64,000 nt of DNA from Amphiscolops sp. MND2022 (lineage: Eukaryota). How positions within the stretch are numbered: the first letter of the stretch is position 1; the number at the start of each line of letters is the position of its first letter. The notes under the pieces are model-generated. The model had not been told where the DNA came from. It was given only the letters and a program-made list of their open reading frames with translations, and made no database searches. The stretch covers positions 8,372,001 to 8,436,000 of the forward strand of contig OZ076409.1 in NCBI GenBank assembly GCA_964187785.1, in the 5' to 3' direction. A program made the position numbers and the translations under genes. Shown in pieces: positions 1 through 64,000 of this stretch.

Positions 1-1055
1 TAAACTGTTGTCAAGGTATTAATCAAAAAGGATTTAGTACGTGAAAATTGAAGAAGAATAATGAAACATTAAATTATTAAAACGGGAAGTCACACAGCGA
101 TCTATTCTAGGCCCTATTTCATTTATTGTTATTGTAAAAAAATGGTCTGGGTGCACAATAAAACTGGAGTAGAGTGAAATTATAATGTACGTTGATAATT
201 CATTTATGACATAATAACTGAAATCTAAGCCTTAGTCCTGATATAAAAATTTGTTCATCGGATTGTAATTACACGAAACCTGTGTTTCTTCTGTTTGAGA
301 AGAGATCTGTAAAACTCCATACGTAATTTTTGAGGATATTGATAAATCATCCTGTGGGGTTTAAGAATTCTTGGGCTTACATTTCGATTAATAGTGATCT
401 TTGAAGAACACAGTTTTTATAATACTGCCAAACTCGCATGACATTGCGGCATCCTTCTCAAATTAATGGAAACGTTGAAAGAAAAAGAGAAATACAAAAC
501 TTTCGTATATACTCATCACCTTTTTCTCTATGGGTTATGCCCAAAGACGAAACTGCACAAAGTTTTTTGACATCCAAAAATAGTAAGGGCAGCCCTAATG
601 TTCCATACCAGGATCAGTGTTACAGAAAAACTCAGAGATCTAAAATTTGGAACTGTGTTTGAGTTTATTTTCAACGGGGTTCCCAAGTTTTCCCTTAGCA
701 AGGTATAAAATGGTTTCAGAAATCTCAGCAGTGGAACTCAAAACAGACAAACAAGAAAAAGAAGTCCAAGTATATGGAACCTCGCTTGAGAAAGTGACAG
801 AATAGATTCTCGTGCAATAAGACTGATCAATTATCCCGCCCATGTGGGATGTTTTACTTTCTGGCAAAACGATATGCGAAATGGACGGGAAACAATTTCA
901 AAACTACTATCATCCAATTGCAGATCTTTACTTTTTTTGGGAATGGTGAATTAATTGATCTCATTTACAAGTAGGGTGGTTTTTGTTTACGTTTTTACTC
1001 TTTTTGTTTAGATATTTAGAAGCGGATGAATAAATAAAAAAACCAAAAAAAAATA
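1..1055 (+). pseudogene. Degraded 3' end of a non-LTR retrotransposon (LINE) reverse transcriptase ORF
   Basis: Eroded RT motifs in order: VTQRSILGPISF (~90-125, cf. GVPQGSILGP), MYVDN (~186-200, cf. YADD), FLGLHFD (~368-388, cf. KYLG). A-rich tract with AATAAA at ~1028-1053. Confidence 0.65.
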
Positions 1056-1807
1056 TCTCCAAAAAGTTTCCTCTGGAAAAGCCTCAGTGCTTATTTGGAG
1101 CCTTTCCAGGGGCCAAGATAAACTAAAGTTTATGTTTATAGTTAATATAGATGGTTATATATAGCATACAATACAATCAGCGGAAACTGAAAGAAATATA
1201 TTGTGATCCCTGATAAATTCAATAATTATTATCTTTATTACTATTATAATTGACCTCTTGATAGAATAGCAATGATGGGCAATATTTTCAACGTAAAAAG
1301 TTTAGCTAGGAATGCTCACGAAATACATACCTTACAGATGAAATATCCAAAATGGAATAAATTTCAGTTCTGTGAAATACAAATTTCAGTGCTTTATAAT
1401 CAAGTAATTTGAGAATTTGAAATTTGAACCTACGATAAGTATCTAAACAGCAAGTTCTAGCAGGGAATCTTCATTAACGGCTGATTCAATTACGGAGTTG
1501 TAAATTTGAGCAAGAAGTGTCGCAATCCCATAACAGTAGTTTGCAGAAGATAGCGACATAGCTTGTCTCAGAACATGAAAGAAAAGAAAATACCGAGGAG
1601 AAAGGATTTCGAACTATTTCCGTTCACAGCCAGTCAAACAAAGTAGCTTTGTTTTTGAATAATGGTCAAATAATTGCCCTCAAAATGGCGGTGCACTTGT
1701 ATATAAAAGTTTTCAGGCCGGTGTAGCCAGGAAAATGTTTTTACAGTGAATTGTTCACGCGTGTTAAAATTAAAGTTCAAACTGAGATGACATCATAACG
1801 TATCCAA

Positions 1808-2185
1808 GGCTGGTGACAGGGCAATTGGCCGACCTTTCAACTGGCCGACTGTGCAGTTAGCCGACCCAATCGAATATGATTGGATGTCAGAAAAAAATAT
1901 ATTCTCAGTTTTGTTATGCAACAATACTGTATTTCGCGAGCAATCAAAAGTTGAATGCGTATCAAAAAATTGTTTGTGAACACTTCTCAACAACTACTCA
2001 GCATTTCTCATTTAAAAGGATACAAAAGTGATATGATTTCGAATCAAAATCATCTTTTTTTAAAAAAAATTCTTTTCAAATTATAAACTTCGTTTTAGGG
2101 CTAATTCAGCTAATCTAAACTTATTTAGTCGGCCACTTGCACAGTCGGTTAATAGTACCGTCGGCCGAATAACCTAGCACCTCCA
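1808..2185. mobile_element. MITE-like element with imperfect terminal inverted repeats
   Basis: ggccgac...ccgactgtgca...gccgac (~1828-1866) is mirrored by gtcggc...tgcacagtcgg...gtcggcc (~2128-2166). Exact ends uncertain. Confidence 0.5.
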
Positions 2186-2689
2186 AGCTAGTTTGTTAGA
2201 AGGCTCCGGAAAGTCTTCAAAGCAACCTGAGTATATTTACAAAACTTGTGTTCCAGGGTTTAGTCAGGAGTTTAATCATCAAGTCTCTGATGAACGAGGT
2301 TCGAAAAGTTATCAGTTAATTTGACAGAAAACAGACAAATTGTCGACCACAATTATCGTCGTTTTAATGACAACTTGGTAACTTGGCAAAATTCGTCCGA
2401 AACTGATGATCAACGGATCCCCCTACATTGGGTGGAAAAGCTGTCTTGCTAATTTGTTAATGTGACTTGCAAAGTTCAAAAACTTGGTTTAACTCTAACT
2501 CATACTTTTTCTGTTATCATGGTATTTTGATACACAATTTTCAATCTTTTTTTGCTGCAGCAGTGTGAAATCTTAAGACATAAGTTTTGACATTAATGAA
2601 CTTTGAAGATAATAATTTTATTATTTTTGTGATTGCTTATATTTTGTTTTGGTTTGTGCGCCTTGACTTCTAGGCGACAATATGAAAAA

Positions 2690-2771
2690 TTCTTTTCTTT
2701 CTTCTTCTCATTCGTCGTCTTCTTGTTTGTTTTCTTCTTTTTCTTCTTCTTTTTCTTCTTCTTTTTCTTCT
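2690..2771. repeat. Imperfect (TTC)n microsatellite
   Basis: Direct reading; explains the poly-Phe ORF 2633..2896. Confidence 0.9.
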
Positions 2772-4824
2772 ATAACTTATGGTCTTTTAAGTTTATGTGC
2801 TTAGAATTTTTGAACATTTTGCATGTTTCAATTCAATATTCAACGTTTATAAAAATTTTCAATGTGAAAGACTCCAGTATGCTAAGTAGATTTTGATTTC
2901 GTCATTGATGTCTGTGAAGTTTCGAATTTGCTTAAAACAATCGAAAGTGGGAATAAAGTGAGTTTTTTGAGAACATTCTGGGGCACCTTTTGCTTTACCA
3001 AACACGTATAGATTTCCCTTCTAAAAAGCGCACTGGACAGCTAACTGTTTCAATGTTGAGCTCGGTGGGTTTCCTAACCAATGAAAACATTCAAAAACTG
3101 TAAAAAATGAGGAGAACTTCAAATTAGGAAATTATGATCCTTTTGGCCAGTTTTGGGGTCGTTTTAAGATCATCTCAAAAATTTCTGATATCTCTCTAAA
3201 AACCGTACTAGATATTTAGTTTTTCTGTTGGTTTCCTCCGATATTCTAAAGCACAAAATATTCGAAATTGCAAGTGAGAAGTCAAAACGATGGATTTTCT
3301 GTCTTTTTAGGGACTTGAGTAATTTTAGGGGCTTTTCACAACAAAACATCGGATTTCTTTCGAGAAGAGCAAATCGAAGAGCTCCTTTTTTGTCGCTAAA
3401 CTCGGATGTTCTTACCTACGGAAACATTTGTTAATTGAACAAAAATTTGGACAAAAAGTTGATAACTGGAAAATTTGGAAACTTTGGCTATTTTTGGGTC
3501 GTTGTAGTTATTTTCAAAATTATCAACTATCTCTACAGATTGTAATTTTCCATTCCCATATGGAAATTAGGATAAAAAATAACAAAAAAAGAGTTTCGGA
3601 TCTTCGATCGAAAACGTTTTGGATGATTTTAGTGCTCAAACTGAAGGTATGATTGTTCTGTAGCCAGTTAACATATATCACGTTTGAAGTGAATTAGGTA
3701 TTCATCGTTTTAGATTGGACTTTCCAAAAGAGTGATTTCAGCGCAGTTTTTGTCTTAGGTTAACTCACGTTATCATTCAATATTTTGAGGTCAATTTTCA
3801 TGAACTTTTTGCAACAGTCCAATTTATAGAGAGAAGTCAGTTGAATGTTCTTTTCTGTCTCGTTTCAGCCAGTTCTTCTGCTGATTCGGAGGTAATGTAG
3901 TTTCATCATTTGCCGAGATGTTACAGAGCGCTGGTAAGAAAACGCGAGCGTTATACATTTCCTTCAAGTCACAGAAGCGTTCTGAGTTGCCACAACGGCA
4001 TCCTCTTGTACACCAAAATTAGTCGATATTGGAATTGGAACATGTTCAGAAATTCGGTGAAAAATTCTAATCCGATGTCTGACGGAGGACTAAGCATGTG
4101 ATTGCTCTTTTCGCTCGCTGTTTCCTTCATTTTGAATGAAGAACGTGGACGAGAGCAGACCGAGTGAGAACACTGAGAACGAGATAGCCTGAGAGCTTGT
4201 AGAGACTGTGAAAACCTCTAGAAAGACTCTTTTTGAGACGCTAACACCCGGTTTTTATTGATTTTCAAAATTGGAAAAAAAGAATTTTTTCGCTTAAATA
4301 CCCTTGTTTGGAACTTGGGTCACCCTGCAAATGGAAATTTACCTTATTCTTGGCTATGTTTTTACATGCTAGTTATTCGGTGGTCTTTAGAGAGTCAGGA
4401 AGATGCCCGTTACCATTAGCAATTTCCGAGCGCTGCAAGGTCCAATAGTTTCACACAAAATGGCAGAGAAGTCAGTGTATGGGCCTAAGTAGTTTGTTGA
4501 AATGACTGAGAAGCCAATTTTGTGATGTGCTTACAAAAGCCAAAGAACGCAAAAGATCTCTTGAGAAGTGAGTTTTCACAGATAAGGTGAAAAAATCGTA
4601 AAAGATGTTAGAGTCGCATTGAAGAAAAATGAAATTATCGGGCAACTTAAGAAGCTGTGTTTTCAGGCTACACTGTGCTGAGGAAGGCGACTGTGTGTCA
4701 AGCTGAACAAAAATGTTGTCCTTTTTCCGGTTTTGACGGTATCTCAAACTCTTTGTTTTCCATGTCAGCTTGAATTTGGCACTGGTTCCCGTGAATTTGA
4801 TTGGCGTGGATTGCGCTAAGTAAC

Positions 4825-5320
4825 AACAAGACGGGAACGTCTGAAGTCGCCGCTATATCTAAAAGGTTCAAAAAGCTCAGACGTTATTTTAAAAAAACTT
4901 GAAATTTTTGATTTTTTCCTTTCAGAAAATGTCGCATAGTGCCGAAAAATGTAAAAGGAGGGACCCTTTGGGCTTTATTAACATATATTCTGTTGCAAAA
5001 TATCAAAAAACTCGAAAGAGGGACTTTTTTGAGACATTAAAAGATTTTCGAAAAAAGTCGCACAATGCCGAAAAAATCAAAAGGGGGGACCCTTTAGTCT
5101 TGTCCGGTTTTGTAGGTTACGTTAAAAAAAGTAAAAAACGAAAGGGGGGACCATTTTGCACTAATTTCCGCTGACCGGACTTGGCCTCTTATGGTAGTAG
5201 TTTTAGTAGTTTCGATTGTAAGAAAAGTGGCCCAATCAGAGTGAGATTGTAGTCTGACGAAAAAAAAACTAGCCACTGTAAGAGTCGGGCACTTTCCACT
5301 AGAAAAGCGCCGACTAAAAA
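4825..5320 (-). mobile_element. Non-autonomous Helentron-type element (HINE/DINE-1-like)
   Basis: Subterminal inverted repeats (family consensus AGTCGGCGCT / AGCGCCGACT), terminal stem-loop AGACG-ttcc-CGTCT, T-run ends; about 9 related copies in the window. Confidence 0.7.
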
Positions 5321-7250
5321 TCAAACAAGGGTTCAATCGGGATGAAGGGTGGTACGGATCGCAAACTTCTCAGACCTTTTCATATTTATGCAGATTTTAT
5401 TACATACAACAGATAAAACAGGTTTGAGGGATGAAACCTTTTTAATTCGGCATCATGGTACACACTGAGGTCACCAAAAGGTTTACGACCACCGAGTTTA
5501 GTAAATTGTGGTTGTTTCCGCCGAGTTCTCGAAAATTCGTACTCAAAATATCATGGTATGTTTCATCTGGAAATTTTTTGAAAATCATAAAAAAATGTAT
5601 TTCGTTTTGGCTTCAGGATTTTTTCATTCAATATTTTCGAAGTAACATGTCAACGAAAAACACCGGAGACAAATCCTGTAAGCTTAAGACTGTTCTCTAA
5701 CTTTATGCCGCATTACTTTTTCTGGAATCTCTTACTTTGCTAATTATAACGGCAAAAAGGTGCTTAAATGAGAATACATTTTACCGAAGTTTTTCAATCA
5801 GGGTTTTGACATGGCTTAAGGTTTCGCTAATCGCTAAACCGCTATTTTCAAAATCGCTATTTCGCTGGAACGTTTATATATATTTCGCTGGACTCCGTGT
5901 ATACTCGGAAGAAATTTCAAATTTGGACACTCTATCAGTTGCCGCTAATTTGAATCGCTTAAAATATTGCTAAAAAAGCTTTCAAAACTGTTTGAATTAA
6001 AACTTGGACACCAGGTTGAAGCACGAAAATTTTTTGTTACAATTTTTTAAACGGTTTTCAAGCATACATGAGAGTGAAAATTTCAGTAATTTTCATCAGA
6101 TTACATAATTTGTTTGGATATGATATGACTGAAATTAGCAGAATACTTTAAATCTCAAAGGAAAAATGAACCACGGCTCGGGTGTGAAAAAACAGTGGCA
6201 CTTCTACATTCTTCAAACTTGAAAGCTGCAAAAAAATTCAGCTCAGGTGGTATGTTTCGAATTTTGAAAAGCGATCTTTTCGTTCCTTTTGGACACGAAG
6301 TCGGGAACGACCCAAATCGGCGTCCCACTCAAATCTCACAAAGTGCAAAGTCTCTTGAAGCTAATGTACAATTCTAGAAACACTCTCATCAACCTCACAA
6401 TACCCATAACCCAAATAAATACTCTCCAGACAAACGCTTCTTTAGCGAATGAAATTTTTTTCGACAATTTTTCTCCGAAAAATGCAGAGTGCCCAAAACA
6501 ACGAAAAGAGCAGATCTTTCAGGTTGGCAGAAAACGCTTTTTTTGTCGTCGAAAACATCAGAATGCATGAAGCCAGACTCTTTCCGAGAAATGTGGTTGC
6601 ATTGATTTGACCTTTCGACCTTTTCTAGTTTTCGACCTTTTCTAGAGCGAAATTCGAAGGTAGTAATTCCTGCTTCGCAGCCACTGTGACCACGCAGAGG
6701 GACAGAAATAGAATGTTAGAGAAAAGTTCCTTGTCCGCTCGTGTCGTAGTTAAAAAACGGCGGTACAATAACTTGCGTTTTCTGTCGAAAGCGCCGACAA
6801 AAGCGTCGAATAACAAGAGAAGACGGTTTGAAAAAAAATCGAAATCCGAATCACGGTTTCCGTTTTTTTGTGAAAAGTTCATATTGAACTTTGAAACGGT
6901 ACAGTGAGACGGTCAAAAAAAGGTACAAAAACTAGTACATTTTCAACGGACAGTCACAAAAATTTAACTGCCCAAACGTCCATGAATCATGTTTCTTAGT
7001 CGGCATTTGAAAACTCAAATGCAACTTTGATGAAAGCTTTTTGTTGCAAGTTGCCATTTGCGATAATTTTCAGGGTTTTGTTCTTCGGCAGCGTTCGTGA
7101 CAACTGCCATGTTCCCGAAAAAACGAAGGTCTGTTTTCGCAACTCCACTTTAGAAGGCGGTTTGTTTTTATTTTCCGCCCATATTTCATATGGGAAATAA
7201 AAATATTTAAATCAAACGGTTTTTTTTTTACAAAATTTGCCAAGCACCAA

Positions 7251-9905
7251 ATTTATATTCAACTTTAAGGGTGTTAACCATAGAATTCAACTCACATAAA
7301 TTTAGCTTCGTGCGATATGTATTTGTAGAGATTTTTGGGTTTTTTGGGAATGACGAGGTTAACCCCAAAAACGACCCCAAAATGACCCCAAATAGAAAGT
7401 TTCCAAAATTTCACAATTTTTAACGTTTTATTGCAATGTTTGTCAATTTTTCGATAGATTTCGTGGATTATAATGTTGGAAAAGCTCAACATAACACTAT
7501 TTTGTTGTCCAGTAGAATTTACTGAGAAGACAATTGCTGTTTTCCATATGAAAAAATATCAAAGGGACACCGAAAATGACAAAAGTCCTAAAATTTTCCA
7601 ATTTTCAAAGATTTTATGCCCTTTTTTCTCAAAATTTTTGACTTGACAAACTTTGTGGATTGGGACGTTTAAAAGGGTCAACAATGCAAAAATGTGTTGT
7701 CCAGTAGGCTTTTCCGAAGAGTTTATTACAGTTTTTTTAACTGAAAATATCTCAAATTAACACCAAAAAACCCAAAGTCTTCAAACTTTCAAAGAATTCA
7801 TGCATTTTTTGTAAGCGTTTCGAAAGGCTTGGTGGATTTGAATGTTTTAAAGGGCCAAGAAGGAAACGTTCGATTGTCCAGTAGTCTTTTATGACAAGAT
7901 ATTGCAATGTTCTGACTGAAAATGTCTCAAATTGACACCGATAATGACAAAAATCTCAAAACTTCCAAATTTCGAAGATTTCATGCGTTTTTTCCAAACT
8001 TTTGACGAACTTTATGAATTGGAACGTTAAAACGGGTCAACAAGGAGGAGTGTGCTGCCAATAGGCTTTTACGAAGAGTTTATTGTAATTTTTTAGTGAA
8101 AAAGTCTCAAATTGACACCGAAAATGACAAAAAATCCAAACTTTTCCAATTTTGAAAGTTTTCCAATTTCAACAAACTTTGTGGATTGGCATGTTTTAAG
8201 GGGTCAACAATAAAAACGTTGGTTGTCCAGTAGTCTTTAATGAAGAGATAAATGTTCTGAATGAAAATGTCTCAAATTGACACCGAAAATGAGAAAAACC
8301 CAAAATTTTACGATTTTCGAAAATTTTATGCATTTTTTCCAAATTTTTGACAGACTTCGTTAACTAGAACGTTGAAAAGAGTCGACAAGGAAAGTCTATG
8401 TTGTCCAGTATGCTTAAAAAAGATGAATGCAGTTTTTCAAACAAAAACTGTCCGGAAATGACATCGAAAAAGACAAAATTTTCCGATTTTCACTAATTTC
8501 CGTTCGATATTTCTCAAAATATCGATAGACTCCGTAGAATAGAATGTTGAAACACCTAAAGCATGGACAAAGCTGTTGTATTGATGACCTTTTGTCACGG
8601 GAGAGATAGGTTCAATTTGTAAAAGAACCAGAGCAGCATATGCGGTAAAAGAGTCGACTTAGGTCTTTTTCCTTGTGATTCGCTCCAATCCCAGTTATTC
8701 GAATTAATTGGAATTGCACACATAGACCATACTATGGTGAAGAAAATGACTGTAGAAATTTTAGTTCGAGTCGTAGGGACAGTTTTTGCGAAAATCAAAA
8801 ACAAGTTTGAAAAATGACTGTTTTTGGCCTTTTTGGGCTAATTTTGGCTGGTTCTCACATCCCAGGCATACAATTTTTATGTCATTGCACATATAGGACT
8901 CTAATATGGTGTAGTTTGACTATAGAAAATGTCGTTCGAATCGTAAGGACAGTTTCTGAGAAAATCGAAAAAAAGTTGAAAAATGACTCTTTTTTGGCCT
9001 TTGTTGGGCTAATTTTGGCTAAGTTTTTCACATCGCAGCCATACGATTTTGATGCCATTCACATTTAGGACTCTAATATGGTTTAAAACGACTGTAGAAA
9101 ATTTCGTTTGAATCGTATGGACAATTTTTGAGAAAATCGAAAAAAATCGAAAAGTGGCTGTTTTTGGGCTACTTTTGGCCATTTTCGGGCTAATGTTGGC
9201 TATGTTTCTCACATTCCCATCATACGATTTTGATGCCTTTGAGAACTCAGGGGCCCCTTTGGATTTATATTCAACTTTAAGGGTGTTAACCATAGAATTC
9301 AACTCACATAAATTTAGCTTCGTGCGATATGTATTTGTAGAGATTTTTGGGTTTTTTGGGAATGACGAGGTTAACCCCAAAAACGACCCCAAAATGACCC
9401 CAAATAGAAAGTTTCCAAAATTTCACAATTTTTAACGTTTTAATGCAATGTTTGTCAATTTTTCGATAGATTTTGTGGCTGGTTTTGGCTGGTTCTCACA
9501 TCCCAGGCATACAATTTTTATGTCATTGCACATATAGGACTCTAATATGGTGTAGTTTGACTGTAGAAAATGTCGTTCGAATCGTATGGACAGTTTCTGA
9601 GAAAATCGAAAAAAAGTTGAAAAATGACTCTTTTTTGGCCTTTGTTGGGCTAATTTTGGCTAAATTTTTCACATCGCAGCCATACGATTTTGATGCCATT
9701 CACATTTAGGACTCTAATATGGTGTAAAACGATTGTAGAAATTTTCGTTTGAATCGTATGGACAATTTTTGAGAAAATCGAAAAAAAATTGAAAAGTGGC
9801 TGTTTTTGGGCTACTTTTGGCCATTTTCGGGCTAATGTTGGCTATGTTTCTCACATTCCCATCATACGATTTGGTGCCTTTGAGAACGCAGGGGCCCCTT
9901 TGGAT
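7251..9905. repeat. Complex repeat block: diverged ~180-bp tandem units plus recent A-X-B-A-B duplication
   Basis: 7251-7461 is nearly identical to 9263-9473, and 8843-9262 to 9483-9905. Motif ttgtccagta recurs at ~7505, 7697, 7875, 8223, 8401. Confidence 0.85.
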
Positions 9906-11517
9906 GTAGAATGACTGTGCAAAGTTTTATGAAAATTTTTGGACAGTTTTTGAGAAATTCGAAATTTTCATGAAAAGGTCGGGAGAAAAAAAACAAAAAA
10001 ACGACACGATTGGATAAGTAGTCGAAAACTTTTTCTGACTCCTGAAAAGGCCCAGAATTGACCCTCAACTGTCAAAAATGTTGTTCTCATGCAATTTCTG
10101 TACATTTTCCGAAAGATTTTGTTCCAAGTTCCAACACAATCAATTCAACAAAAAAACGAGCTTTGCATTACATTTATGAAATGAACGTTGCAGCGTTATG
10201 CTTCAAAAACACTTCAGAATGACTCCAAAGGAGTCGAAAAACTTCAACATCTTTGTTTTTGTGCAAGTTGTGTACTTTTTGAGCCGTTATGAAGTCAGAC
10301 TGTTGGCAAACGTTCAACAAAGACCGAACGCCTAATCCAGTAGGCTTTTAAAGGAATATTAGCAGACTTCGGTTGGAGAATGGCTCAAAAATGACAGGAA
10401 AAAAACTGAAAATGGTTTCCAATATTTCAGGGAAATTTCATTTGAGATTGGATTATTTCGGTGCAATAAAAGCTTCGAAAAACTCCAGATGATACAACTA
10501 GACCCTAAGCACGTATTTCAAATTAAATTAGCCTAGTTTATTGTCGAAAGTTTCCTTAGAATGACCAAAATCTTGGAAAACTGAGAAAATTTAAGTTTTT
10601 TTCTAAAGTTTTAGGCAGTTTTTGTACAATTTTCGGGCTACTTCCTTGCATGAAATGGTTCAAAAAATTCAACAATGACTAATTCGGGCATCTTCAGTAG
10701 GCAATTTTGAAAAAAAATTACTTCATTCATACCTTGGATATGGCTTAAAAACACACAAAAGAAGTACCATAGGCTCATGATTGAAACGAGTAGCTACGGG
10801 TAGTGTTTCGGAAAGTTTTCAAAAACTTTACTTGAAAACGTAAATTTCGACCTCATTTACACAATATTTAATCTTCAAAAACTACCAAGCAAAATCACAA
10901 GATATGGAGTACACCTTCCAAAGGGAGATGTTTCGAGCTGCTTCGTGGGTTAGAATGTGGTGTAAACATTCAACAACAGCTAAACTGGGTGTCCCGTAGG
11001 CTTAATTTTGGAGAGACATATGTAGATTTGTGATAGAAAAGTTCCTCAAATTTGACTCCAAGCTTGTCAAAACTATTTCCGATTTTTGATACTTCTGGTG
11101 AAACTATGTCCAATAAAAGAACAAACCGGGATCACTCAACTTTCCCAATGAACCTGGTTTCAAGATTTACCGTTTTCTCAGTGCCAAAAACTACCTCAAG
11201 ACATACGCCTCAGACTAGGAAACCCCTTTTTACCGAACAGGAATCACAAATCCATATTTTGATTTTGTTCAGCTAAAGTTTTGTGATGGCGAAACGAATA
11301 TCAGCTCGCGAAACTACTTTTCGCAAGCCGACGTCAGCTACCAAAGCAAGGGGGAAGTTTTGACCAAATTAATCCAAGCTTTCCTGGCTTCGAACATCTT
11401 TGCGTTTTTATAGTGCATTGGGTTTTCTTGAGCCTCAAGTTTTGTAAGTTATAGAACAGTTTGGGGCGGAAAATATCTCGCGGCTCAGAGGGCGTCTTGT
11501 TCTGTCAAGTCATTGTT

Positions 11518-11646
11518 AACAAGACGAGAACGTCTAAAGTCGGCGCTATATCTGAGGCTACAAAAGCGCAACGTTTTTAAAACATGCTCAGGACGTATGT
11601 ATGAAAGGCTCAGAAAACACTTTCGAGACACCCAAAGGGTGCATTT
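11518..11646 (-). mobile_element. HINE fragment interrupted by the 17-kb LTR element (continues ~28622-28735)
   Basis: Starts aacaagacgagaacgtctaaagtcggcgctatatc. Family-like sequence (aagtggaccgatcagtgtgagg...ggtcactgtaat) resumes after the 3' LTR. Confidence 0.6.
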
Positions 11647-11915
11647 TGTACTGACCTACATTAATAACCAATAGTATTTAGATGTTTATAGAATGTTCTA
11701 GAATGTACATTTATTTGTTATTGAATGATTGTAAATCTCTACTCCCTCAGAGAGAGAAAAATAATATTCAGTATTCAGTTGACTTCCTTTTTGTTCTACT
11801 TCTAACACCTCGAACTAGTTGTAATAAAGTAAGCTAGCTAGCTTGTCTCCCAGCCGCTTTTAGTAGTTGTGTATAAGAACAACCAAAGAAGTAACCAACC
11901 ATTAAAAGCAGCACA
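11647..11915 (+). repeat. 5' LTR of the giant element
   Basis: tgtactgacc...gcagcaca; 4 substitutions versus 28353-28621; contains AATAAA. Confidence 0.95.
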
Positions 11916-11918
11916 ATT

Positions 11919-11932
11919 TGGTGCGACTTGTA
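11919..11932 (+). promoter_or_regulatory. Putative primer-binding site (tRNA not assigned)
   Basis: TGGTGCGACTTG begins 3 nt after the LTR end; TGG is complementary to tRNA CCA. Confidence 0.6.
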
Positions 11933-13634
11933 AAATTTCTTGCCTTTTCTCCTGGATGATTTCTCTTCTCTCAACAATCATACAAATACCACTCTCTATA
12001 TTTGAAATTCTCTGGAATTGCAGTGAAATCTTTCTAGAATTCCTTGAAAGTTTAGTCTGTGACTTTCTGAATTCCATCAATAAATACATCATCGTTCGAA
12101 ACACAATTTCTCCACTACAAAAATCAATTTAAATATAACAAATTTTCTTCACTACCGGTTTATCACGTTTTCTAACGTTGACACGGTTCTTCTTCCTGTT
12201 TTTTTTGCCATACCGGTTTATCACGTTTTCCAATACGTTGAAACGGTTTCATTTCGGACTGATTTATCCAAAGTGACACAGTTCTGTTCTCTATACTGAT
12301 TTATCACAGCTAATCCGGAAGCTTGTTGAAACAGTTCTTTGACGTTTGTCTGGTTTATTAAGGTTTTCTAAAACCTTTGACACAGCAACTTTCTTCAATC
12401 CTGCTATCTTGAACGTCAGGTGGACTCCTGGTGTAATAGTTGATTGAGTGCATGTCCAACTCCGCTCACCTATAAGCACATACGTCTCAAGATCAACTTC
12501 GTGTTGGCAGAAAACCTGGATTTTCTAATTTTACGTTTCGGATCCACTTTCTACAAAATTTCCTACAAAAAAAATTCAGAAATAGACTCTGAAAACAAAA
12601 AAAGGCAACCAAACTAACTACAAAAAACAACCACGCACTATTCCATTTCTTTTCCTATTGTCGACAAACAATACAAATAAATTCACAAAACTTAAATAAT
12701 ACAAGTAACTTCAAAAAATTTCAATAACCAACAAAAATAACAACACAAAGTACACTCAACCTTATCTCTAGTACTTTCAATGGTAAAAATTTTAACATAA
12801 TCCTACAAAACAATTATTTTAACAAAATACCACATACAATTCTCACAACTCTTTTGCTTTAAAACTTAAAATAAGGCATGTAAATAACACAAACACAGTA
12901 AAGTTAGTTTTTTACTTTCAGGCACCCACAATTCCTATCCCCTCCCGTAAGACTTAGCCAATCAGACAGCCTCACCAGCTTACTCTGATTCTAAGACTGA
13001 CTAAAAACCTTAGTTAAGTGTAAACGTCTTTAAGGAGAATCGAGAGGACACCGAACTACGTTCGAATCTTCAAAATTCTCAGAAAGTAAAAGTAAAAGTA
13101 AAAGAAACAAAGATCAAACTTTGATCTTGATCAGTATTGATCAGACTTTGGATAGTGGACGTTGATTGTTCAGAGTTCCACTCCCTTAGTCTTAAAACAC
13201 ACAACCCACTTAAAATTAAAACAATCTTAGTTTTTCTGGACGTGTCAGTAACCTTATGTTAGACACCTTAAAGTGATCCAGACTTAAAATAACATTTAGT
13301 TTCTGTTAGCAATCCTTTGAGGTTGAATACAGATCCTACTGCATCCGCTTCTTTCTTCTCTATCCAAAACTATTAACTTCTCAAATAACATCAAATTACA
13401 ATACAAATTATAAGAACCCTAACATATACAACCAAGCAATTTATCCTTTCAACTTTTACATTTCGCCAATCAGCTCCCTTCAAAAACCTACAGCAAACGA
13501 TTTTGAAAGAATAATTGAACGATATCAACAATATTTTTTCTTTATCATAAATCAACAACGACATTACCCAAGAGCTCCAACTTAGAAAATTTCTATAAAA
13601 ATCAATTCGAACGTTCTCACCTTCACATTATAAC

Positions 13635-13748
13635 ATGTGGAAAAAAGTTGCCACAGTAGTACTCATTACAACATACACGTTTTGTGTCTTATTTATAGTT
13701 TGTGTTCTTCTTGAAAAAATACTTACGGTGATGAGAGACAAACTTTAG
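13635..13748 (+). CDS. 37-aa hydrophobic small ORF just upstream of gag (signal-peptide/TM-like)
   Basis: Hand translation MWKKVATVVLITTYTFCVLFIVCVLLEKILTVMRDKL*; stop lies 4 nt before the gag ATG. Confidence 0.45.
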   Translation: MWKKVATVVLITTYTFCVLFIVCVLLEKILTVMRDKL

Positions 13749-13752
13749 AAAA

Positions 13753-16700
13753 ATGTCCTTAACAAAAACCTATTTACCTTTTCAAACCCCCATCATTAAA
13801 AATGCAAAAGTTGTAAAATTAGAACTAAACCCATTCCTACAAAACATTATTTCACATTATACACAACCACTCCCATTTGAAAATGAACCACACACAATTG
13901 AAACAATCCCTCTTATTAGAGAACATTTGGACACATACCTTTTTTATATTAGATACAAAGTTTTAACAATCACCGAAGAATACCCAACTTTTCAAATCTC
14001 CTTTCTTCCACAAAAACTTAATTCATCTCATATATACAGAAGAACAATAAATCCAATAAACCTTCAAGTTCCTATTAAACAAGTTTTTCATGCTTTTCTA
14101 AACAATGTAAAAGACCACAACTTAGCACAGGAAATTCCAAAATTTAGTCCAAATGCACTCGACGATCTTCAACGATACATAGACAATTTCGACGTAGAAA
14201 TTATCGAAAGATTAGTTAATGCTGAAGATAATCCCCATCATTGGTTACAAGCTGATATATTACGAATTCAAAATTTCATCTACCATTACTTCAAAGACTT
14301 AACATTAAATGACCAAACAATTCCTCAGATCAAAGTAATATCTTTATTTCTCAGAAAATACTTCAGATTTAATTATCAACTATTATGGTCACAACAAGAT
14401 CAATCTGCTTTTACAGCATTTCCAGATCATTTTACATTAGAAGAATGTTTACCATTCATCATCAGTGAACAAAATGAACATCATTACTTTCATAAACCAC
14501 ATTCAATTACAAAACAAACCTTAGATTACATACGTTTCGATCCTCTATTAATTACAGAAAATGATCTATTCGCTGACAATAGACCTTACCACTATGAACA
14601 AAATTCTCAAAATCAACAAAATTGACATTTTAACACTAACAATTCTACTGAAGATGATAACACCGATCAGGAAAATACAACCCAACAACAAAATCAACCT
14701 GAAAACTATAACGATAATGAGTTTACTACCCAAGAATCTACAATTTCAACACATAATCCATCACAAACAGGGACATCAACATCAGTACATACTCAATCCT
14801 TTAGAGTTCCCACTAGAGTTGTAAACCAAAGACAAACTACACATAGTCCTCAATCTCACTTAGCTACATCTCCAAACCGTAATATAACTTTTAACCTTCC
14901 ACATACAGATGACACACACGATGAAACCCATGATACATTCCAGGATGATATTCTAACTACATCTAGTGTTCAGAATACTTCTGTTAATGTTGCATCTCCA
15001 ACAAGAACTAATCCTGATTATACAAGATACATTACTCGATCTAGATTTGATCCTCCATCAATTCCCTCCGCCTTTCGCTCAAACAGATCGACCTCTTCCA
15101 ACAACAATTTTAATGATAATCCCCAAACTTCCAACCGATATTACGATCCGTTTAATTATAACTTTTATCCTCCATCAAATACAACTACCAATACAAATAT
15201 CAACCAACATCACTCTCAAATTAATACAACTTCAACAACACAAAACCCCTTCATACAATTATCAAATACCAATACTTCACAGAATATATATTCTCGAAAT
15301 CAAGGAACCTCGTATCCTTCCACTTCTTATTCTAATATCACACAGGATTCTCAAAGGAGACTTCATAACCCTCCACTTACACATATACCAACTGATCCTC
15401 TGTATCAAATGCATCCAAATCCAACTCCTAACCCTAATTCAAATCCATTACCACAAAATACAATCCAACATATACCTCCACCACTCACACAACAATTAGC
15501 TCCTCCACCCCAATATTTACCAATGCCACAAGATACTTTTATAAACATGTCCGCTTCAATACCAGAACCTATGAAACCTTTTGATGGTTTGGACCATTCT
15601 TACACCCCCGAAGAATATCTACAACAAGTCGAAGCAAGATTAACCTTCGCCATAGGTGAAGAGCCTCAAAATAATCCTATAAAATACAAATCTTGGCACA
15701 ACAGACGCATGGCTTACATACAATGTTCATTAACAGGAACAGCTCTCGATTGGTACACTAACCTCCATATATCATATAAACAACAATGGAATTCTTTTGT
15801 ACAATTATTCAAAAAACAATTCTCATCTCAAAAAACTGCTTACTACGCTCAAGTAGAAGCTATGTCACTCATGAAAAAGGATAATGAAACAGTTCGCCAC
15901 TTCGCCCTTAGAGTACAACAAATAGTTAAAAAGGGATGGTGTAATGAAAATGCAGCTACCATAAATCTCAAAAATTATGAAATCTTTACAAAAGGGTTAC
16001 CAAAGAAGTTAAAAAATTTTGCCCATAAATGACAAGTTAAACATGTATCAACATTACTTGAACCTTCAATACCATTTCATACACTTTTTAGACTTGTCGA
16101 TTCTGAAGATATTGTTAATGAAAAAATTATAACTAACGACTTAGCTCTAGAAATAAACAAAGTATCGCTTGAAGATGATACTAACAAAAAAGAATTTGAA
16201 CATGAAGATCAGATAATGGTTACTCAATCTGGAGACCCAAATAACAAAAGCAAACCAGCGTATAGAAAATATTGTTTCTATTGTCACAAAAATAATCATA
16301 GTATTTCAAATTGTTATCAAGAACAACGTGATGACGAATACCAGAAATACAATAACCAAAGATCACGAACTCCTCAACAATCCTTTGTACAATATTTTCG
16401 CAGTAAACCTAATAATCCTCAAGAAAATCGAAATGACAATACAAATCCTTACTCCTCAGATAATGATCGTAATAAATATAATCAAAATTACTATAATGAT
16501 AGATACAGAAACAATGATAGATATCGTAGCAATAGTAGAGAATATTCGCAAAACAACTATAGATCAAACTCTCGACAAAGATATTATAATCGATCCCGAA
16601 GTCCGTATAGATCTCGATTTGATAATTATTATCAAAGAAGAACTCCATCTAGATCTCCATATAGATCTCCATACAGAAATAACTCAAAATACAGATATAA

Positions 16701-16926
16701 TTCTCGCTCAAGATACAGATCTCGTTCTCAATCACAAGGAAACTCCTTCAAACGATATAATTATCCACATAGATCTCCATCAAGACCTAGAGATTTTAGA
16801 TCAAGATCTAGAACACCCTCAAGAAACAGACAACAAAACAGAATAAATCAAGTAGACGTTAAATCTGCAAAAGAAAATGATTGTACAAAATTTGAAATTC
16901 ACACCTGTCAAATAACAAATAGCTAA
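13753..16926 (+). pseudogene. gag: Very long gag (~1,050 codons, internal stops at 14623 and 16030)
   Basis: ORFs 13753, 15409 and 16216 share one frame, and 14626-15408 is stop-free. Capsid-like MKPFDG...LTGTALDWY...F, CCHC knuckle CFYCHKNNHSISNC, RS-rich tail. Confidence 0.85.
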
Positions 16927-19900
16927 TACAATCACTCCTTATAGTTGGTTTTATCCACTATATATTCACGCTTCTGAAACAAATGATAACATATTACCTT
17001 CAAAATAGGAAATCTTATTCCTCTTAGATACTGGAGCATCCATATCTGTTTTGAATTTACCAACATTTCATGTAATTTCCAAACAATTAAACATCAATGT
17101 TCCAACTAACCTCCAAAACAAAAGAGCCAAAACTCTTACAGTTGCAAACCAAACTGAAGTACCAATAATACATTATATTTCGATGACCTGTTTCACTGAA
17201 GTAAATCACAAAACACGATCATTCAATATCGATTTTGACGTTGCAAATATCAAATACAACATTCTTGGAACACCCTTTTTCAAAAAGCACATCCAAAATA
17301 TTGCTTTTCAACAAAATATTATGACATACATAGAACAACATCCAAAGCTTCCAACAAAAACAACATTTTCCACCTTTACAGAAAAAGATTACCCATATAC
17401 TTCTTACATTTATACTATTAAATGTAAGGAACCAATTCACTTTAAACCAAGGTCAGGAAAAACCATAGATTTCCCAATTAAAAACTATTTAAATTTACAT
17501 TTTGAACTTGAAGATAATACAAAATTCTATCCAACAAACCCATATACATATTTCTTACAAAAATTCAAAAATATCTTTCATTTCTTAGATATGATAGTCA
17601 ATGAAAAAAGCAAAGACTCATGTGCAACCATAATTCAAAACTTTACATCTTACCTAGCTACATTACCACGAGGAATTATTGGATATATAGAAATACCTAT
17701 TACTCAAACAACTCCTCCTCACTACAGAGTTAACGATGTAAATTCACTTTTTTCACTCTGTAATACATGCGTATCACCCTGATACCACAACTCCGATTCA
17801 ACAAAATTCTTATGTAGATATGAACTTATGTACTAGGGTAACACCACAATCCCTATTAGAAATTAACAAGATAGAAATCAACGACAAAACACTTCAACTT
17901 CCTATACCTTCTGTTACTGGAAACCTTCGACCCTGAGATAAAATTCGAAAAGATTTCCCTCCATTACCCTATTCTACAGAAAATCAACAATTCAAAAAAA
18001 AGTTCAATTTTGAATACTCAGATTTAACCGATACAGAAAATGTAAACCTCTGCAATATTCTGATTAATAACCAAAATTGTTACGCCAAACATAAGAACGA
18101 CGTAGGAAAGATTTCTACTCCCTTTCGAATTAGAATAAAAGATAATTGTAAACTTCACACACAAAGACCTTCTAAAGTACCTATTCACTATAGAGATAGA
18201 CTAAATAAACTTTTATTAGAACTTGAAAAATACAACATCATAAAACAAATTGGTTCAACAACAGATGAAAAACATACTATTGGAACAACATTTTTCAACC
18301 CTTTAATTATTATCCCAAAAGGAGACGCAATAAAAGTTGTCTTAGACGCAAGACATCTAAACTCAAACACTAACCAAGAACTTGAATCTTGGCCTATTGA
18401 ACCTTTAGCTCCTCAATTAGCTAGAGCCAATAAAAAATACAAATCAACTACTGATCTAATGTATGCATATGCTCATACACCATTAGACGAAGAAACAATT
18501 AAACTTACAGGATTTTCATCCGGTGACAAATTATACGCCTTTATCCGTGGATCTTATGGATTAAAAGGACTTCCAAACTTTTTTTACAAAACAAATGTCA
18601 ACTTTCTTTAGATCGCTTATAGACAAACGTTCTGCGTTAGTTTATATCGATGATATTTTATTACTCGCAAACGAAAAACAAGAAATATTTGAACTTATAA
18701 AAGAATTACATACAATAGCATCTCGAGAAAATCTCAAACCTGCACCTGAAAAATCATTCTACATGTTACTCAAAGTAAAATTCCTTGGACATGAAATTGG
18801 TAACAACACAATTAAACCAATTCCATCCAAAATTGAAGCTATTAAAAGAATTCCATCACCAAAAGAAAAGAAAGATGTTATGCAAATTCTTGGCCGTGTT
18901 AACTTTTATTCAAAATTTATTGAAAAGCTTCATATAAACCTTAAACCATTGTATACATTACTACATGATGATGTTAAATTTCAATGGACACCTGAATTAG
19001 AAAAAATATTTCAAAATGTTAAAAATACAATGACAGCAAACACTGAATTAACAATACCCAACACCACGCATCCATTTTTCATAACAGTAGATGCTTCGTT
19101 AGTAGGTTTAGGCGCAGTCTTATTCCAAATGAACAAAGAAAACAAGATGAAAGTAATCTCTTATAACTCCAGAATTCTTAACACACAAGAACAAAAACTT
19201 TCAACTTTAGATAGAGAACTTCTTGCAATAGTTTACGCACTGCAAATATATGAATTTTTGATCATTGGATCTCCTCATCCTGTATACCTCTTCACAGATC
19301 ACAAGCCTTTACTACATTGTTTCGCAAAGAAAGGAAATCTTAGTCCTAGATTCTATAGAGCACAAATGCAACTAACCAAATTCTCCAAACTAAAAATCAT
19401 TCATACCCCTGGAAAAAATTTAACTGTAGCAGATACGCTTTCACGAACCTTTACAAAAGAACAGTTACAAGTACACCAATTACGACACAAACAATTACCA
19501 CCTCAAATAGATTTCTCTATCATGAAAGATAATCAACTCAAACCAGTACATTATTTAGTAAAACATGAAGAAATAAAATATAATCAAAAGAATGATTGTC
19601 ATCCTATCCTTGCTGACTACAGAGACGACCAATTCTCTATCCGTATAAATAACAAAGGAGAAGAAATACACATAAAGCCTTTAGATTCCTTCTCTTTTCA
19701 ATCTATTGTTCCAATCGAATCAAAATATAAAAAGCCTACAAAAAACCAAGCAAAATCTCTTTTACAACAATCGACAATTCTTAATGATACTGACATTCTT
19801 AGTGATGAAGATGAAATAACTCAATCAAATAATATCCAACAACAAAACTCAGACATAGTAAAAGAACACACCCTTGCTATACAATATCCTACCAAATCCG

Positions 19901-21798
19901 ACTATTGTAAACAACAAGTTCCATTTTTTGATCCATCCTTTTTCAAATACAAAAAATATTTTAATTACTTCTTCCTACCAGAAGGTACACAAATAACCAT
20001 TGAAACAATAAAAGCTCAACAAAACCAAGATACTGTTTTACAAAACGTTTACCAATGGATACTTAATAATGAAAGACCCTTACAAATAGACAAATAGACC
20101 CAACAATTGCAGCTAACTCTTTCTTATTATTATATTACAAAATCTTCAACCAGTTATATATTAATCATGATACAAAAATTATCTACATAGATTATCCTAA
20201 TCTTCACGATTCCAACCCGAATCAAAGTGACAAAATATGTCTACCAATTAAACTTTTCCACGCAGCTTTTAACAAATTTCATGCTCATGGACATTCAGAA
20301 ATAAAAATATCCATCAAAGCTTTCAACCAATTTTACTTCATACCGTACTTGAATAAATGGATGTCAATATTCATCCATGATTGCATTGAATGCCAACAAA
20401 ATAAACATATTAACCAAAAATTACAAACTGCATCTGTACAAACCTTCTCAGAAAATGCTTCATATTTTAATTACCGAATATCAATGGATACAAAAGGACC
20501 TATAAACCCACCATCAAATCAAAATTCATACATTCATGTTATAGTAGACGCTTTTAGTCACTTTGTAGTAACAGTACCTATAAAACAAAAGAATGCTCAA
20601 ATTGCTGTTAACTCATTACTACATCATTGGATAACAAAATTTGGACCTCCTGTATATCTAGTTACCGACTGTGGAACAGAATACATTAATTCAGAATTTG
20701 CAAATCTTTGTACCACAATGGGAATTAGACTTTCAACAAGAACTCCTTATGCACCATGGACAAATGGTTTAGTTGAAAATCAAAACAGAAATCTTGGAAC
20801 TCATCTCAGACTTTTCTTACATATCACTCCAGAAAAATTGGTCAACTCAAGTTCATATGTATGCTTATGCACATAATTCACAACCACTTTCTGAAGTAAA
20901 CTTATCTCCATATGAAATAGTATTCCATACTATACCCAGAATTCCAATCAACTTTGAACTCAATCTCCAAAGAAATACATATAGAAATTGTACTTCTCAA
21001 TATTGTCAAGAATTACCACTTCATACACACTATGACAAATCAAATCTAAACCCTTTCTTTCATACAATTTTATCTAAACCAATTCCACAATGGATCTTAA
21101 CTACTGAAACTGCTATGATACAGATATACCATACGGTATATGAAAACACAAAAAGAAAGATTAATTCCTATGCTTATTTTAACAAAACATATCACAATCC
21201 AAGACCCTTAGATATTGGTACATTTGTACTAAAAAGAAATTTTCTCCATGTTCATTTTTCCGATAAATTAAAACCTCTCAGAATTGGCCCATTCAAAATT
21301 ATTAACAAAATCTCCGACATAACATATGAAATTGTTAATCAAGATGGTTATACATCGCACATACATAGAAATCATTTAATTCCTTATCATCCAAAAGAAC
21401 CAGTTATTTTTCCTTTCCTACAACAATATAATCCTCATTTATTTAATGACTGTCATTCAAATATAAACGATCAAATAATTAACTCTGATGAAGACAAATT
21501 TACTGACGAAGAACAATTTCCTTCCACAACATCTAATAAAGAAACGGATATACCATTCACGATTGACTTACAACCAGAATCATTTAGCCAATATTCTTCA
21601 TTTCCATATAAACAAAAAGAACAAATTTCTCAAAATACCTACCTGGATAACCAATCAGATATTCATGACTATGTTAATTTTATTAATCCCCGAAGACACT
21701 CCTATAATAGATACAATTTCCGCCCACAACCAAGAAAAGACTACCGACTTTTCCTTGGTGAAAACGATATAATTTCACTTTCTCAAAAAACCTGCTGA
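16922..21798 (+). pseudogene. pol: pol: protease, RT, RNase H, integrase (several frameshifts and stops)
   Basis: LLDTGAS (DTG 17027-17035); YIDD 18643-18654; RNase H TVDAS / ELLA / TDHKPL; integrase H..GH...CIEC, MDTKGP, VTD, GLVE; GPF motif. Confidence 0.95.
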
Positions 21799-22186
21799 AA
21801 TACGGAATACAGAAAAAAGCACATAAAGAAAATTTGAAAGAAAAGCAAAAGTTTGAAGCTTACTGTGAAACTGAACAAAAAATATTTCACAAGTGATAAT
21901 AAACGAAAGAAATCGATATGAAACTATATATATTTTATAAATTGAAACAAACTACCTTAACACAAAGATTTCAAAATTGATAGACATATTCACTTGCCAT
22001 CATCAACCACAAATAACTCTTCTTCTAGTTCAACACATTCACACCAAAGATTACCTAAATATACAGCATATTTAAACTCAGATACAGACATACTGGATTC
22101 CTAATCCTCAAATCCCAGTCCATCCGCTCCATATACTCCTGATAGAGTACCAACAACACCCACCAATTCTGAAAATCATATTTCAG

Positions 22187-24417
22187 ACCAAGATCCTAAC
22201 ATTTTAAACTTGATGGTATCTCATTATGATTGTGCAAAACAAAACAACTTAGAACCATGTAAACAAGCACCCTCAGATATACAACACACAAAAACCCAAG
22301 CAACAGTTTATGTTAGAGCAAAAGCTAAAAGAATAAAAGCCTTTAAATGCGAAGCATATATAAAGACTGAGAAAGTCTGGTGTTCACAAACATTCACATC
22401 TAGTAGACGATATGATCGTTTACAATGGGGACAAAACACATTAGAACTTCCAAAAATATTGGACCCTATTGAATGCAAAAATATGATCAGATATTTAAAC
22501 GCGACTGATAGTGAAGAACTAAACAACTACAAAATACAAAGTTCTTTCTCATTGTTCGACGATAGTAATTATCAAAACACAATTGAACGAATTCAGACAC
22601 CATTTAGAGTAAAAAAATTAAATACATGGCATATTGGAACCTTCGTATTTGATGAAAATTATCCTGACTGGATAGTTAATGTTACACAAAATACATACTC
22701 CAGATGTCGATCAGACCGAGAACATTTAATTACCCGACAAAGTTGGAAACTTAGAATTGTTAACACCGCAATAGATTATGACGATAAAAACAATCAATTA
22801 ATACATGACGGACACATATTACCATGTTATCATTCAGACGGATTTTGTAAATCAACGACCAAAACTCCATATACATTAACATGGTTTGATGAAAAATTTT
22901 GCCTCATATTTCAACTTCAAGAATTCATTGGTAGAATGACACGAATCAAAGATAGATATTGGATAGAAACCGATACCTTCATTGAAACTTCAAACATCAC
23001 ATAAAAACTTCAAACCGAAGGAATACAAGGAACAAGATATCCTAATGTAAAAACACCACAATCAAAAGTAAGCAATCCAAGCCTTTCTCGATTTGAAATA
23101 TACCCAATTGCACAAACCTTCTGTGGAAAACCTGAACCATTATTTTCAACACAATACGATGACATCTTTGTTACATACTTAGATGGTTTTGATATGAACA
23201 CAGGATTACCAAAACCACACTCAATAATTGACCAAACAATTAGTGGAAATATAAAATATGATGATTCAAACAAAAGGTATATATTCCCTGCATTGAATAT
23301 ATCAAACAATTTCGCCACTTTAGATTATGATGCCCATATTAATACAAAGATTGATTTCACAATAAATCATGTATTTAAATCCATGACAGTACAAGAACTA
23401 AACACTCTTCATACAATATGTGAACTGGAAAGAACTCAACTATTAACGATCTTAGCTATGTCAGTTAAAAATCCTCAATTAGCCGGTTTTCTTTTAACTG
23501 GAAATCGTAGTAACTTTCTCTAAGTTGAAGGATCTACAGCATGGCTGTATGATTGCCCTCATTTTATATCACCACTATACAAGGCAGACAAATGCTTTGA
23601 TAGAATTCCTATACACTACAGAGAAACGATAATGTATGTTGACCCAATAACAAGACAAACTTTTAACTATGCAACACCAATTGAATGTGGAAATAACCCA
23701 CAAAATGTAATAGAATTAGATCCAGATTCTAACGACGGAGATTTTTATGTGTTAACACCAGAACCACTTCAACGAGAAGCACCACAAATGTTTGAACCTA
23801 CCCAAATTAAAACAACAATCACTCCTAATACATTTACCGCCCAAGATGCCGGTATATACTCAAATGCAGAATTAGATCAATTCTGGAATAGAGTACTATT
23901 TGCTAAACATTCTGACACAACTCTCCAATTACTTGGAAAATCATTAAGCTATGATTTCATCTCAATGCATAATGATAAACACTCATACTCAGGACATAAT
24001 CCCTATAATCATTTAAGGATTGGAGTACATGACCACTTGTTAAACCTTTTACCACTTTTTAACCCTGACTGGTTCAGTCAAGCATTCATTAATTTCTTTA
24101 GATATCCATGTTATGTTTTAACTCAATGTGGAATTTATTTTTCAACATTTCTTTTCATTAGAGAAGTTTTAACATTTTTACTCAAATTCTACAGAACAAT
24201 TAGCATAAAATATAATCTCCAAAGCAACATTTCCATTTTGAGTTCAATAGCTCATGGATTTTTTAATATAGTTACATCGGAAATGGTAACTGATTTAAAC
24301 AATACAGTAAAACGAAAACGGATATATACTAAACACAAAATTACAACAAGTGAAAATGATAATATCCTATTGCCGGAAAAAGAATTAAACAATAAACGAA
24401 GACACTCTGATACTTAG
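22187..24417 (+). pseudogene. env: env-like glycoprotein, class III fusion protein-like (chuvirus G / herpes gB type); in-frame stops at 23002 and 23521
   Basis: ORFs 22210, 23194 and 23632 share one frame. Motifs HYDC..PC..FKC..WC..IEC, then CELERTQL...NPQLAG...WLYDC...KCFDRIPI...YVDPITR...IEC. N-glycosylation sequons; C-terminal TM segment CGIYFSTFLFIREVLTFLL. Confidence 0.8.
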
Positions 24418-24931
24418 TCCCCTTATTTACCTCCTAAATATTCCAGTAAGAATTCAACATTTCAATCACCGCAAAAGACACACCCAACTAATGTAAACGA
24501 TATTAATTCTCAGGACTATGACCCAATAATGTCAAATGTAATAGCTGTACCGGAAAGTCCTGCTAAAGTCTTTATAAAATTCAATCCCTCCTAGCTGAAA
24601 AGCAATAACTTAAAAAACAAATTAACCTCAGAAAAAGTTCAAAAAATTATCAACTAAATTCTTCTCAGTAATAACTTTCATTCAAACCCTAATTCTCACT
24701 CGGACCGGTCTCTCCTTTTCAACTCAACAACAAATTCACTTGCCCACCACAACTCAACTCTCAACCAGAAGACTTCAACTGGATTTTCAGTCCATCTAAA
24801 AGACCGAAATCACAGAAGTTTCTATTCCTGGAATAGATGCCACTGTGATTGTTGATGTTTTCAACCCATCATTGACTCAGTATTCCCATATTGTAAGTAC
24901 AATTTAAACTTTAATTTTAACAAACAATTTA

Positions 24932-26290
24932 ATGGATAGAAAAGACATAACAAAATTTTTCCTTATTATTCGAAATAATATAATCAAACGTTATAATCAT
25001 TATTTTATCGTTATAATTGATGTAGTTAACTCTAATCCCTCTGAATTGCTTGCATCCCCTTTGAATATAACTATTCAAAAAAATGTTAACGAAGATAATA
25101 ACTCTTCTTCCAACTCTCAAGACCCCATAGCAACTAATCCTATTGAACAAGTAGATCATGTTAACGCAAGATCTCAAAAAAGAAAGTACCCAGATATAAC
25201 TGCAGATAAACCTTTTATGGAATCTGGCGCTTGCCCTCCTTTCATAAAACCAATTAAACAAGATGAAGATAGAGATTGTGAATTAGTTCCTATTCTCTCG
25301 TCAAAACACTTCACCTTTCAATCTCAGTTAACTTCGTTATACATGATTCCAACAAAATATAAATTCATCATCAGAGAATTTAAAAATGATTATCATACAT
25401 CAATTGCTTCAAAATTGATTACCCCATATGATTGGTGGTTAAACAATAAAGTGAAAACTTTCTCATTCCAATACAACTTCCTCAGACCATCTCCATATGA
25501 TCTTCGAACCAAAGAAAATGATGCAAATTTTTTGCCATACCAAATCAAAAAGGCTCACCACATGACTTATCAAAAGTTTCTTCAATATAAAGAGCCCGAT
25601 AATTATATATTCTTCATCTCCAAATATACATCGCCATTCACTTTCAACTCAGAATGTTTAATAGATCATACCAAAACAAAAGGAAAACTTAGAAATTATG
25701 ACCCGCTGAAACAAAGTTTTCTCTTCCTTCCAAAAGATAACCCAAAAAGACCAATCATTGTACCACAAGAATACCTCATTCTGAACGACGATTCGTTACT
25801 ACAAGAAGATATACCTCAACATATATCTGATCCTCTTCCTTCACTTCAACATATAGCCTCTCAACCTTTGGGAGACTGTGAAAAATCTTATTTTCACGCA
25901 ATGACCAAAAAGGGATATTCGAATAATGAATTAATTTTCATTATTTCTCATCTGCTTTCACTTCTTACAAATGGAAATCACAAAGAATATAAAAAGGCAA
26001 AACAAGAATCGCCTAAGAAAACCAAAAATGATATTCCTCAACCACAAAGTTTTCGCCCAACAGATGAATTACAGAAATATACAGAAATCCTGAATATCAT
26101 AAAACCGTACCATCATCCGAACCGAGATATTCTTATAACAATCGCTGAAATCGTAAATACCCTTGAACAAGCTCGAAGCATAATACAAAATATCGTATTT
26201 GATACGACAAGAATTAGCCAATCAGCTTTGTGCATTCGCACATCTTTAGACGAATTCAACTACACTATTGAAAAAATGCATCGATCTTAA
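24932..26290 (+). CDS. Uninterrupted 452-aa accessory ORF of unknown function
   Basis: ATG-initiated, stop-free, same strand and A/C-rich codon bias as gag/pol; no motif recognised. Confidence 0.7.
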   Translation: MDRKDITKFFLIIRNNIIKRYNHYFIVIIDVVNSNPSELLASPLNITIQKNVNEDNNSSSNSQDPIATNPIEQVDHVNARSQKRKYPDITADKPFMESGACPPFIKPIKQDEDRDCELVPILSSKHFTFQSQLTSLYMIPTKYKFIIREFKNDYHTSIASKLITPYDWWLNNKVKTFSFQYNFLRPSPYDLRTKENDANFLPYQIKKAHHMTYQKFLQYKEPDNYIFFISKYTSPFTFNSECLIDHTKTKGKLRNYDPLKQSFLFLPKDNPKRPIIVPQEYLILNDDSLLQEDIPQHISDPLPSLQHIASQPLGDCEKSYFHAMTKKGYSNNELIFIISHLLSLLTNGNHKEYKKAKQESPKKTKNDIPQPQSFRPTDELQKYTEILNIIKPYHHPNRDILITIAEIVNTLEQARSIIQNIVFDTTRISQSALCIRTSLDEFNYTIEKMHRS

Positions 26291-26635
26291 TTGGTAATTA
26301 TGGGATAATCACTTTAAAATTGTTTACACTTATTTCTTAATCTCTTAACAACCTATCAAAATTAATTGAGTCTATACGTATATGCCTGCTATGCACGATT
26401 ATAATACATGCTTGATGTTAAAATACACTTTTAAAATAAAATAACACAAAAAATTTCAATCACGACATAAAAATTTTCAACAAAATTCCTCAATTGCTCC
26501 TCCTTTTAATGGACCGATTTCAACAAATAAGTACTTATATGAAAGATATTTAAATACCCTTCAAAAGACTTCCAAAATACAACAACCTAATTCTTAAAAT
26601 TAAAAAGTTATAATATCACAAAGTTCAATAAAAAA

Positions 26636-27289
26636 ATGTCAACTACGAAATTCTATTTTCAAAGGAACTTTATTGTAAACAAACTAATCTATTTTAGGTG
26701 AATATCGTCACAATTGCTTCTGCAGCATTCCTTCCTCCTCTCAGGTCACCCATTCAAGAAGAATTCCAAAGTATCTTCTACAACTTTCAACGAAATTTTC
26801 CCATTCTTCAATATGACAACTATTCATTCTGGCGACATAGACTGCCCGATAGCTCCTTTTCTTTCAATCTCTTCAGCTCGATTGCGATCTTTGATCCTGA
26901 AAAAGCATTTAACGACATTAAATGCGCAGCTTAGAACAGACAAAAAGGCAGACCCACATCTTACAAGGATGATATTGCTTAATATGTTCCAAATATTCCA
27001 AATAACAAGAATAAATTTCGACCAATATCTCCATATTCATAAACCTCCTGACACTTATTCAACCCAACGAGACGCCACTACCCAAACAGAACATACTACC
27101 GTCAAGCCCAAACGTTTAGTACGAAATCTATCCAATAGAATGCGTTCTGAAATGGAAAAACAACGTCTAAATTCTTATTGGCCTTCAGATGATAACGATG
27201 ATACTGACGAAGAACTTCAAAAAGACCCTCCAGAAGCACTTATAGATGATAATTACCCGCACAAAACATATACTTACGTTTCTTTCTAA
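26636..27289 (+). pseudogene. Second accessory ORF (~217 codons, one internal TGA at 26699)
   Basis: ATG 26636 is in frame with ORF 26714..27289; acidic C-terminus. Confidence 0.5.
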
Positions 27290-27840
27290 TATCAACAGAC
27301 GCCATCAACAGCACCCGTCCACTCCCATCTTCGAATCCCACATCTTCAACGATTGATCGTCGCAGATCAGCACCCATCTTCAACTTCATCGCCGCCCAAC
27401 AGTGCCCATCTTCATTCATTTGCTGACCCTTCTTCATCCATCTTCCAATCTTCAATCGTCACCCATCCAATTCTCAGCCGAAGATGATCGATAATTAATA
27501 ATAAAGAAAACTCAAAGAAAAACATTGTGCATGATAACATTTCGAAAAGTTTCAAACTCATCTAATATTTAGAGAATTCAAAACTCTTACCGAAAATATA
27601 CACTATGTAGTTAATATTTCAAATTTCATCCCCACCCACATTTATTTGCCCAAAAATCCTTTATTCACACCCGTACCGATATTTATTTGCTTTATTTTTA
27701 AAGAATATTTAGTAATAATTATTATTTTTCGGTGCTATCCTATCCAAAAAATTCACAAATATTATCAACAAATCTTTCCAAATTTCAACAAAACCAGCTC
27801 AAAAGTAGATCAAGCACATTGTTCAAATCAAATTCGAATA

Positions 27841-28140
27841 ATGACAAACCCAAATTCTCGACGTTTTCAACATTTGTTACATAACAAACCCGCCAAAGTT
27901 AATCACAACCTGAAATCTTTTCAGACAAATTTCACGCTCGATGGAAAAATTTTCTCTTCTCAACGATATTATTTCAATGACTCTTTGACCTTTAACTCGT
28001 ATGATGTTTGCTCACGTTTGTTCAATGCGAAGTTTTTTCAAAAACTTCAACAGAAGCATAAAATTGAGCATCTACCAGTTCAAAAACAAGCCGACGAAAG
28101 CATAGTGAAAAAGAACACTTTGACGCTTTTTGAACTGTAG
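27841..28140 (+). CDS. Third small accessory ORF (~99 aa)
   Basis: First ATG in ORF 27646..28140 (MTNPNSRRFQ...), shortly before the 3' LTR. Confidence 0.35.
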   Translation: MTNPNSRRFQHLLHNKPAKVNHNLKSFQTNFTLDGKIFSSQRYYFNDSLTFNSYDVCSRLFNAKFFQKLQQKHKIEHLPVQKQADESIVKKNTLTLFEL

Positions 28141-28352
28141 TCGCACCTACGAGGTGTCAATCAAAATTTTGACAATTCGAGGTACACCAATGAGTCGAAC
28201 TTACACCACTCTTAACGAGACTTATGCCAATCATCCATCTAATGAAAAATGTTAACTAGCTGAAACGCTAAGAACATTTAAACAAAAATATTTCTTCATT
28301 TCAATTAATGATGCTACTTTAAAATTTTATTTTATTTAAAAACCGGGATGGA

Positions 28353-28621
28353 TGTACTGACCTACATTAATAACCAATAGTATTTAGATGTTTATTGAAT
28401 GTTCTAGAATGTACATTTATTTGTTATTGAATGATTGTAAATCTCTACTCCCTCAGAGAGAGAAAAATAATAATCAGTATTCAGTTGACTTCCTTTTTGT
28501 TCTACTTCTAACACCTCGAACTAGTTGTAATAAAGTAAGCTAGCTAGCCTGTCTCCCAGCCGCTTTTAGTAGTTGTGTATAAGACCAACCAAAGAAGTAA
28601 CCAACCATTAAAAGCAGCACA
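28353..28621 (+). repeat. 3' LTR of the giant element
   Basis: Direct repeat of 11647-11915, preceded by an imperfect purine tract aaaaaccgggatgga. Confidence 0.95.
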
Positions 28622-29243
28622 CTTTCATGCTCGATGAGACTACTGGCGTTAGTGATTTCAGGAGTTTCTCTGAAAAGTGGACCGATCAGTGTGAGGTCTT
28701 TGTCTCGAGAAAAAAAGGTCACTGTAATAAGCATCCTGTATTCTCGGCTCTGTGAGGTCTTCTAACTGCGTCATTTTAATGGCTTTTTATCTTTAGCATC
28801 TTTATATGCCTCTGCAGTAGTCTTGATAGATATATACAAAATTTGATCTCACAACGACTATATGAAAACCTGGCCATTACGTTCGTCCTCAACGATTTCG
28901 TATGTGTCTGTTTTCATTTTTCCTATGTTCATTGCGCGTTTTGAATGCTCTACAAATCATCAAAGTTTCGATCACAGAATTTTTGGCCAACCTATTGATC
29001 TTGCTTTGAAAAAAAATGATGTTTCATGAATAATTTCCTGTCAAAGTCGAAGGTCCTTGAGTTGTCGGAAAAAGTTAGTTGCGCCTATGAGTGCCTATGA
29101 TTTCAGGGAAAAATGCCCGACTACAGCAGTGACCTTTTTTTCTTGTTTTTCTTCAGACTACAATCCTCACACTGATCGGTCCACTTTTTAGAAACAATCC
29201 TGAAACAACCTAAGGCCAAGAAAAACTTAGTCCAAAGGGGCCC

Positions 29244-30994
29244 TGTCGCAGGCTGCCGCCTGTGATGGCACATTGATAACAACAACGGCGACCAACCAAG
29301 GAACAGTACCCGGAACTTTGCCTACATTTTGAGCAAGTACGCTTTGAACTTTGAAAACTCACAATTAATAATAGTACGTATTTTCAAACCGTTACATTTT
29401 TCAATACGTTGCAGTGTATAATAGTCTGTTAATAATACGATTTGGAATTAGCCAAATCAGTTCGTTGATATAAATTGGTGAGAAGCGAAATTGAATTGAT
29501 GCAGTAGCAAACAATAAGCAAGTTAATCGCGAGAAGGAAACGTGTTCGAGTGCGGAAACGTCCATTCTCGGTGACGTAACTTGCTGTGCATTTGTCAACC
29601 AATCATATAGCTTCCTTTGTTCTATGAGTGCTTTTATTTTATAATGGCCGCATAAGGCCTTTTGACTTGATGGAGCTTATGTTCTTTAGCACTTCGGTCA
29701 AATGGCGGGTTTTGGCCAATTCATGCGTTATAGTATTTTGTTGATTAATTAAGCTGGTTTTTACTCGGAGCTAGTTAATTCATGATTATAAGCTAAGTAG
29801 AAGCGTTTGTAATGTTATGATGCTCAAATGACCCCGACCTTAATATAATGGACAATTACGGCCATTTTACCGTGACCCTTTAATGTGCTGTTTATTTCAT
29901 GACGTTGGGCCCATTCCTGCCTCGACATGGAAATGTATCCATGCACATATTTGAGCTGTATTAAAATCATACATGTAACAATACATTCCATTCTCGGTGT
30001 AACCAGCAGTAAACTTGTGTCGGCACGTGCCTTCACTTCACTCCGATGTAAAGACTGCAAGCGGAGGTATTTGTTGACGCTTTGATATAGTTGCCCTAGT
30101 CGGTAATTTGTTTGATGCTGCTGTTTTGATCAAATGATTTTTAGATGCCAATCCTTAAATGTCCCCAATAATTGCAAGTGTCGGGACATTTTCCCTAAGA
30201 AGTAGTAAATCATATGATTCCGTTTTTCTTAACTAGTCATGCAAAAACGTGATTGTCATTCCCCAAACAGTATAAATAGTACTACCCTGTTGGGGAATTC
30301 ATTAATTCGATTGACCCTGTACTAGTAAAGATACTTAATTACTCAATACAGATATTCTGTCAGCTTTCCGGTTTAGATAATTAAAATATTCAACCCGGTT
30401 TTGTCTTGATGCCTACAACCAGAAAACAAAAGAAGGCAAGAAAGTCGAGAGGACTTGAAATGCTATCTGATATCGAGAACTTAGACATCATGATAGGTGA
30501 GAACCACTTTAGTACGAGGGAAAGGGAAGGCAGTTTAAATAGTAACTTGCCTAGGTGATCTAGAAGCTTCGCAAGCAATGAATCTGAAAATGAGGACGGG
30601 AACATGTATAGAAATCAGAGAAATATTAATTCAAGGACAAATAGCGATTGTGACCGCAATTCAGTTACAGGCAATTCTAGTGCTGAGATAAATAGGTTGT
30701 CAAGTGAACTAAATTCCCGCATTTCACGATAAATGGACGAAATGATGAATTCCGTGAGTGTTCAGATACAGAGGGCCATAAGTGACGCAATAAGTACTCA
30801 GGTGCTTCCTCAAATCCAAAACGTTATTATGGCCGGTTCGGGACACGGGACCAAGAAAGGATGGGCCGTTCCGTCCGAGAGACCGGAACCAATTTCCGAA
30901 GTTCAGCGAAATCTAAACGCAAAAAGCAACTTGAGAAATGAACAAGATGATAATCAGTTAAATAATGATTTTCCTGAGCTAAATGTTCATGACA
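29244..30994 (+). mobile_element. Solo LTR (1751 bp) of a gypsy family related to the element at 58993
   Basis: TGTC...GACA termini; perfect 5-bp TSD GGCCC (29239-29243 / 30995-30999); 5' end tgtcgcaggctgccgcctg nearly identical to that at 58993. Confidence 0.85.
30409..30994 (+). pseudogene. Gag N-terminus encoded inside the solo LTR (stops at 30556 and 30730)
   Basis: MPTTRKQKKARKSRGLEMLSDIENLDIMIG...MDEMMNSVSVQIQRAISDAIS is homologous to the ORF at 60194. Confidence 0.85.
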
Positions 30995-31288
30995 GGCCCC
31001 TTTCATTTTTTACTTTCTCAAGGAAAGTTACAAAGCCGGACGTCCCTAAAGGGTCCCCCCTTGGATTTTTTTCGGTACTATGCGGCGTTTTCGAAAGAAA
31101 AAAATTAAAAAAATTTCAAGTGTTTCAACAAAAATTTTTTTGACTTCAGACGGTCTCGTCTTGTTCAATCCGGTCAAAGTGACAATTTCGTGCCAGATGC
31201 CAAAATCAGCACCGAATGCCCAAATCTTTCAAATGCTCCTTCCTTTCGTTTTTAACTTAATTGGAATTCAAGGTAATTGAGGGTTCAC

Positions 31289-31333
31289 TTTTAGGACTAT
31301 AACTTTTAGGACTATAACTTTTAGGACTATAAC
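31289..31333. repeat. 15-bp tandem repeat x3 (ttttaggactataac)
   Basis: Direct reading. Confidence 0.85.
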
Positions 31334-32744
31334 TGTTCTGGAATAATTTGAAATTTTACAAAAGTGTCCACTCACTTGTTTGGGTTTCTTGGCACTAACC
31401 GATTGGTTTTCGAAAAATGTTCGTTCACCAAAGTGGTTCGCTGACAATAGTTTTTCGGCACTTAATTTCTTTTTTCAAGCCGAAAGCGATTCCTTCTAGT
31501 GTTTTCCAATCTATGAAATTGAGTATTTCTCAAAAATAGTTCTTTAAAATTTTGAAGTACATTTTTAGTGCAAAGGGTCCCCCTTTCATTTTTTACTTTC
31601 TAGCCTTAAAGGGGAGCCGACTTATGTCGTTTCAGGCTTGTGTTCTCCTACTGTGATATATTCTGCTGTTCACTATTATCAAGCTCTCCAAAAAACTTTA
31701 CAAACAAGGACAATAGTCGCGGTTTGACTGTTTTTGAACTAATCATCCTTTTTAAAATACCAGAAACCTTTCAGTATTTTTTCAACTTCCAGATTTTCAG
31801 TTTCTTGGTTGTTTGTACTATCTTCTGCTCTTACTTTACCCTTCCTTTAACCTCCATAAAAACATTTCGTTCCACATTGTGTATATTGAATACTTTCAAT
31901 ATCAAATAAAGTAGATATACCCATTCCTTTCCGGCGGTGGCCAGTTTCAGTCGTCAGGCTCATTAAAGCCGAAAGTTTCGTAATCAAAGTCAGGCATGTC
32001 GTCAAGTTTCGGGAAACTTTCGCAATTGCCGTCCCCCAAAGCTGCATCCCCTATTTCGTCCGCATCCAAATCCCAAAAAAGCATGCAATCTGTACATAAC
32101 TGGAGAGTGTTCTCAACTGCTTGGGCTAAACTGGAGCATACGTTTGAAGCAAACCCCACTAAGTCAATCATGTCAGAGGGAAGACACTGAAGCAGTGAAC
32201 TTTGCAGTGAGATTTGCAATGCTTTCGTATTGATATAAAACTTGAGTTGCGTACTGTCCCAAAAGTTTCTCTCAATACCCATAAATTTTGTAATTTTGGT
32301 CTGGGTTTTATGATGTAAAACACGACTATTTTGGTTTGTTTTTCGTGTAATTTTATTTCATCCCAGTTTAAGTGACCATGCAAGATTTACAAAAAGGTCA
32401 ATTTTCTGCCTAGGATTTAAAGAGCACATAAAGAGTTCAAAAGGTCCGCATTTTTGAATCCCAATTCACAAATGGGCAATCCTTGCGTTTTTTGGATACT
32501 TTCAGCTAGGGAAGATTTTTTTGCCACTGTGTGACTCTTTTTCTAAAAACCAGTTACTAAACGAGTTTTTAAATCTTTCAGAGCCTTCAGAAAGCCGCTA
32601 ATTTTTGCCATTTCCGGATTTTTATTTTACACAATTGGACCCGAGATTTACTTCTCTATTGAAAATTTTGTTTGCCATGCTTCCAACTTTCGACGCTTGT
32701 TTTGACAATTAGGAACAAAAATAACATTTGAATAAGACGCCCGC

Positions 32745-32850
32745 TAAGCGCCGGGATATTTTTTGCGAAAAATGTAACGCATCAGCACGGGTTCGAACCC
32801 ACGACCTCGTGTCTGCCATGTAGACGCACTACCAACTCCACCATGGTGAC
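32745..32850 (-). mobile_element. tRNA-derived SINE-like head
   Basis: Minus strand tggtggagttgg (A box-like) ... ggttcgaaccc (B box); no complete cloverleaf seen. Confidence 0.55.
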
Positions 32851-33114
32851 TAGAATTTACTAAATGGAGTAATAAAGTGGAGATTTGGCAGAATTTGATA
32901 AAAACGCAAAACAGATTATGATTTTGCTCCCCCATTATGAGTGGGAGGAAAATAATAAAAGGCTGCTTCTATGCTTCGAAACGGGAATACAGCCTAAAAT
33001 TTCAGAGTTGATCGAGCAAGATAAATTAGCGAAGTGACGGTCTCATACTTTCCGGTACATCGCGGATATATATACTCACCGTCTAAAGTTCTGTCCTTAT
33101 TGAAATTTAGTTGA

Positions 33115-34129
33115 AACCAGCCGGGAACGGCCCAAGTCGGCGCCCGCTAAGGTTTTAAAAATTTAATGTTTTTTAAATATGCAAAAGGACACAATGGTTA
33201 AAATTTCATACCCTAAAGGATATTAATACTGACAGAAATACCCAAAAGGATACGCATAGAACTTGGAAATCACCGTTTCTTCAACTGGAAACCCCCATTT
33301 TGCTTAACCGAAAACCTCTCTAAATACGGAAAGTTGAGAAACAAGTTTTTGAATTGTTTTCAAAATTGTCTCCAGTAATTCGCATAGTGCCGAAAGTATG
33401 GGACACTTTGGGGTTTTTAAACATCCATTCTGTTGTCAAATATCAAAAAATTGAACTGGGGACCATTAAAAATTTTCCGAAAAAAGTCTAACGAAGCTGA
33501 AAAAAGGAGGGAAAGTCTTATAGTGCCAAATAAAATAGAGAGGGGACCCTTCTGCTTTGGAATGGTTTTGTACTTGGAATAGAAAGGGGAGCATGGCGTA
33601 GTGGTTGGGGAGCATGGCGTAGTGGTTAGAGCATTCGGCCTGTACTGGGGCGGTATCAAGTTCGAATCTCTCTCAACTCACCATTGTTGGTCCTTAAGCA
33701 AGTCCTTCATCCCTAGCTTAGTGGGATGGTCAATGACAAAGAATAACGCTTTTGGCGGCAAAACAAAAAGAGCAACGGTGAGCAGTCAGACCTTTGTGAC
33801 CTTGAGCAAGTTACTTTGAAACCACAGCTTCAAGTCCATCATTACTTGAAAACTTGGCTGCAAATATGGTACCATAGTTTGCTATGGGGAGATAGTATCC
33901 GAAAGGGCGCCGACTTAGAAAAGCAGAACTGCTTATTCGGCGTCCACCCCGCGGTAATGGGGAAATTAACTTCTCTTCTCTCTCTCTTTCTCTACTTCTT
34001 GTAAGAGGCTTTGGATGCGTTCAAGTACTTATGCTAAAAGTGCATAATGCACAATAAATTGACCGATCACATTGAACTGACGAAAAACTAGCCACTGTAG
34101 GAGTTTCTTTGAAAATGCCTACTAAAAAA
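33115..34129 (-). mobile_element. Diverged HINE copy containing a SINE insertion
   Basis: aaccagccgggaacggcccaagtcggcgcc at the left end; ctagccactgtag...gcctactaaaaa at the right end. Confidence 0.55.
33586..34000 (+). mobile_element. tRNA-derived SINE with CORE-like motif
   Basis: A box tggcgtagtgg (21-bp head duplicated), B box gttcgaatc, tgtgaccttgagcaagttactt (33795-33816), CT-rich tail. Confidence 0.7.
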
Positions 34130-35745
34130 GGAAGTGTATAACTTTTTCTGGAGAAAAAGCGTGGAAAATGAAAACTGTGAACGAAATTTACTACTGCAGA
34201 AAGAAATTTTTCACGCTATTATCCTCAACGATTTGCTGTAATGTTGATAGAAATGTTTCACAGCAACAGAATTTTAACCTTTTCTGCAGTTTTCTCAAAG
34301 TTCTCGAAACAGTACTTGTTTGCAGAAAATTCAACGAATACTATTTGGAGTCACCATACCGCACTTCAAATCATAGGACAAGGAAGAAAATCAAGTGTTC
34401 TTTGTTTCTTTTTTGAGGAAATTTTGAGTACAAACGTTGTAGATTAAATTCAAAGCTACAGTCTGAAGTTAAAAGTTTTCTCAATCTGAAAATTTTTGCA
34501 TTAGCAAAACGAAACGTCTCAATATTGTCGGAATTGGTCAAATACGAGTTTCCAAAACTTCACTGCTTTCATACGAAAACAACTTTTCAAACTATTTTGG
34601 GTAGGTAGGCACCACACGTACATACGAAATTCCAAATTTCAGTTTCTATGAAACATTTCGAAGCCGTTGAACGTATTCAGCAAAGCTAGAGCGTTTTTCT
34701 TCAAGTATAATTTAATTTTCGCTGCTGTCCTGTACAGGTTTGGCAAAACGTGACTTGACAGTAATGCAGAATTGACGAGGAATGAACAAAATCAGATAGT
34801 GGAAGAAGTCAACAGAGACGTTTGAAATTTTAGCGTTTTCCTAATGAACGACGTGAACTGTTCTCAGCACCCCGGAATGGGTTGCGTCGCCTCGGTCTAA
34901 CGGAAACAAACGGGAGAAGAAGTGTGACATCAGCAAGATTTTGAAATATTTAGGATGAGTTGGACTAGAGACAGAATATCAGAGAGCAGCGACGCAGTAC
35001 CCATATGAATTCCAGGCAAGGGCAGCGAGAAGAAGCAGGGGTGACATCAAGCGAAGTGTTAGCAGGAAGCGATGAAACAGACACCCCTGCTAAACAAATT
35101 TTTAAAACAGCAAAAAAACTCCAAGATCGTGATTAGTTTCTTCGAAAAAATTTGGGGAAATGCAATTATTTTAAGTCTTGGAGGTCTCGCGATATCGATG
35201 AAACGCTCGTTGATGGGTGAGCTCATTGATGTATGAATATTCGCGGAAAAAAAACTCTGAGAAACTCTAGTCCAGGAACAATAATTATTTTGGCATCCAA
35301 CAAATTGCGTTCTTGTTGCTCCAATGAGGAATACAATGCAGGGAAGTGTATTAAGAGTTGGATTAGCCAGATTAAGGTTAGGAAGATGCTACCATTACCA
35401 TCTCGAGGTTTTGGATGAACGTAAGACGTTTGGGAGCCTTCACATTCCAAAACCTCTCACTGAGCTCGCTGCTTCATTCTTCAGTTTGATGTGGAAATAA
35501 TTTATTCCACGATGCTACAGATCATTCTTTGACGCTTAAACCCGAGATTTCCGCTGGTTGTTTCCTCAACAGCAGACCTTGTGGTTTGAATAGATTCCCC
35601 GTAGTTAGGTTGCTTTGTGAGTGCTTTCTTCGCTTTCGGCCAAAACCTTTTAAAACCTATTCACCGTATACTGAAATTAGAATTGTTGTTACTCGCAGGA
35701 AAATGCTTCCCATTAATTGTTGGGAGAGTGGGGTAGCGGTGAATG

Positions 35746-36229
35746 TTTTTAGTCGGCGCTTTTATAAATAAAAGAGCCCGACTATTACAGTCACTCGTTT
35801 TTTTCTTTTTTTTTTATTTAAGACAGACTCGAAGCGACGAACGTTAACGTTCAATTAAAGGAAACTAAATACCAGACAAACGCATGTAAATTATTGCAAA
35901 GGATCCCCTTAGGTTTTTTACTTTTCAAACGTTACCTACAAGCCCGGACGGGACTAAAGGGTCCCCCCTTTCAATTTTTTTTGGCACTGTGCAACTTTTT
36001 TTCGAAATTTTTTTAATGTCCCAAGGGGTCCCCCCTTTGAGTTTTTTGTTATTTTGCTACAGAATGCGTGTTTATAAATCAAAAAGGGCCCCCTTTTACA
36101 TTTTTCGGCACTGTGCGACATTTTCCGAAAGAAAAATTTTTCAAAAATTTCATGTTTTTTCCCCAAAAAAATGTTTTGCGCTTTTTGAGCCTTAGATATA
36201 GCGCCGACTTGAGACGTTCCCGTCTTGTT
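35746..36229 (+). mobile_element. HINE copy
   Basis: ttttt-agtcggcgct...agcgccgact-tg-agacgttcccgtct-tgtt; close inverted relative of 53660-54147. Confidence 0.75.
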
Positions 36230-36239
36230 CCTAATTGCA

Positions 36240-37232
36240 AATAAAATTCTGCAAAATCAGAGTTTTTACTCGCGTTATTTTGATCTTCGTCTCCTTCAAC
36301 TGCAATGTTGAAATATTGGGTAGCTGGGGTCGATTGGTGGTGCAATAGTGCGTGGTGCTTGAAACTGCATTGGCGACAGGATGATCTTCAAAACTTTTGT
36401 TGTCCATGGGCTGTTTTCAAGCAATTATGACACATTTTCGAGCTTCATCGATTCGACGCAATTTGCTATATTGACTGCTTTACTTCTCGGTCAAAAATGA
36501 AATTTGTGATACCATTGCAATTGAGTTGTTGGTATAAAGGCTTCGTTGTTCTAAATGTTGCAGGTAACTTTTGATGGGTAGTGAAACAGAGTTGTTGTGA
36601 AGTGATTATCGTTGAGAGGGTAGCTGGTTACAGAGCTTGGTATCTCACTTTGAAAACCTTCTTGAAATCGTCGTAGTTCTTTGGTTCTGTTAAAGGAGTA
36701 GAGGGTTAACAAGGTTTACTGGTACGACAGGATGATTTTCATTGATCATATTAACCACGCTAACGTCTTGTTCAGTGCGTGCTTGTTTCAAGTTTTCCAG
36801 GGCGAGCAAGTGTTGTTCTACGCTTTGCAAAGTTTGACCGAAGTTTTTTTCATATTTCTTGTGCGAGTGATTTTCTGTACAAAAATAGTGTGTTCATGGA
36901 CTCGCAATTATGTCGCAAAAGTGATCGTTGAAGATGTCCAACGTTTTGCATCATCGCCTTCTCAAATACTGCAATCTTTGGCAGTCAACTAGTTTTGAAA
37001 TGTAGTGATTGACTCCTCCGAAGAGAACGAATATGGATATTTGCGGTTATCTTCCGAAAATGCCAGTATATCTAGTTAGCGAAGTTTAGCCGAGAGATAG
37101 TTCGCTTCTTCAACAAGAAGAGGTTGTTGGGTTACTTTGGATGAACCGAACTATTCCGTCTCGTTGTTTGACCTGCTTCTCGTCTGAGTCATGCGCTAAA
37201 GTATCTTTGATTTCGTGAGAAGATGTTGAGTA
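36240..37232 (-). pseudogene. Old degraded BEL/Pao gag, target of the younger BEL insertion
   Basis: Minus-strand peptides KLR*LDILAFS, QSVEQHLLALENL, CHNCLKTAH and CRQCSFKHHALLH parallel the gag at 37772. Confidence 0.7.
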
Positions 37233-37237
37233 GTTGC

Positions 37238-37754
37238 TGTTGGCGCATGACATCACAATGATCGCGCAGTAATTATTAATCCACTTAGCACAGTGTATCA
37301 GTCTTTGCTTTTGAACTGGCCTGCGCGAGTTCGAATCTGCGCCAGTGCTCTTTTTTGTTCCTTTAATCCTCTGACTTAATATTGGCCTCAATATCGATCA
37401 ATCATTTTGGTTGACATTATTAATCTTGCTCATGTTATGTATTATATTAACAACCCATTGCTCACTATTGTAAACGCATATGTAAACAACCCGTTATGGA
37501 TCTTTTTGTTGCCTTGAACTGTAAGTGTGCCATTATTTATTCAACAACCTGTTATTGACCTGTCATCTAACTCTCACTTCTTGAGATCAATTTCATTCAT
37601 TCATACTATCAATAAACATTCTCAAACATAGATCTCTTGTCTTGAGTCAAGACCCAAATCACAACAGTTTGAACTCTATCTTTGAGTTCCTTCAATCCTT
37701 TTAGTTTGAACTCTTTCTTGAGTTCCCTCGTTCTAGCTTGAGAGCTAGAAAACA
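37238..37754 (+). repeat. BEL 5' LTR
   Basis: tgttggcgc...aaaaca; about 3 substitutions plus a short terminal difference versus the 3' LTR. Confidence 0.9.
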
Positions 37755-37755
37755 T

Positions 37756-37773
37756 TGCTGACCTCGACGTGAT
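37756..37773 (+). promoter_or_regulatory. PBS, tRNA-Trp type
   Basis: tgctgacctcgacgtgat matches TGGTGACCCCGACGTGAT (complement of the metazoan tRNA-Trp 3' end, from memory) at 16/18. Confidence 0.75.
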
Positions 37774-40700
37774 GTCAACAGCAGATGGATCAGGAGGTTC
37801 AGACGGCTCTAGTGGTGACATGAAGTTGCCTCAGCTCAAACGATCAAGAGGGGCTCATCGCGGCGTCTTCACAAGACGGACAGCAGCAATCCGGCAAGCT
37901 GGTGGACCGCTCGAGGATGTTCAAGCCACATTGGAGTTCCTGATTGATCGTCGCAAGATGCTGACAGAGTTGGATTCGCAGATCCAACAACTCATTGATG
38001 ACGACGATGAACTAGTAGCCGATGTGGAGGAAGCGGCTGACGTGTTCATGGCAGCCGAAAGGGCTGTGAAGTGGTGTCAGGGCAAGATAAAGGAGATGCA
38101 GCCTCCAAGCATAAGCGGCGCGGCGGCTCCATCAAGTGGCAGTCTGACGACCAAGCTCCCCAAGCTGACCCTTCCTTCATTCAGCGGTGAATACACACAG
38201 TGGGTCTCTTTCTGGGACCAACTCACAACTCTGGTTGACAGCAAGCGTGACATGACCAACGTTGAGAAGCTATCCTACCTCAAGTTGTCACTGAAGGGTG
38301 ATGCAGCTCAGATAGTTTCATCCCAGTTGGTCACTGATGCAAACTACGACATCGCGAAGCGAAAGCTGGAGGAGCGCTACAGCAACAAGCGTTCAATCGT
38401 GAAGGCGCACTTAGCAGCAATCCATGCCCTACCAGCCGTCAAGAAGGAGTCGAGTGTTGAGCTGCGCAAACTATTGGAGTCGACGAACGAACATGTGCAA
38501 GCACTAGAAGCATTGATGTTGCCTGTCAATCATTGGGATGCAATATTGGTGTACTGGCTGTTGGAGAAACTGGATGCCGAGTCGAGGAAGCAATTTGAAT
38601 TAGCGCATCCCGGCACAGATGTGTTAACTTTCAAAGATTTAACTACATTCATGGACAGACGAAGTCGTGCATTGGAATCCAGTGGTGATCAGCCTGAGGT
38701 TTCTACCCCCAAGACGACACCCAAGAAGGTGCATCAAGAAGCTTACTCCTCAACTGTTGAGCACTCAGCGAGTTGTCAGATGAAAGAATGCAGTGGGTCA
38801 CACTCAATCTCTCAGTGTGATCGCTACAAGCAGCTGGGCACAAGTGAGAGAAAGACAGTGGTGAGGAAGCTCAAACTGTGCATGAACTGTCTGGGGCGGC
38901 ATTTCGTGGCTGATTGTCCATCCATGTTCAGCTGCCGCACTTGCAACGGGAGGCATCACACATCGCTACACTTTGATCGTGCAGTCGAGCAGCAAAGTGG
39001 TGTGACAAGTGGTGCAACGTTCAGTGGTCCATCTGTGCTTCTCTCAACAGCAATGGTTGGCATAGACGACACAGCTGGAAAAACATTGATGTTCCGAGCC
39101 TTGCTGGACTCTGGGTGTCAAACATCCTTCCTCGCAGCAGACGCTGCATCAAAACTCAATCTTGCACATTCAACAGTAGACGTGAAGATCTCTGGGATTG
39201 GTGGACGGCAACAAGCAGCCAAGGAGTCTGTCAGTCTCCTAGTGGGTCCACAAAAGTTGCCTGTTACAGCACTAGTGCTGAGCTCAATCGCAGGTAATAT
39301 ACCTTCTCAATCAATTAACTTAAAACAATTAAAGTCAATGAAAAGTGTAGCACTAGCAGACAAAAACTTCCATCAACCTGGTCCCGTTCAATTGCTGTTG
39401 GGCGCGGATGTGTACGATGATCTCTTTCTGGACGAGAGGAAGAAGCATCATGGTCTTCACTATCGCAAGTCTATCTTTGGCTGGGTGGTCACTGGAGTGT
39501 TGTCCCAAGTGCGTGCCTACCAATGTCGAACCTTTCAAGTTGCAGTGGAACTGGACCTTACTCGCTTCTGGGAAGTTCAAGAGATTCCTCGAGTGAAGCC
39601 GATGTCTCAAGAAAATCGTCAATGTGAGGAACATTACGATACCACGACCTATGTGGCAGATGACGGCCGCATCACAGTTCGTCTCCCTTTCAAGTCTGAG
39701 GCACGTCCCTCAAACAACTTTCACACAGCAAAGCAGAGATTGTTCGCTTTGGAGCGAAAACTCAAGGATCACAGTGATGTGAAGCAGCAGTACCATGACT
39801 TCATCAAGGAGTTTGTAGACATGGGTCACTTGGAAGAAGCTCCTCAGATTTTAGGCTTGTGTTACTACTTACCCCATCACTGTGTTTTCAAGGATAGCAC
39901 AACGACCAAGCTCCGTGGCGTGTTCGATGCCAGCAGCAAATCCCCGAATGGCAACTCGCTGAACGATTGCCTATTGCTTGGACCCCGCTTGCAGGACGAA
40001 GTATTTGATATTCTCATTCGCTTTCGCCTACACCAATATGCCTTGTCGGCAGATGTAGCAAAGATGTATCGACAAGTGGGTTTAGACAAATCAGACCGTG
40101 ACTTCCATCGAATTCTGTGGCGTGACTATGTGACAGATGAGATCCGAGAACTGCGTTTGACCCGTGTGACGTACGGTGTTGCCAGCTCCTCCTACCATTC
40201 AACCCCAGCACTTCAAGAGAGTGACAAAAATCATGGACCCAATCCGAACACAGTAAAAGTGATTCTCAACGACTTCTGGGTTGATGATTTACTGAGTGGG
40301 GCTGATACACTAGAGGAAGCATGCGTGCTTCAAGACGATCTGATTGAAACCCTCAACAAGAACTGTCTCCCACTACGCAAGTGGAGCAGCAACGAACCCC
40401 AACTCGTCACTCGCCTTTCGCAAGACCTTCACGAAGCTGGCAAGGCTTACGAAATCAGCAATAAAACCCATCAAATCAAAACACTGGGACTGACGTGGCA
40501 TCCTCTAGAGGATCACTTTGTGTACGCAAGTTGTGGTGAGTATATTTCAATCATTACAAAACGAACCTTACTCAGTGATGTTTCAAAGCAATTTGATCCA
40601 ATTGGCCTCATAGCCCCAGTTCTCGTAGTAGCCAAGGTCATCATTCAGTCTTGCTGGAAGTTGGATCTCGAATGGAACGATGCAGTTCCAGATGATGTGT

Positions 40701-42823
40701 CACGGGCATACACAAACTGGAAAGATGACATGAGCTCACTATCACAACTCAAGATACCTCGGAAGGTGCTGCCAACCCACTTGTACGACGAAGCATCCTT
40801 GCAAGTCTTCTGTGATGCCTCGGAAAAAGCATACGGTGCCTGTGTTTATCTGGTGTCAGTCAAAGATGATATCGTCTCCTCAACCCTCATCTCCTCCAAA
40901 TGCAAGGTGGCTCCGATCAAACCCTCAACTCTCCGTCGACTCGAGCTCTTGGCAGTTCACACGGGTGGGCAAACTTGCAACAGCAGTCAAGGCGGCACTA
41001 TCAAAATCAAAGCACGCATTTAACATTTCTGTGTTGTACTCAGACTCAACAATCGCCCTCTCATGGATCAAGGCAGACCCAACTCGATGGCACACATTTG
41101 TGTCAAATCGAGTGTCCCAAATTCAGTCAAGGCTCCAAACAACTGAATTCATTCACGTACCCTCAGAGGAAAACCCAGCCGATCTGTGATCACGTGGATT
41201 ACTAGCAACACAGTTGGTGGCTCAACAAACGTTCTGGTTTCAAGGGCCATCGTGGTTGAGATCATCAATTCTTGACCAACCTCAAACTCTCCTCACAAAG
41301 GAGGAAGCCCGCCAAGAAGTCAAAACATTGACAGTGCTAACTTCGCCCAGTAATTCGTTAGTAGACTTGGACAATTTCAACTCACTAGTGAAGTTGTTAA
41401 GAACACTGTGCATTTGCAAAGTAGCGTTTAAGAAAGATCTCAAGACGATCTTTGGCCGGGAGGAAATGGCTCTCGCCTTGTATGCGGTGGTCAAAGCAGA
41501 TCAGATGGTACACTTTGAAGCCGAGTTCAAAGCCTTCTCAAATGGTGAGTCGATCAACCGGAAGAACTCAATTGCACCCCTTTACCCATTCAAGGACAAC
41601 GGCATCATCAGGGTCGGCGACAGACTGGCCCACGGGTACTCAATGACTGACGATCAGCGGTTTCCTTTACTGGTGTCACAACGAAGCAAACTGGCTACAC
41701 TTGCAATCAACGATGCCCACAAACGAACTCTTCATGGTGGTCCCACAGCAACAGTGGCAGAAATGAGACGTCAAATTTGGGTCACTCAGGCTATGAAGAA
41801 GGCGTCAGCTTGCATCAAGAAGTGTGTTACGTGCTTCCGATTGAACTCAGGTCCAACGCAGCAGCTTATGGGTGACTTGCCTTCGAGTCGCATCGAGGTT
41901 CCGAACATGCTTTCTCTTGTGTGGGCCTCGACTTCGCAGGACCTTTAACATTTAAAAATGGAACTGAATGTGTCAACGGTTACGTAGCTGTGTTTATATG
42001 TTTTGCTTCAAAGGCAGTTCATCTAGAGGCAGTATCATCATTGACGTCAGATGCGATGGTGGCAGCCCTAAGACGATTCATTGCAAGACGAGGCATCCCC
42101 AGTCAAATTGTGTCCGACAACGCAACCAACTTCGTGGGTGCAAGGCGTGACCTCAACGAATTGGAAAAAGTGGTTCGGTCAGGGGCACAATTATACAGCA
42201 GCATTGAATGGCTCTTCATTCCTCCTCGCTCACCCAACTTCGGCGGACTATGGGAAGCAGCGGTGAAGTCGATGCGCAGAGTCATGGGCAATTCCATTCT
42301 CACTTACGAGGAGATGACAACCATTCAATGCCAAATAGAACAAATCTTGAACAATCGTCCCTTGATGGCTCTCACAAACAACCCGGATGACATCTTTGCA
42401 CTAACCCCGTCAACGCTAGTCAATGGCAGCCGATTGGATGCTATCCCACAGCCCTGTTTGCAGACGATGGATGCCCGCGGGCATCCAGCAAAACGATTTC
42501 GCGCTCTTCAACAGCTACTCTCTCAATTCTGGAAGCGATGGGCTTCTGAGTATGTAGCGTCACTTCAGCCGCGAGGCAAATGGCGACAAGAGCGTGCAAA
42601 CCTCTCAATTGATGACGTAGTGCTGATCACAGACAATGGCATTCCACCACTACAGTGGAGTATTGGTCGAGTGATGCAATTGAAGCTTGGTCATGGTGGC
42701 CTAGCTCGCGTGGCATTGGTGAGAACATCGCGCGGTGAATTCACAAGACCTGTCAGCAAGCTGAGACGTCTACCAATTAAGGACAATGACCTCCACAAGG
42801 AAACCATTGAATGCACACAATGA
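37772..42823 (+). pseudogene. BEL/Pao gag-pol polyprotein (frameshifts ~40965 and ~41915, stop 41187)
   Basis: KLPKLTLPSFSG; three Cys/His knuckles; RALLDSG; RT FWVDD; RNase H FCDAS / RLEL / SDS / ENPAD; integrase LDFAGP, SDNATNF, GGLWE. Confidence 0.95.
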
Positions 42824-43374
42824 GTAGCAGCATGAATGACAATGAAACTGCGTGCTGTGGCTTAGTGGCAAACGTTAAAGCAACAGTTAGACCATTAGAT
42901 AACCGTCAGGTCGGATGTTCGAGCCCTGCTCACGCCCACACTCCTACCTCACCTCTGGTGAGTAGGTTCCCAATGTCCTATGGGAACTTTGCTCAGATCT
43001 GGATTCCTTCCTCACGGGGGGGATGAAGGGGGGGGCGAGGGAGGAGGTTTAGTGTGTAAAGAGAAGAATAAAAGAAGCCAGCCACTATTTCCAAATTTTT
43101 CTGCAGCTGCACACACCCAACTCAATTACTCGAAGTATACCCAATCCCTTTATGGACGATGATGGTGCAGTGGTGATTTCAATATTCCCTCATCAGAAGT
43201 TCTGGAGTTCGAATCCCCGAAACACAAAGTTTATTTTGTCTTCCTTAAACTCAAACTCATGACATTTACTATTTGTATTATTATCGAGTGGTAGCTATTC
43301 ATATTCTTTTAAATTGTATTAGCACGAGTGCTAATCATATATTAAATGAAGCTGATACTTCATGGCCGGCGGGA

Positions 43375-43894
43375 TGTTGGCGCATGACATCACAATGATC
43401 GCGCAGTAATTATTAATCCACTTAGCACAGTGTATCAGTCTTTGCTTTTGAACTGGCCTGCGCGAGTTCGAATCTGCGCCAGTGCTCTTTTTTGTTCCTT
43501 TAATCCTCTGACTTAATATTGGCCTCAATATCGATCAATCATTTTGGTTGACATTATTAATCTTGCTCATGTTATGTATTATATTAACAACCCATTGCTC
43601 ACTATTGTAAACGCATATGTAAACAACCCGTTATGAATCTTTTTGTTGCCTTGAACTGTAAGTGTGCCATTATTTATTCAATAACCTGTTATTGACCTGT
43701 CATCTAACTCTCACTTCTTGAGATCAATTTCAATCATTCATACTATCAATAAACATTCTCAAACATAGATCTCTTGTCTTGAGTCAAGACCCAAATCACA
43801 ACAGTTTGAACTCTATCTTTGAGTTCCTTCAATCCTTTTAGTTTGAACTCTTTCTTGAGTTCCCTCGTTCTAGCTTGAGAGCTACCCCAAAACA
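43375..43894 (+). repeat. BEL 3' LTR
   Basis: Direct repeat of 37238-37754. Confidence 0.9.
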
Positions 43895-44052
43895 GTTGCT
43901 GTTATCCGATGGTATAGCAAACTATCCCATGAGACAGAGGTACCCTACGGATCGGTACAGTGAGGGATTCTGCTCTGATCCAATAGTTGGTGGATACCGT
44001 TTTGTGAGAAGCATGGGTATTTTTTTAATACAAAGTTTTGTCACTTTGGTAT

Positions 44053-47000
44053 TGAGGAGAAGATGCCATTCATATGGCCATTTAAGTTCTTTAAGTTCAA
44101 AGTACCTGCCATAGAAACACTTTCATCGTGAAACATTCAGTGCCGGTGCTAACGTTAGATACAGTTGTTTGTATTACACACTTGTATGATACACGAATCT
44201 TGTTAACTCACTTTACTGATGAGATCCTAATTTTAAATTCAATTCTTATTTATCCATCGGTCATTTACATGGCGCAGTCAGCATTCTAATGGACACCCAA
44301 ACAGATCCGAATACTTCGGTAGAAACAGCCCAATCAGCCACGAATCAAACAATGATAAATCAGACAACAGCAGACCGAAAGGAAAAAAAAACAAATACAA
44401 TATTCCAATCCTACCGGACAGAGAAACCGATCTGACAAAAATAAACACACGAATATGGTGGGAACAAATTTCCGAATACATACATCTTACGTACAATCGA
44501 AACCTAGACGAAATGATGGATGAAGGCACCGATCGAATGGACCCACACACTGTGTATCACATCAAGGGAGATGTTATCTGGGCACTAGGCCCCAAAGCCA
44601 AACACGAAATCACAAGGGGTCAAAGGGGCAGAGAGTTGAAAGATGTTGAATTCTCAGAATTATTGAAACTATTCAAGAAAACTTTCATACCCGCGCGAAA
44701 TGTTTTTCCACGAAATGTTTACCCGGGCACAGTCGAGCCCAATTCTTTAACATCAAACAAGAACATAATGAAACATTAGATGAAAACTGGAAAAGACGTG
44801 TCAACATCGAAAGAAAATGCGAATCCAACAGAATCACACCAGAAGAGATTATGACGTACAAATTCGCAGCAACCGTCAATGACAAAAAAGCCTGAGATAA
44901 AATCATAAAGGGGCCACTAAAACTCCAAATGGTCCTTGAAACCACCGAAAAGGATAACTACAATCGCAAATACGGAGACAAAAGCCGAACAGAAAACACA
45001 GAAAACTCCCATCCGATAGCTCGTCAAGCGAAGAACAAGTCGCGTACTCACACCCAGGACGGAAACGAAAGATAACAGAAACCGGAAAGAAGAAGCTATC
45101 GAACCGCAACTGCCACTTTTGCGGCAAACCAAATTGGTCATTGGAGCGCATCTGCTCAGCACGGCGAGCACAGTGCAATAACTGCAAGAAAATGGGACAC
45201 TTTGCCAAAGTGTGCAAATCCAAGACCGTCAGTCGGATCCAGAAAGACCCAACAACGGACAGTAACACCGAATTATGGCCAGAAATTGACCATATTCAAT
45301 GCGTCAACGGCATCAACCGAATAGACTTCTACAAAGTGATACTATTGGTCCAGGGACAGCCAATAGAATTCTTTATTGACACCGGCTCTTCAGTGACGAC
45401 AATACCGCCAATAATTAGTCCAATAGAAATACACAAAACCACGAAAAGCTTTGTAGACGTAAACAAGAACCCATTAAAATTCAAAGGTGAAGCCATGGTG
45501 GAAGTGAAAACGGAAAAAAAGCAAAGACGTCTTACCCATATACATTACCGAAAACAAGAGCACTCAACTCTTGTTGGGACTGGATTGGTTGGACAAACTA
45601 GAAATTGGATTACAAGGAAACAAAAACACGAATATTATCCGACATCTCGAAACTGGCGGAAGACGACAGAAGATCATAAACGAATACGAAGACATATTCC
45701 AACATAATCACACAATCAACGATCTGACAATCGATATCCAACTGAAAAAAGATACGAAACCAATACAACAAAAGGGACGACCAGTACCAATACATTTTCC
45801 AAAGAACGGTCGAGCATGAATTGGAAAAGCTGATTGAAAAAGGTCACCTACAGAAAGCAGATAAAACTACGGAAAATTGTTTTATCTCAGCGGCTGTCAT
45901 CACCATAAAAAAAGAAAAATCCGTGAAAATAGCTCTCGATTTAAGAAAACCAAACGAGGCATGTGTCAAGAGAAAGGCAGCAATGCCAAACATGGAAGAA
46001 TTGATCAGTAAAATATCGGCAGAAGTTACAAAAAGCAACGGAGAAAATTGGATGTCAAAGATCGACTTGGATTACGCTTATGGGAGGCAAAACTATCCAA
46101 AGAAGCAGCAAAACACTGTGTGTTCTCAATAATTGGGGGAGATTTCACGGGCCATTACCGATCCAAGAGAGGCTTTTATGGGCTTTTGGATATCCAAACC
46201 GCATTTTAAGAACATATTGACAAAATGCTAGATTTTAAAATACCAGTCTGCTTAGACGACATCATCTGTGTAACCAACGGAACAATTGACGAACACGAAC
46301 AAGAGGTACGGGAAGTACTCAACAAGGTACAAAACGCTGCATATTGAGCAAGCGAAAAGAAAACCGAACTTTTCAAACAAGAACTATCTTGGCTGAACTA
46401 CCACATAAACCAGAACGGGGTAAAGCCAATGAAAGACAAGACGGAAGCAATAACGAAATTGAGTGCTCCAAAGAATCCCAAAGAACTAAAATCCTTCTTG
46501 GGTTCGATACAACATTTGTCAAAATTCATAAATAATCTGTCCAAGAAGACCGACAGAATGAGACAATTATTGAAAAAGAAACCCCTTGGAAGTGGACACC
46601 CGAAATAGATGGTGATATCGAGAATTTAAAGAAACAGATAACAGAATCTCGCACCATGCCTCGCACGTTTCGACCCAAAGAGAGACAACTACGTGACAAC
46701 AGATGCTTGAAATACGGGACTCGGGGCAACACTCTGGCAAAAAGAAGGAGAAATATTCAGACCAATCGCATTCGTTAGTAGATTCCTCACTGACTGTGAG
46801 AGGAAATACGCTATTATTGAACTAGAACTACTAGGAGCATTATGGGGTTAGAGTATATCAGATACTACGTTTACGGCAAAAAACTCAACTTGTTAACCGA
46901 TCATCAAGCACTCCAACCGTTGTTGAAAAGAAATAGGGCGCACAAGCAGTATAGCGCTAGGTTAACACGGTGGTTAGATAAATTGAGTCACTTCGATGTA

Positions 47001-50000
47001 AACGTACAGTTTACCGCTGGAAAAAACATTCCGCTGACGGATTACATAAGCCGACATCCGATCGTAAACACCGCTGAGAATGAAACGGAAAATGACGGAA
47101 GCGGTCAAACCGAAAAGGAATCCGAAGAATTCGTAATAAATCAAATACACGGCTTATTCGACTTTATTCAAACAAACGGAAGCATAAAGAGATTCACGGA
47201 ACGAACAAAACCGAGACAAAAAAGTGACCAATCACATCACGACATACGCAAGCGTGAACAGAACAAACAAAATCATTCGCTTGAAGCCTCGCTATCATTG
47301 AACCGTGTTAATCCTACATCAAAACTTTTAAAATTCGATCATTCCGCTCCAAAAACTAAAATGGACCACGTCAACGGCATCGATATGCAGTTTATCTATG
47401 AAAAAAGAGGCCATTCCTCGGATACCAACCGACTTGGACAGAGAGAAGAAGACTTCTAAAACCAGAAAAGACCAGAATAGTCGGAAAAAGAAGCGACCAT
47501 GAGCGGCTTCAAGAATATCGGCCCCCACAACAAGCACAAAAACGGATAGTGGAGCTAAATATCCAAATATATAACCGTTTCTTCCACTTTTGTGAAATTT
47601 TGGGAACGACACCGCTGAGGCAAAACCAACAAAACAATCATGAGTCATGGATCGTTCAAAACTCATCAGATAGCGAGAGCCAGGTGAGCAACGTCCGACA
47701 AGAGAAATGCCCCACAAACGCACTCAAGAAATTCCGGAAACACGAAACCGTCAACTGGATCAGACTGAAACAGACGGTCAAAGCAAACACGATGGACGAC
47801 GATCAGAACGTACAGAGGAGACAATAAAAAAAACGGAGAAGGATTTTGCTCTCGACCTTCTGATGCTCGTGGATGAAACAACGAGGGTTGTGAAGATTTT
47901 GAGTGCCATCGCCGCCCTCGAAAATTTAACCCGAAGATATATTCTACCCGTATTGTCCACACAGAAATCATCTTACCACCAGATTTGGTCTTCTCTCCTA
48001 CAATGACAAGATCATCATACCCGAAAATATGTGGACAGCAGTCATAGCTATGCTTCACCAAGGACACCCATCTGCGACAAAAATGGACCAATTAGCGGCA
48101 GCATTTTGGTGGCCTGACATTTATCAAGAAATTCGAGAGAAGGCAGAAAACTATCCCAGTTGCGGAGTTTCAGGTAAGAATCTCATGACACAATTACCGT
48201 CCACAGAGAAAAATAGACTAGAATTTTGTCTGAACTAAATCAAGAAATCCAATTGGACTTCGCTGGTCCAATAAAATCAAAGACTCGCGGTGACGTGTAC
48301 ATTTTGGTGGCCGTCGACCGATTTAGTAAATGGCCAACGGCTCTAATTTGTAAAAATACCGATTCACGGACAGTTTTTAAATTTCACGGACAGTTCACGG
48401 ACAGGAGTAAAAATGTTCAGACAACGGAACGCCACGGAGTAGACGTACCGACACGGCAGTTGTTTTAAAAGTAACGAATTCAAGTAATTTTGTAATCGAG
48501 AAAATATAAAACGCATTAGATGCACACCGAATTTACACACCGGTACCGACCAAGTTGATAGAACAATACGGACGATTAAATCGCTAACTAGAGCAAACAT
48601 GGCAGACGGCTTAATACTCGAAGAGAGTGTTAAATTAGCGAATAAAACAATTTGACAAACTCCCCAGAGTAAAATAAACATGACGCCATTCCAGATGCAT
48701 TTCGGACAAAAACCTCGCACGGCGATAACTAACTTAATCGGACAACCTGAATGTCTCTTATCTAATATGAAAAAGACACAGACCAATTACATTTCAGCAC
48801 AGCCAACAGAGCTCCAAATGTTCACCATAAACGACTCAGTGGGAGAAATGGCTGATTACATCGTCCTCAACGATTCGAAGAAAAGAGAAAGATCGGTAAG
48901 CCCGGAATTTGAACAGTACCATCTTTTTGAAAAAGAAAACAAACCGAACGCTTTGAAATGCAGACTCAAAAACTTATAAACTACTGACGGCAGTAAAAGA
49001 AACTAAACGTAGTATAAATACGCCTGAAGGGAAAACAATACACAAAAAACTAGTGTCAAAACCGGTAAAATTTCAGCTTTAAAGAAAACCGGAAGAAAAA
49101 CGGAAACCAACAAACAAATGCCGCAGATGTGGAAAATTCTGCCAAGGAGAATTCTGCGACACAGACAAAAGAGTGAATGGAATTCCAAAGAGCCCACAAG
49201 AACCGTGTAGTAGCCACACCCTACCGACAATGCCCCAGAAACGATCCACCTACGGCGACATCATAACAACTCATTCAGTTACGGACATACCGGAACCACA
49301 AGCCGCTACAACAACGGGCCAACAGCACGAAGAACAAAACACCGCCGTAGTAGAGACACAGCTAGAAGAGATCATGGCACCCGAAGCAAATACACCGTTA
49401 CCCACTACACCGATCCAATGTAGTACGAGTCACTGTCCGCTTGTCACAGAAAGATGACGATCAACAAACCACCCCGATTCGTGAAATCGTTACCGCTGAA
49501 GGACCGTTTGAGACCGAAAAAGCAAACAAGGAAAAAGGTAAAGCTGACATTAAAGAGATAAAACAAAAAATAACAAGGTAACATTTGAACAATCAAGCGA
49601 TCTTCGTAGATCGGATAGGATAAAGGGCGCTAGACCAACCGAGAAATTAGGTGGGGTAGAGTATTACTAAAATTGGTCGTTTAGGAACCATCTCTAGCCC
49701 ACTTCGAAGATTCCTTACAACTCCTTTTCCAAGATTGAAGAAATAGAACGCACAAGCCGGACAATCTGACAAGAAACCCTCCGGGAATCAGGACTGGTTT
49801 CCCTAACTGCAGAAAGGGAATGAGGAGAAGATGCCATTCATATGGCCATTTAAGTTCTTTAAGTTCAAAGTACCTGCCAAAGAAACACTCCCATCGTAAA
49901 ACATTCAGTGCCGGTGCTAACGTTAGATACAGTCGTTTGTATTACACACTTGTATGATACACGAATCTTGTTAACTCACTTTACTGTTGAGATCCTAGTT

Positions 50001-50037
50001 TTTGATTCAATTCTTATTTATCCATCGGTCATTTACA
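44053..50037 (+). mobile_element. Decayed Ty3/gypsy LTR retrotransposon, Mag-like
   Basis: 217-bp LTRs 44053-44269 and 49821-50037 (~9 differences); TSD GGTAT; PBS tggcgcagtc (tRNA-Ser-like); PPT agaaagggaa. Fragmented gag-pol: CNNCKKMGHFAKVC, IDTGS, LDD, TDHQAL, LHQGHP, LDFAGP. Confidence 0.92.
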
Positions 50038-52553
50038 GGTATTTCATCAAGTTGATTTTGTCTTTGGGTTATTCTTAACTTTCTTCACATTAGTTTGTCG
50101 TACTTTAACGCACTGAGCCATGCTACGTCGCTTTGAAACGTTGGATTAGCATAGGAAAAGCTAAATGACCTCGAAGTAAGTTTTATAATTTGTGGAGAGG
50201 ATCTTTCTACGAATATTTTTGTCAAGCTTGGATAACGTAGAGAACTTTGTGGATTCCTCTTTTGAATTTTATTGTGTTGTACTTTTTATGGAATTTTGAT
50301 TTGCTTTGAAAAATCCTTGAATAACTTTGACAATGTCATATCCATAAAAATGTTGGCTATGTGTTGTGTTTGTTTTAGCATTGATACAACTCAATTTGTT
50401 TGTTTGATCAGTTTTTTCGCTAGGCGTTGTCCGAATTTGTATCTACCTTCGAAGTTTCAGAAAAGTATCTTAATTCTGATGAGTTTCACGAAACTGACGT
50501 TTCATCTCCAAAAATTTCAGCAGTTTTTGTGAACAGGCTGGTTTTTGAGGTTATTCTGCAGTCTTTTTTCGAGAATTTGACTCGTTTCTATTTCCTTTAC
50601 AAGAAAAGTTGTGTATCATGGCAACAAAAATGTTCGGTAAAACGTTATTTATTAGTAACGTAAAATTGAGGAACAGTGAACAAAATCAAAAAGTACAAAA
50701 AGTGACTTTTTCGGAACAGAAGTTTGAAAGTGGAGAGTTTTCTTAAAAGTCGATGTGAACAGGAACTTCAAGTTTCACGTTGACCTGTGCACAGGGCGTT
50801 TGCTACTAATGGAGCAATTATACTTCCTTCCGTCTTGCTCGTTTTTAAAGCCTATTTGTTGTTTTGTTTATTGAAAAAAAAGACAAGTGGAGTTGGAGGG
50901 AATGTTAGTTTTGGAATTGGAAGCAATCTGATTGGAAGCAAGTTGGATTAAAAACAGCCAAGTTTTCCAACCGAATCGAGAAGAAGAGAAACAACGGGTT
51001 CACGGAAATAACGAAAAATTAGTCGAAAATGACGCATTTTTCCAGACTTTTGCTAGTTTTCTTAAACTTTGTTTTTTTCTGAAAGCGCAACTTTTGTCAC
51101 GGTTTTTTAGGTTGTAACGTTCACATTCATAAAGCATCTGGTTGTAACGTGTCGAGTTTAGTTGTTTCATAGAAGCAAGTGACAAAAAAACGCTTTTTTG
51201 ACCAAGAAATTAAGGACCGTATGTTGTGGAACGAAGACGTTTCTGCGTTTTTTCTTCACTGAACAGAAAGAGCAAAGAAAAAGTAGCTACTTTCATTGCA
51301 GCAAAAACTCCGAAAACAAAAGACATTCTTCCATTGTGAGCTTCAGTAGAAAACGACCAAATGTGTTTCAATTTTTTTGGAAGCGCCGATTAAAACGCTA
51401 ATCTTAATGATAGTCGGGCATGTTGTCTAAAAAGTTTCTACCGGGATAAGGAAGCGGCCTAGTTTGGTTTTTGTCATGCTCTTTGCTCTAAGACACCCTT
51501 GAGCTGAAAAGAAAACCAAGATTTCGCTGGGCCCTCAATTTTTGAGGCAGGTTGCGAGATTTCGCGAAAAAATTGGCCATGTTGGCACATTTCATAGATT
51601 CTCTTGAAAAAGAAAAGAAAAAAAACATGTAGTTTTTTTCGGAAATTTTTGGCGTTTCGTTTGTCATTCTAAAATAATTTTAACGTTTGAAAAGGAAGAG
51701 CTCAAAGTCTTTTTAAAACAAAAAGTTTCATTCCTAGCAATGAAATATGAAAGCATTGAATACTCTATGTTTTGAGCTAACCGAAGGATTTTAAGCTTTG
51801 GTAAAACTTGAAAAGTTGGATTTTGAAGAGAATTCGAAGTTGATGTGAACAAATTCTAAGTCTTCTGCTTTTCTTTCTTTTTTTAAAAGATAAAATTTTG
51901 AAAATGGAATTTTTCACCAACTATTTAACTTGATAAGGTATGTGATACAAGATTCTGAGCTGATAGAATAATAAAGATAATAACTTAAAAAAGATAAGTT
52001 GCGAAAGAACTCCGTTATCATGAATGCAAAACGGAAAGATGTCACAATCAGGGCAGTTTTGTAAGTTTTGTATGCTCAGGTATTTGAAGAACCTGCGAAA
52101 CGTTTCATTCAGCTTTAAGATTTGCATTACAAGGAATGATTTCGGTCAAGCAATTGCAAATTCGTGAACGAAAAGTTTCGAAATTTTGTGAAGTCAATGT
52201 TGAATTTCCTGTAATTCTCTTTTGATAACTGCATTTGATCCATTGAGATAAAACCAGAATTCATTCACAGTTGAATGCTTGAAATTGTCTGTCAAAAAGT
52301 TCGTGCGTTTCTCACAAGATCTGACAAGAGGGTAATCGGGTATTGAGGTTTAGTGACCTTCAGGTAATTATAGCAATTCGAGTTTCAAGATAGTGAATCA
52401 AGAAAACTCTATAGAAAGGGAGAATGTAGAGTCAATTTCAAAGCGATGAGCAATGAAAGAAGAACTCAATATCAGTTGTATTATGCTTCTTTTCTGTTTT
52501 CCCAGATAATCAAGTTTTTACATCAGTGAAAATATTACAATACAATAAAGACT

Positions 52554-53155
52554 AACAAGACGGGAACGTCTAAAGTCGGCGCTATATCTAAGGCTTAAGA
52601 AGCGCAAAGTTTTCCAATTTGTAAAAGGGGGACCCTTTCGAGTTTTTGAAATTCCAGTTTGTTGCAAAATATCAAAGAAATTGAAGGGGGGACCCTTTGG
52701 AGATATTTGAAAAATCGAAAAAATTTTTGAAAATATTTTCGAAAAAAAACGAAAATGAGAATTTTGAAACAGTCTGATATTGCCGAAAAACTAGAAATGG
52801 GAGACCTTTTGGGCTTTTTGAAACTTCAGTTTGATGCAAAATATCAAAAAACTTGACGGGAGGACCCTTTGGCGACAAAAAAAAATCGAAAAAAAGTCGC
52901 ACAATGCCGAAAAAAATTCAAAGGGGGATCCTATTGTTTCGTCCGGTTCTGCATCTTACGTCAAAAATTGAGTACACGAAAGGGGGGACCTTTTGCGCTA
53001 ACTTAGATGCGTTTCCGCTTGCCGGTCCAGTAGTTTAGTAGTTCCGTAGAAAAAGTGTCCACTACGCATACATTCTGTTATCTGACGAAAAAAAAGAAAA
53101 AAAACTTGCCCCTGTAATAGTCGTGCTTGTTTTGTTAAAATGTGCCGACTGAAAA
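52554..53155 (-). mobile_element. HINE copy
   Basis: Same termini and internal ggggaccc / gccgaaaa subrepeats as other copies. Confidence 0.7.
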
Positions 53156-53659
53156 CTGCACCAAAAACTTTTAATTTGAAATTTATTTTCCAGTTGGCAG
53201 TATGGAATCCAAATACAAACTTTGTTCACAGTATTTTCTTTTCAACAGCTTCCTTTTTTAATTCACAAAAACAGTTCATTTGAACATAATCAGAGTTAAA
53301 GTGAGTGAGAAACGTTTTGTTCAAACGGAAATCTAATCCAATAACGTTTACTTCTCGTTTTGGAACAAGATTTCACTTCTAATCAAGCCAGTTTGTTGGC
53401 TACAATGCCGGACAAAATCAGTTAGGCTGAAAGTTCTTGAAAGGTTTTTGACAGCCTTTCAGATTTCCACCTCTTTCCTTGATGGCTACGAAAGTTTGCG
53501 CGAAGTTCTATATACGCCTTTTTTGTGCTTTCTTGAATCATAAAACGTATAATGGTGCTAAGGGGAAGAATGGCTATTTTCCGAAAATTGAAAGCTCTCA
53601 CAACAATCTTTAAAGAAATGAACTGGTACTAAAACATCTTCGGATTCGGATTTAGAGTC

Positions 53660-54147
53660 AACAAGACGGGAACGTCCTAAGTCGGCGCTATATCTAAGGC
53701 TCAAGAAGCGCAAAACATTTTTTTTTGGAAAAAAACTTGAAATTTTCGAAAAAAAAATTCTTTCGGAAAATGTCGCACAGTGCCGAAAAATGTAAAAGGG
53801 GGAGCCTTTTTGATTTATAAACACGCATTTTGTAGCAAAATAACAAAAAACTCAAAGGGGGGACCCTTTGGGGACATTAAAAAAACTTCGAAAAAAAGTC
53901 TCACAGTGCCGAAAAAAATCGAAAGGGGGGGACTTTAGTCCCGTCCGGGCTTGTAGGTAACGTTTAAAAAGTAAATGAATGCGCTCCCTGTTTGCCTTTA
54001 GCGGTCCAGTAGTTTAGTATTGTATTTAGTAGTTGAACGTTAATTTTAACGTTCGTCGCTTCGAGTCTGTCTTAAATAAAAAAAAGGAAAAAAAACGAGT
54101 GACTGTAATAGTCGGGCTCTTTTCTTAAGAAAAGCGCCGACTAAAAA
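53660..54147 (-). mobile_element. HINE copy
   Basis: aacaagacgggaacgtcctaagtcggcgct...agtcgggc...agcgccgactaaaaa. Confidence 0.75.
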
Positions 54148-54296
54148 TCACTGAAGTTAGTTCATGAGCTTTAACGCATAGATTTTTTCAATCACAATCA
54201 ATGATTATAACTTGACTTTTAATTGCAATTATTTTCTTTTCGAACACTGGTAAAGCCATCAGTTTAACTTAAGAGCAGATATGTTGGCATGACTTA

Positions 54297-54747
54297 AACA
54301 AGTTGGGAACGGCATACATAAGGCTCAAAAATAGCACAAGGACTTCAAAGTGTCAAATATTCGCTTCCACAGTACCCAAAAAACCTAAAAGGGAACCAAA
54401 CTCGCTCCCTAAAAAGGGGGACCCTTCGGGAGTTTTTAACATCCATTCTGTTGCAAAACATCAAAACAGTTTGAGGGGGCCCTTTGGAGACATTTGTGAA
54501 GTTTTCGAAAAAAAGTCTCGCAATGCCGAAAAAAACTGAAAGGGGGACCCTTTAGTCTTGCCCGGAATTGTATGTTACGCTGAAAAAGGAACAACCTTTA
54601 TGGTTCAGTTCCCTGGGCCAAATGGTCCCCATTTGTCTCCTTGAAATTTAGTAGTACTTTGTAGAACTATTTTGGTCAATTCGTGTGGATTGAAAAAAAG
54701 TGTCACTATAATAGTCGCATTTCACTTCATGAAGCGCCGACTAGAAA
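54297..54747 (-). mobile_element. Diverged HINE copy
   Basis: Shared internal blocks and right end atagtcgc...gaagcgccgactagaaa. Confidence 0.55.
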
Positions 54748-54840
54748 GTTTGACTCCGTAATTGATCCACAAGACCTTACATTTTGACGGTTTCGTCTCA
54801 GCTACGTCACGTGGTAATTCTGAGCGTCAGGTCAAAATAT

Positions 54841-55305
54841 GGGGACTTTTGTTTGGTCGGAAATTTGGTCGCCAGAAATTTCGTCGTCAGAAATTTCGTC
54901 GTAGAAAATTTCGTCGTATTAGCAAATCTACAAATTTCGTCGTCAGAAATATCGTCGTATTGATTAAAATAACAGCGTTCACCAAAAGATATCATTTTAA
55001 TTATTCAATTACTTAACTATTAGAATGAGATCTTAGGAACAAAATTCATTTTGACACCAAAATTGAGTCCAAAAGTTAATTGCATTCAATCAACTCATCA
55101 AGACGCTTATTGAGCAATGGTATATTTTCAGTACTACCGGTGGAACACAATTCAAGCTTGTTCCAGGGGGAATTTTTGCTTTTTCGTCAGAAAATTATCA
55201 AAAAATCCTGGTAATTTTTGCTTTAAGTGTCGAAACAACTTCGTGTTGGGGAATAAGACGAAATTTCTGACGACGAAATTTCCGAAGACGAAAGTTCTGG
55301 TAATC
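54841..55305. mobile_element. MITE-like element with 15-bp subterminal repeats in inverted orientation
   Basis: (aaatttcgtcgtcag)n at ~54860-54960 versus gacgaaatttctgacgacgaaattt at 55257-55281; caaaatatggg on both flanks may be a TSD. Confidence 0.6.
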
Positions 55306-55671
55306 CAAAATATGGGACAGTATCAAAAGCAATAGAAATGTCACTGGCTGGAGTTTTACCGAATAGTTAGTTTTTTTTTATTCCATTGGTAGGTGTGGAA
55401 AATTTAATTGTTAGCGTCTACTAGAAAAATCCTATTGCTTTTGCGCGAAGTACATACGCTAGGCAGAACTATGTTAATCATATTTTTAGACCGTCGTAAT
55501 TGTGAAAACAGCTGAACAGGCTGACAATAGCATGCTTCGATATGGCTTATTTGGCAAACTAGGTTTTTACTTAGTAAACGAAAGTTCTTAGGTAGAACTA
55601 ACAAGTTAGTGAGTGACGTCAGCGATGAAATGATTCGAATCAGCTAAGTCAGAGTCGATCTCTGATAGCGA

Positions 55672-56655
55672 ATTTTACTAAGTCCCACTTTCGAGCGAAA
55701 ATATTGTAAGATACCACCCGGGAAAAACAAGTGTGACAAAATTGGAACCCCCCAAACGGTTTTTCTCAAAAACTATCAATCGTGGAGACCTGAAATTTGG
55801 CACACGTATACATGAGCTGTTATGCTACCGATCTATGATAACAGAACCGAGCCGAGACCCCCAGTCCCGGGCTATTAGCACCGGAAGTGACCTAGGTCGA
55901 CCCCCCTATGAACTTGTCGGCCAAGACCGGAATAAGTCATATAATGTATGGAATTGATAGCCCATGGGGTATTAGGCCGTTTGCGCATTATTTCGGAAGC
56001 CTATGACGCGCGTAGGAGGAGTAGGGACCCAAAGTAAATAAACCCCGAATGTTGTGTAAATCGCCACCAGTTGACCCGAGGATCACGAAACATACCCAAG
56101 ATGTTCACCTAGTAACCCTAAGTAATATACATGAAAGATACATTAATTTGTCCGCCACGCGCGGAGTAACGTTTGTTTAAGGTACGCGGGACCGGACGCG
56201 CTGGCCCAACCGATAAAAGACATTTGACCTTGGCTTGTAATACCTCAAACGAACCGGAATGATGAATGTAGTCGATTTATAACGTGAAAGAAACCGTATT
56301 TCTAACCCATGCGGGGGTCACCGACTTAAGTAAACAAACTAGACGCATATCATGTAACTCGAAGAGCATTGACCCTAGGATGACATAATTTGGCATGTAG
56401 CAACTTTGGATGAGGACGAATAACTTCAAGGTCACCCACGGACCTCAAGGTCATTTTAGATGTAACCCCGGAGCATACGGAAGAACTTACGGTAAAACAT
56501 GTAAATCAACGTCTTTAAGCGATAATTTATGCAATCCAGTCAGGCGAGAGAATTCGCGATGCACCGTGCTCAGAATAATAGAAAAGTACCCCTCACACGT
56601 GGAGAGCATGTAAACCATGTAATTGAAGGTCATTGAGCAATCGGCTCGTTATTAG
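55672..56655. repeat. GC-richer interspersed repeat, possibly a non-autonomous rolling-circle element
   Basis: Compositional shift, ctgaaatttggcac motif, terminal mini-hairpin gagc-aatcg-gctc; single copy in the window. Confidence 0.3.
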
Positions 56656-58655
56656 AAATATCTCAGAGGACTTGAATTATTATTGAAATGTGAACTTTGT
56701 ACAACCAGTGTTGAACTATTTGTCGTTGGCGGCGAAGAATGTCTGGCCGAAACATAACTATGGAGCTGCCATGCCATAAAAGGAATGAAACTGCATAAAG
56801 TTAAAAGCATGCAGATAAAAGAGCGACATCGAAACAACAAAAATGCGGGCGATGAACAAATACAATTGAGGCGGAATTGCAAAATACTTGAATAGACAGA
56901 ACCGAGTTAGAAAGCTGGGATCAAGTTGAGTCTCGCGAAGGCAAGATACTTGTTCGAATTAACACTCGCGTTTCTCGACAAGCGAGTAAGAGAACTAGAA
57001 GAAGGTTGAGTCTCGCGGAGACAAGAGACACTTCTAGATTAGGTTGCCGCCAGCAGAAGAGATTAACTGACAAGTCGGGACTTGTGATTTTGGTTGAAGT
57101 TGGAGCTTCAACAAGATTGAATTGCGCCTAACGCACCTGGCTGAATCGTGGATTCGATTGTTGTTGTACCCTTTTACTGAGAATTGTAGATAGTACTTGA
57201 TGAATATTAGTTAGTTTGACTGATTGGAATTACTTAGTGATATTGTTTTCGTTAAAGAAGTAATTTTATTATTCCATTACTCGAAGCTTTTGGAAACCGT
57301 GAGCCGAAAGAGCATTATTCGGAGAGAGAAATTGACAGTAACTTCAAGAGAATTGGCTAACTCACTAAAACAACCTTTTTGTCTGTTAAGCTTCCAATCC
57401 GAGGTAAAACTCTCTCCGACCCCCGAATTGGATTTTCTCACAGTAGGTATGAATTTTTTGGGTTAAAAAAACTTTTTTGCATTAACTTGCAATAAGGGCA
57501 AGAAGGTTGCTGGGAACTCAAAGCTATTGAAGGGCTCATGTTTGTATTAATTCTTTTTTGAATATACAAATCAATGCCTTCATATGTTTGTAAATAATGC
57601 AGAAGAGAAATTTTGACCGACTGTAACCTTTGATATCTACTTTGGAAAATGCTTGAAATAACTCTACAATTATCTTGCAAAAAAACTGGAGCTCCTATAA
57701 GGACTTTAAAAGCCTATAATTCCAAATTAGTGATTGCGAAGAAATGTCGTTGAACGAACAGTTATTCATATTAAACATTCAAGTTTACATTGCAATTTTC
57801 CTTAATCGCTCAAACTGGAACTCGAAGATACGCGGAAATGTAAGCAATCATGATGGTTTTTTAATTTTCTAATTTATGATCATCGTTATTTGAAGTTCCT
57901 TTGCTCAAATTTTTTATGGAACGGAATCACATGCATCAGAACTTATCCTTCCAAAAATCAGAGCTCTTATTGCTTGCAATGAACGCCATCATGTTCGTTT
58001 GATTTTTTCTTGCAAGATCATTCATGTTATGCATTCACATTACAGCATGAGCTTGATCTTAGATGTAAAATTTTTCGCATGCCTATTAAGGTCTATCTGA
58101 TGTACCGTGGTCACTTTTCTAAATCGACCAACATTTCTGATACTATCAACAACACCTTGAATTGGGGGTCTTATACTGCTGTTTTTAATAATATAAAGCT
58201 CTTGAAAAATCTTTCTGTTTTATGTGGTGCTATCCATGACATGCTTCTAAACACTTCAGCTGAAACAATGCTCAGTTCTTTAAATTTGTAAGCCTGCGGG
58301 CAACAAATAATAAATAAATCTTCTTCAAAAAAATCTTCATACTACTGTTTATAGCATTCCTTAAGGCATTCTGTCCAATGCCAATCCTTTCATTCTATGA
58401 CTAACCTGCCCGAACCATGTTTTCTTCGTTCTGTATTAACCTCTCAAACTCCGTTGTTTTTCGAACAACGTTTGTAATATTATTTGTGTTCACAGATCTA
58501 ATTTGAATTTTGGTCATGATAACATTTCGTTTTTCTGACTGTTCACTTTTTTGCCATTTTGTTTCTGTCCGACAGGCGAAATGATTGGTTTTTTCTAAGC
58601 CGTCTTCAAATCTTCTATATGGTCTATAAATTACTTCCCAATATTTATGTCCATG

Positions 58656-58974
58656 TTTTTAGTCGGCGCTTTTCTAGGGAAAAGTGCCCGACTCTTACAG
58701 TGGCTAGTTTTTTTCTTTTTGTTTCGTCAGACTACAATCTCACTCTGATTGGGCCACTTTTCTTACAATCGAAACTACTAAAACTACTACCATAAGGCCA
58801 AGTCCGGTCAGCGGAAATTAGTGCCAAAGGGTCCCCCCTTTTACATTTTTCGGCACTATGCGACATTTTCTGAAAGAAAAAAATTCAAAAATTTCAAGTT
58901 TTTTTTCAAAAAAATGTCCTTTGCGCTTTTTGAGCCTTAGATGTAGAGCCGACTTTAGACGTTCCCGTCTTGTT
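58656..58974 (+). mobile_element. Short HINE copy
   Basis: 5' hairpin agtcggcgcttttc-tagg-gaaaagtgcccgact; 3' gccgact plus agacgttcccgtct stem-loop. Confidence 0.75.
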
Positions 58975-58992
58975 ATAATCAGACAACATGTC

Positions 58993-60743
58993 TGTCGCGG
59001 GCTGCCGCCTGCGACAGCAATTGGTACTCAGTCGGATACAACTACAATACTCTCCCTGGTACCCTCCCAATGAACTGAGGAATGGACTATTAGTCCATAA
59101 GTCTAAGAAGACAAACTACAAACTTATCTTATTATGATTGATTTCGCATATGTTTATATAAGTATATCATTTTATTCGGGGGTTTTATATTAATGAAATT
59201 TGAAATGCTTTGGAATAATTATCCGGAATTAGCCATGTAAAGTATGTAGTTGAAAGTTGAATATAGTGTATCAATACATGTATAACAGTGATAGATATAT
59301 ACCACGGTTGAGAATTTGGACACCAAGGCGTACAGGTAAAGGAAACGAGTTCAAATGTTTCCTTTCCTGTCTCGCTAGACACGCTGTCCGTCCAATTTCT
59401 CAACCAATCACAGTGCATTGTTCATTTGCTCGCCTATTCACTCCTATGCTGTATTCTAAATTAAAGGACTCAAGGGCCACACGCCACCACAACGACGCTA
59501 CTTTTGTATTAAATAAAGGCGCGTGGACACTGAGTCCAAAGTAGAATAAAAGAAGTGCGTATATTGAAATTGATAATGTACTATCTCAGAAGCGGTATAT
59601 TTACTCTGATTGGAGATCTGTCACCTTGATTACAAAAGGACCATTAGTCCTTCCCCCCCCCTCTTTTGTGTTCTCTTATTTTCCAGAACTTCCTGGATAG
59701 AAAGCCAAAACGAGCTGTTTGTATCTTAAGAAGCCACAAAGGACAGCTCAATGTTCACACACCATCTTTGCATGTATTTATTTCATATGATTTAGCATGT
59801 ATTGTTTTACATGATGTGTTGCTACTGAAACTCAATTGGATGGCCTGAAGGGGCACATGTACATCTTTGAATGTAACTACTTCATATATGTAGAAGCACG
59901 TAAATTAATTACGTCATGGTTGTTGCTATTTTTAGTATTACGATAATATACTTGTAAAGACACGTTGTATGTTGTGTCTATTTTTAGAATACCTGTTACT
60001 AAAATTAGACTGATGACTACCACTATTATGCATGTCATGTTTGGTTGATGATAAATAACCGGGACCCGTGGTCCCGGGGACATAATCTTCCTATGACAAG
60101 TCACAGTCAGTTCGCTGTTAAAATACCGAATACAATACTGTTTGCAAGCTTAAAGATTTCAATTCAAATTCTTTCCTCTTGCAACAATCTCTTATGCCTT
60201 CTACGAGACGTCAAAAGGCGAAAGCTAGGAAATCTAGAGAAATGGACATGCTGTCCGACATAGAAAATATGGACGTGATGCTAGGCAATGCGAATAATAA
60301 CCCCATAGAAAGGGAATTAGTCGATGCCATTGAACAATCATCAGTACAAGGAGATATTGAGACGAGTGAATACCTGGAGAATCAGTATACTAATTTTCCT
60401 CATGAAAATAATCTTCCTAGACAAGATGACATAAGGCAATCCCTTGAGACCTTTTCAAACGAGTTCAACCTTAGACTGTCACAGGAAATGGATTCAATGA
60501 TGTCTATGGTGCATAGTCAGATAAACAGGGCGATTAGCAATGCTATCTCTGAGAGAGTCATTCCTGAAATCCAGAACATTGTGAGTTCTATGTCTTCCAC
60601 AGGAAATAGGGACACTGAGGCTAGTGTTTCCCCGAATAGCCAGGAAAACAGGGAATGTTCATCCGGGTTTAAATCAAAATTTGCAAAGAAGGACTCACAG
60701 TCTGCATGTGATTTAAGAGACATTGCAGGTCGTAGTCATTACA
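58993..60743 (+). repeat. Inferred 5' LTR (1751 bp) followed by PBS tggtgacaggag (tRNA-Leu-like)
   Basis: Start matches the solo LTR at 29244; ends ...ttaCA immediately before TGG, at the position equivalent to the solo LTR end. The partner LTR is outside the window. Confidence 0.75.
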
Positions 60744-61879
60744 TGGTGACAGGAGCTAACGAAACCCAACAGCCAATTCCTGAATTCCTGACTGGACGAA
60801 TCCACTCAATCCCAAACCTGGAGAGGCAACAATCTAACCACAATGTCTCTCTGGACACGACTCTGCCAGCCCCAGACCCTGAGGTCCCACAGACACCTCA
60901 GGACCCGCTTAACAGATTGGCTGATGTACTAGTCAACTTGCAAAACAAACCCCAGCGATGACCATCCGACCGGTCCAAACCACACCAATGACATTTGACG
61001 GAAAAAGCGAAAAGTTTGAGCTTTTCGAGGACTTGTTCCACACAATGATCAAAATGCAACCGGCCATGACAGAGCAAATGAAAATAAACCATTTTCACTC
61101 ACTGCTCAGAAAAGGGGCCCTGCAGACCTTCAGGAACATAAACTCAATTAACCGTCAAACACTCGAGGATGTGCTAATCATATTCCGGAGAAAATACGTC
61201 AAACCGGAATCCCAAGCAACGGCAAAACACAAATGGCATCGGCTGACTTTCGATCCGAATACCATGAAATTGCCGGATTTCTTGGAAGAACTGAACCAGG
61301 GGGCAGAAAAAGCTTTCGGCGAAAATGCAAAAAGCATGATTGACAGCATATTATACGCAAAACTGCCTCCAAAATTGAAACGATCTGTCAATATGGCCCG
61401 CCTGGAGAACGGGACATATGAAGAAATCGTCGCTCATCTTGAAAGAGCTTGAACTCAACGCATTAGAAGAATCAGACGATTTGCCAATCGCCACAATGGC
61501 CTCTGCGTCCACCAGTAACAACAATTTGCTCTCTAATGGCATAAATACTAATAAGGACGCACAATGCTCTTATTGTAAAGCCACAGGCCACTTTTATAAG
61601 AGCTGCCCCAAATTGAAAAAGAAGAAAGAACTGGAGGACAAAAATGGCAAAAAGCCCCAACGTCCTACATACCCAGAATGCCCTACTTGCGGAAAGAAAA
61701 ATCACCCCGTTGAAAGATGCTGGAAAGGGGCTGGAGCACATTTACGCCCCAAAAGGACACGTCCTGAGGATAAGGCTGATGACACCTCTGGCGATGAAAA
61801 ATCGTCCAAAAAGTCAACTAACCCTGAAACTGCATCTTCAGGCCAATCAAACTCACGTAAAACGGACTCAAAAAACTAA
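60194..61879 (+). pseudogene. gag: gag (frameshifts ~60957 and ~61447)
   Basis: Basic N-terminus, capsid-like TFDGKSEKFELFE..., knuckles CSYCKATGHFYKSC and CPTCGKKNHPVERC. Confidence 0.85.
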
Positions 61880-64000
61880 TTTCGCCACGACTCCAAATAT
61901 GTAACAAGATGTCAGTACGACAGTACGTCATATCTGACCCTGCAAACATTACTTATAAACAAACTCAAAACGACACCACAGGGATGCCATCGACTGTCTG
62001 GCAGCAGCAGATGGCCGACGCCCGCAGAGAAACCCAATATATCATTCACAGTGATCACCCATACCTATATCGACGGAATAGCAATTACAACGACTCCGAA
62101 ACTCAATTTAGACCCTTACAAACTGTCGAAGATTATAACCCTCAATACTATGACCCCGAGTATGGCAAAGACCCGTACTGGGACGAAGAACTATATGACA
62201 AAACCAATTTACAATTTCGAAATGAAGATTACCCTCCAACTGACGACGAGGACGACCCAGACATTAAAGACAACACACTGTCTCGGGCCCTCATTGATCT
62301 TTGGCAGCCGAACTTTGAGGCAACTATACAAGAAGTAGACGCCATACACACACAGGAGGACCACAAGGCTCCTAATAGTCTTTTAGACGAGACAGCCTTC
62401 TTACACCTCCTAGTGACCAAAGAAGGAGAATTACCATACGTTCCCCTTTCAACAAACCTTGGACTTAAATTCAAACGACGAATGCTCTATTTCCCAATGG
62501 ACTTTGGGGAATTAACTATAGATGGCCTGATAGACACTGGAGCTCACTCCAGTGCAATCCCGGAGGCAGACCTCAGGAAAATACGCCTGTTGGCCCCCCA
62601 ATCCATTGTAAAAGAAGGTCCTGCCCCATCCTTTCAAATAATGGTCGCAAATGGAGACTTAGAAACCCCAAAGAGCACAGTCGAACTAAAATTCGAAGTG
62701 GGCGACATAGAATTTCACGAAATTTTCATTGTAATGGAAAAACTGTCAAGCCCCATAATTGGACTAATGTTCCTTCAAAGGAACCACACTGTCCTGGACA
62801 TGCGCCAAGGTATACTCAACTTTCCCTACTTCTCGATGCAACTCAAGACGGCTGACCATAAATACTCAAATGTTTTGGAACCCATCCTCAACCCTGAGGA
62901 TGTCACAATCTCGCCCAATGACCATGTGGTCATACCCATTCAATCACAAATTTACGCAGAAAATGCAGTTACGGGCATATTGCAACCTAGCGATCTTCTG
63001 CACGAGGAAGGCGACATAACCTTCTGTGCCGCCATAGTCACACTACATGAAGGGGCTATGAGAATACACGTCAACAATTTCACTGATCAACCCTATAAAA
63101 TAAAGAAAGGGATGCACATTGCAAACTTTTCAGTGATGACCCCTGAACAGATGAAACACGTCAGGCCAATAGACCCAGTGTCCACCTGGCACTTACTGAA
63201 TGAAAATGAAGACGACGCTATTTATTATATTAGTAGCCTTCTTAAAGCTAACAGAAATAATGACCAATACGAACAATATTGGTTCCCGACGCCTGAAAAC
63301 CCAGGGGACGAAACGACCCATACCCCAATACAACAAAGAATTCTCAAAGAATTACGAAACCTGCAAAGTTTAGAACAACTCAACCCGCACGACGATGCGG
63401 AATCTCGTCGAAAATTCCTCAACAATTTTGATTGGAAGGACTCAATGTTACAACAACATGAAATCAGACAAATAGAAACTCTATTAGTGGAATTCCATGA
63501 CATCTTTGCACGCCATAGATTTGACATTGGCGTCAATGAGGAATTTACGGTCAAACTGACCCCAAAAGACGAATCACCTGCCTACAGTCAGAGCCTACCT
63601 GCCCCGGTCAACCTCAAAGAAGACATATTGGTTGAACTGGCGTTACTCCATAAATATGGGATTATAACAACACTACCATTCTCGAAGTACGCCAGTCCAA
63701 TATTTGCGCAGAAAAAACCCAATGGAAAACTGAGACTGTTGGTGGATTTGCGAAAGATCAATAATCTGATTTCAGATGACTACGTCAATAACAACCACCC
63801 AGTCAGCACCTTGACGGATGCGGCGCAACATATGGCAGGCAAAAAGCTCTTTTGCAAACTCGACTGTTCCCAAGCTTATCATTGCCTTCCTATGGCAGAC
63901 CAGAAATCGATTGAAATGCTAGCTTTAAACTTCGCCAGCAGGACATTTGCATATAGAAGATTGGCCCAAGGACTCAGTAGAGCCCTGTCGGCCTTCTCCA
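61870..64000 (+). CDS. pol: pol (protease and N-terminal RT), open to window end; absent from the ORF track
   Basis: Hand translation stop-free for 710 codons: GLIDTGA (DTG 62533), IIGLMFL, YASPIFAQKKPNGKLRLLVDLRKIN, KLDCSQAYH, LAQGL. Confidence 0.92.

Follow-up and report, generated by a model that had tools for sequence, protein, structure and literature searches.

Introduction

Within a window of 64,000 nucleotides from Amphiscolops sp. MND2022 (contig OZ076409.1 of assembly GCA_964187785.1) two near-identical long terminal repeats enclose gag, pol and env genes and a series of further open reading frames. What kind of element is this, and are the additional frames genes which belong to it? 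We are highly confident that positions 11647-28621 (16,975 bp) are a dead, internally deleted copy of an endogenous retrovirus-like Ty3/gypsy (Metaviridae) element of about 18.4 kb. The same high confidence covers, jointly with this identity, the plan of the family: 5' LTR; primer binding site (PBS); an AUG-poor leader of 1.84 kb which contains a 58-codon uORF; a gag-pro-pol frame of about 8 kb; ORFx; env; ORFy; possibly ORFz; polypurine tract (PPT); 3' LTR.

Structure of the Window Copy

The features are collected in Table 1. An earlier note, made from the letters of the window, had described short LTRs differing at 4 of 269 sites, and this is borne out; the differences are at LTR positions 44, 121, 197, and 233. 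The resulting divergence of 1.5% supports the claim that the insertion is fairly recent. For the PBS candidate a primer tRNA was searched for and not found.

Table 1. Features of the element in the window (positions of the window).
Feature	Position	Strand	Evidence and remarks
5' TSD ATTT	11643..11646	+	partner CTTT at 28622-28625, 1 mismatch
5' LTR	11647..11915	+	269 bp, TG..CA, AATAAA at 11823; paired with 28353-28621
AUG-poor leader	11916..13752	+	1.84 kb, LTR end to gag ATG (13753); ATG count
PBS candidate TGGTGCGACTTG	11919..11930	+	3 nt past LTR; same letters in 8/10 other copies
Hydrophobic 58-codon uORF (predicted)	11956..12132	+	first AUG of genomic RNA; open in 10/11 copies
gag (broken)	13753..16926	+	Retrotrans_gag 15718-15933, CCHC knuckle 16273-16314
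Protease region	17009..17782	+	DTG 17027-17035; out of frame with gag in window copy
Reverse transcriptase and RNase H	17937..20097	+	YIDD 18643-18654; spread over two frames
Integrase	20073..21798	+	H2C2 zinc domain, rve core, Tf2-1-like SH3 / GPY-F region; spread over two frames; pol stop TGA at 21796
ORFx remnant and deletion junction	22105..22167	+	about 1.38 kb missing here, kept in 10/10 other copies
env remnant	22160..24417	+	N-terminus and start codon lost; Pfam Monjiviricetes_fusion at 23527-23949
ORFy, conserved orphan accessory gene	24932..26290	+	452 codons from ATG; 42% aa identity to sister family, E 1.6e-86
ORFz, weakly supported gene	26702..27289	+	195 codons stop-to-stop, ATG 26813; 195-196-codon frame in window and 6/10 other copies
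Last ORF, probably not a gene	27538..28140	+	200 codons; open at least 150 codons only in window and 1/10 other copies
PPT candidate AAAAACCGGGATGGA	28338..28352	+	purine-rich, adjoins 3' LTR; identical in 6/10 other copies, remaining 4 with single substitutions or alignment offset
3' LTR	28353..28621	+	269 bp, TG..CA; paired with 11647-11915
3' TSD CTTT	28622..28625	+	4 bp, 1 mismatch vs ATTT

The interior is composed of 38.8% A, 29.1% T, 21.2% C, and 10.9% G. The gag, protease, reverse transcriptase/RNase H, integrase and env regions all are on the plus strand, as are three more frames after env. Because all long frames share one strand and the interior is so strongly skewed, this set of frames is not due to chance. 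The assignment of gag, pol and env in the earlier note stands in so far as all three are present, gypsy-type and with a viral-type env; this copy, however, is dead. The gag frame is interrupted by two in-frame TGA codons (14623 and 16030), gag-pol is broken into 8 stop-to-stop pieces, and env carries in-frame TAA codons at 23002 and 23521. The deletion, with an 8-nt overlap at its junction (22160-22167), has taken most of ORFx and the start of env. For this reason env has no N-terminus here, and ORFx escaped the earlier note.

Copies in the Genome and a Sister Family

With the LTR as a query, 40 of 2,066 first-look candidates were scored, and all 40 are 97-100% identical. Of these matches 26 make 13 pairs, eight of them spaced by 18.10-18.17 kb. 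The element is much larger than usual, as had been claimed. It is present at many copies in the 1.07-Gb genome.

All ten full-length copies which were fetched are colinear with the window copy, with 95-98% identity over the whole interior and an identical gene order. Of the 11 copies examined, the window copy counted in, 9 are flanked by perfect 4-bp target site duplications (TSDs); these are insertions of the integrase type. LTR divergence within the family (K2P) is 0-0.023, and all 11 copies examined are broken. A sister family exists in the same genome (stretch L051), with 40% protein identity in ORFx (E 3.9e-54), 61% in env and 42% in ORFy, in the same order. Among its scored matches ORFx is open in 100/100, ORFy in 93/94, and env in 49/50, counts which are biased towards intact copies because they were taken from the best-scoring matches. 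The sister-family copies are largely intact, and ORFx, env and ORFy are conserved there.

These comparisons bear on the 21.8-28.3 kb region, which in the window copy alone could have arisen by nested insertion or by capture of host DNA, the element otherwise being an ordinary gypsy. The unusual size and the lack of Pfam domains in ORFy, ORFz and the last ORF would fit such an origin. Yet the region is colinear in 10/10 other copies, the sister family has the same order at 40-61% protein identity, and strand composition is uniform over the interior, in which neither an LTR nor a TSD was detected; the probability of this explanation is negligible. As a one-off insertion, the doubt attached to the original claim, the region is refuted by the ten colinear copies and the sister family.

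Might a host deaminase have caused the stops, and a sense strand so poor in G and rich in A, through G-to-A hypermutation while the element was reverse-transcribed? The low G content points in this direction, as do the many frame breaks in spite of near-identical LTRs, e.g., one copy has no LTR mismatch and 148 private substitutions. But the 1,944 private substitutions in 11 copies are nearly strand-symmetric (per site G>A 0.096 vs C>T 0.079; A>G 0.037 vs T>C 0.049). Further, the window stop at 14623 is a Leu in another copy, and no single G-to-A change gives TGA from it. Finally, the intact sister family is just as G-poor (10.5%), from which it follows that the base bias is a trait of the lineage compatible with function. 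Hypermutation is very unlikely to account for these observations.

Leader, Gag and Pol

The leader of about 1.8 kb and its small, TM-like ORF were recognized correctly at the outset. The leader-equivalent bins of one full-length copy hold 7 ATG where about 22 are expected; the uORF has no match in Pfam. Gag consists of an N-terminal domain without known family, a long N/T/S/P/Q-rich region, the Retrotrans_gag domain, a CCHC knuckle, and an R/S/Y-rich tail. Another copy has an uninterrupted gag frame of 1,306 codons which runs on through the protease into the reverse transcriptase. Judged from the open stretches of 1,306 and 864 codons, which overlap across copies, gag-pro-pol is one continuous frame of about 8 kb in the family.

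The order is PR-RT-RH-IN, with Pfam matches to Retrotrans_gag, RVT_1, RT_RNaseH, Integrase_H2C2, rve, and SH3_Tf2-1. The likeness to complex vertebrate retroviruses, which had been emphasized earlier, holds for the layout only; its pol has Ty3, and no retrovirus, as the nearest relative. A placement in the Retroviridae or in a sister group of retroviruses, as a lokiretrovirus-like element or a foamy-like complex retrovirus, could appeal to this layout with genes 3' of env, and to lokiretroviruses, for which a gB-like Env has been reported. It is highly improbable, nevertheless: among PDB matches of an open pol stretch from another copy Ty3 (5.2e-45) is far ahead of cauliflower mosaic virus (9e-26), foamy virus (5e-17), and MLV (2e-12), the Tf2-1-type SH3 / Integrase_p58_C region is typical of gypsy integrases, and Gag matches Retrotrans_gag.

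ORFx and the AUG Desert

ORFx is 418-489 codons long across both families, 484-489 in 3/10 copies of the window's family and 418 in 99/100 scored copies of the sister family. It is rich in Ser, Thr, and Pro (36-39% together) and largely of low complexity. Met is absent from all 488 and 417 codons, respectively, of the two frames compared; the Met content of the element's remaining proteins is 1.0-2.2%. No relative was found in Pfam or the Atlas.

Is ORFx a protein-coding gene at all? The pol-env spacer could be a long AUG-free leader of the env mRNA, its open frame a by-product of composition. The absence of Met and of any ATG-initiated frame, the biased composition, the lack of relatives, and a pN/pS of 0.62, the weakest constraint among the conserved genes, all are in line with this. 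Against it, at this composition the stop probability is about 7% per codon, and a frame of such length is not expected by chance; it is open in two families with 40-44% protein identity while synonymous sites are saturated, and in every scored sister-family copy. Between families, pN is 0.43 for ORFx and 0.41 for ORFy, well under the saturated pS of 0.70-0.74. We thus consider a non-coding ORFx unlikely.

Even less probable is that ORFx extends a neighbor, either as a tail added to Pol by read-through or frameshift, or as the N-terminal part of Env. In favor are the lack of an own start codon, the frame shared with pol in 2/10 fetched copies, and an overlap of 10-55 nt between the 3' end of ORFx and the start of env. 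However, in both families the pol stop and the first ORFx codon are 100-165 nt apart, and this gap holds two or more stops in the frames concerned; as a part of Env some 400 disordered residues would precede the signal segment, and env has its own AUG in the context ttaaccATGA in 7/7 located copies.

The 1.3-1.5 kb 5' of the env AUG are almost without AUG. In the sister family the pol stop and the env AUG are separated by 1,302 nt with 4 ATG, which open 4, 2, 1, and 2 codons; none of 2,000 shuffles was as low, and control windows had 15-32 ATG. In the window's family shared ATGs are located only at -1162 and -1159 from the env AUG, and in 3/7 copies none is nearer. Dinucleotide shuffles reached the observed paucity in 1-7 of 1,000. 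It is due in part to the Ser/Thr/Pro-rich codon composition: when codon order was shuffled, 19-89 of 5,000 were as low in the window's family. With codon usage thus held fixed the depletion in the sister family is weak (451/5,000).

Env and the Downstream Frames

An 840-aa open stretch of env from another copy matches PF24664 (Monjiviricetes_fusion) at 8.7e-23 (80.6 bits; cutoff 27). Features of Env are a hydrophobic N-terminal segment, a single C-terminal TM, 16 Cys, and 12 sequons; an R-x-K/R-R motif is absent from the protein sequence. The AlphaFold model is poor (mean pLDDT 39.4), and searches of the PDB gave no sequence or profile match. Glycoproteins of this type are described as Chuviridae-like with a gB-like fold (PMC13524379).

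Of the three accessory ORFs proposed earlier, ORFy is clearly a conserved gene, ORFz has a positional counterpart only, and the third is probably not a gene. ORFy (about 430-450 aa in the family) has 277 relatives, with neither Pfam nor names among the 120 listed, and 629 clusters. Searches gave no relative outside its own lineage and no known family; its predicted fold is poor (pLDDT 35.8). The counterpart of ORFz in the sister family has 179 codons with 23.5% identity (blastp E 0.038).

Relation to Known Elements

The Errantivirus elements of Drosophila (gypsy, ZAM, Idefix, 17.6) share with this family the LTR-bounded gag-pol-env arrangement, the 4-bp TSD, and an env which in Drosophila is expressed from a subgenomic RNA. 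Their env is of the baculovirus F-type, unlike the env here. They are about 7-7.5 kb long with three ORFs, gag and pol being separate but overlapping, and none is known to have an ORFx or ORFy.

The lineage had been thought possibly undescribed. What appear to be new are its size, the additional genes, and the AUG desert, whereas Ty3/gypsy elements with env are already published, 114 of them with a Chuviridae-like, gB-like glycoprotein (eLife 2026, PMC13524379). Shared with these are a Ty3/gypsy pol, an env 3' of pol, a glycoprotein of the mononegavirus/chuvirus type (here PF24664), many near-identical copies, and LTRs with a PBS. Among the approximately 70 supplement rows listed they measure about 7-12 kb from LTR to LTR, compared to about 18.4 kb here. 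Distinct from what is described for them are a conserved AUG-less ORF of 1.25-1.47 kb between pol and env, a conserved ORF of about 1.3 kb after env, and the single gag-pro-pol frame. The survey limited regions to 10 kb and the pol-env gap to 0.5-1 kb and left out other arrangements. The PBS and tRNA end of our family is absent from its 1,512-row table; under another description the family may still be part of that set.

Mosquito BEL/Pao elements likewise are LTR retroelements which use a captured Chuviridae glycoprotein as env (Dezordi et al., 2020, PMC7642597; cited in PMC13524379 and PMC10084718). Their backbone is BEL/Pao instead of Ty3/gypsy, and extra conserved genes are not reported in the parts of these sources considered here. 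Oversized or ORF-capturing LTR elements are known as well: planarian Burro (>30 kb), plant Ogre/Retand, bdelloid rotifer elements with extra ORFs, and fish foamy-like ERVs of up to 17 kb (Rodriguez et al., 2017; Arkhipova and Yushenova, 2019, PMC6431247). The env region of Burro, too, matches mononegavirus fusion glycoproteins. It is positioned in-frame between gag and pol in a polyprotein of about 4,900 aa with many host-derived domains, whereas ORFx and ORFy have no recognizable domain; gene order and size differ (Rodriguez et al., 2017; PMC6431247).

Cer1 of C. elegans is likewise a Ty3/gypsy element in which gag and pol form one long polyprotein, and downstream of pol it has a lineage-specific ORF which is not expressible alone (Sun et al., 2023, PMC10309623). 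This ORF is the C-terminal half of CERV, made from a spliced mRNA with its first exons in the gag frame and required for nuclear export of genomic RNA. Unlike our family Cer1 is without env, and in our family splicing is hypothetical. No search detected sequence similarity between Cer1 and ORFx or ORFy. CERV is the best functional model for ORFx.

Rice tungro bacilliform virus (RTBV) and badnaviruses (Caulimoviridae) are reverse-transcribing, too, and have a long leader with short uORFs; in RTBV as in our family, an upstream ORF that lacks an AUG start precedes a stretch of about 0.9-1.5 kb which is free of internal AUGs and ends at the AUG of the next gene (Pooggin and Ryabova, 2018, PMC5902531). 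In this plant pararetrovirus scanning on the pregenomic RNA is proven experimentally, whereas for our family it is suggested by sequence statistics.

Proposed Expression and Biological Role

The AUG-poor stretch upstream of env suggests leaky scanning. To reach the env AUG, ribosomes on a subgenomic RNA would scan 1.2-1.5 kb across its ORFx region, and this would be the reason why the region is almost AUG-free with only tiny uORFs. We put this forward tentatively, at slightly less than an even chance. ORFx could obtain its start from an AUG spliced in from an upstream exon, as in CERV of Cer1, or from a non-AUG codon, as in ORF I of RTBV.

Taken together, the identity of the element, the gene plan of its family, and the expression model constitute an explanation which we regard as probable as a whole. 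The element would replicate via tRNA-primed reverse transcription. ORFx and ORFy are putative accessory or regulatory proteins, and Env, as a fusion glycoprotein of the Monjiviricetes-virus type, would let particles pass between cells.

The insertion in the window and its family

A direct-repeat search returned one long pair (11647-11924 and 28353-28630, 97%), which alignment and direct reading resolve into LTRs of 269 bp each at 11647-11915 and 28353-28621. They have TG..CA ends and differ at four sites, LTR positions 44, 121, 197 and 233. The flanking 4-mers are ATTT (5') and CTTT (3'). The PBS candidate TGGTGCGACTTG begins three bases past the 5' LTR, and AAAAACCGGGATGGA directly precedes the 3' LTR. 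All interior ORFs of at least 110 codons are on the plus strand except for one 117-codon minus-strand frame within ORFy, the first frame 3' of env. The earlier note had described an LTR pair, gag, pol, env and further same-strand ORFs at 11647-28621, and all of these are present. The interior consists of 38.8% A, 29.1% T, 21.2% C and 10.9% G with a GC skew of about -0.3, and the base skew starts and stops at the LTRs. Six candidate splice donors (GT[AG]AG) are found in the element; their conservation is uninformative because the copies of the family are about 97% identical. The 64-kb window has no Rfam match and no tRNA gene.

Coding features of the window copy (positions in the window)
Feature	Position	Strand	Remarks
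gag frame	13735-16926	+	ATG at 13753; stop-to-stop frames and Pfam
Retrotrans_gag	15718-15933	+	Pfam
CCHC knuckle	16273-16314	+	within gag
in-frame TGA stops in gag	14623, 16030	+	
protease	17009-17782	+	DTG at 17027
RT/RNase H, two frames	17937-20097	+	YIDD at 18643
integrase, two frames	20073-21798	+	stop-to-stop frames and Pfam
env frame	22105-24417	+	in-frame TAA at 23002 and 23521
post-env ORF	24908-26290	+	stop-to-stop frame
post-env ORF	26702-27289	+	stop-to-stop frame
post-env ORF	27538-28140	+	stop-to-stop frame

The window copy is a dead, ordinary insertion because gag, pol and env contain in-frame stops and split frames. Its relatives are numerous. In the host assembly of 1.07 Gb the LTR query had 2,066 first-look candidates; 40 matches were scored, each with 97-100% identity. 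Twenty-six of these 40 make up 13 pairs. Spacings below 18 kb are 16,706 (window), 17,127, 17,472, 17,711 and 17,914; the remaining ones are eight at 18,104-18,169 and one at 23,404. The typical element of this family, termed family A, is therefore about 18.4 kb long. Ten of the 12 other LTR pairs were compared, each as two separate halves and with the 17,472 and 23,404 pairs excluded. Throughout the interior, all ten align colinearly to the window copy with 95-98% identity. This includes the 21.8-28.3 kb region, for which a one-off insertion had been considered in the earlier note and is now refuted. Perfect 4-bp target site duplications (TSDs) flank nine of 11 copies, with a single mismatch in the window copy and one other. 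The K2P distance between the LTRs of a copy ranges from 0 to 0.023.

All ten copies contain a segment of about 1.38 kb which is missing from the window copy at 22160-22167. The deletion took most of ORFx, an additional frame between pol and env, and the start of env. This is why env appeared to follow pol directly in the earlier note.

The other ten copies are also broken, at differing places, and the gene plan was read from overlapping open stretches of individual copies and not from a consensus. Gag, protease and RT form one frame, open for 1,306 codons in one copy; RT and integrase form one frame of 864 codons in another, which extends past the junction of the two halves as far as the pol stop. 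Gag, protease and pol consequently share one continuous frame of about 8.0 kb (8,046 nt from the window ATG at 13753 to the pol stop at 21798). About 165 nt past this stop ORFx begins; it is open for 484-489 codons in three of ten copies and divided in two in the rest. Its end overlaps the start of env by 10-20 nt, and the longest open env stretch has 840 codons. ORFy has 431 codons in two copies and 439 in a third, and ORFz, the next frame, 195-196 codons in the window copy and six of the ten others. The last window ORF (27538-28140) is open for at least 150 codons in only one other copy and is not counted as a gene.

The C-terminus of gag (16500-16926), 3' of the CCHC knuckle and 5' of the protease, is a long R/S/Y-rich tail resembling an SR domain. 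It is overlapped by an alternative +1 frame within gag (16217-16846, 205-212 codons), open in 11 of 11 copies, often in copies in which the main frames are broken. Codon composition alone may account for this openness.

Other repeats are found in the window. Just upstream of the element, at 9000-9872, are repeats of 147 and 91 nt in three copies each. A BEL/Pao LTR element (37238-43674) has 300-bp LTRs which are 100% identical, encodes DUF1759, Peptidase_A17, Integrase_H2C2, rve and DUF5641, and looks like a very young insertion. A decayed gypsy-type element (44048-50037) has an LTR pair of 222 bp with 95% identity, an A-rich strand (AT skew about 0.3) and an RT_RNaseH fragment at 46821-47459. 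A further retroelement (60122-64000) runs past the window end; its 713-codon open frame encodes an aspartyl protease, a dUTPase between PR and RT (PF00692, 23.0 bits, cutoff 22) and RVT_1.

A Ty3/gypsy backbone

The domain order of pol is PR-RT-RNase H-IN, with DTG, YIDD, RT_RNaseH, Integrase_H2C2 and rve in succession. In Pfam the 864-aa open stretch matches RVT_1, RT_RNaseH, Integrase_H2C2 and rve, and the integrase C-terminus SH3_Tf2-1 and Integrase_p58_C. Among PDB sequences Ty3 is the best match of pol (5.2e-45 and 2e-37), ahead of CaMV (9e-26), foamy virus (5e-17) and MLV (about 1e-12 to 2e-12). Of 244 pol relatives none carries a name among the 120 listed. TG..CA termini and 4-bp TSDs agree with Ty3/gypsy elements, which have TSDs of 4-6 bp. 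Judging from the search scores and domains of pol, the backbone of the family is Ty3/gypsy (Metaviridae).

A pol and gag of the Retroviridae type were rejected, as pol is nearest to Ty3 and the family gag matches Retrotrans_gag. The likeness to complex retroviruses drawn in the earlier note is confined to the layout. Members of the ICTV genus Errantivirus, gypsy-like viruses of insects, have a three-ORF genome of about 7-8 kb and an env homologous to the class I fusion protein of the baculovirus F/paramyxovirus type. On both counts an errantivirus was rejected: the family measures about 18.4 kb and has no fewer than five ORFs that are conserved, and the only Pfam match of its env is PF24664, with no R-x-K/R-R cleavage motif. 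Troyka elements have CG..CG termini and 3-bp TSDs (PMC12440569) and were dismissed on account of the TG..CA termini and 4-bp TSDs of the family. Of two pattern searches of the genome for a primer tRNA fitting the PBS, one gave 0 matches and the other 5, versus 19 for the reversed control; the PBS end of the family is absent from the PBS table of PMC13524379.

The envelope gene

Env is located downstream of a Ty3/gypsy pol on the same strand and in multiple copies, as in env-carrying Ty3/gypsy elements. The 840-aa stretch matches PF24664 (Monjiviricetes_fusion) with 80.6 bits against a cutoff of 27; in the window copy the match covers the last third of env (1.4e-12). Monjiviricetes includes Jingchuvirales. 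By this profile match env is assigned to the chuvirus/mononegavirus glycoprotein family. The env reported in the earlier note is a real viral-type one.

Two relatives from a large protein collection, 60% and 53% identical to the env of family A, are encoded in the genome itself, each in many near-identical copies. For the first, identity is 98-99% in each of the 50 scored matches, of which 49 are stop-free; for the second, 31 of 50 are stop-free. In the first sister Env, of 900 residues, a hydrophobic segment lies at the N-terminus and a single TM near residue 715; there are 16 Cys and 12 N-x-S/T sequons, and the R-x-K/R-R motif is absent. This set of features fits a fusion protein that stays uncleaved, as opposed to one of class I. 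An AlphaFold2 model from a 17-sequence alignment has a mean pLDDT of 39.4; at this low confidence the predicted β-rich N-terminal half and long central helix (444-501) are compatible with a gB-like (class III) fold. Glycoproteins of this type have been described as gB-like (PMC13524379).

A single env sequence had no PDB match at E≤1, and the env profile retrieved from the PDB CD48 alone (E 0.11). The viral contigs of IMG/VR contain no relatives of the profile. The large protein collection holds 74 env relatives in all, none of them named, which are 30-97% identical.

Conserved genes beyond gag, pol and env

The comparison is based on one diverged family (the first sister), of which the 3' half is represented by a single 9.6-kb stretch, L051. 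L051 keeps the gene order: pol C-terminus (51% aa identity to family A), ORFx, env (61%), ORFy and an ORF at the ORFz position. Its ORFx homologue has 418 codons and 40% identity over 388 aa (E 3.9e-54), its ORFy homologue 449 codons and 42% identity (E 1.6e-86). The 179-codon ORF at the ORFz position is 23.5% identical with a blastp E of 0.038. Between family A and L051 pS is saturated (0.70-0.74, Nei-Gojobori) and pN rises from env (0.27) and pol (0.30) to ORFy (0.41), ORFx (0.43) and ORFz (0.55). An open ORFx is seen in all 100 sister-family matches scored, an open ORFy in 93 of 94; these counts derive from the best-scoring matches and are hence biased to intact copies.

Kept in the sister family and open in its copies, ORFx and ORFy are thus conserved, recently intact genes. 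The status of ORFz as a gene is doubtful by the same comparison. Of the three ORFs which the earlier note had placed 3' of env, all are present on the plus strand; ORFy stands as conserved, and the other two do not share this standing.

That the accessory ORFs are diverged copies of gag, pol or env was rejected, since no similarity was observed below E 0.1. The three post-env ORFs of the window have no Pfam match, and at E≤1 ORFx, the relatives of ORFy, ORFz and a 58-codon leader uORF gave only sub-threshold noise in Pfam. ORFy has 277 relatives, none with a name or Pfam domain among the 120 listed, and 629 clusters, mostly fragments, in a representative library. PDB, Atlas and IMG/VR yielded no ORFy relative, with nothing below E 0.7 in the PDB profile search. 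Its AlphaFold2 model (29 sequences) has a pLDDT of 35.8, with long C-terminal helices at moderate confidence. ORFx consists of 36-39% Ser, Thr and Pro; against the protein Atlas its best match, at 0.76 (SPT21), is unusable, and neither Pfam nor the Atlas yielded a relative.

An AUG desert ahead of env

ORFx contains no Met in 488 and 417 codons in the two families, and this absence is in itself unusual; the other proteins of the element have 1.0-2.2% Met. In all three frames the ORFx region has 2-4 ATG versus 11-13 expected from base composition, and at most two of 500 shuffles are as low. ATG is above expectation in the sister-family env (60 vs 33) and in ORFy of both families (21-23 vs 13-16).

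In family A the env AUG (ttaaccATGA) was located in seven of ten copies. Within 1.5 kb upstream the only shared ATGs are at -1162 and -1159, open for 16 and 15 codons; three of the seven copies have no nearer ATG at all and four have one private ATG. In the sister family the pol stop and the env AUG are 1,302 nt apart, with four ATGs between them, which open 4, 2, 1 and 2 codons; none of 2,000 shuffles has so few uORF codons. Equally long control windows from other parts of L051, 21 in number, have 15-32 ATGs each.

Could composition explain this paucity? Dinucleotide-preserving shuffles are as low in 1-7 of 1,000. When amino acids and codon usage are kept and only the codon order is shuffled, counts as low are reached in 19-89 of 5,000 for family A and in 451 of 5,000 for the sister family. 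Because such low counts are reached at these rates, the Ser/Thr/Pro-rich composition accounts for part of the paucity, not for all of it. In the sequence statistics of two families an AUG-less ORF coincides with a nearly AUG-free stretch ending at the env AUG, as in the arrangement of leaky scanning in RTBV.

The 1.84-kb leader ahead of gag is also ATG-poor (7 vs about 22 expected). A hydrophobic uORF of 58 codons, open in ten of 11 copies, starts at the first AUG of this leader. The earlier note had seen a 1.8-kb leader and a small TM-like ORF.

Proposed expression of ORFx and env

As read from the frames, ORFx is unreachable from pol by frameshifting, because stops in the relevant frames separate the two by 100-165 nt in both families. 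The simplest reading would be a subgenomic RNA which has the ORFx region as its 5' part. ORFx might then start at a codon other than AUG, or at an AUG which splicing brings in from an exon further upstream, and ribosomes which do not initiate there would scan onward to the env AUG.

For each half of the model there is a precedent among reverse-transcribing elements. In Cer1 the post-pol ORF is the C-terminal half of CERV, which is translated from a five-exon mRNA with the first exons in the gag frame and is needed for export of the genomic RNA (PMC10309623). In RTBV ORFs I-III are expressed by leaky scanning over about 900 nt without internal AUGs, and ORF I starts at AUU (PMC5902531).

The boldest reading would be one of very recently active, possibly still active, "complex" endogenous retroviruses on a Ty3/gypsy backbone in this animal. 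From one subgenomic RNA, long-range leaky scanning over an AUG desert of 1.2-1.5 kb would yield two products: ORFx, an AUG-less regulatory protein and perhaps a factor for RNA export or expression akin to CERV or Rev, and a fusion glycoprotein captured from an RNA virus. ORFy would be a further new accessory gene, e.g., a host-defence antagonist. As a whole we offer this reading tentatively and consider it less probable than not. If it is true, a leaky-scanning strategy so far documented for plant pararetroviruses would be at work here.

Composition and decay

With 10.9% in the window copy and 10.5% in L051, which is intact, the sense strand is extremely poor in G; C amounts to 21-25%. The intact sister family shows the same shortage, so it is a trait of the lineage. 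G-to-A hypermutation by a deaminase was rejected because the private substitutions, 1,944 singletons in 11 copies, are close to strand-symmetric: per site G>A is 0.096 vs 0.079 for C>T, and A>G 0.037 vs 0.049 for T>C. The pattern fits ordinary decay after insertion. Sites at which at least two copies have the minor base show C/T 55 times vs A/G 21 times on the sense strand, small and unpolarised numbers; a trace of strand-biased mutation during replication is possible. One copy, on contig C4, has no LTR mismatch along with 148 private substitutions, an internal deletion of about 1 kb and many frame breaks. This hints at defective genomes mobilised in trans, or at homogenised LTRs.

Relation to known elements and implications

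Env-carrying Ty3/gypsy elements with an F-type or gB-type env have been reported across metazoans by Chary and Hayashi (eLife 2026; PMC13524379). Among them, 114 gypsy elements carry the Chuviridae-like glycoprotein that had initially been noted in BEL/Pao elements of mosquitoes. In Hymenoptera and Coleoptera gypsy fragments were noted beside such glycoproteins, with no clear capture (PMC10084718). Oversized elements are known as well: Burro, Ogre and 17-kb foamy-like ERVs of fish (PMC6431247). The elements of PMC13524379 measure about 7-12 kb from LTR to LTR in some 70 supplementary rows, whereas family A has about 18.4 kb. The pipeline used there may have missed this architecture, because candidate regions were limited to 10 kb and the pol-env gap to 0.5-1 kb.

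In the literature, with Repbase, Dfam and the GitHub sequences of PMC13524379 lying outside the comparison, we found no env-bearing gypsy of about 18 kb with ORFx and ORFy. Nor did we find there a post-pol ORF that lacks an AUG and precedes env, or an AUG desert put to such use. The earlier proposal of an undescribed lineage is therefore tenable for this gene set and too broad for the env, since env-bearing gypsy elements with this env type are published (PMC13524379). The kind is known; this lineage is oversized, has at least two extra conserved genes and bears a sequence signature of long-range scanning.

Env-bearing gypsy elements have been treated as three-gene elements of less than about 10 kb, and published search filters would tend to exclude larger ones. 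Annotators may split such elements into a "gypsy" element plus either ORFs without explanation or "endogenous chuvirus glycoproteins". The present family suggests that a Ty3/gypsy backbone can accommodate about 18 kb, with two or more conserved genes in addition. The lineage has been amplified to many copies with open envelope and accessory genes, and the radiation which contains family A looks recently active in this genome. The AUG-less ORF and the AUG desert up to the env start offer a concrete and cheaply testable hypothesis for the expression of several genes from one RNA. Should ORFx and ORFy act as regulators or as antagonists of the host, they would constitute an invertebrate counterpart, independently evolved, of the accessory complexity of vertebrate retroviruses.

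Follow-up and report, generated by a model that had tools for sequence, protein, structure and literature searches.

A Ty3/gypsy-type retrotransposon with env

The window analysed here, a stretch of 64,000 nucleotides of DNA from Amphiscolops sp. MND2022, contains a single LTR element of 17 kb (11647-28621) which includes all three ORFs that an initial annotation had placed between env and the 3' LTR (Table 1). The LTRs, the order of domains in gag-pol, a PBS-like stretch and a purine-rich tract define it as a Ty3/gypsy-type LTR retrotransposon with env. The two LTRs are 98.5% identical, with four differences.

In gag-pol, an unnamed N-terminal domain of 290 aa is followed by the Gag core, protease (PR), reverse transcriptase (RT), RNase H (RH) and integrase (IN) with an SH3-like tail. 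Pfam matches were obtained with Retrotrans_gag, RVT_1, RT_RNaseH, Integrase_H2C2, rve and SH3_Tf2-1, i.e. the Ty3/gypsy order PR-RT-RH-IN, the Pfam match of the protease being weak (E 0.2). In natural family members, a single frame runs from 13753 across gag into pol (tblastn). The env product was assigned to PF24664 with an E-value of 9.5e-21, above the cut-off, when two of its stops were read as X; a sequence match in PDB was not found. The N-terminal Gag domain (13753-14625) precedes a long low-complexity stretch and, in natural members, shares its reading frame with the Gag core, which results in a Gag of approximately 1050 aa; it belongs to a cluster of 62 members and has no Pfam or NCBIfam name. 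A long RS domain-like tract rich in Arg, Ser and Tyr is located past the Gag zinc knuckle (16480-16860), and about 150 additional residues without Pfam match lie between RNase H and integrase (19600-20040).

Table 1. Features of the LTR element in the window.
Feature	Position	Strand	Remarks
5' LTR	11647..11915	+	269 nt, TG...CA; 265/269 positions identical to 3' LTR
PBS-like stretch	11919..11932	+	starts with TGG, three bases past the 5' LTR; from sequence
gag-pol	13753..21798	+	Pfam, tblastn of natural family members, reading frames
env	22036..24591	+	Monjiviricetes_fusion family (fusion glycoprotein); approximate start, extent from family members
ORF1 (accessory gene A)	24932..26290	+	452 aa, stop-free; family-matching part 25016-26290
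Basic cluster, putatively NLS-like	25175..25189	+	immediately ahead of the conserved core of ORF1
Predicted small beta-barrel of SH3/Tudor/KOW type	25634..25804	+	fold prediction
Predicted short helix and 52-residue amphipathic helix, coiled-coil-like	26063..26284	+	pLDDT 81-92
ORF2 (accessory gene B)	26813..27289	+	158 aa, intact, without known family
ORF3	27841..28140	+	99 aa; probable non-coding 3' region or decayed frame
Purine-rich tract	28338..28352	+	abuts the 3' LTR; from sequence
3' LTR	28353..28621	+	269 nt

As stated in the initial annotation, gag, pol and env of this copy are damaged: four stops and five frame changes were counted in gag-pol, and three stops and one frame change in env, which amounts to 13 lesions over approximately 10.6 kb (1.23 per kb). 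Given these 13 coding lesions next to just four LTR differences, and 4-nt flanks that agree at 3/4 positions, the copy may stem from a parent that was itself defective, or from recombination. Strand composition is uniform throughout the inner region (A approximately 0.35-0.40, G approximately 0.09-0.14), including the ORF region, gag-pol and env; it ends at the LTRs, and the flanks differ. Rfam gave no matches within 24300-28700. Contigs from a public sequencing run (0.06 share) covered the element patchily and, in their narrower placement, left ORF1 and ORF2 uncovered.

The window contains further repetitive DNA. A BEL/Pao element (37238-43674) has a few stops or frame changes in pol, and its insertion is very recent as its 300-nt terminal repeats are 100% identical. 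Members of a dispersed repeat family with internal sub-repeats of about 170 nt are present in both orientations (4825-5320, 30997-31134, 35746-36229, 52554-54603 and 58656-58975), and the LTR element begins about 55 nt past one member (11518-11590). Two more decayed retroelement-like regions were found at 44048-50037 and 60122-64000, one of them between 222-nt direct repeats and with an RNase H match, the other with a weak DUF1759 match.

Conservation of ORF1 and ORF2

The stop-free 452-aa sense frame that had been reported between env and the 3' LTR was confirmed. Its description as fully intact holds with respect to stops; the N-terminus typical of the family is missing. The representative of its protein cluster aligns to the window only from residue 7 onwards, at 25016, and an N-terminal motif located three or six residues from the start in all 83 homologues in which it is recognisable (83/83) lies 28 residues from the start in the window. 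Four test motifs taken from the first 28 residues were present in none of the homologues collected by then. Judged from these alignments, the frame of this copy begins at an upstream ATG, and its first 28 codons do not correspond to the start of the family. At this junction, a 9-nt direct repeat (24989, 25009) suggests a local deletion with filler DNA at the 5' end of ORF1.

ORF1 belongs to a cluster of 705 proteins; the length is 425-435 aa in 11 of 14 further listed members and typically 430-435 aa in the family. Of 3981 candidates, 205 clusters were homologous at E≤0.001. When 1.84 billion representatives were searched with a profile, 322 relatives were obtained at E≤0.001 (50% clustering); the 150 listed are mostly fragments with identities down to 30%, and one of them is a near full-length protein of 447 aa with 33% identity. 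The core is still conserved at 30% identity. A quick tree of 62 rows consisted of about five deep groups. Four 430-aa proteins with 78-80% identity align to P0001 across all 430 positions. No relatives of ORF1 were present in IMG/VR or JGI metagenome contigs, and neither ORF1 nor ORF2 had a usable match in the ESM Atlas.

For ORF2, the initial annotation had indicated a sense frame (26636-27289) with one stop. This stop is present after codon 21, upstream of the family start, and the 158-aa form is open. Exactly this length was found in 54 of the 120 listed clusters, including those with 502, 410 and 82 members; the 158-aa protein of the window belongs to the largest of these (502 members), in which 10 of the 14 other listed members have 158 aa. 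The longer 217-aa form, which corresponds to the frame first annotated, occurred in 13/120 listed clusters (15 near-identical proteins). Three 158-aa proteins with 66-68% identity align across all 158 positions. In subfamilies, ORF1 and ORF2 keep their exact length at 78% and 66% identity, respectively, in homologue sets that consist of frames called open by a gene caller and are biased accordingly.

A 78-codon frame overlapping the start of ORF2 (26698-26934) was considered as a fourth gene and rejected. As homologues beginning there shift frame, it is probably a leader sequence with a conserved upstream start. A splice-acceptor-like site ahead of ORF2 (26692-26697) was also discarded, as hexamers of this kind are no more frequent than expected by chance (10 in the element vs 9.3 in shuffles).

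ORF1 and ORF2 were placed together on 10 contigs on the basis of equal contig sizes (145 ORF1 and 116 ORF2 records, no chance control). Two of these contigs are just 10.7 and 19.6 kb long, the latter with diverged forms of both genes. By the same measure, env, ORF1 and ORF2 were placed on one 66-kb contig. All cluster members looked up derive from ENA contigs.

Purifying selection on ORF1 and ORF2

When the region 24418-28352 was base-shuffled 1000 times, the longest stop-free frame had a median of 85 and a maximum of 185 codons. From stop to stop, ORF1 (460 codons), ORF2 (195 codons) and ORF3 (200 codons) thus exceed chance. At the lesion rate of this copy, a 1.3-kb gene would be free of lesions with a probability of approximately 0.20, and the intactness of ORF1 is therefore no evidence of recent selection; the initial caution that it might be due to chance was appropriate.

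Selection was assessed at the protein level, with changes private to one copy as internal neutral control and changes present in three or more copies as the shared class. Among 29 full-length ORF1 proteins, 61/210 private changes were conservative (29%; neutral expectation from codon site counts, 32%) and evenly spread. In the shared class this fraction rose to 58/114 (51%, p 9e-5), and the core had few shared changes (4-9 per 50 columns vs 23-25 in the linker). For ORF2 (65 proteins of 158 aa), 61/209 private (29%) vs 46/107 shared changes (43%) were conservative (p 0.01). Pairwise tests were for the most part not significant (two of nine were). As far as can be deduced from protein comparison, ORF1 and ORF2 are under purifying selection, in hundreds of copies and with length maintained over diverged subfamilies. 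ORF1 is almost certainly a real gene, and ORF2 probably is one. The proposal of accessory proteins is supported for these two by their copy number in the hundreds, fixed lengths, selection and co-location with each other and with env.

ORF3

For ORF3, whose size and sense orientation were reported correctly, that proposal found no support. Its homologues fall into 56 clusters (69-166 aa), one of which, with four members, has the 99-aa form. Four different C-termini, common to 22, 7, 6 and 4 of the 56 clusters, derive from all three frames. A single low-depth contig of run X1 differs from 27405-28288 by 10 single-base indels and 49 substitutions, three of the indels being located within ORF3. 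The C-termini and these indels indicate that ORF3 is not kept in frame. Its ATG frame of 99 codons is within chance (25% of the shuffles reach 99), and its stop-to-stop frame was longer than in any of the 1000 shuffles. We consider it probable that ORF3 is not a gene and likely that it is untranslated; the 200-codon frame may reflect a decayed gene.

Predicted structure of ORF1

ORF1 is predicted to start with a disordered N-terminus, followed by a basic patch, a conserved core that includes a small barrel, and a long C-terminal helix. The basic cluster was present in eight of ten homologues chosen by motif from 149 scanned, and weaker or absent in two further, distant homologues not caught by the motif. 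A fold search had been recommended in the initial annotation: barrel and long helix were predicted, and a wide structural search with the ORF1 model gave merely generic matches to the helix (coiled-coil). The C-terminal hairpin weakly resembles Sin3 PAH (E 0.18). Paralogy of ORF1 to ORF2, to the N-terminal Gag domain or to the SH3 tail of integrase was not detectable (hhalign probability <1%).

Searches with 109 ORF1 and 37 ORF2 sequences did not result in a match to a viral or retroviral accessory family in Pfam, and PDB likewise gave no such match; NCBIfam returned nothing credible for nine proteins. There was no viral fold match at E≤0.001, and no Pfam match to GDSL esterase or DEDDy exonuclease for either protein. 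Transmembrane-like stretches were absent from ORF1 and ORF2 (maximum 19-residue hydropathy of 1.14 and 1.17, respectively).

Comparison with known elements

Accessory genes past env are a hallmark of complex vertebrate retroviruses. Like Tas/Bel2 and Tat/Rev, ORF1 and ORF2 are encoded in sense past env and ahead of the 3' LTR and are under selection, as judged at the protein level; they have no sequence match to a known accessory family in Pfam or PDB. The closest layout is that of the teleost foamy-like ERVs and of foamy bel1/tas and bel2/bet. According to the available portion of PMC5210030, these ERVs exceed 17 kb and have a long gag and two or three accessory genes past env which are selected, without named function and without membrane segments. 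However, they are vertebrate retroviruses, whereas in the present element the LTRs are short and the Gag and integrase families are of Ty3/gypsy type.

Errantiviruses, i.e. env-carrying Ty3/gypsy elements described with three ORFs, are widespread in invertebrates (Chary and Hayashi, PMC13524379, as far as its text was accessible). The gB-type elements described there are likewise multicopy, with the same LTR-gag-pol-env order, the Ty3/gypsy order of pol domains and an env related to a viral fusion glycoprotein; an ORF past pol with this relationship (PF24664) is a trait that the present element shares with errantiviruses. It differs from those in the accessible text in being 17 kb in size, in the far greater length of its Gag and in having two additional conserved genes past env. 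The strings 'accessor' and 'Tudor' have no occurrences in the main text of that paper, 'accessory' being counted twice in a longer version, and acoel names gave no matches in its seven supplement files. Odin elements lack env, as judged from the accessible part of PMC9040795.

Extra ORFs of plant LTR retrotransposons (Grande gene23, RIRE2, Retand) resemble ORF1 and ORF2 in their family-wide presence before the 3' LTR, obscure origin and proposed role as nuclear regulators, but in the sections available of PMC7264820 they are mostly antisense or replace env, whereas both ORFs studied here are sense and additional to a virus-related env; the antisense orientation of aORF-3R was accordingly not matched. 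Bdelloid rotifer LTR elements are also invertebrate and gypsy-like with varied extra ORFs past pol. In the excerpts of PMC5408684, these ORF3s encode an env, a GDSL esterase or a DEDDy exonuclease, as a rule with a single one in each element, whereas ORF1 and ORF2 match neither enzyme family.

Chromodomains are a known chromatin-binding module of gypsy elements (PMC13524379, accessible text). The barrel predicted for ORF1 is of the same SH3-like small-barrel class as the chromovirus chromodomain, the Tudor domain of PHF1/PHF19 and the KOW domain of Spt5/NusG, yet it would reside in a separate accessory protein and not on integrase, there is no sequence match, and an aromatic cage is not evident. 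VANC proteins of Arabidopsis VANDAL transposons, which are transposon-encoded anti-silencing proteins (PMC5735166, PMC10398659, both in partial text), illustrate the idea of a transposon-borne accessory factor proposed to act against silencing; they are encoded by plant DNA transposons, whereas such a role of ORF1 would be by analogy. A description of the ORF1/ORF2 family or of a Tudor-like extra ORF was not found in the literature searched, which comprised few subscription papers. What appears to be new is the presence, in a gypsy-type family with env, of two accessory genes without a name, one of which has a predicted SH3/Tudor-like barrel.

Possible functions of the accessory genes

The basic patch, the predicted Tudor/KOW-like barrel and the long helix make a function of ORF1 as regulator or anti-silencing factor plausible. 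We tentatively favour, with barely even confidence, that this env-carrying Ty3/gypsy-type family keeps two accessory genes, with ORF1 acting as a nuclear adaptor that raises or protects expression of the element. In decreasing order of support, ORF1 would enter the nucleus via its basic patch, self-associate via the long helix, bind, via the barrel, to nucleic acid or to a chromatin or transcription protein of the host, and thereby bring about transactivation, export of RNA or release from silencing, comparable to Tas, Tat or Rev. The contact of the barrel would involve a conserved R/Y/D/K/Q/R/P face rather than a methyl-lysine cage, and ORF2 would likely be a small partner factor. A role in boosting or protecting expression is proposed by positional analogy with foamy-virus tas and bel2 and with the plant extra ORFs.

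A disordered N-terminus combined with a long amphipathic helix may recall matrix- or phosphoprotein-like viral cofactors, and RNA binding is common among SH3-like barrels. Both features, together with an env of the Monjiviricetes fusion family, would fit a function of ORF1 and ORF2 as structural or RNA-packaging helpers of an enveloped particle, perhaps captured along with env from a negative-strand RNA virus. We regard this as rather doubtful, however, since no viral fold was matched at E≤0.001, neither protein is in a Pfam viral family, a membrane segment is missing, and the basic patch is retained in distant clades. Unlikely to a somewhat greater degree is a gypsy route to complex-retrovirus organisation taken independently, combined with an ORF1 that serves as Tudor-fold reader or decoy against chromatin or piRNA silencing. 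If true, ORF1 would represent a kind of counter-defence encoded by a retroelement for which the literature searched gave no example. Slightly less probable again is that ORF1 is a true Tudor-family mimic which binds methylated histones or PIWI-type proteins and reads or jams host silencing. No match of ORF1 to a Tudor-family sequence profile was found. Two aromatic columns are conserved at 90% in 20 rows, a cage normally comprising three to four such residues; the cage may rather be absent.

That the frames are non-functional passengers, open just because of a recent expansion of the family, would agree with the LTR identity, which implies that many copies are young, and with low feature recognition in the ESM Atlas; it fits ORF3 and might conceivably apply to ORF2. 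As a general explanation it is very improbable in view of the different behaviour of shared and private changes, the retention of frame and length down to 78% (ORF1) and 66% identity (ORF2), and the conservation of the ORF1 core among far more distant relatives. Even less credence is given to the alternative that the ORFs stem from a separate element, as raised in the initial annotation, or from a host gene fragment, inserted in this one copy. Although it is from equal contig sizes alone that env is linked to the ORFs in other copies, hundreds of copies exist, diverged forms of ORF1 and ORF2 co-locate, strand composition is unbroken, and no internal terminal repeats were present among the listed repeat families. 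In addition, the contig of run X1 extends to 65 nt from the 3' LTR.

The annotation of the region is corrected to two genes instead of three, with an ORF1 start in this copy that differs from that of the family. Two unnamed, selected genes past env in a high-copy gypsy-type element suggest that the design of complex retroviruses arose in a second lineage. ORF1 represents an old protein family whose clades are about 30% identical and which has no name in databases; with its predicted SH3/Tudor-like module, it offers a concrete starting point for studying the self-regulation of animal retrotransposons or their resistance to silencing.

Follow-up and report, generated by a model that had tools for sequence, protein, structure and literature searches.

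The window analysed here (64,000 nucleotides of contig OZ076409.1 of Amphiscolops sp. MND2022; all coordinates are window positions on the forward strand) holds sequences that very probably belong to a clade of Gypsy-like LTR retrotransposons in which Gag starts 550-590 nt inside the LTR, and in which the ORFs of solo LTRs are by-products. The Gag-in-LTR architecture itself is well supported and has a qualitative precedent in Ty1. It was read from two units: a solo LTR (29244-30994, subfamily B) and the 5' LTR of a related element (58993-60743, subfamily A).

The solo LTR (1751 bp, TGT...ACA) starts with TGTCG, ends with TGACA and is flanked on either side by GGCCC (29239-29243 and 30995-30999), in agreement with the TSD-bounded TG...CA unit proposed in the preliminary description. 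The TSD alone was rejected as sufficient proof of a solo LTR, because 52 of the 26,131 TG..CA pairs spaced 1.5-2 kb apart within the window carry one (0.2%). When the unit and one GGCCC were removed, the flanks aligned continuously, over the junction, to four further stretches of the host repeat in the window (68-92% identity). This contiguous empty site identifies 29244-30994 as one clean insertion: it is a true solo LTR, interrupting an otherwise continuous host repeat. The unit thus combines TG...CA ends, a short TSD and an uninterrupted empty site, and its 3' end is shared with LTRs of other copies that are followed by a primer-binding site (PBS), as read at the protein level in 12 of 120 homologues. 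No AATAAA was found in the solo LTR. The interrupted repeat belongs to a dispersed, non-coding family in inverted arrangement (4825-5320, 35746-36229, 52554-54594, 58653-58975 and 28644-31140); the solo LTR sits within the copy at 28644-31140, and 18 bp separate another copy from the element at 58993.

The last 586 nt of the solo LTR (30409-30994) encode the N-terminus of Gag, as had been proposed: 195 codons plus the terminal A, in a frame that opens with the ATG at 30409 and is homologous to the ORF at 60194. The same proposal had treated this ORF as open and overlooked that codons 50 (30556-30558) and 108 (30730-30732) are in-frame stops. It had also let the frame run to 31143; a 136-codon stretch (30733-31143) does enter the flank, but only that stretch is open. 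Its portion beyond the LTR (30995-31143) is a chance tail, in which the Gag frame continues through host repeat of the flank as far as the first stop.

The related element follows a presumed left TSD, ATGTC (58988-58992), the right copy of which would fall outside the window. Its 5' LTR (58993-60743) begins with TGTCG and ends ...TTACA; the first 183 codons of Gag and the terminal A lie within it, starting at the ATG at 60194. After 60743 the sequence continues TGGTGACAGGAGC, read in frame as M-V-T-G-A, so the ORF does start at 60194 and pass through both the LTR end and the PBS, as first described. The Met codon straddles the junction, its A being the last base of the LTR and its TG the first two bases of the PBS. 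The PBS (60744-60755) is translated in frame and is probably of the tRNA-Leu type; 10 of its 12 bases agree with either of two tRNA-Leu 3' ends among reference 12-mers from supplement 1 of PMC13524379. The gag gene (60194-61879), disrupted by two frame changes, near 60955 and at 61440-61470, encodes a capsid-like region and two CCHC knuckles. The capsid-like region (60958-61449) of this Gypsy-like Gag matches DUF1759 (E 1e-6), as does the BEL/Pao Gag at 37772. The pol gene (61909-64000) runs off the window after a protease (pol residues 197-291), a dUTPase-like domain (329-411) and the start of the reverse transcriptase (RT, from residue 602). The dUTPase-like domain, at 62890-63140 between protease and RT, matches PF00692 (E 7e-5). 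An A-AAA-AAC heptamer lies in phase just upstream of the gag stop (61869-61911) and the -1 frame is open into pol, a sequence context in which pol is probably made by -1 ribosomal frameshifting at the heptamer; folding analysis found no strong structure downstream of this site.

At E<1e-3, local DNA similarity between the two units was found only over the first 35 bp and in two blocks of the ORF (~64%), and the units were therefore assigned to different subfamilies. Their equal length of 1751 bp was accordingly regarded as coincidence and rejected as evidence; the ATG lies at offsets 1166 and 1202 within the respective LTRs. The left tip (29244-29267 and 58993-59016) is the sole well-conserved non-coding stretch between the subfamilies and folds into a 9-10-bp hairpin in both (z -2.3 and -3.0); it is possibly a signal acting beside the polypurine tract or for integration. 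Two further motifs are candidate promoter elements. A CCAAT-box-like 16-mer at 29590-29605 is identical at 15 of 16 positions to 59395-59410 (E 0.25, weak on its own). A TATA-like TATAAATA at 30271-30278 precedes the ATG of the solo LTR by 138 nt, and the related element has a TATA-like GATAAATA at a similar distance before its own ATG.

Other copies were read through predicted proteins in a public collection, at the protein level only; the homologues with a listed source were ENA entries. If the LTR ends ...ACA and its last A opens a codon, LTR-end copies should diverge at a fixed residue, preceded by Y, H, N or D and followed by a residue whose codon begins with A. For subfamily B (best 120 of 1,037 matches), 102 proteins diverged right after codon 195, 12 continued VHD-(M/I)VTG into the Gag capsid and 6 ended earlier; the next residue was in the A-first set in 100 of 101 cases, against 40 of 95 one position later. 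For subfamily A (best 120 of 872 matches), 68 proteins read through and 52 diverged after codon 183, although a closer look at these 52 reclassified two as divergent read-throughs and one as ending early. Here the next residue fell in the A-first set in 51 of 52 cases and in 21 of 49 one position later (background 0.42). In 215 of 219 proteins the PBS peptide was preceded by Y, H or D, as a terminal ACA demands. Post-LTR tails were short (medians of 12 and 21.5 aa in the two subfamilies) and mutually unrelated, with 0 matches among 56 and among 34 tails of at least 12 aa. The sharp common end-point, the A-first residue and the unrelated tails together fix the LTR ends at 30994 and 60743.

Longer homologues (best 120 of 404) were mostly 560 or 562 aa long, with MVTG at residues 182-184 in 117 of 120 and two CCHC knuckles in 100 of 120. 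One protein (P0241) was identical to the window ORF over 254 residues. A profile search with the LTR-borne part matched 1,276 clusters at 50% identity; subfamilies that are 30-50% identical over the LTR part keep the same junction, and in over 150 proteins, drawn from several subfamilies, homology stops at one common base and the tails beyond it are unrelated. The viral, prokaryote-genome and JGI metagenome collections yielded no related locus. A pattern scan with the LTR tip returned 44 mostly GC-rich loci, none of which encodes a relative, and these were discarded as chance matches.

As a proxy for the two LTRs of one insertion, 27 pairs of long and short proteins were picked by eye from source contigs of equal size. 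In 13 of the 27 pairs, no read-through protein among 208 was closer than the partner, which in 16 stood within the top 6, at 92.7-100% identity; in the other 11 it was not close. Close long/short pairs are expected of the 5' and 3' LTRs of a single insertion. None of 623 proteins (at most 15 listed members per cluster) continues N-V, as ATGTC would give for the 3' LTR of the element at 58993. Taken at the level of sequence, the LTR boundary almost certainly falls inside the Gag ORF, as first proposed, and read-through copies pass the PBS (MVTG) into Gags of 560-570 aa. The accompanying proposal that 3' and solo LTRs carry an open-ended ORF able to fuse to flanking DNA is likewise sustained in its structural part, by the divergence of 102 of 120 proteins into unrelated tails.

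The LTR-borne part consists of a basic tip (7 K/R in residues 1-16), an acidic motif, a helix of 64 residues (74-137) and a disordered linker; the basic start and the helical segment noted earlier were both recovered. The helix was modelled with pLDDT 95-99 over residues 81-130. Across 109 full-length Gags, identity was 85% in the tip, 83% in the helix, 56% and 73% in the linkers and 97% in the capsid region. Three copies of residues 70-140 were modelled as a bundle with a score of 0.63 (best of three controls, 0.00); 90% or more of the contacts recurred between runs, and the partner pLDDT did not fall below 76. In calibration, 21 of 30 solved pairs attained the score mark, as did 0 of 23 single chains (17 of 29 and 0 of 30 for eukaryotes); the calibration was made with two copies where the job used three, and amphipathic helices may pass it by their likeness to solved coiled coils. 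From these models, the LTR-borne part is probably an oligomerising, coiled-coil N-terminal domain of Gag. It had no Pfam match above the cut-off and no usable match in the Atlas, and a weak match to Tox-MPTase5 (E 0.006, below the cut-off) was taken as noise. Foldseek returned no match in the PDB for the LTR part, a result of little information for a model made up of one long helix and disorder.

Selection on the LTR-borne ORF was assessed by comparing private changes (present in one copy, mostly arising after insertion) with shared changes (in at least four copies, mostly inherited through transposition). The test set held 75 LTR-end and 11 read-through sequences for subfamily B, and 63 and 133 for subfamily A; sequences lacking the first ATG or with an LTR part of aberrant length were dropped. 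Few of the shared variants fall in the conserved core (13 in the core against 94 in the linkers for B; 55 against 149 for A). The private changes of LTR-end copies show no such avoidance (98 against 147 in B; 52 against 55 in A), and their core share (0.40 and 0.49) is close to the share of core columns (0.43 and 0.49); the difference between private and shared changes gave Fisher p values of 1e-7 and 2e-4, with the proviso that repeated changes in the linkers can hide private ones. Between LTR-end and read-through copies, private changes did not differ (Fisher p 0.39 and 0.62) in this test, which used amino acids from cluster representatives and top matches with open frames and averages over copies, so that a few selected copies, or a passing dose effect of young ones, would be invisible. 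Because shared changes spare the core and private ones do not, the module is constrained in active lineages, and LTR-end copies look neutral, decaying as expected in the absence of selection.

The preliminary description had gone further and called solo LTRs potential genes, a suggestion that finds no support: the copy in the window has two stops and the private changes of the bulk of copies look neutral. At the protein level, LTR-end copies with an open frame make up 102 of the best 120 proteins of subfamily B. Short broken members are common: those under 130 aa account for 4, 3 and 5 of the 15 listed in clusters 1, 3 and 5.

Two readings give the LTR-end ORFs a function. In the first, the LTR itself would be a copy-number control: each insertion, and each solo LTR that remains once an element is lost, would contribute a promoter and an oligomerising N-terminal Gag module with a random tail. 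Young copies would jointly poison particle assembly in proportion to the number of LTRs, and the random-tail fusions would form a library of proto-genes of which the host has kept a few. This is unlikely. The second, which is quite unlikely, accepts the same architecture and has 3' and solo ORFs produce a truncated, oligomerising Gag without capsid and nucleocapsid, which would assemble together with full-length Gag and restrict transposition according to LTR copy number, in the manner of Ty1 p22 and Drt2. The LTR end does fall just after a self-contained module whose helix models as a homotrimer, many LTR-end copies keep an open frame, as counted above, and a dose effect of young copies would require no long-term selection on single ones. 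Truncated Gags do restrict Ty1 (excerpt of PMC13709905), and a truncated Gag from the element family itself could restrict it here. The Ty1 factors p22/p18 and Drt2 are, however, the capsid C-terminal domain made from an internal transcript (excerpts of PMC13709905 and PMC7055915), a domain absent from the LTR-borne part, which is the N-terminal third of Gag. DRT2 is under purifying selection (excerpts of PMC7055915 and PMC5408680), whereas no purifying selection on the truncated ORF after insertion was detected here in the bulk amino-acid test: private changes of LTR-end copies are neither depleted in the core nor unlike those of read-through copies. The two stops of the solo LTR and the frequency of broken members weigh against the restriction reading as well.

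The preferred reading, in which the LTR-borne ORFs of 3' and solo copies are by-products, would operate as follows. Transcription would start in the LTR upstream of the ATG, either at the TATA-like site ~140 nt before it or from the shared CCAAT-like box 350-420 nt into the LTR. Since the ORF must be transcribed from within the LTR, it would lie in R/U5, and on the standard LTR cycle minus-strand strong-stop DNA would measure at least ~600 nt. Translation continues beyond the LTR, across the PBS and on through capsid and nucleocapsid, so that about one third of the resulting 560-570-aa Gag is LTR-encoded. Reverse transcription would copy the ORF segment into both LTRs. Recombination between LTRs is an established mechanism that leaves solo LTRs, and it would account for copies such as 29244-30994. 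The LTR-borne part would be a working N-terminal module of Gag, kept by selection through the 5' copy, and the 3' and solo copies would enter random flanking DNA, meet a stop codon there within 12-22 residues (median) and undergo neutral decay.

In Ty1, GAG starts inside the 5' LTR with an overlap of about 14 codons, and the PBS is translated. The elements described here share the Gag start within the 5' LTR and the coding PBS; they differ in placing 183-195 codons, about a third of Gag with the whole helical module, in a 1.75-kb LTR, an overlap more than ten times longer. The Ty1 LTR measures 334 bp (excerpt of PMC5911963), and a GAG-POL helper of Ty1 with 'silent substitutions in PBS' (excerpt of PMC6844567) fits a coding PBS. 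The PR-IN-RT order of Ty1/Copia was not seen at 58993: protease is followed by the dUTPase-like domain and RT with no integrase between them, so the element is not Copia.

The absence of an integrase between protease and RT at 58993 agrees with Ty3/Gypsy, as do the LTR-PBS-gag-pol layout, the CCHC knuckles, the protease before RT, the 5-bp TSD, the tRNA-Leu-type PBS and the likely -1 frameshift. Gag of Ty3/Gypsy elements normally starts downstream of the PBS; here, in contrast, it starts inside the LTR, and the capsid-like region matches DUF1759. That match recalls BEL/Pao, which is marked by a Peptidase_A17 region and a triple knuckle. Two CCHC knuckles are present here, and no Peptidase_A17 was found in the part of pol inside the window, its expected region lying outside. 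The partial RT (63380-64000) gave foamy virus RT as the best match among solved structures (E 1e-7; Ty3, E 2e-3), too little to place the element, and its Atlas matches were eukaryotic PR-RT protein clusters. Odin retrotransposons, or lokiretroviruses, have a dual RNase H and an RT placed next to retroviruses (excerpt of PMC9040795); the RNase H region of the element at 58993 falls outside the window.

The retroviral LTR ORFs (MMTV sag, HIV nef and foamy virus bel/bet) are also coding sequence within an LTR, but they occupy U3, with expression from the 3' LTR and a stop before the LTR is over. The ORF described here, in contrast, is the first part of Gag; the copy in the 5' LTR is the one used, and in 3' and solo copies the frame stays open-ended. 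The rice Retrosat2/RIRE3 ORF0 elements have long LTRs, many solo LTRs and a separate ORF0 upstream of gag-pol (excerpt of PMC3485330); here the extra coding part is fused to Gag and lies inside the LTR, where the excerpted text of PMC3485330 does not place ORF0. In the literature outside Repbase and subscription journals, no description of a Gag-in-LTR overlap of this length was found, and an earlier one may exist. An excerpt of PMC12440569 on Troyka held nothing of relevance.

In tyrosine-recombinase or Penelope-like elements, a terminal repeat can overlap the first ORF. An element of this kind, with a terminal repeat that includes the start of its first ORF and without the status of an integrase-type LTR element, is very improbable here: the integrase region does fall outside the window, but the TG...CA ends, the 5-bp TSD, the tRNA PBS directly after the repeat, the aspartic protease before RT and the CCHC Gag all speak for an LTR retrotransposon. 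Least probable of all, to the point of being nearly dismissed, is the refuting case named in the preliminary description, in which an internal deletion, cut near a PBS-like motif, left a short LTR with leader and part of gag at 29244-30994, since, even with the full subfamily B element known here from proteins only and the 3' LTR of the relative lying outside the window, it is opposed by the end base common to more than 150 proteins of several subfamilies, the ACA end beside a TSD with a clean empty site, the PBS that follows that base in read-through copies and the near-identical long/short protein pairs from equal-sized contigs.

Gag-in-LTR elements of this type would move the design limit of the LTR, with R/U5 accommodating a third of Gag and, within that third, a probable oligomerisation helix. 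One junction would carry triple coding: the integrase end, the Met codon and the PBS. Solo LTRs can seed many open-ended ORFs, as the number of clusters matching the LTR-borne part suggests, and such ORFs are liable to be annotated as orphan genes; pipelines that expect Gag to start beyond the LTR would set the boundary wrongly. These elements are suited to asking whether Gag stubs are dose-dependent restriction factors or raw material for new genes, and in a first test most appear neutral.

Several other elements were recorded in the window, which has the look of AT-rich animal DNA dense in repeats. A ~17-kb LTR element (11647-28622) has short LTRs (~270 bp), a 1.8-kb leader, gag (Retrotrans_gag/Ty3_capsid) and pol. 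Its env-like region matches PF24664, Monjiviricetes_fusion (E 2.5e-6, just under the cut-off), and extra ORFs before gag (13753) and after env (24932) had no Pfam match; the whole resembles a Gypsy element with env and is disrupted at several points. A complete BEL/Pao element (37238-43901; LTRs of ~525 bp, 98.5% identical) is adjoined by a complete Gypsy-like element (44053-50037; 217-bp LTRs, 95.9% identical, TSD GGTAT). Degenerate tandem arrays with periods of ~170-185 bp and local duplications occupy 7250-9960.
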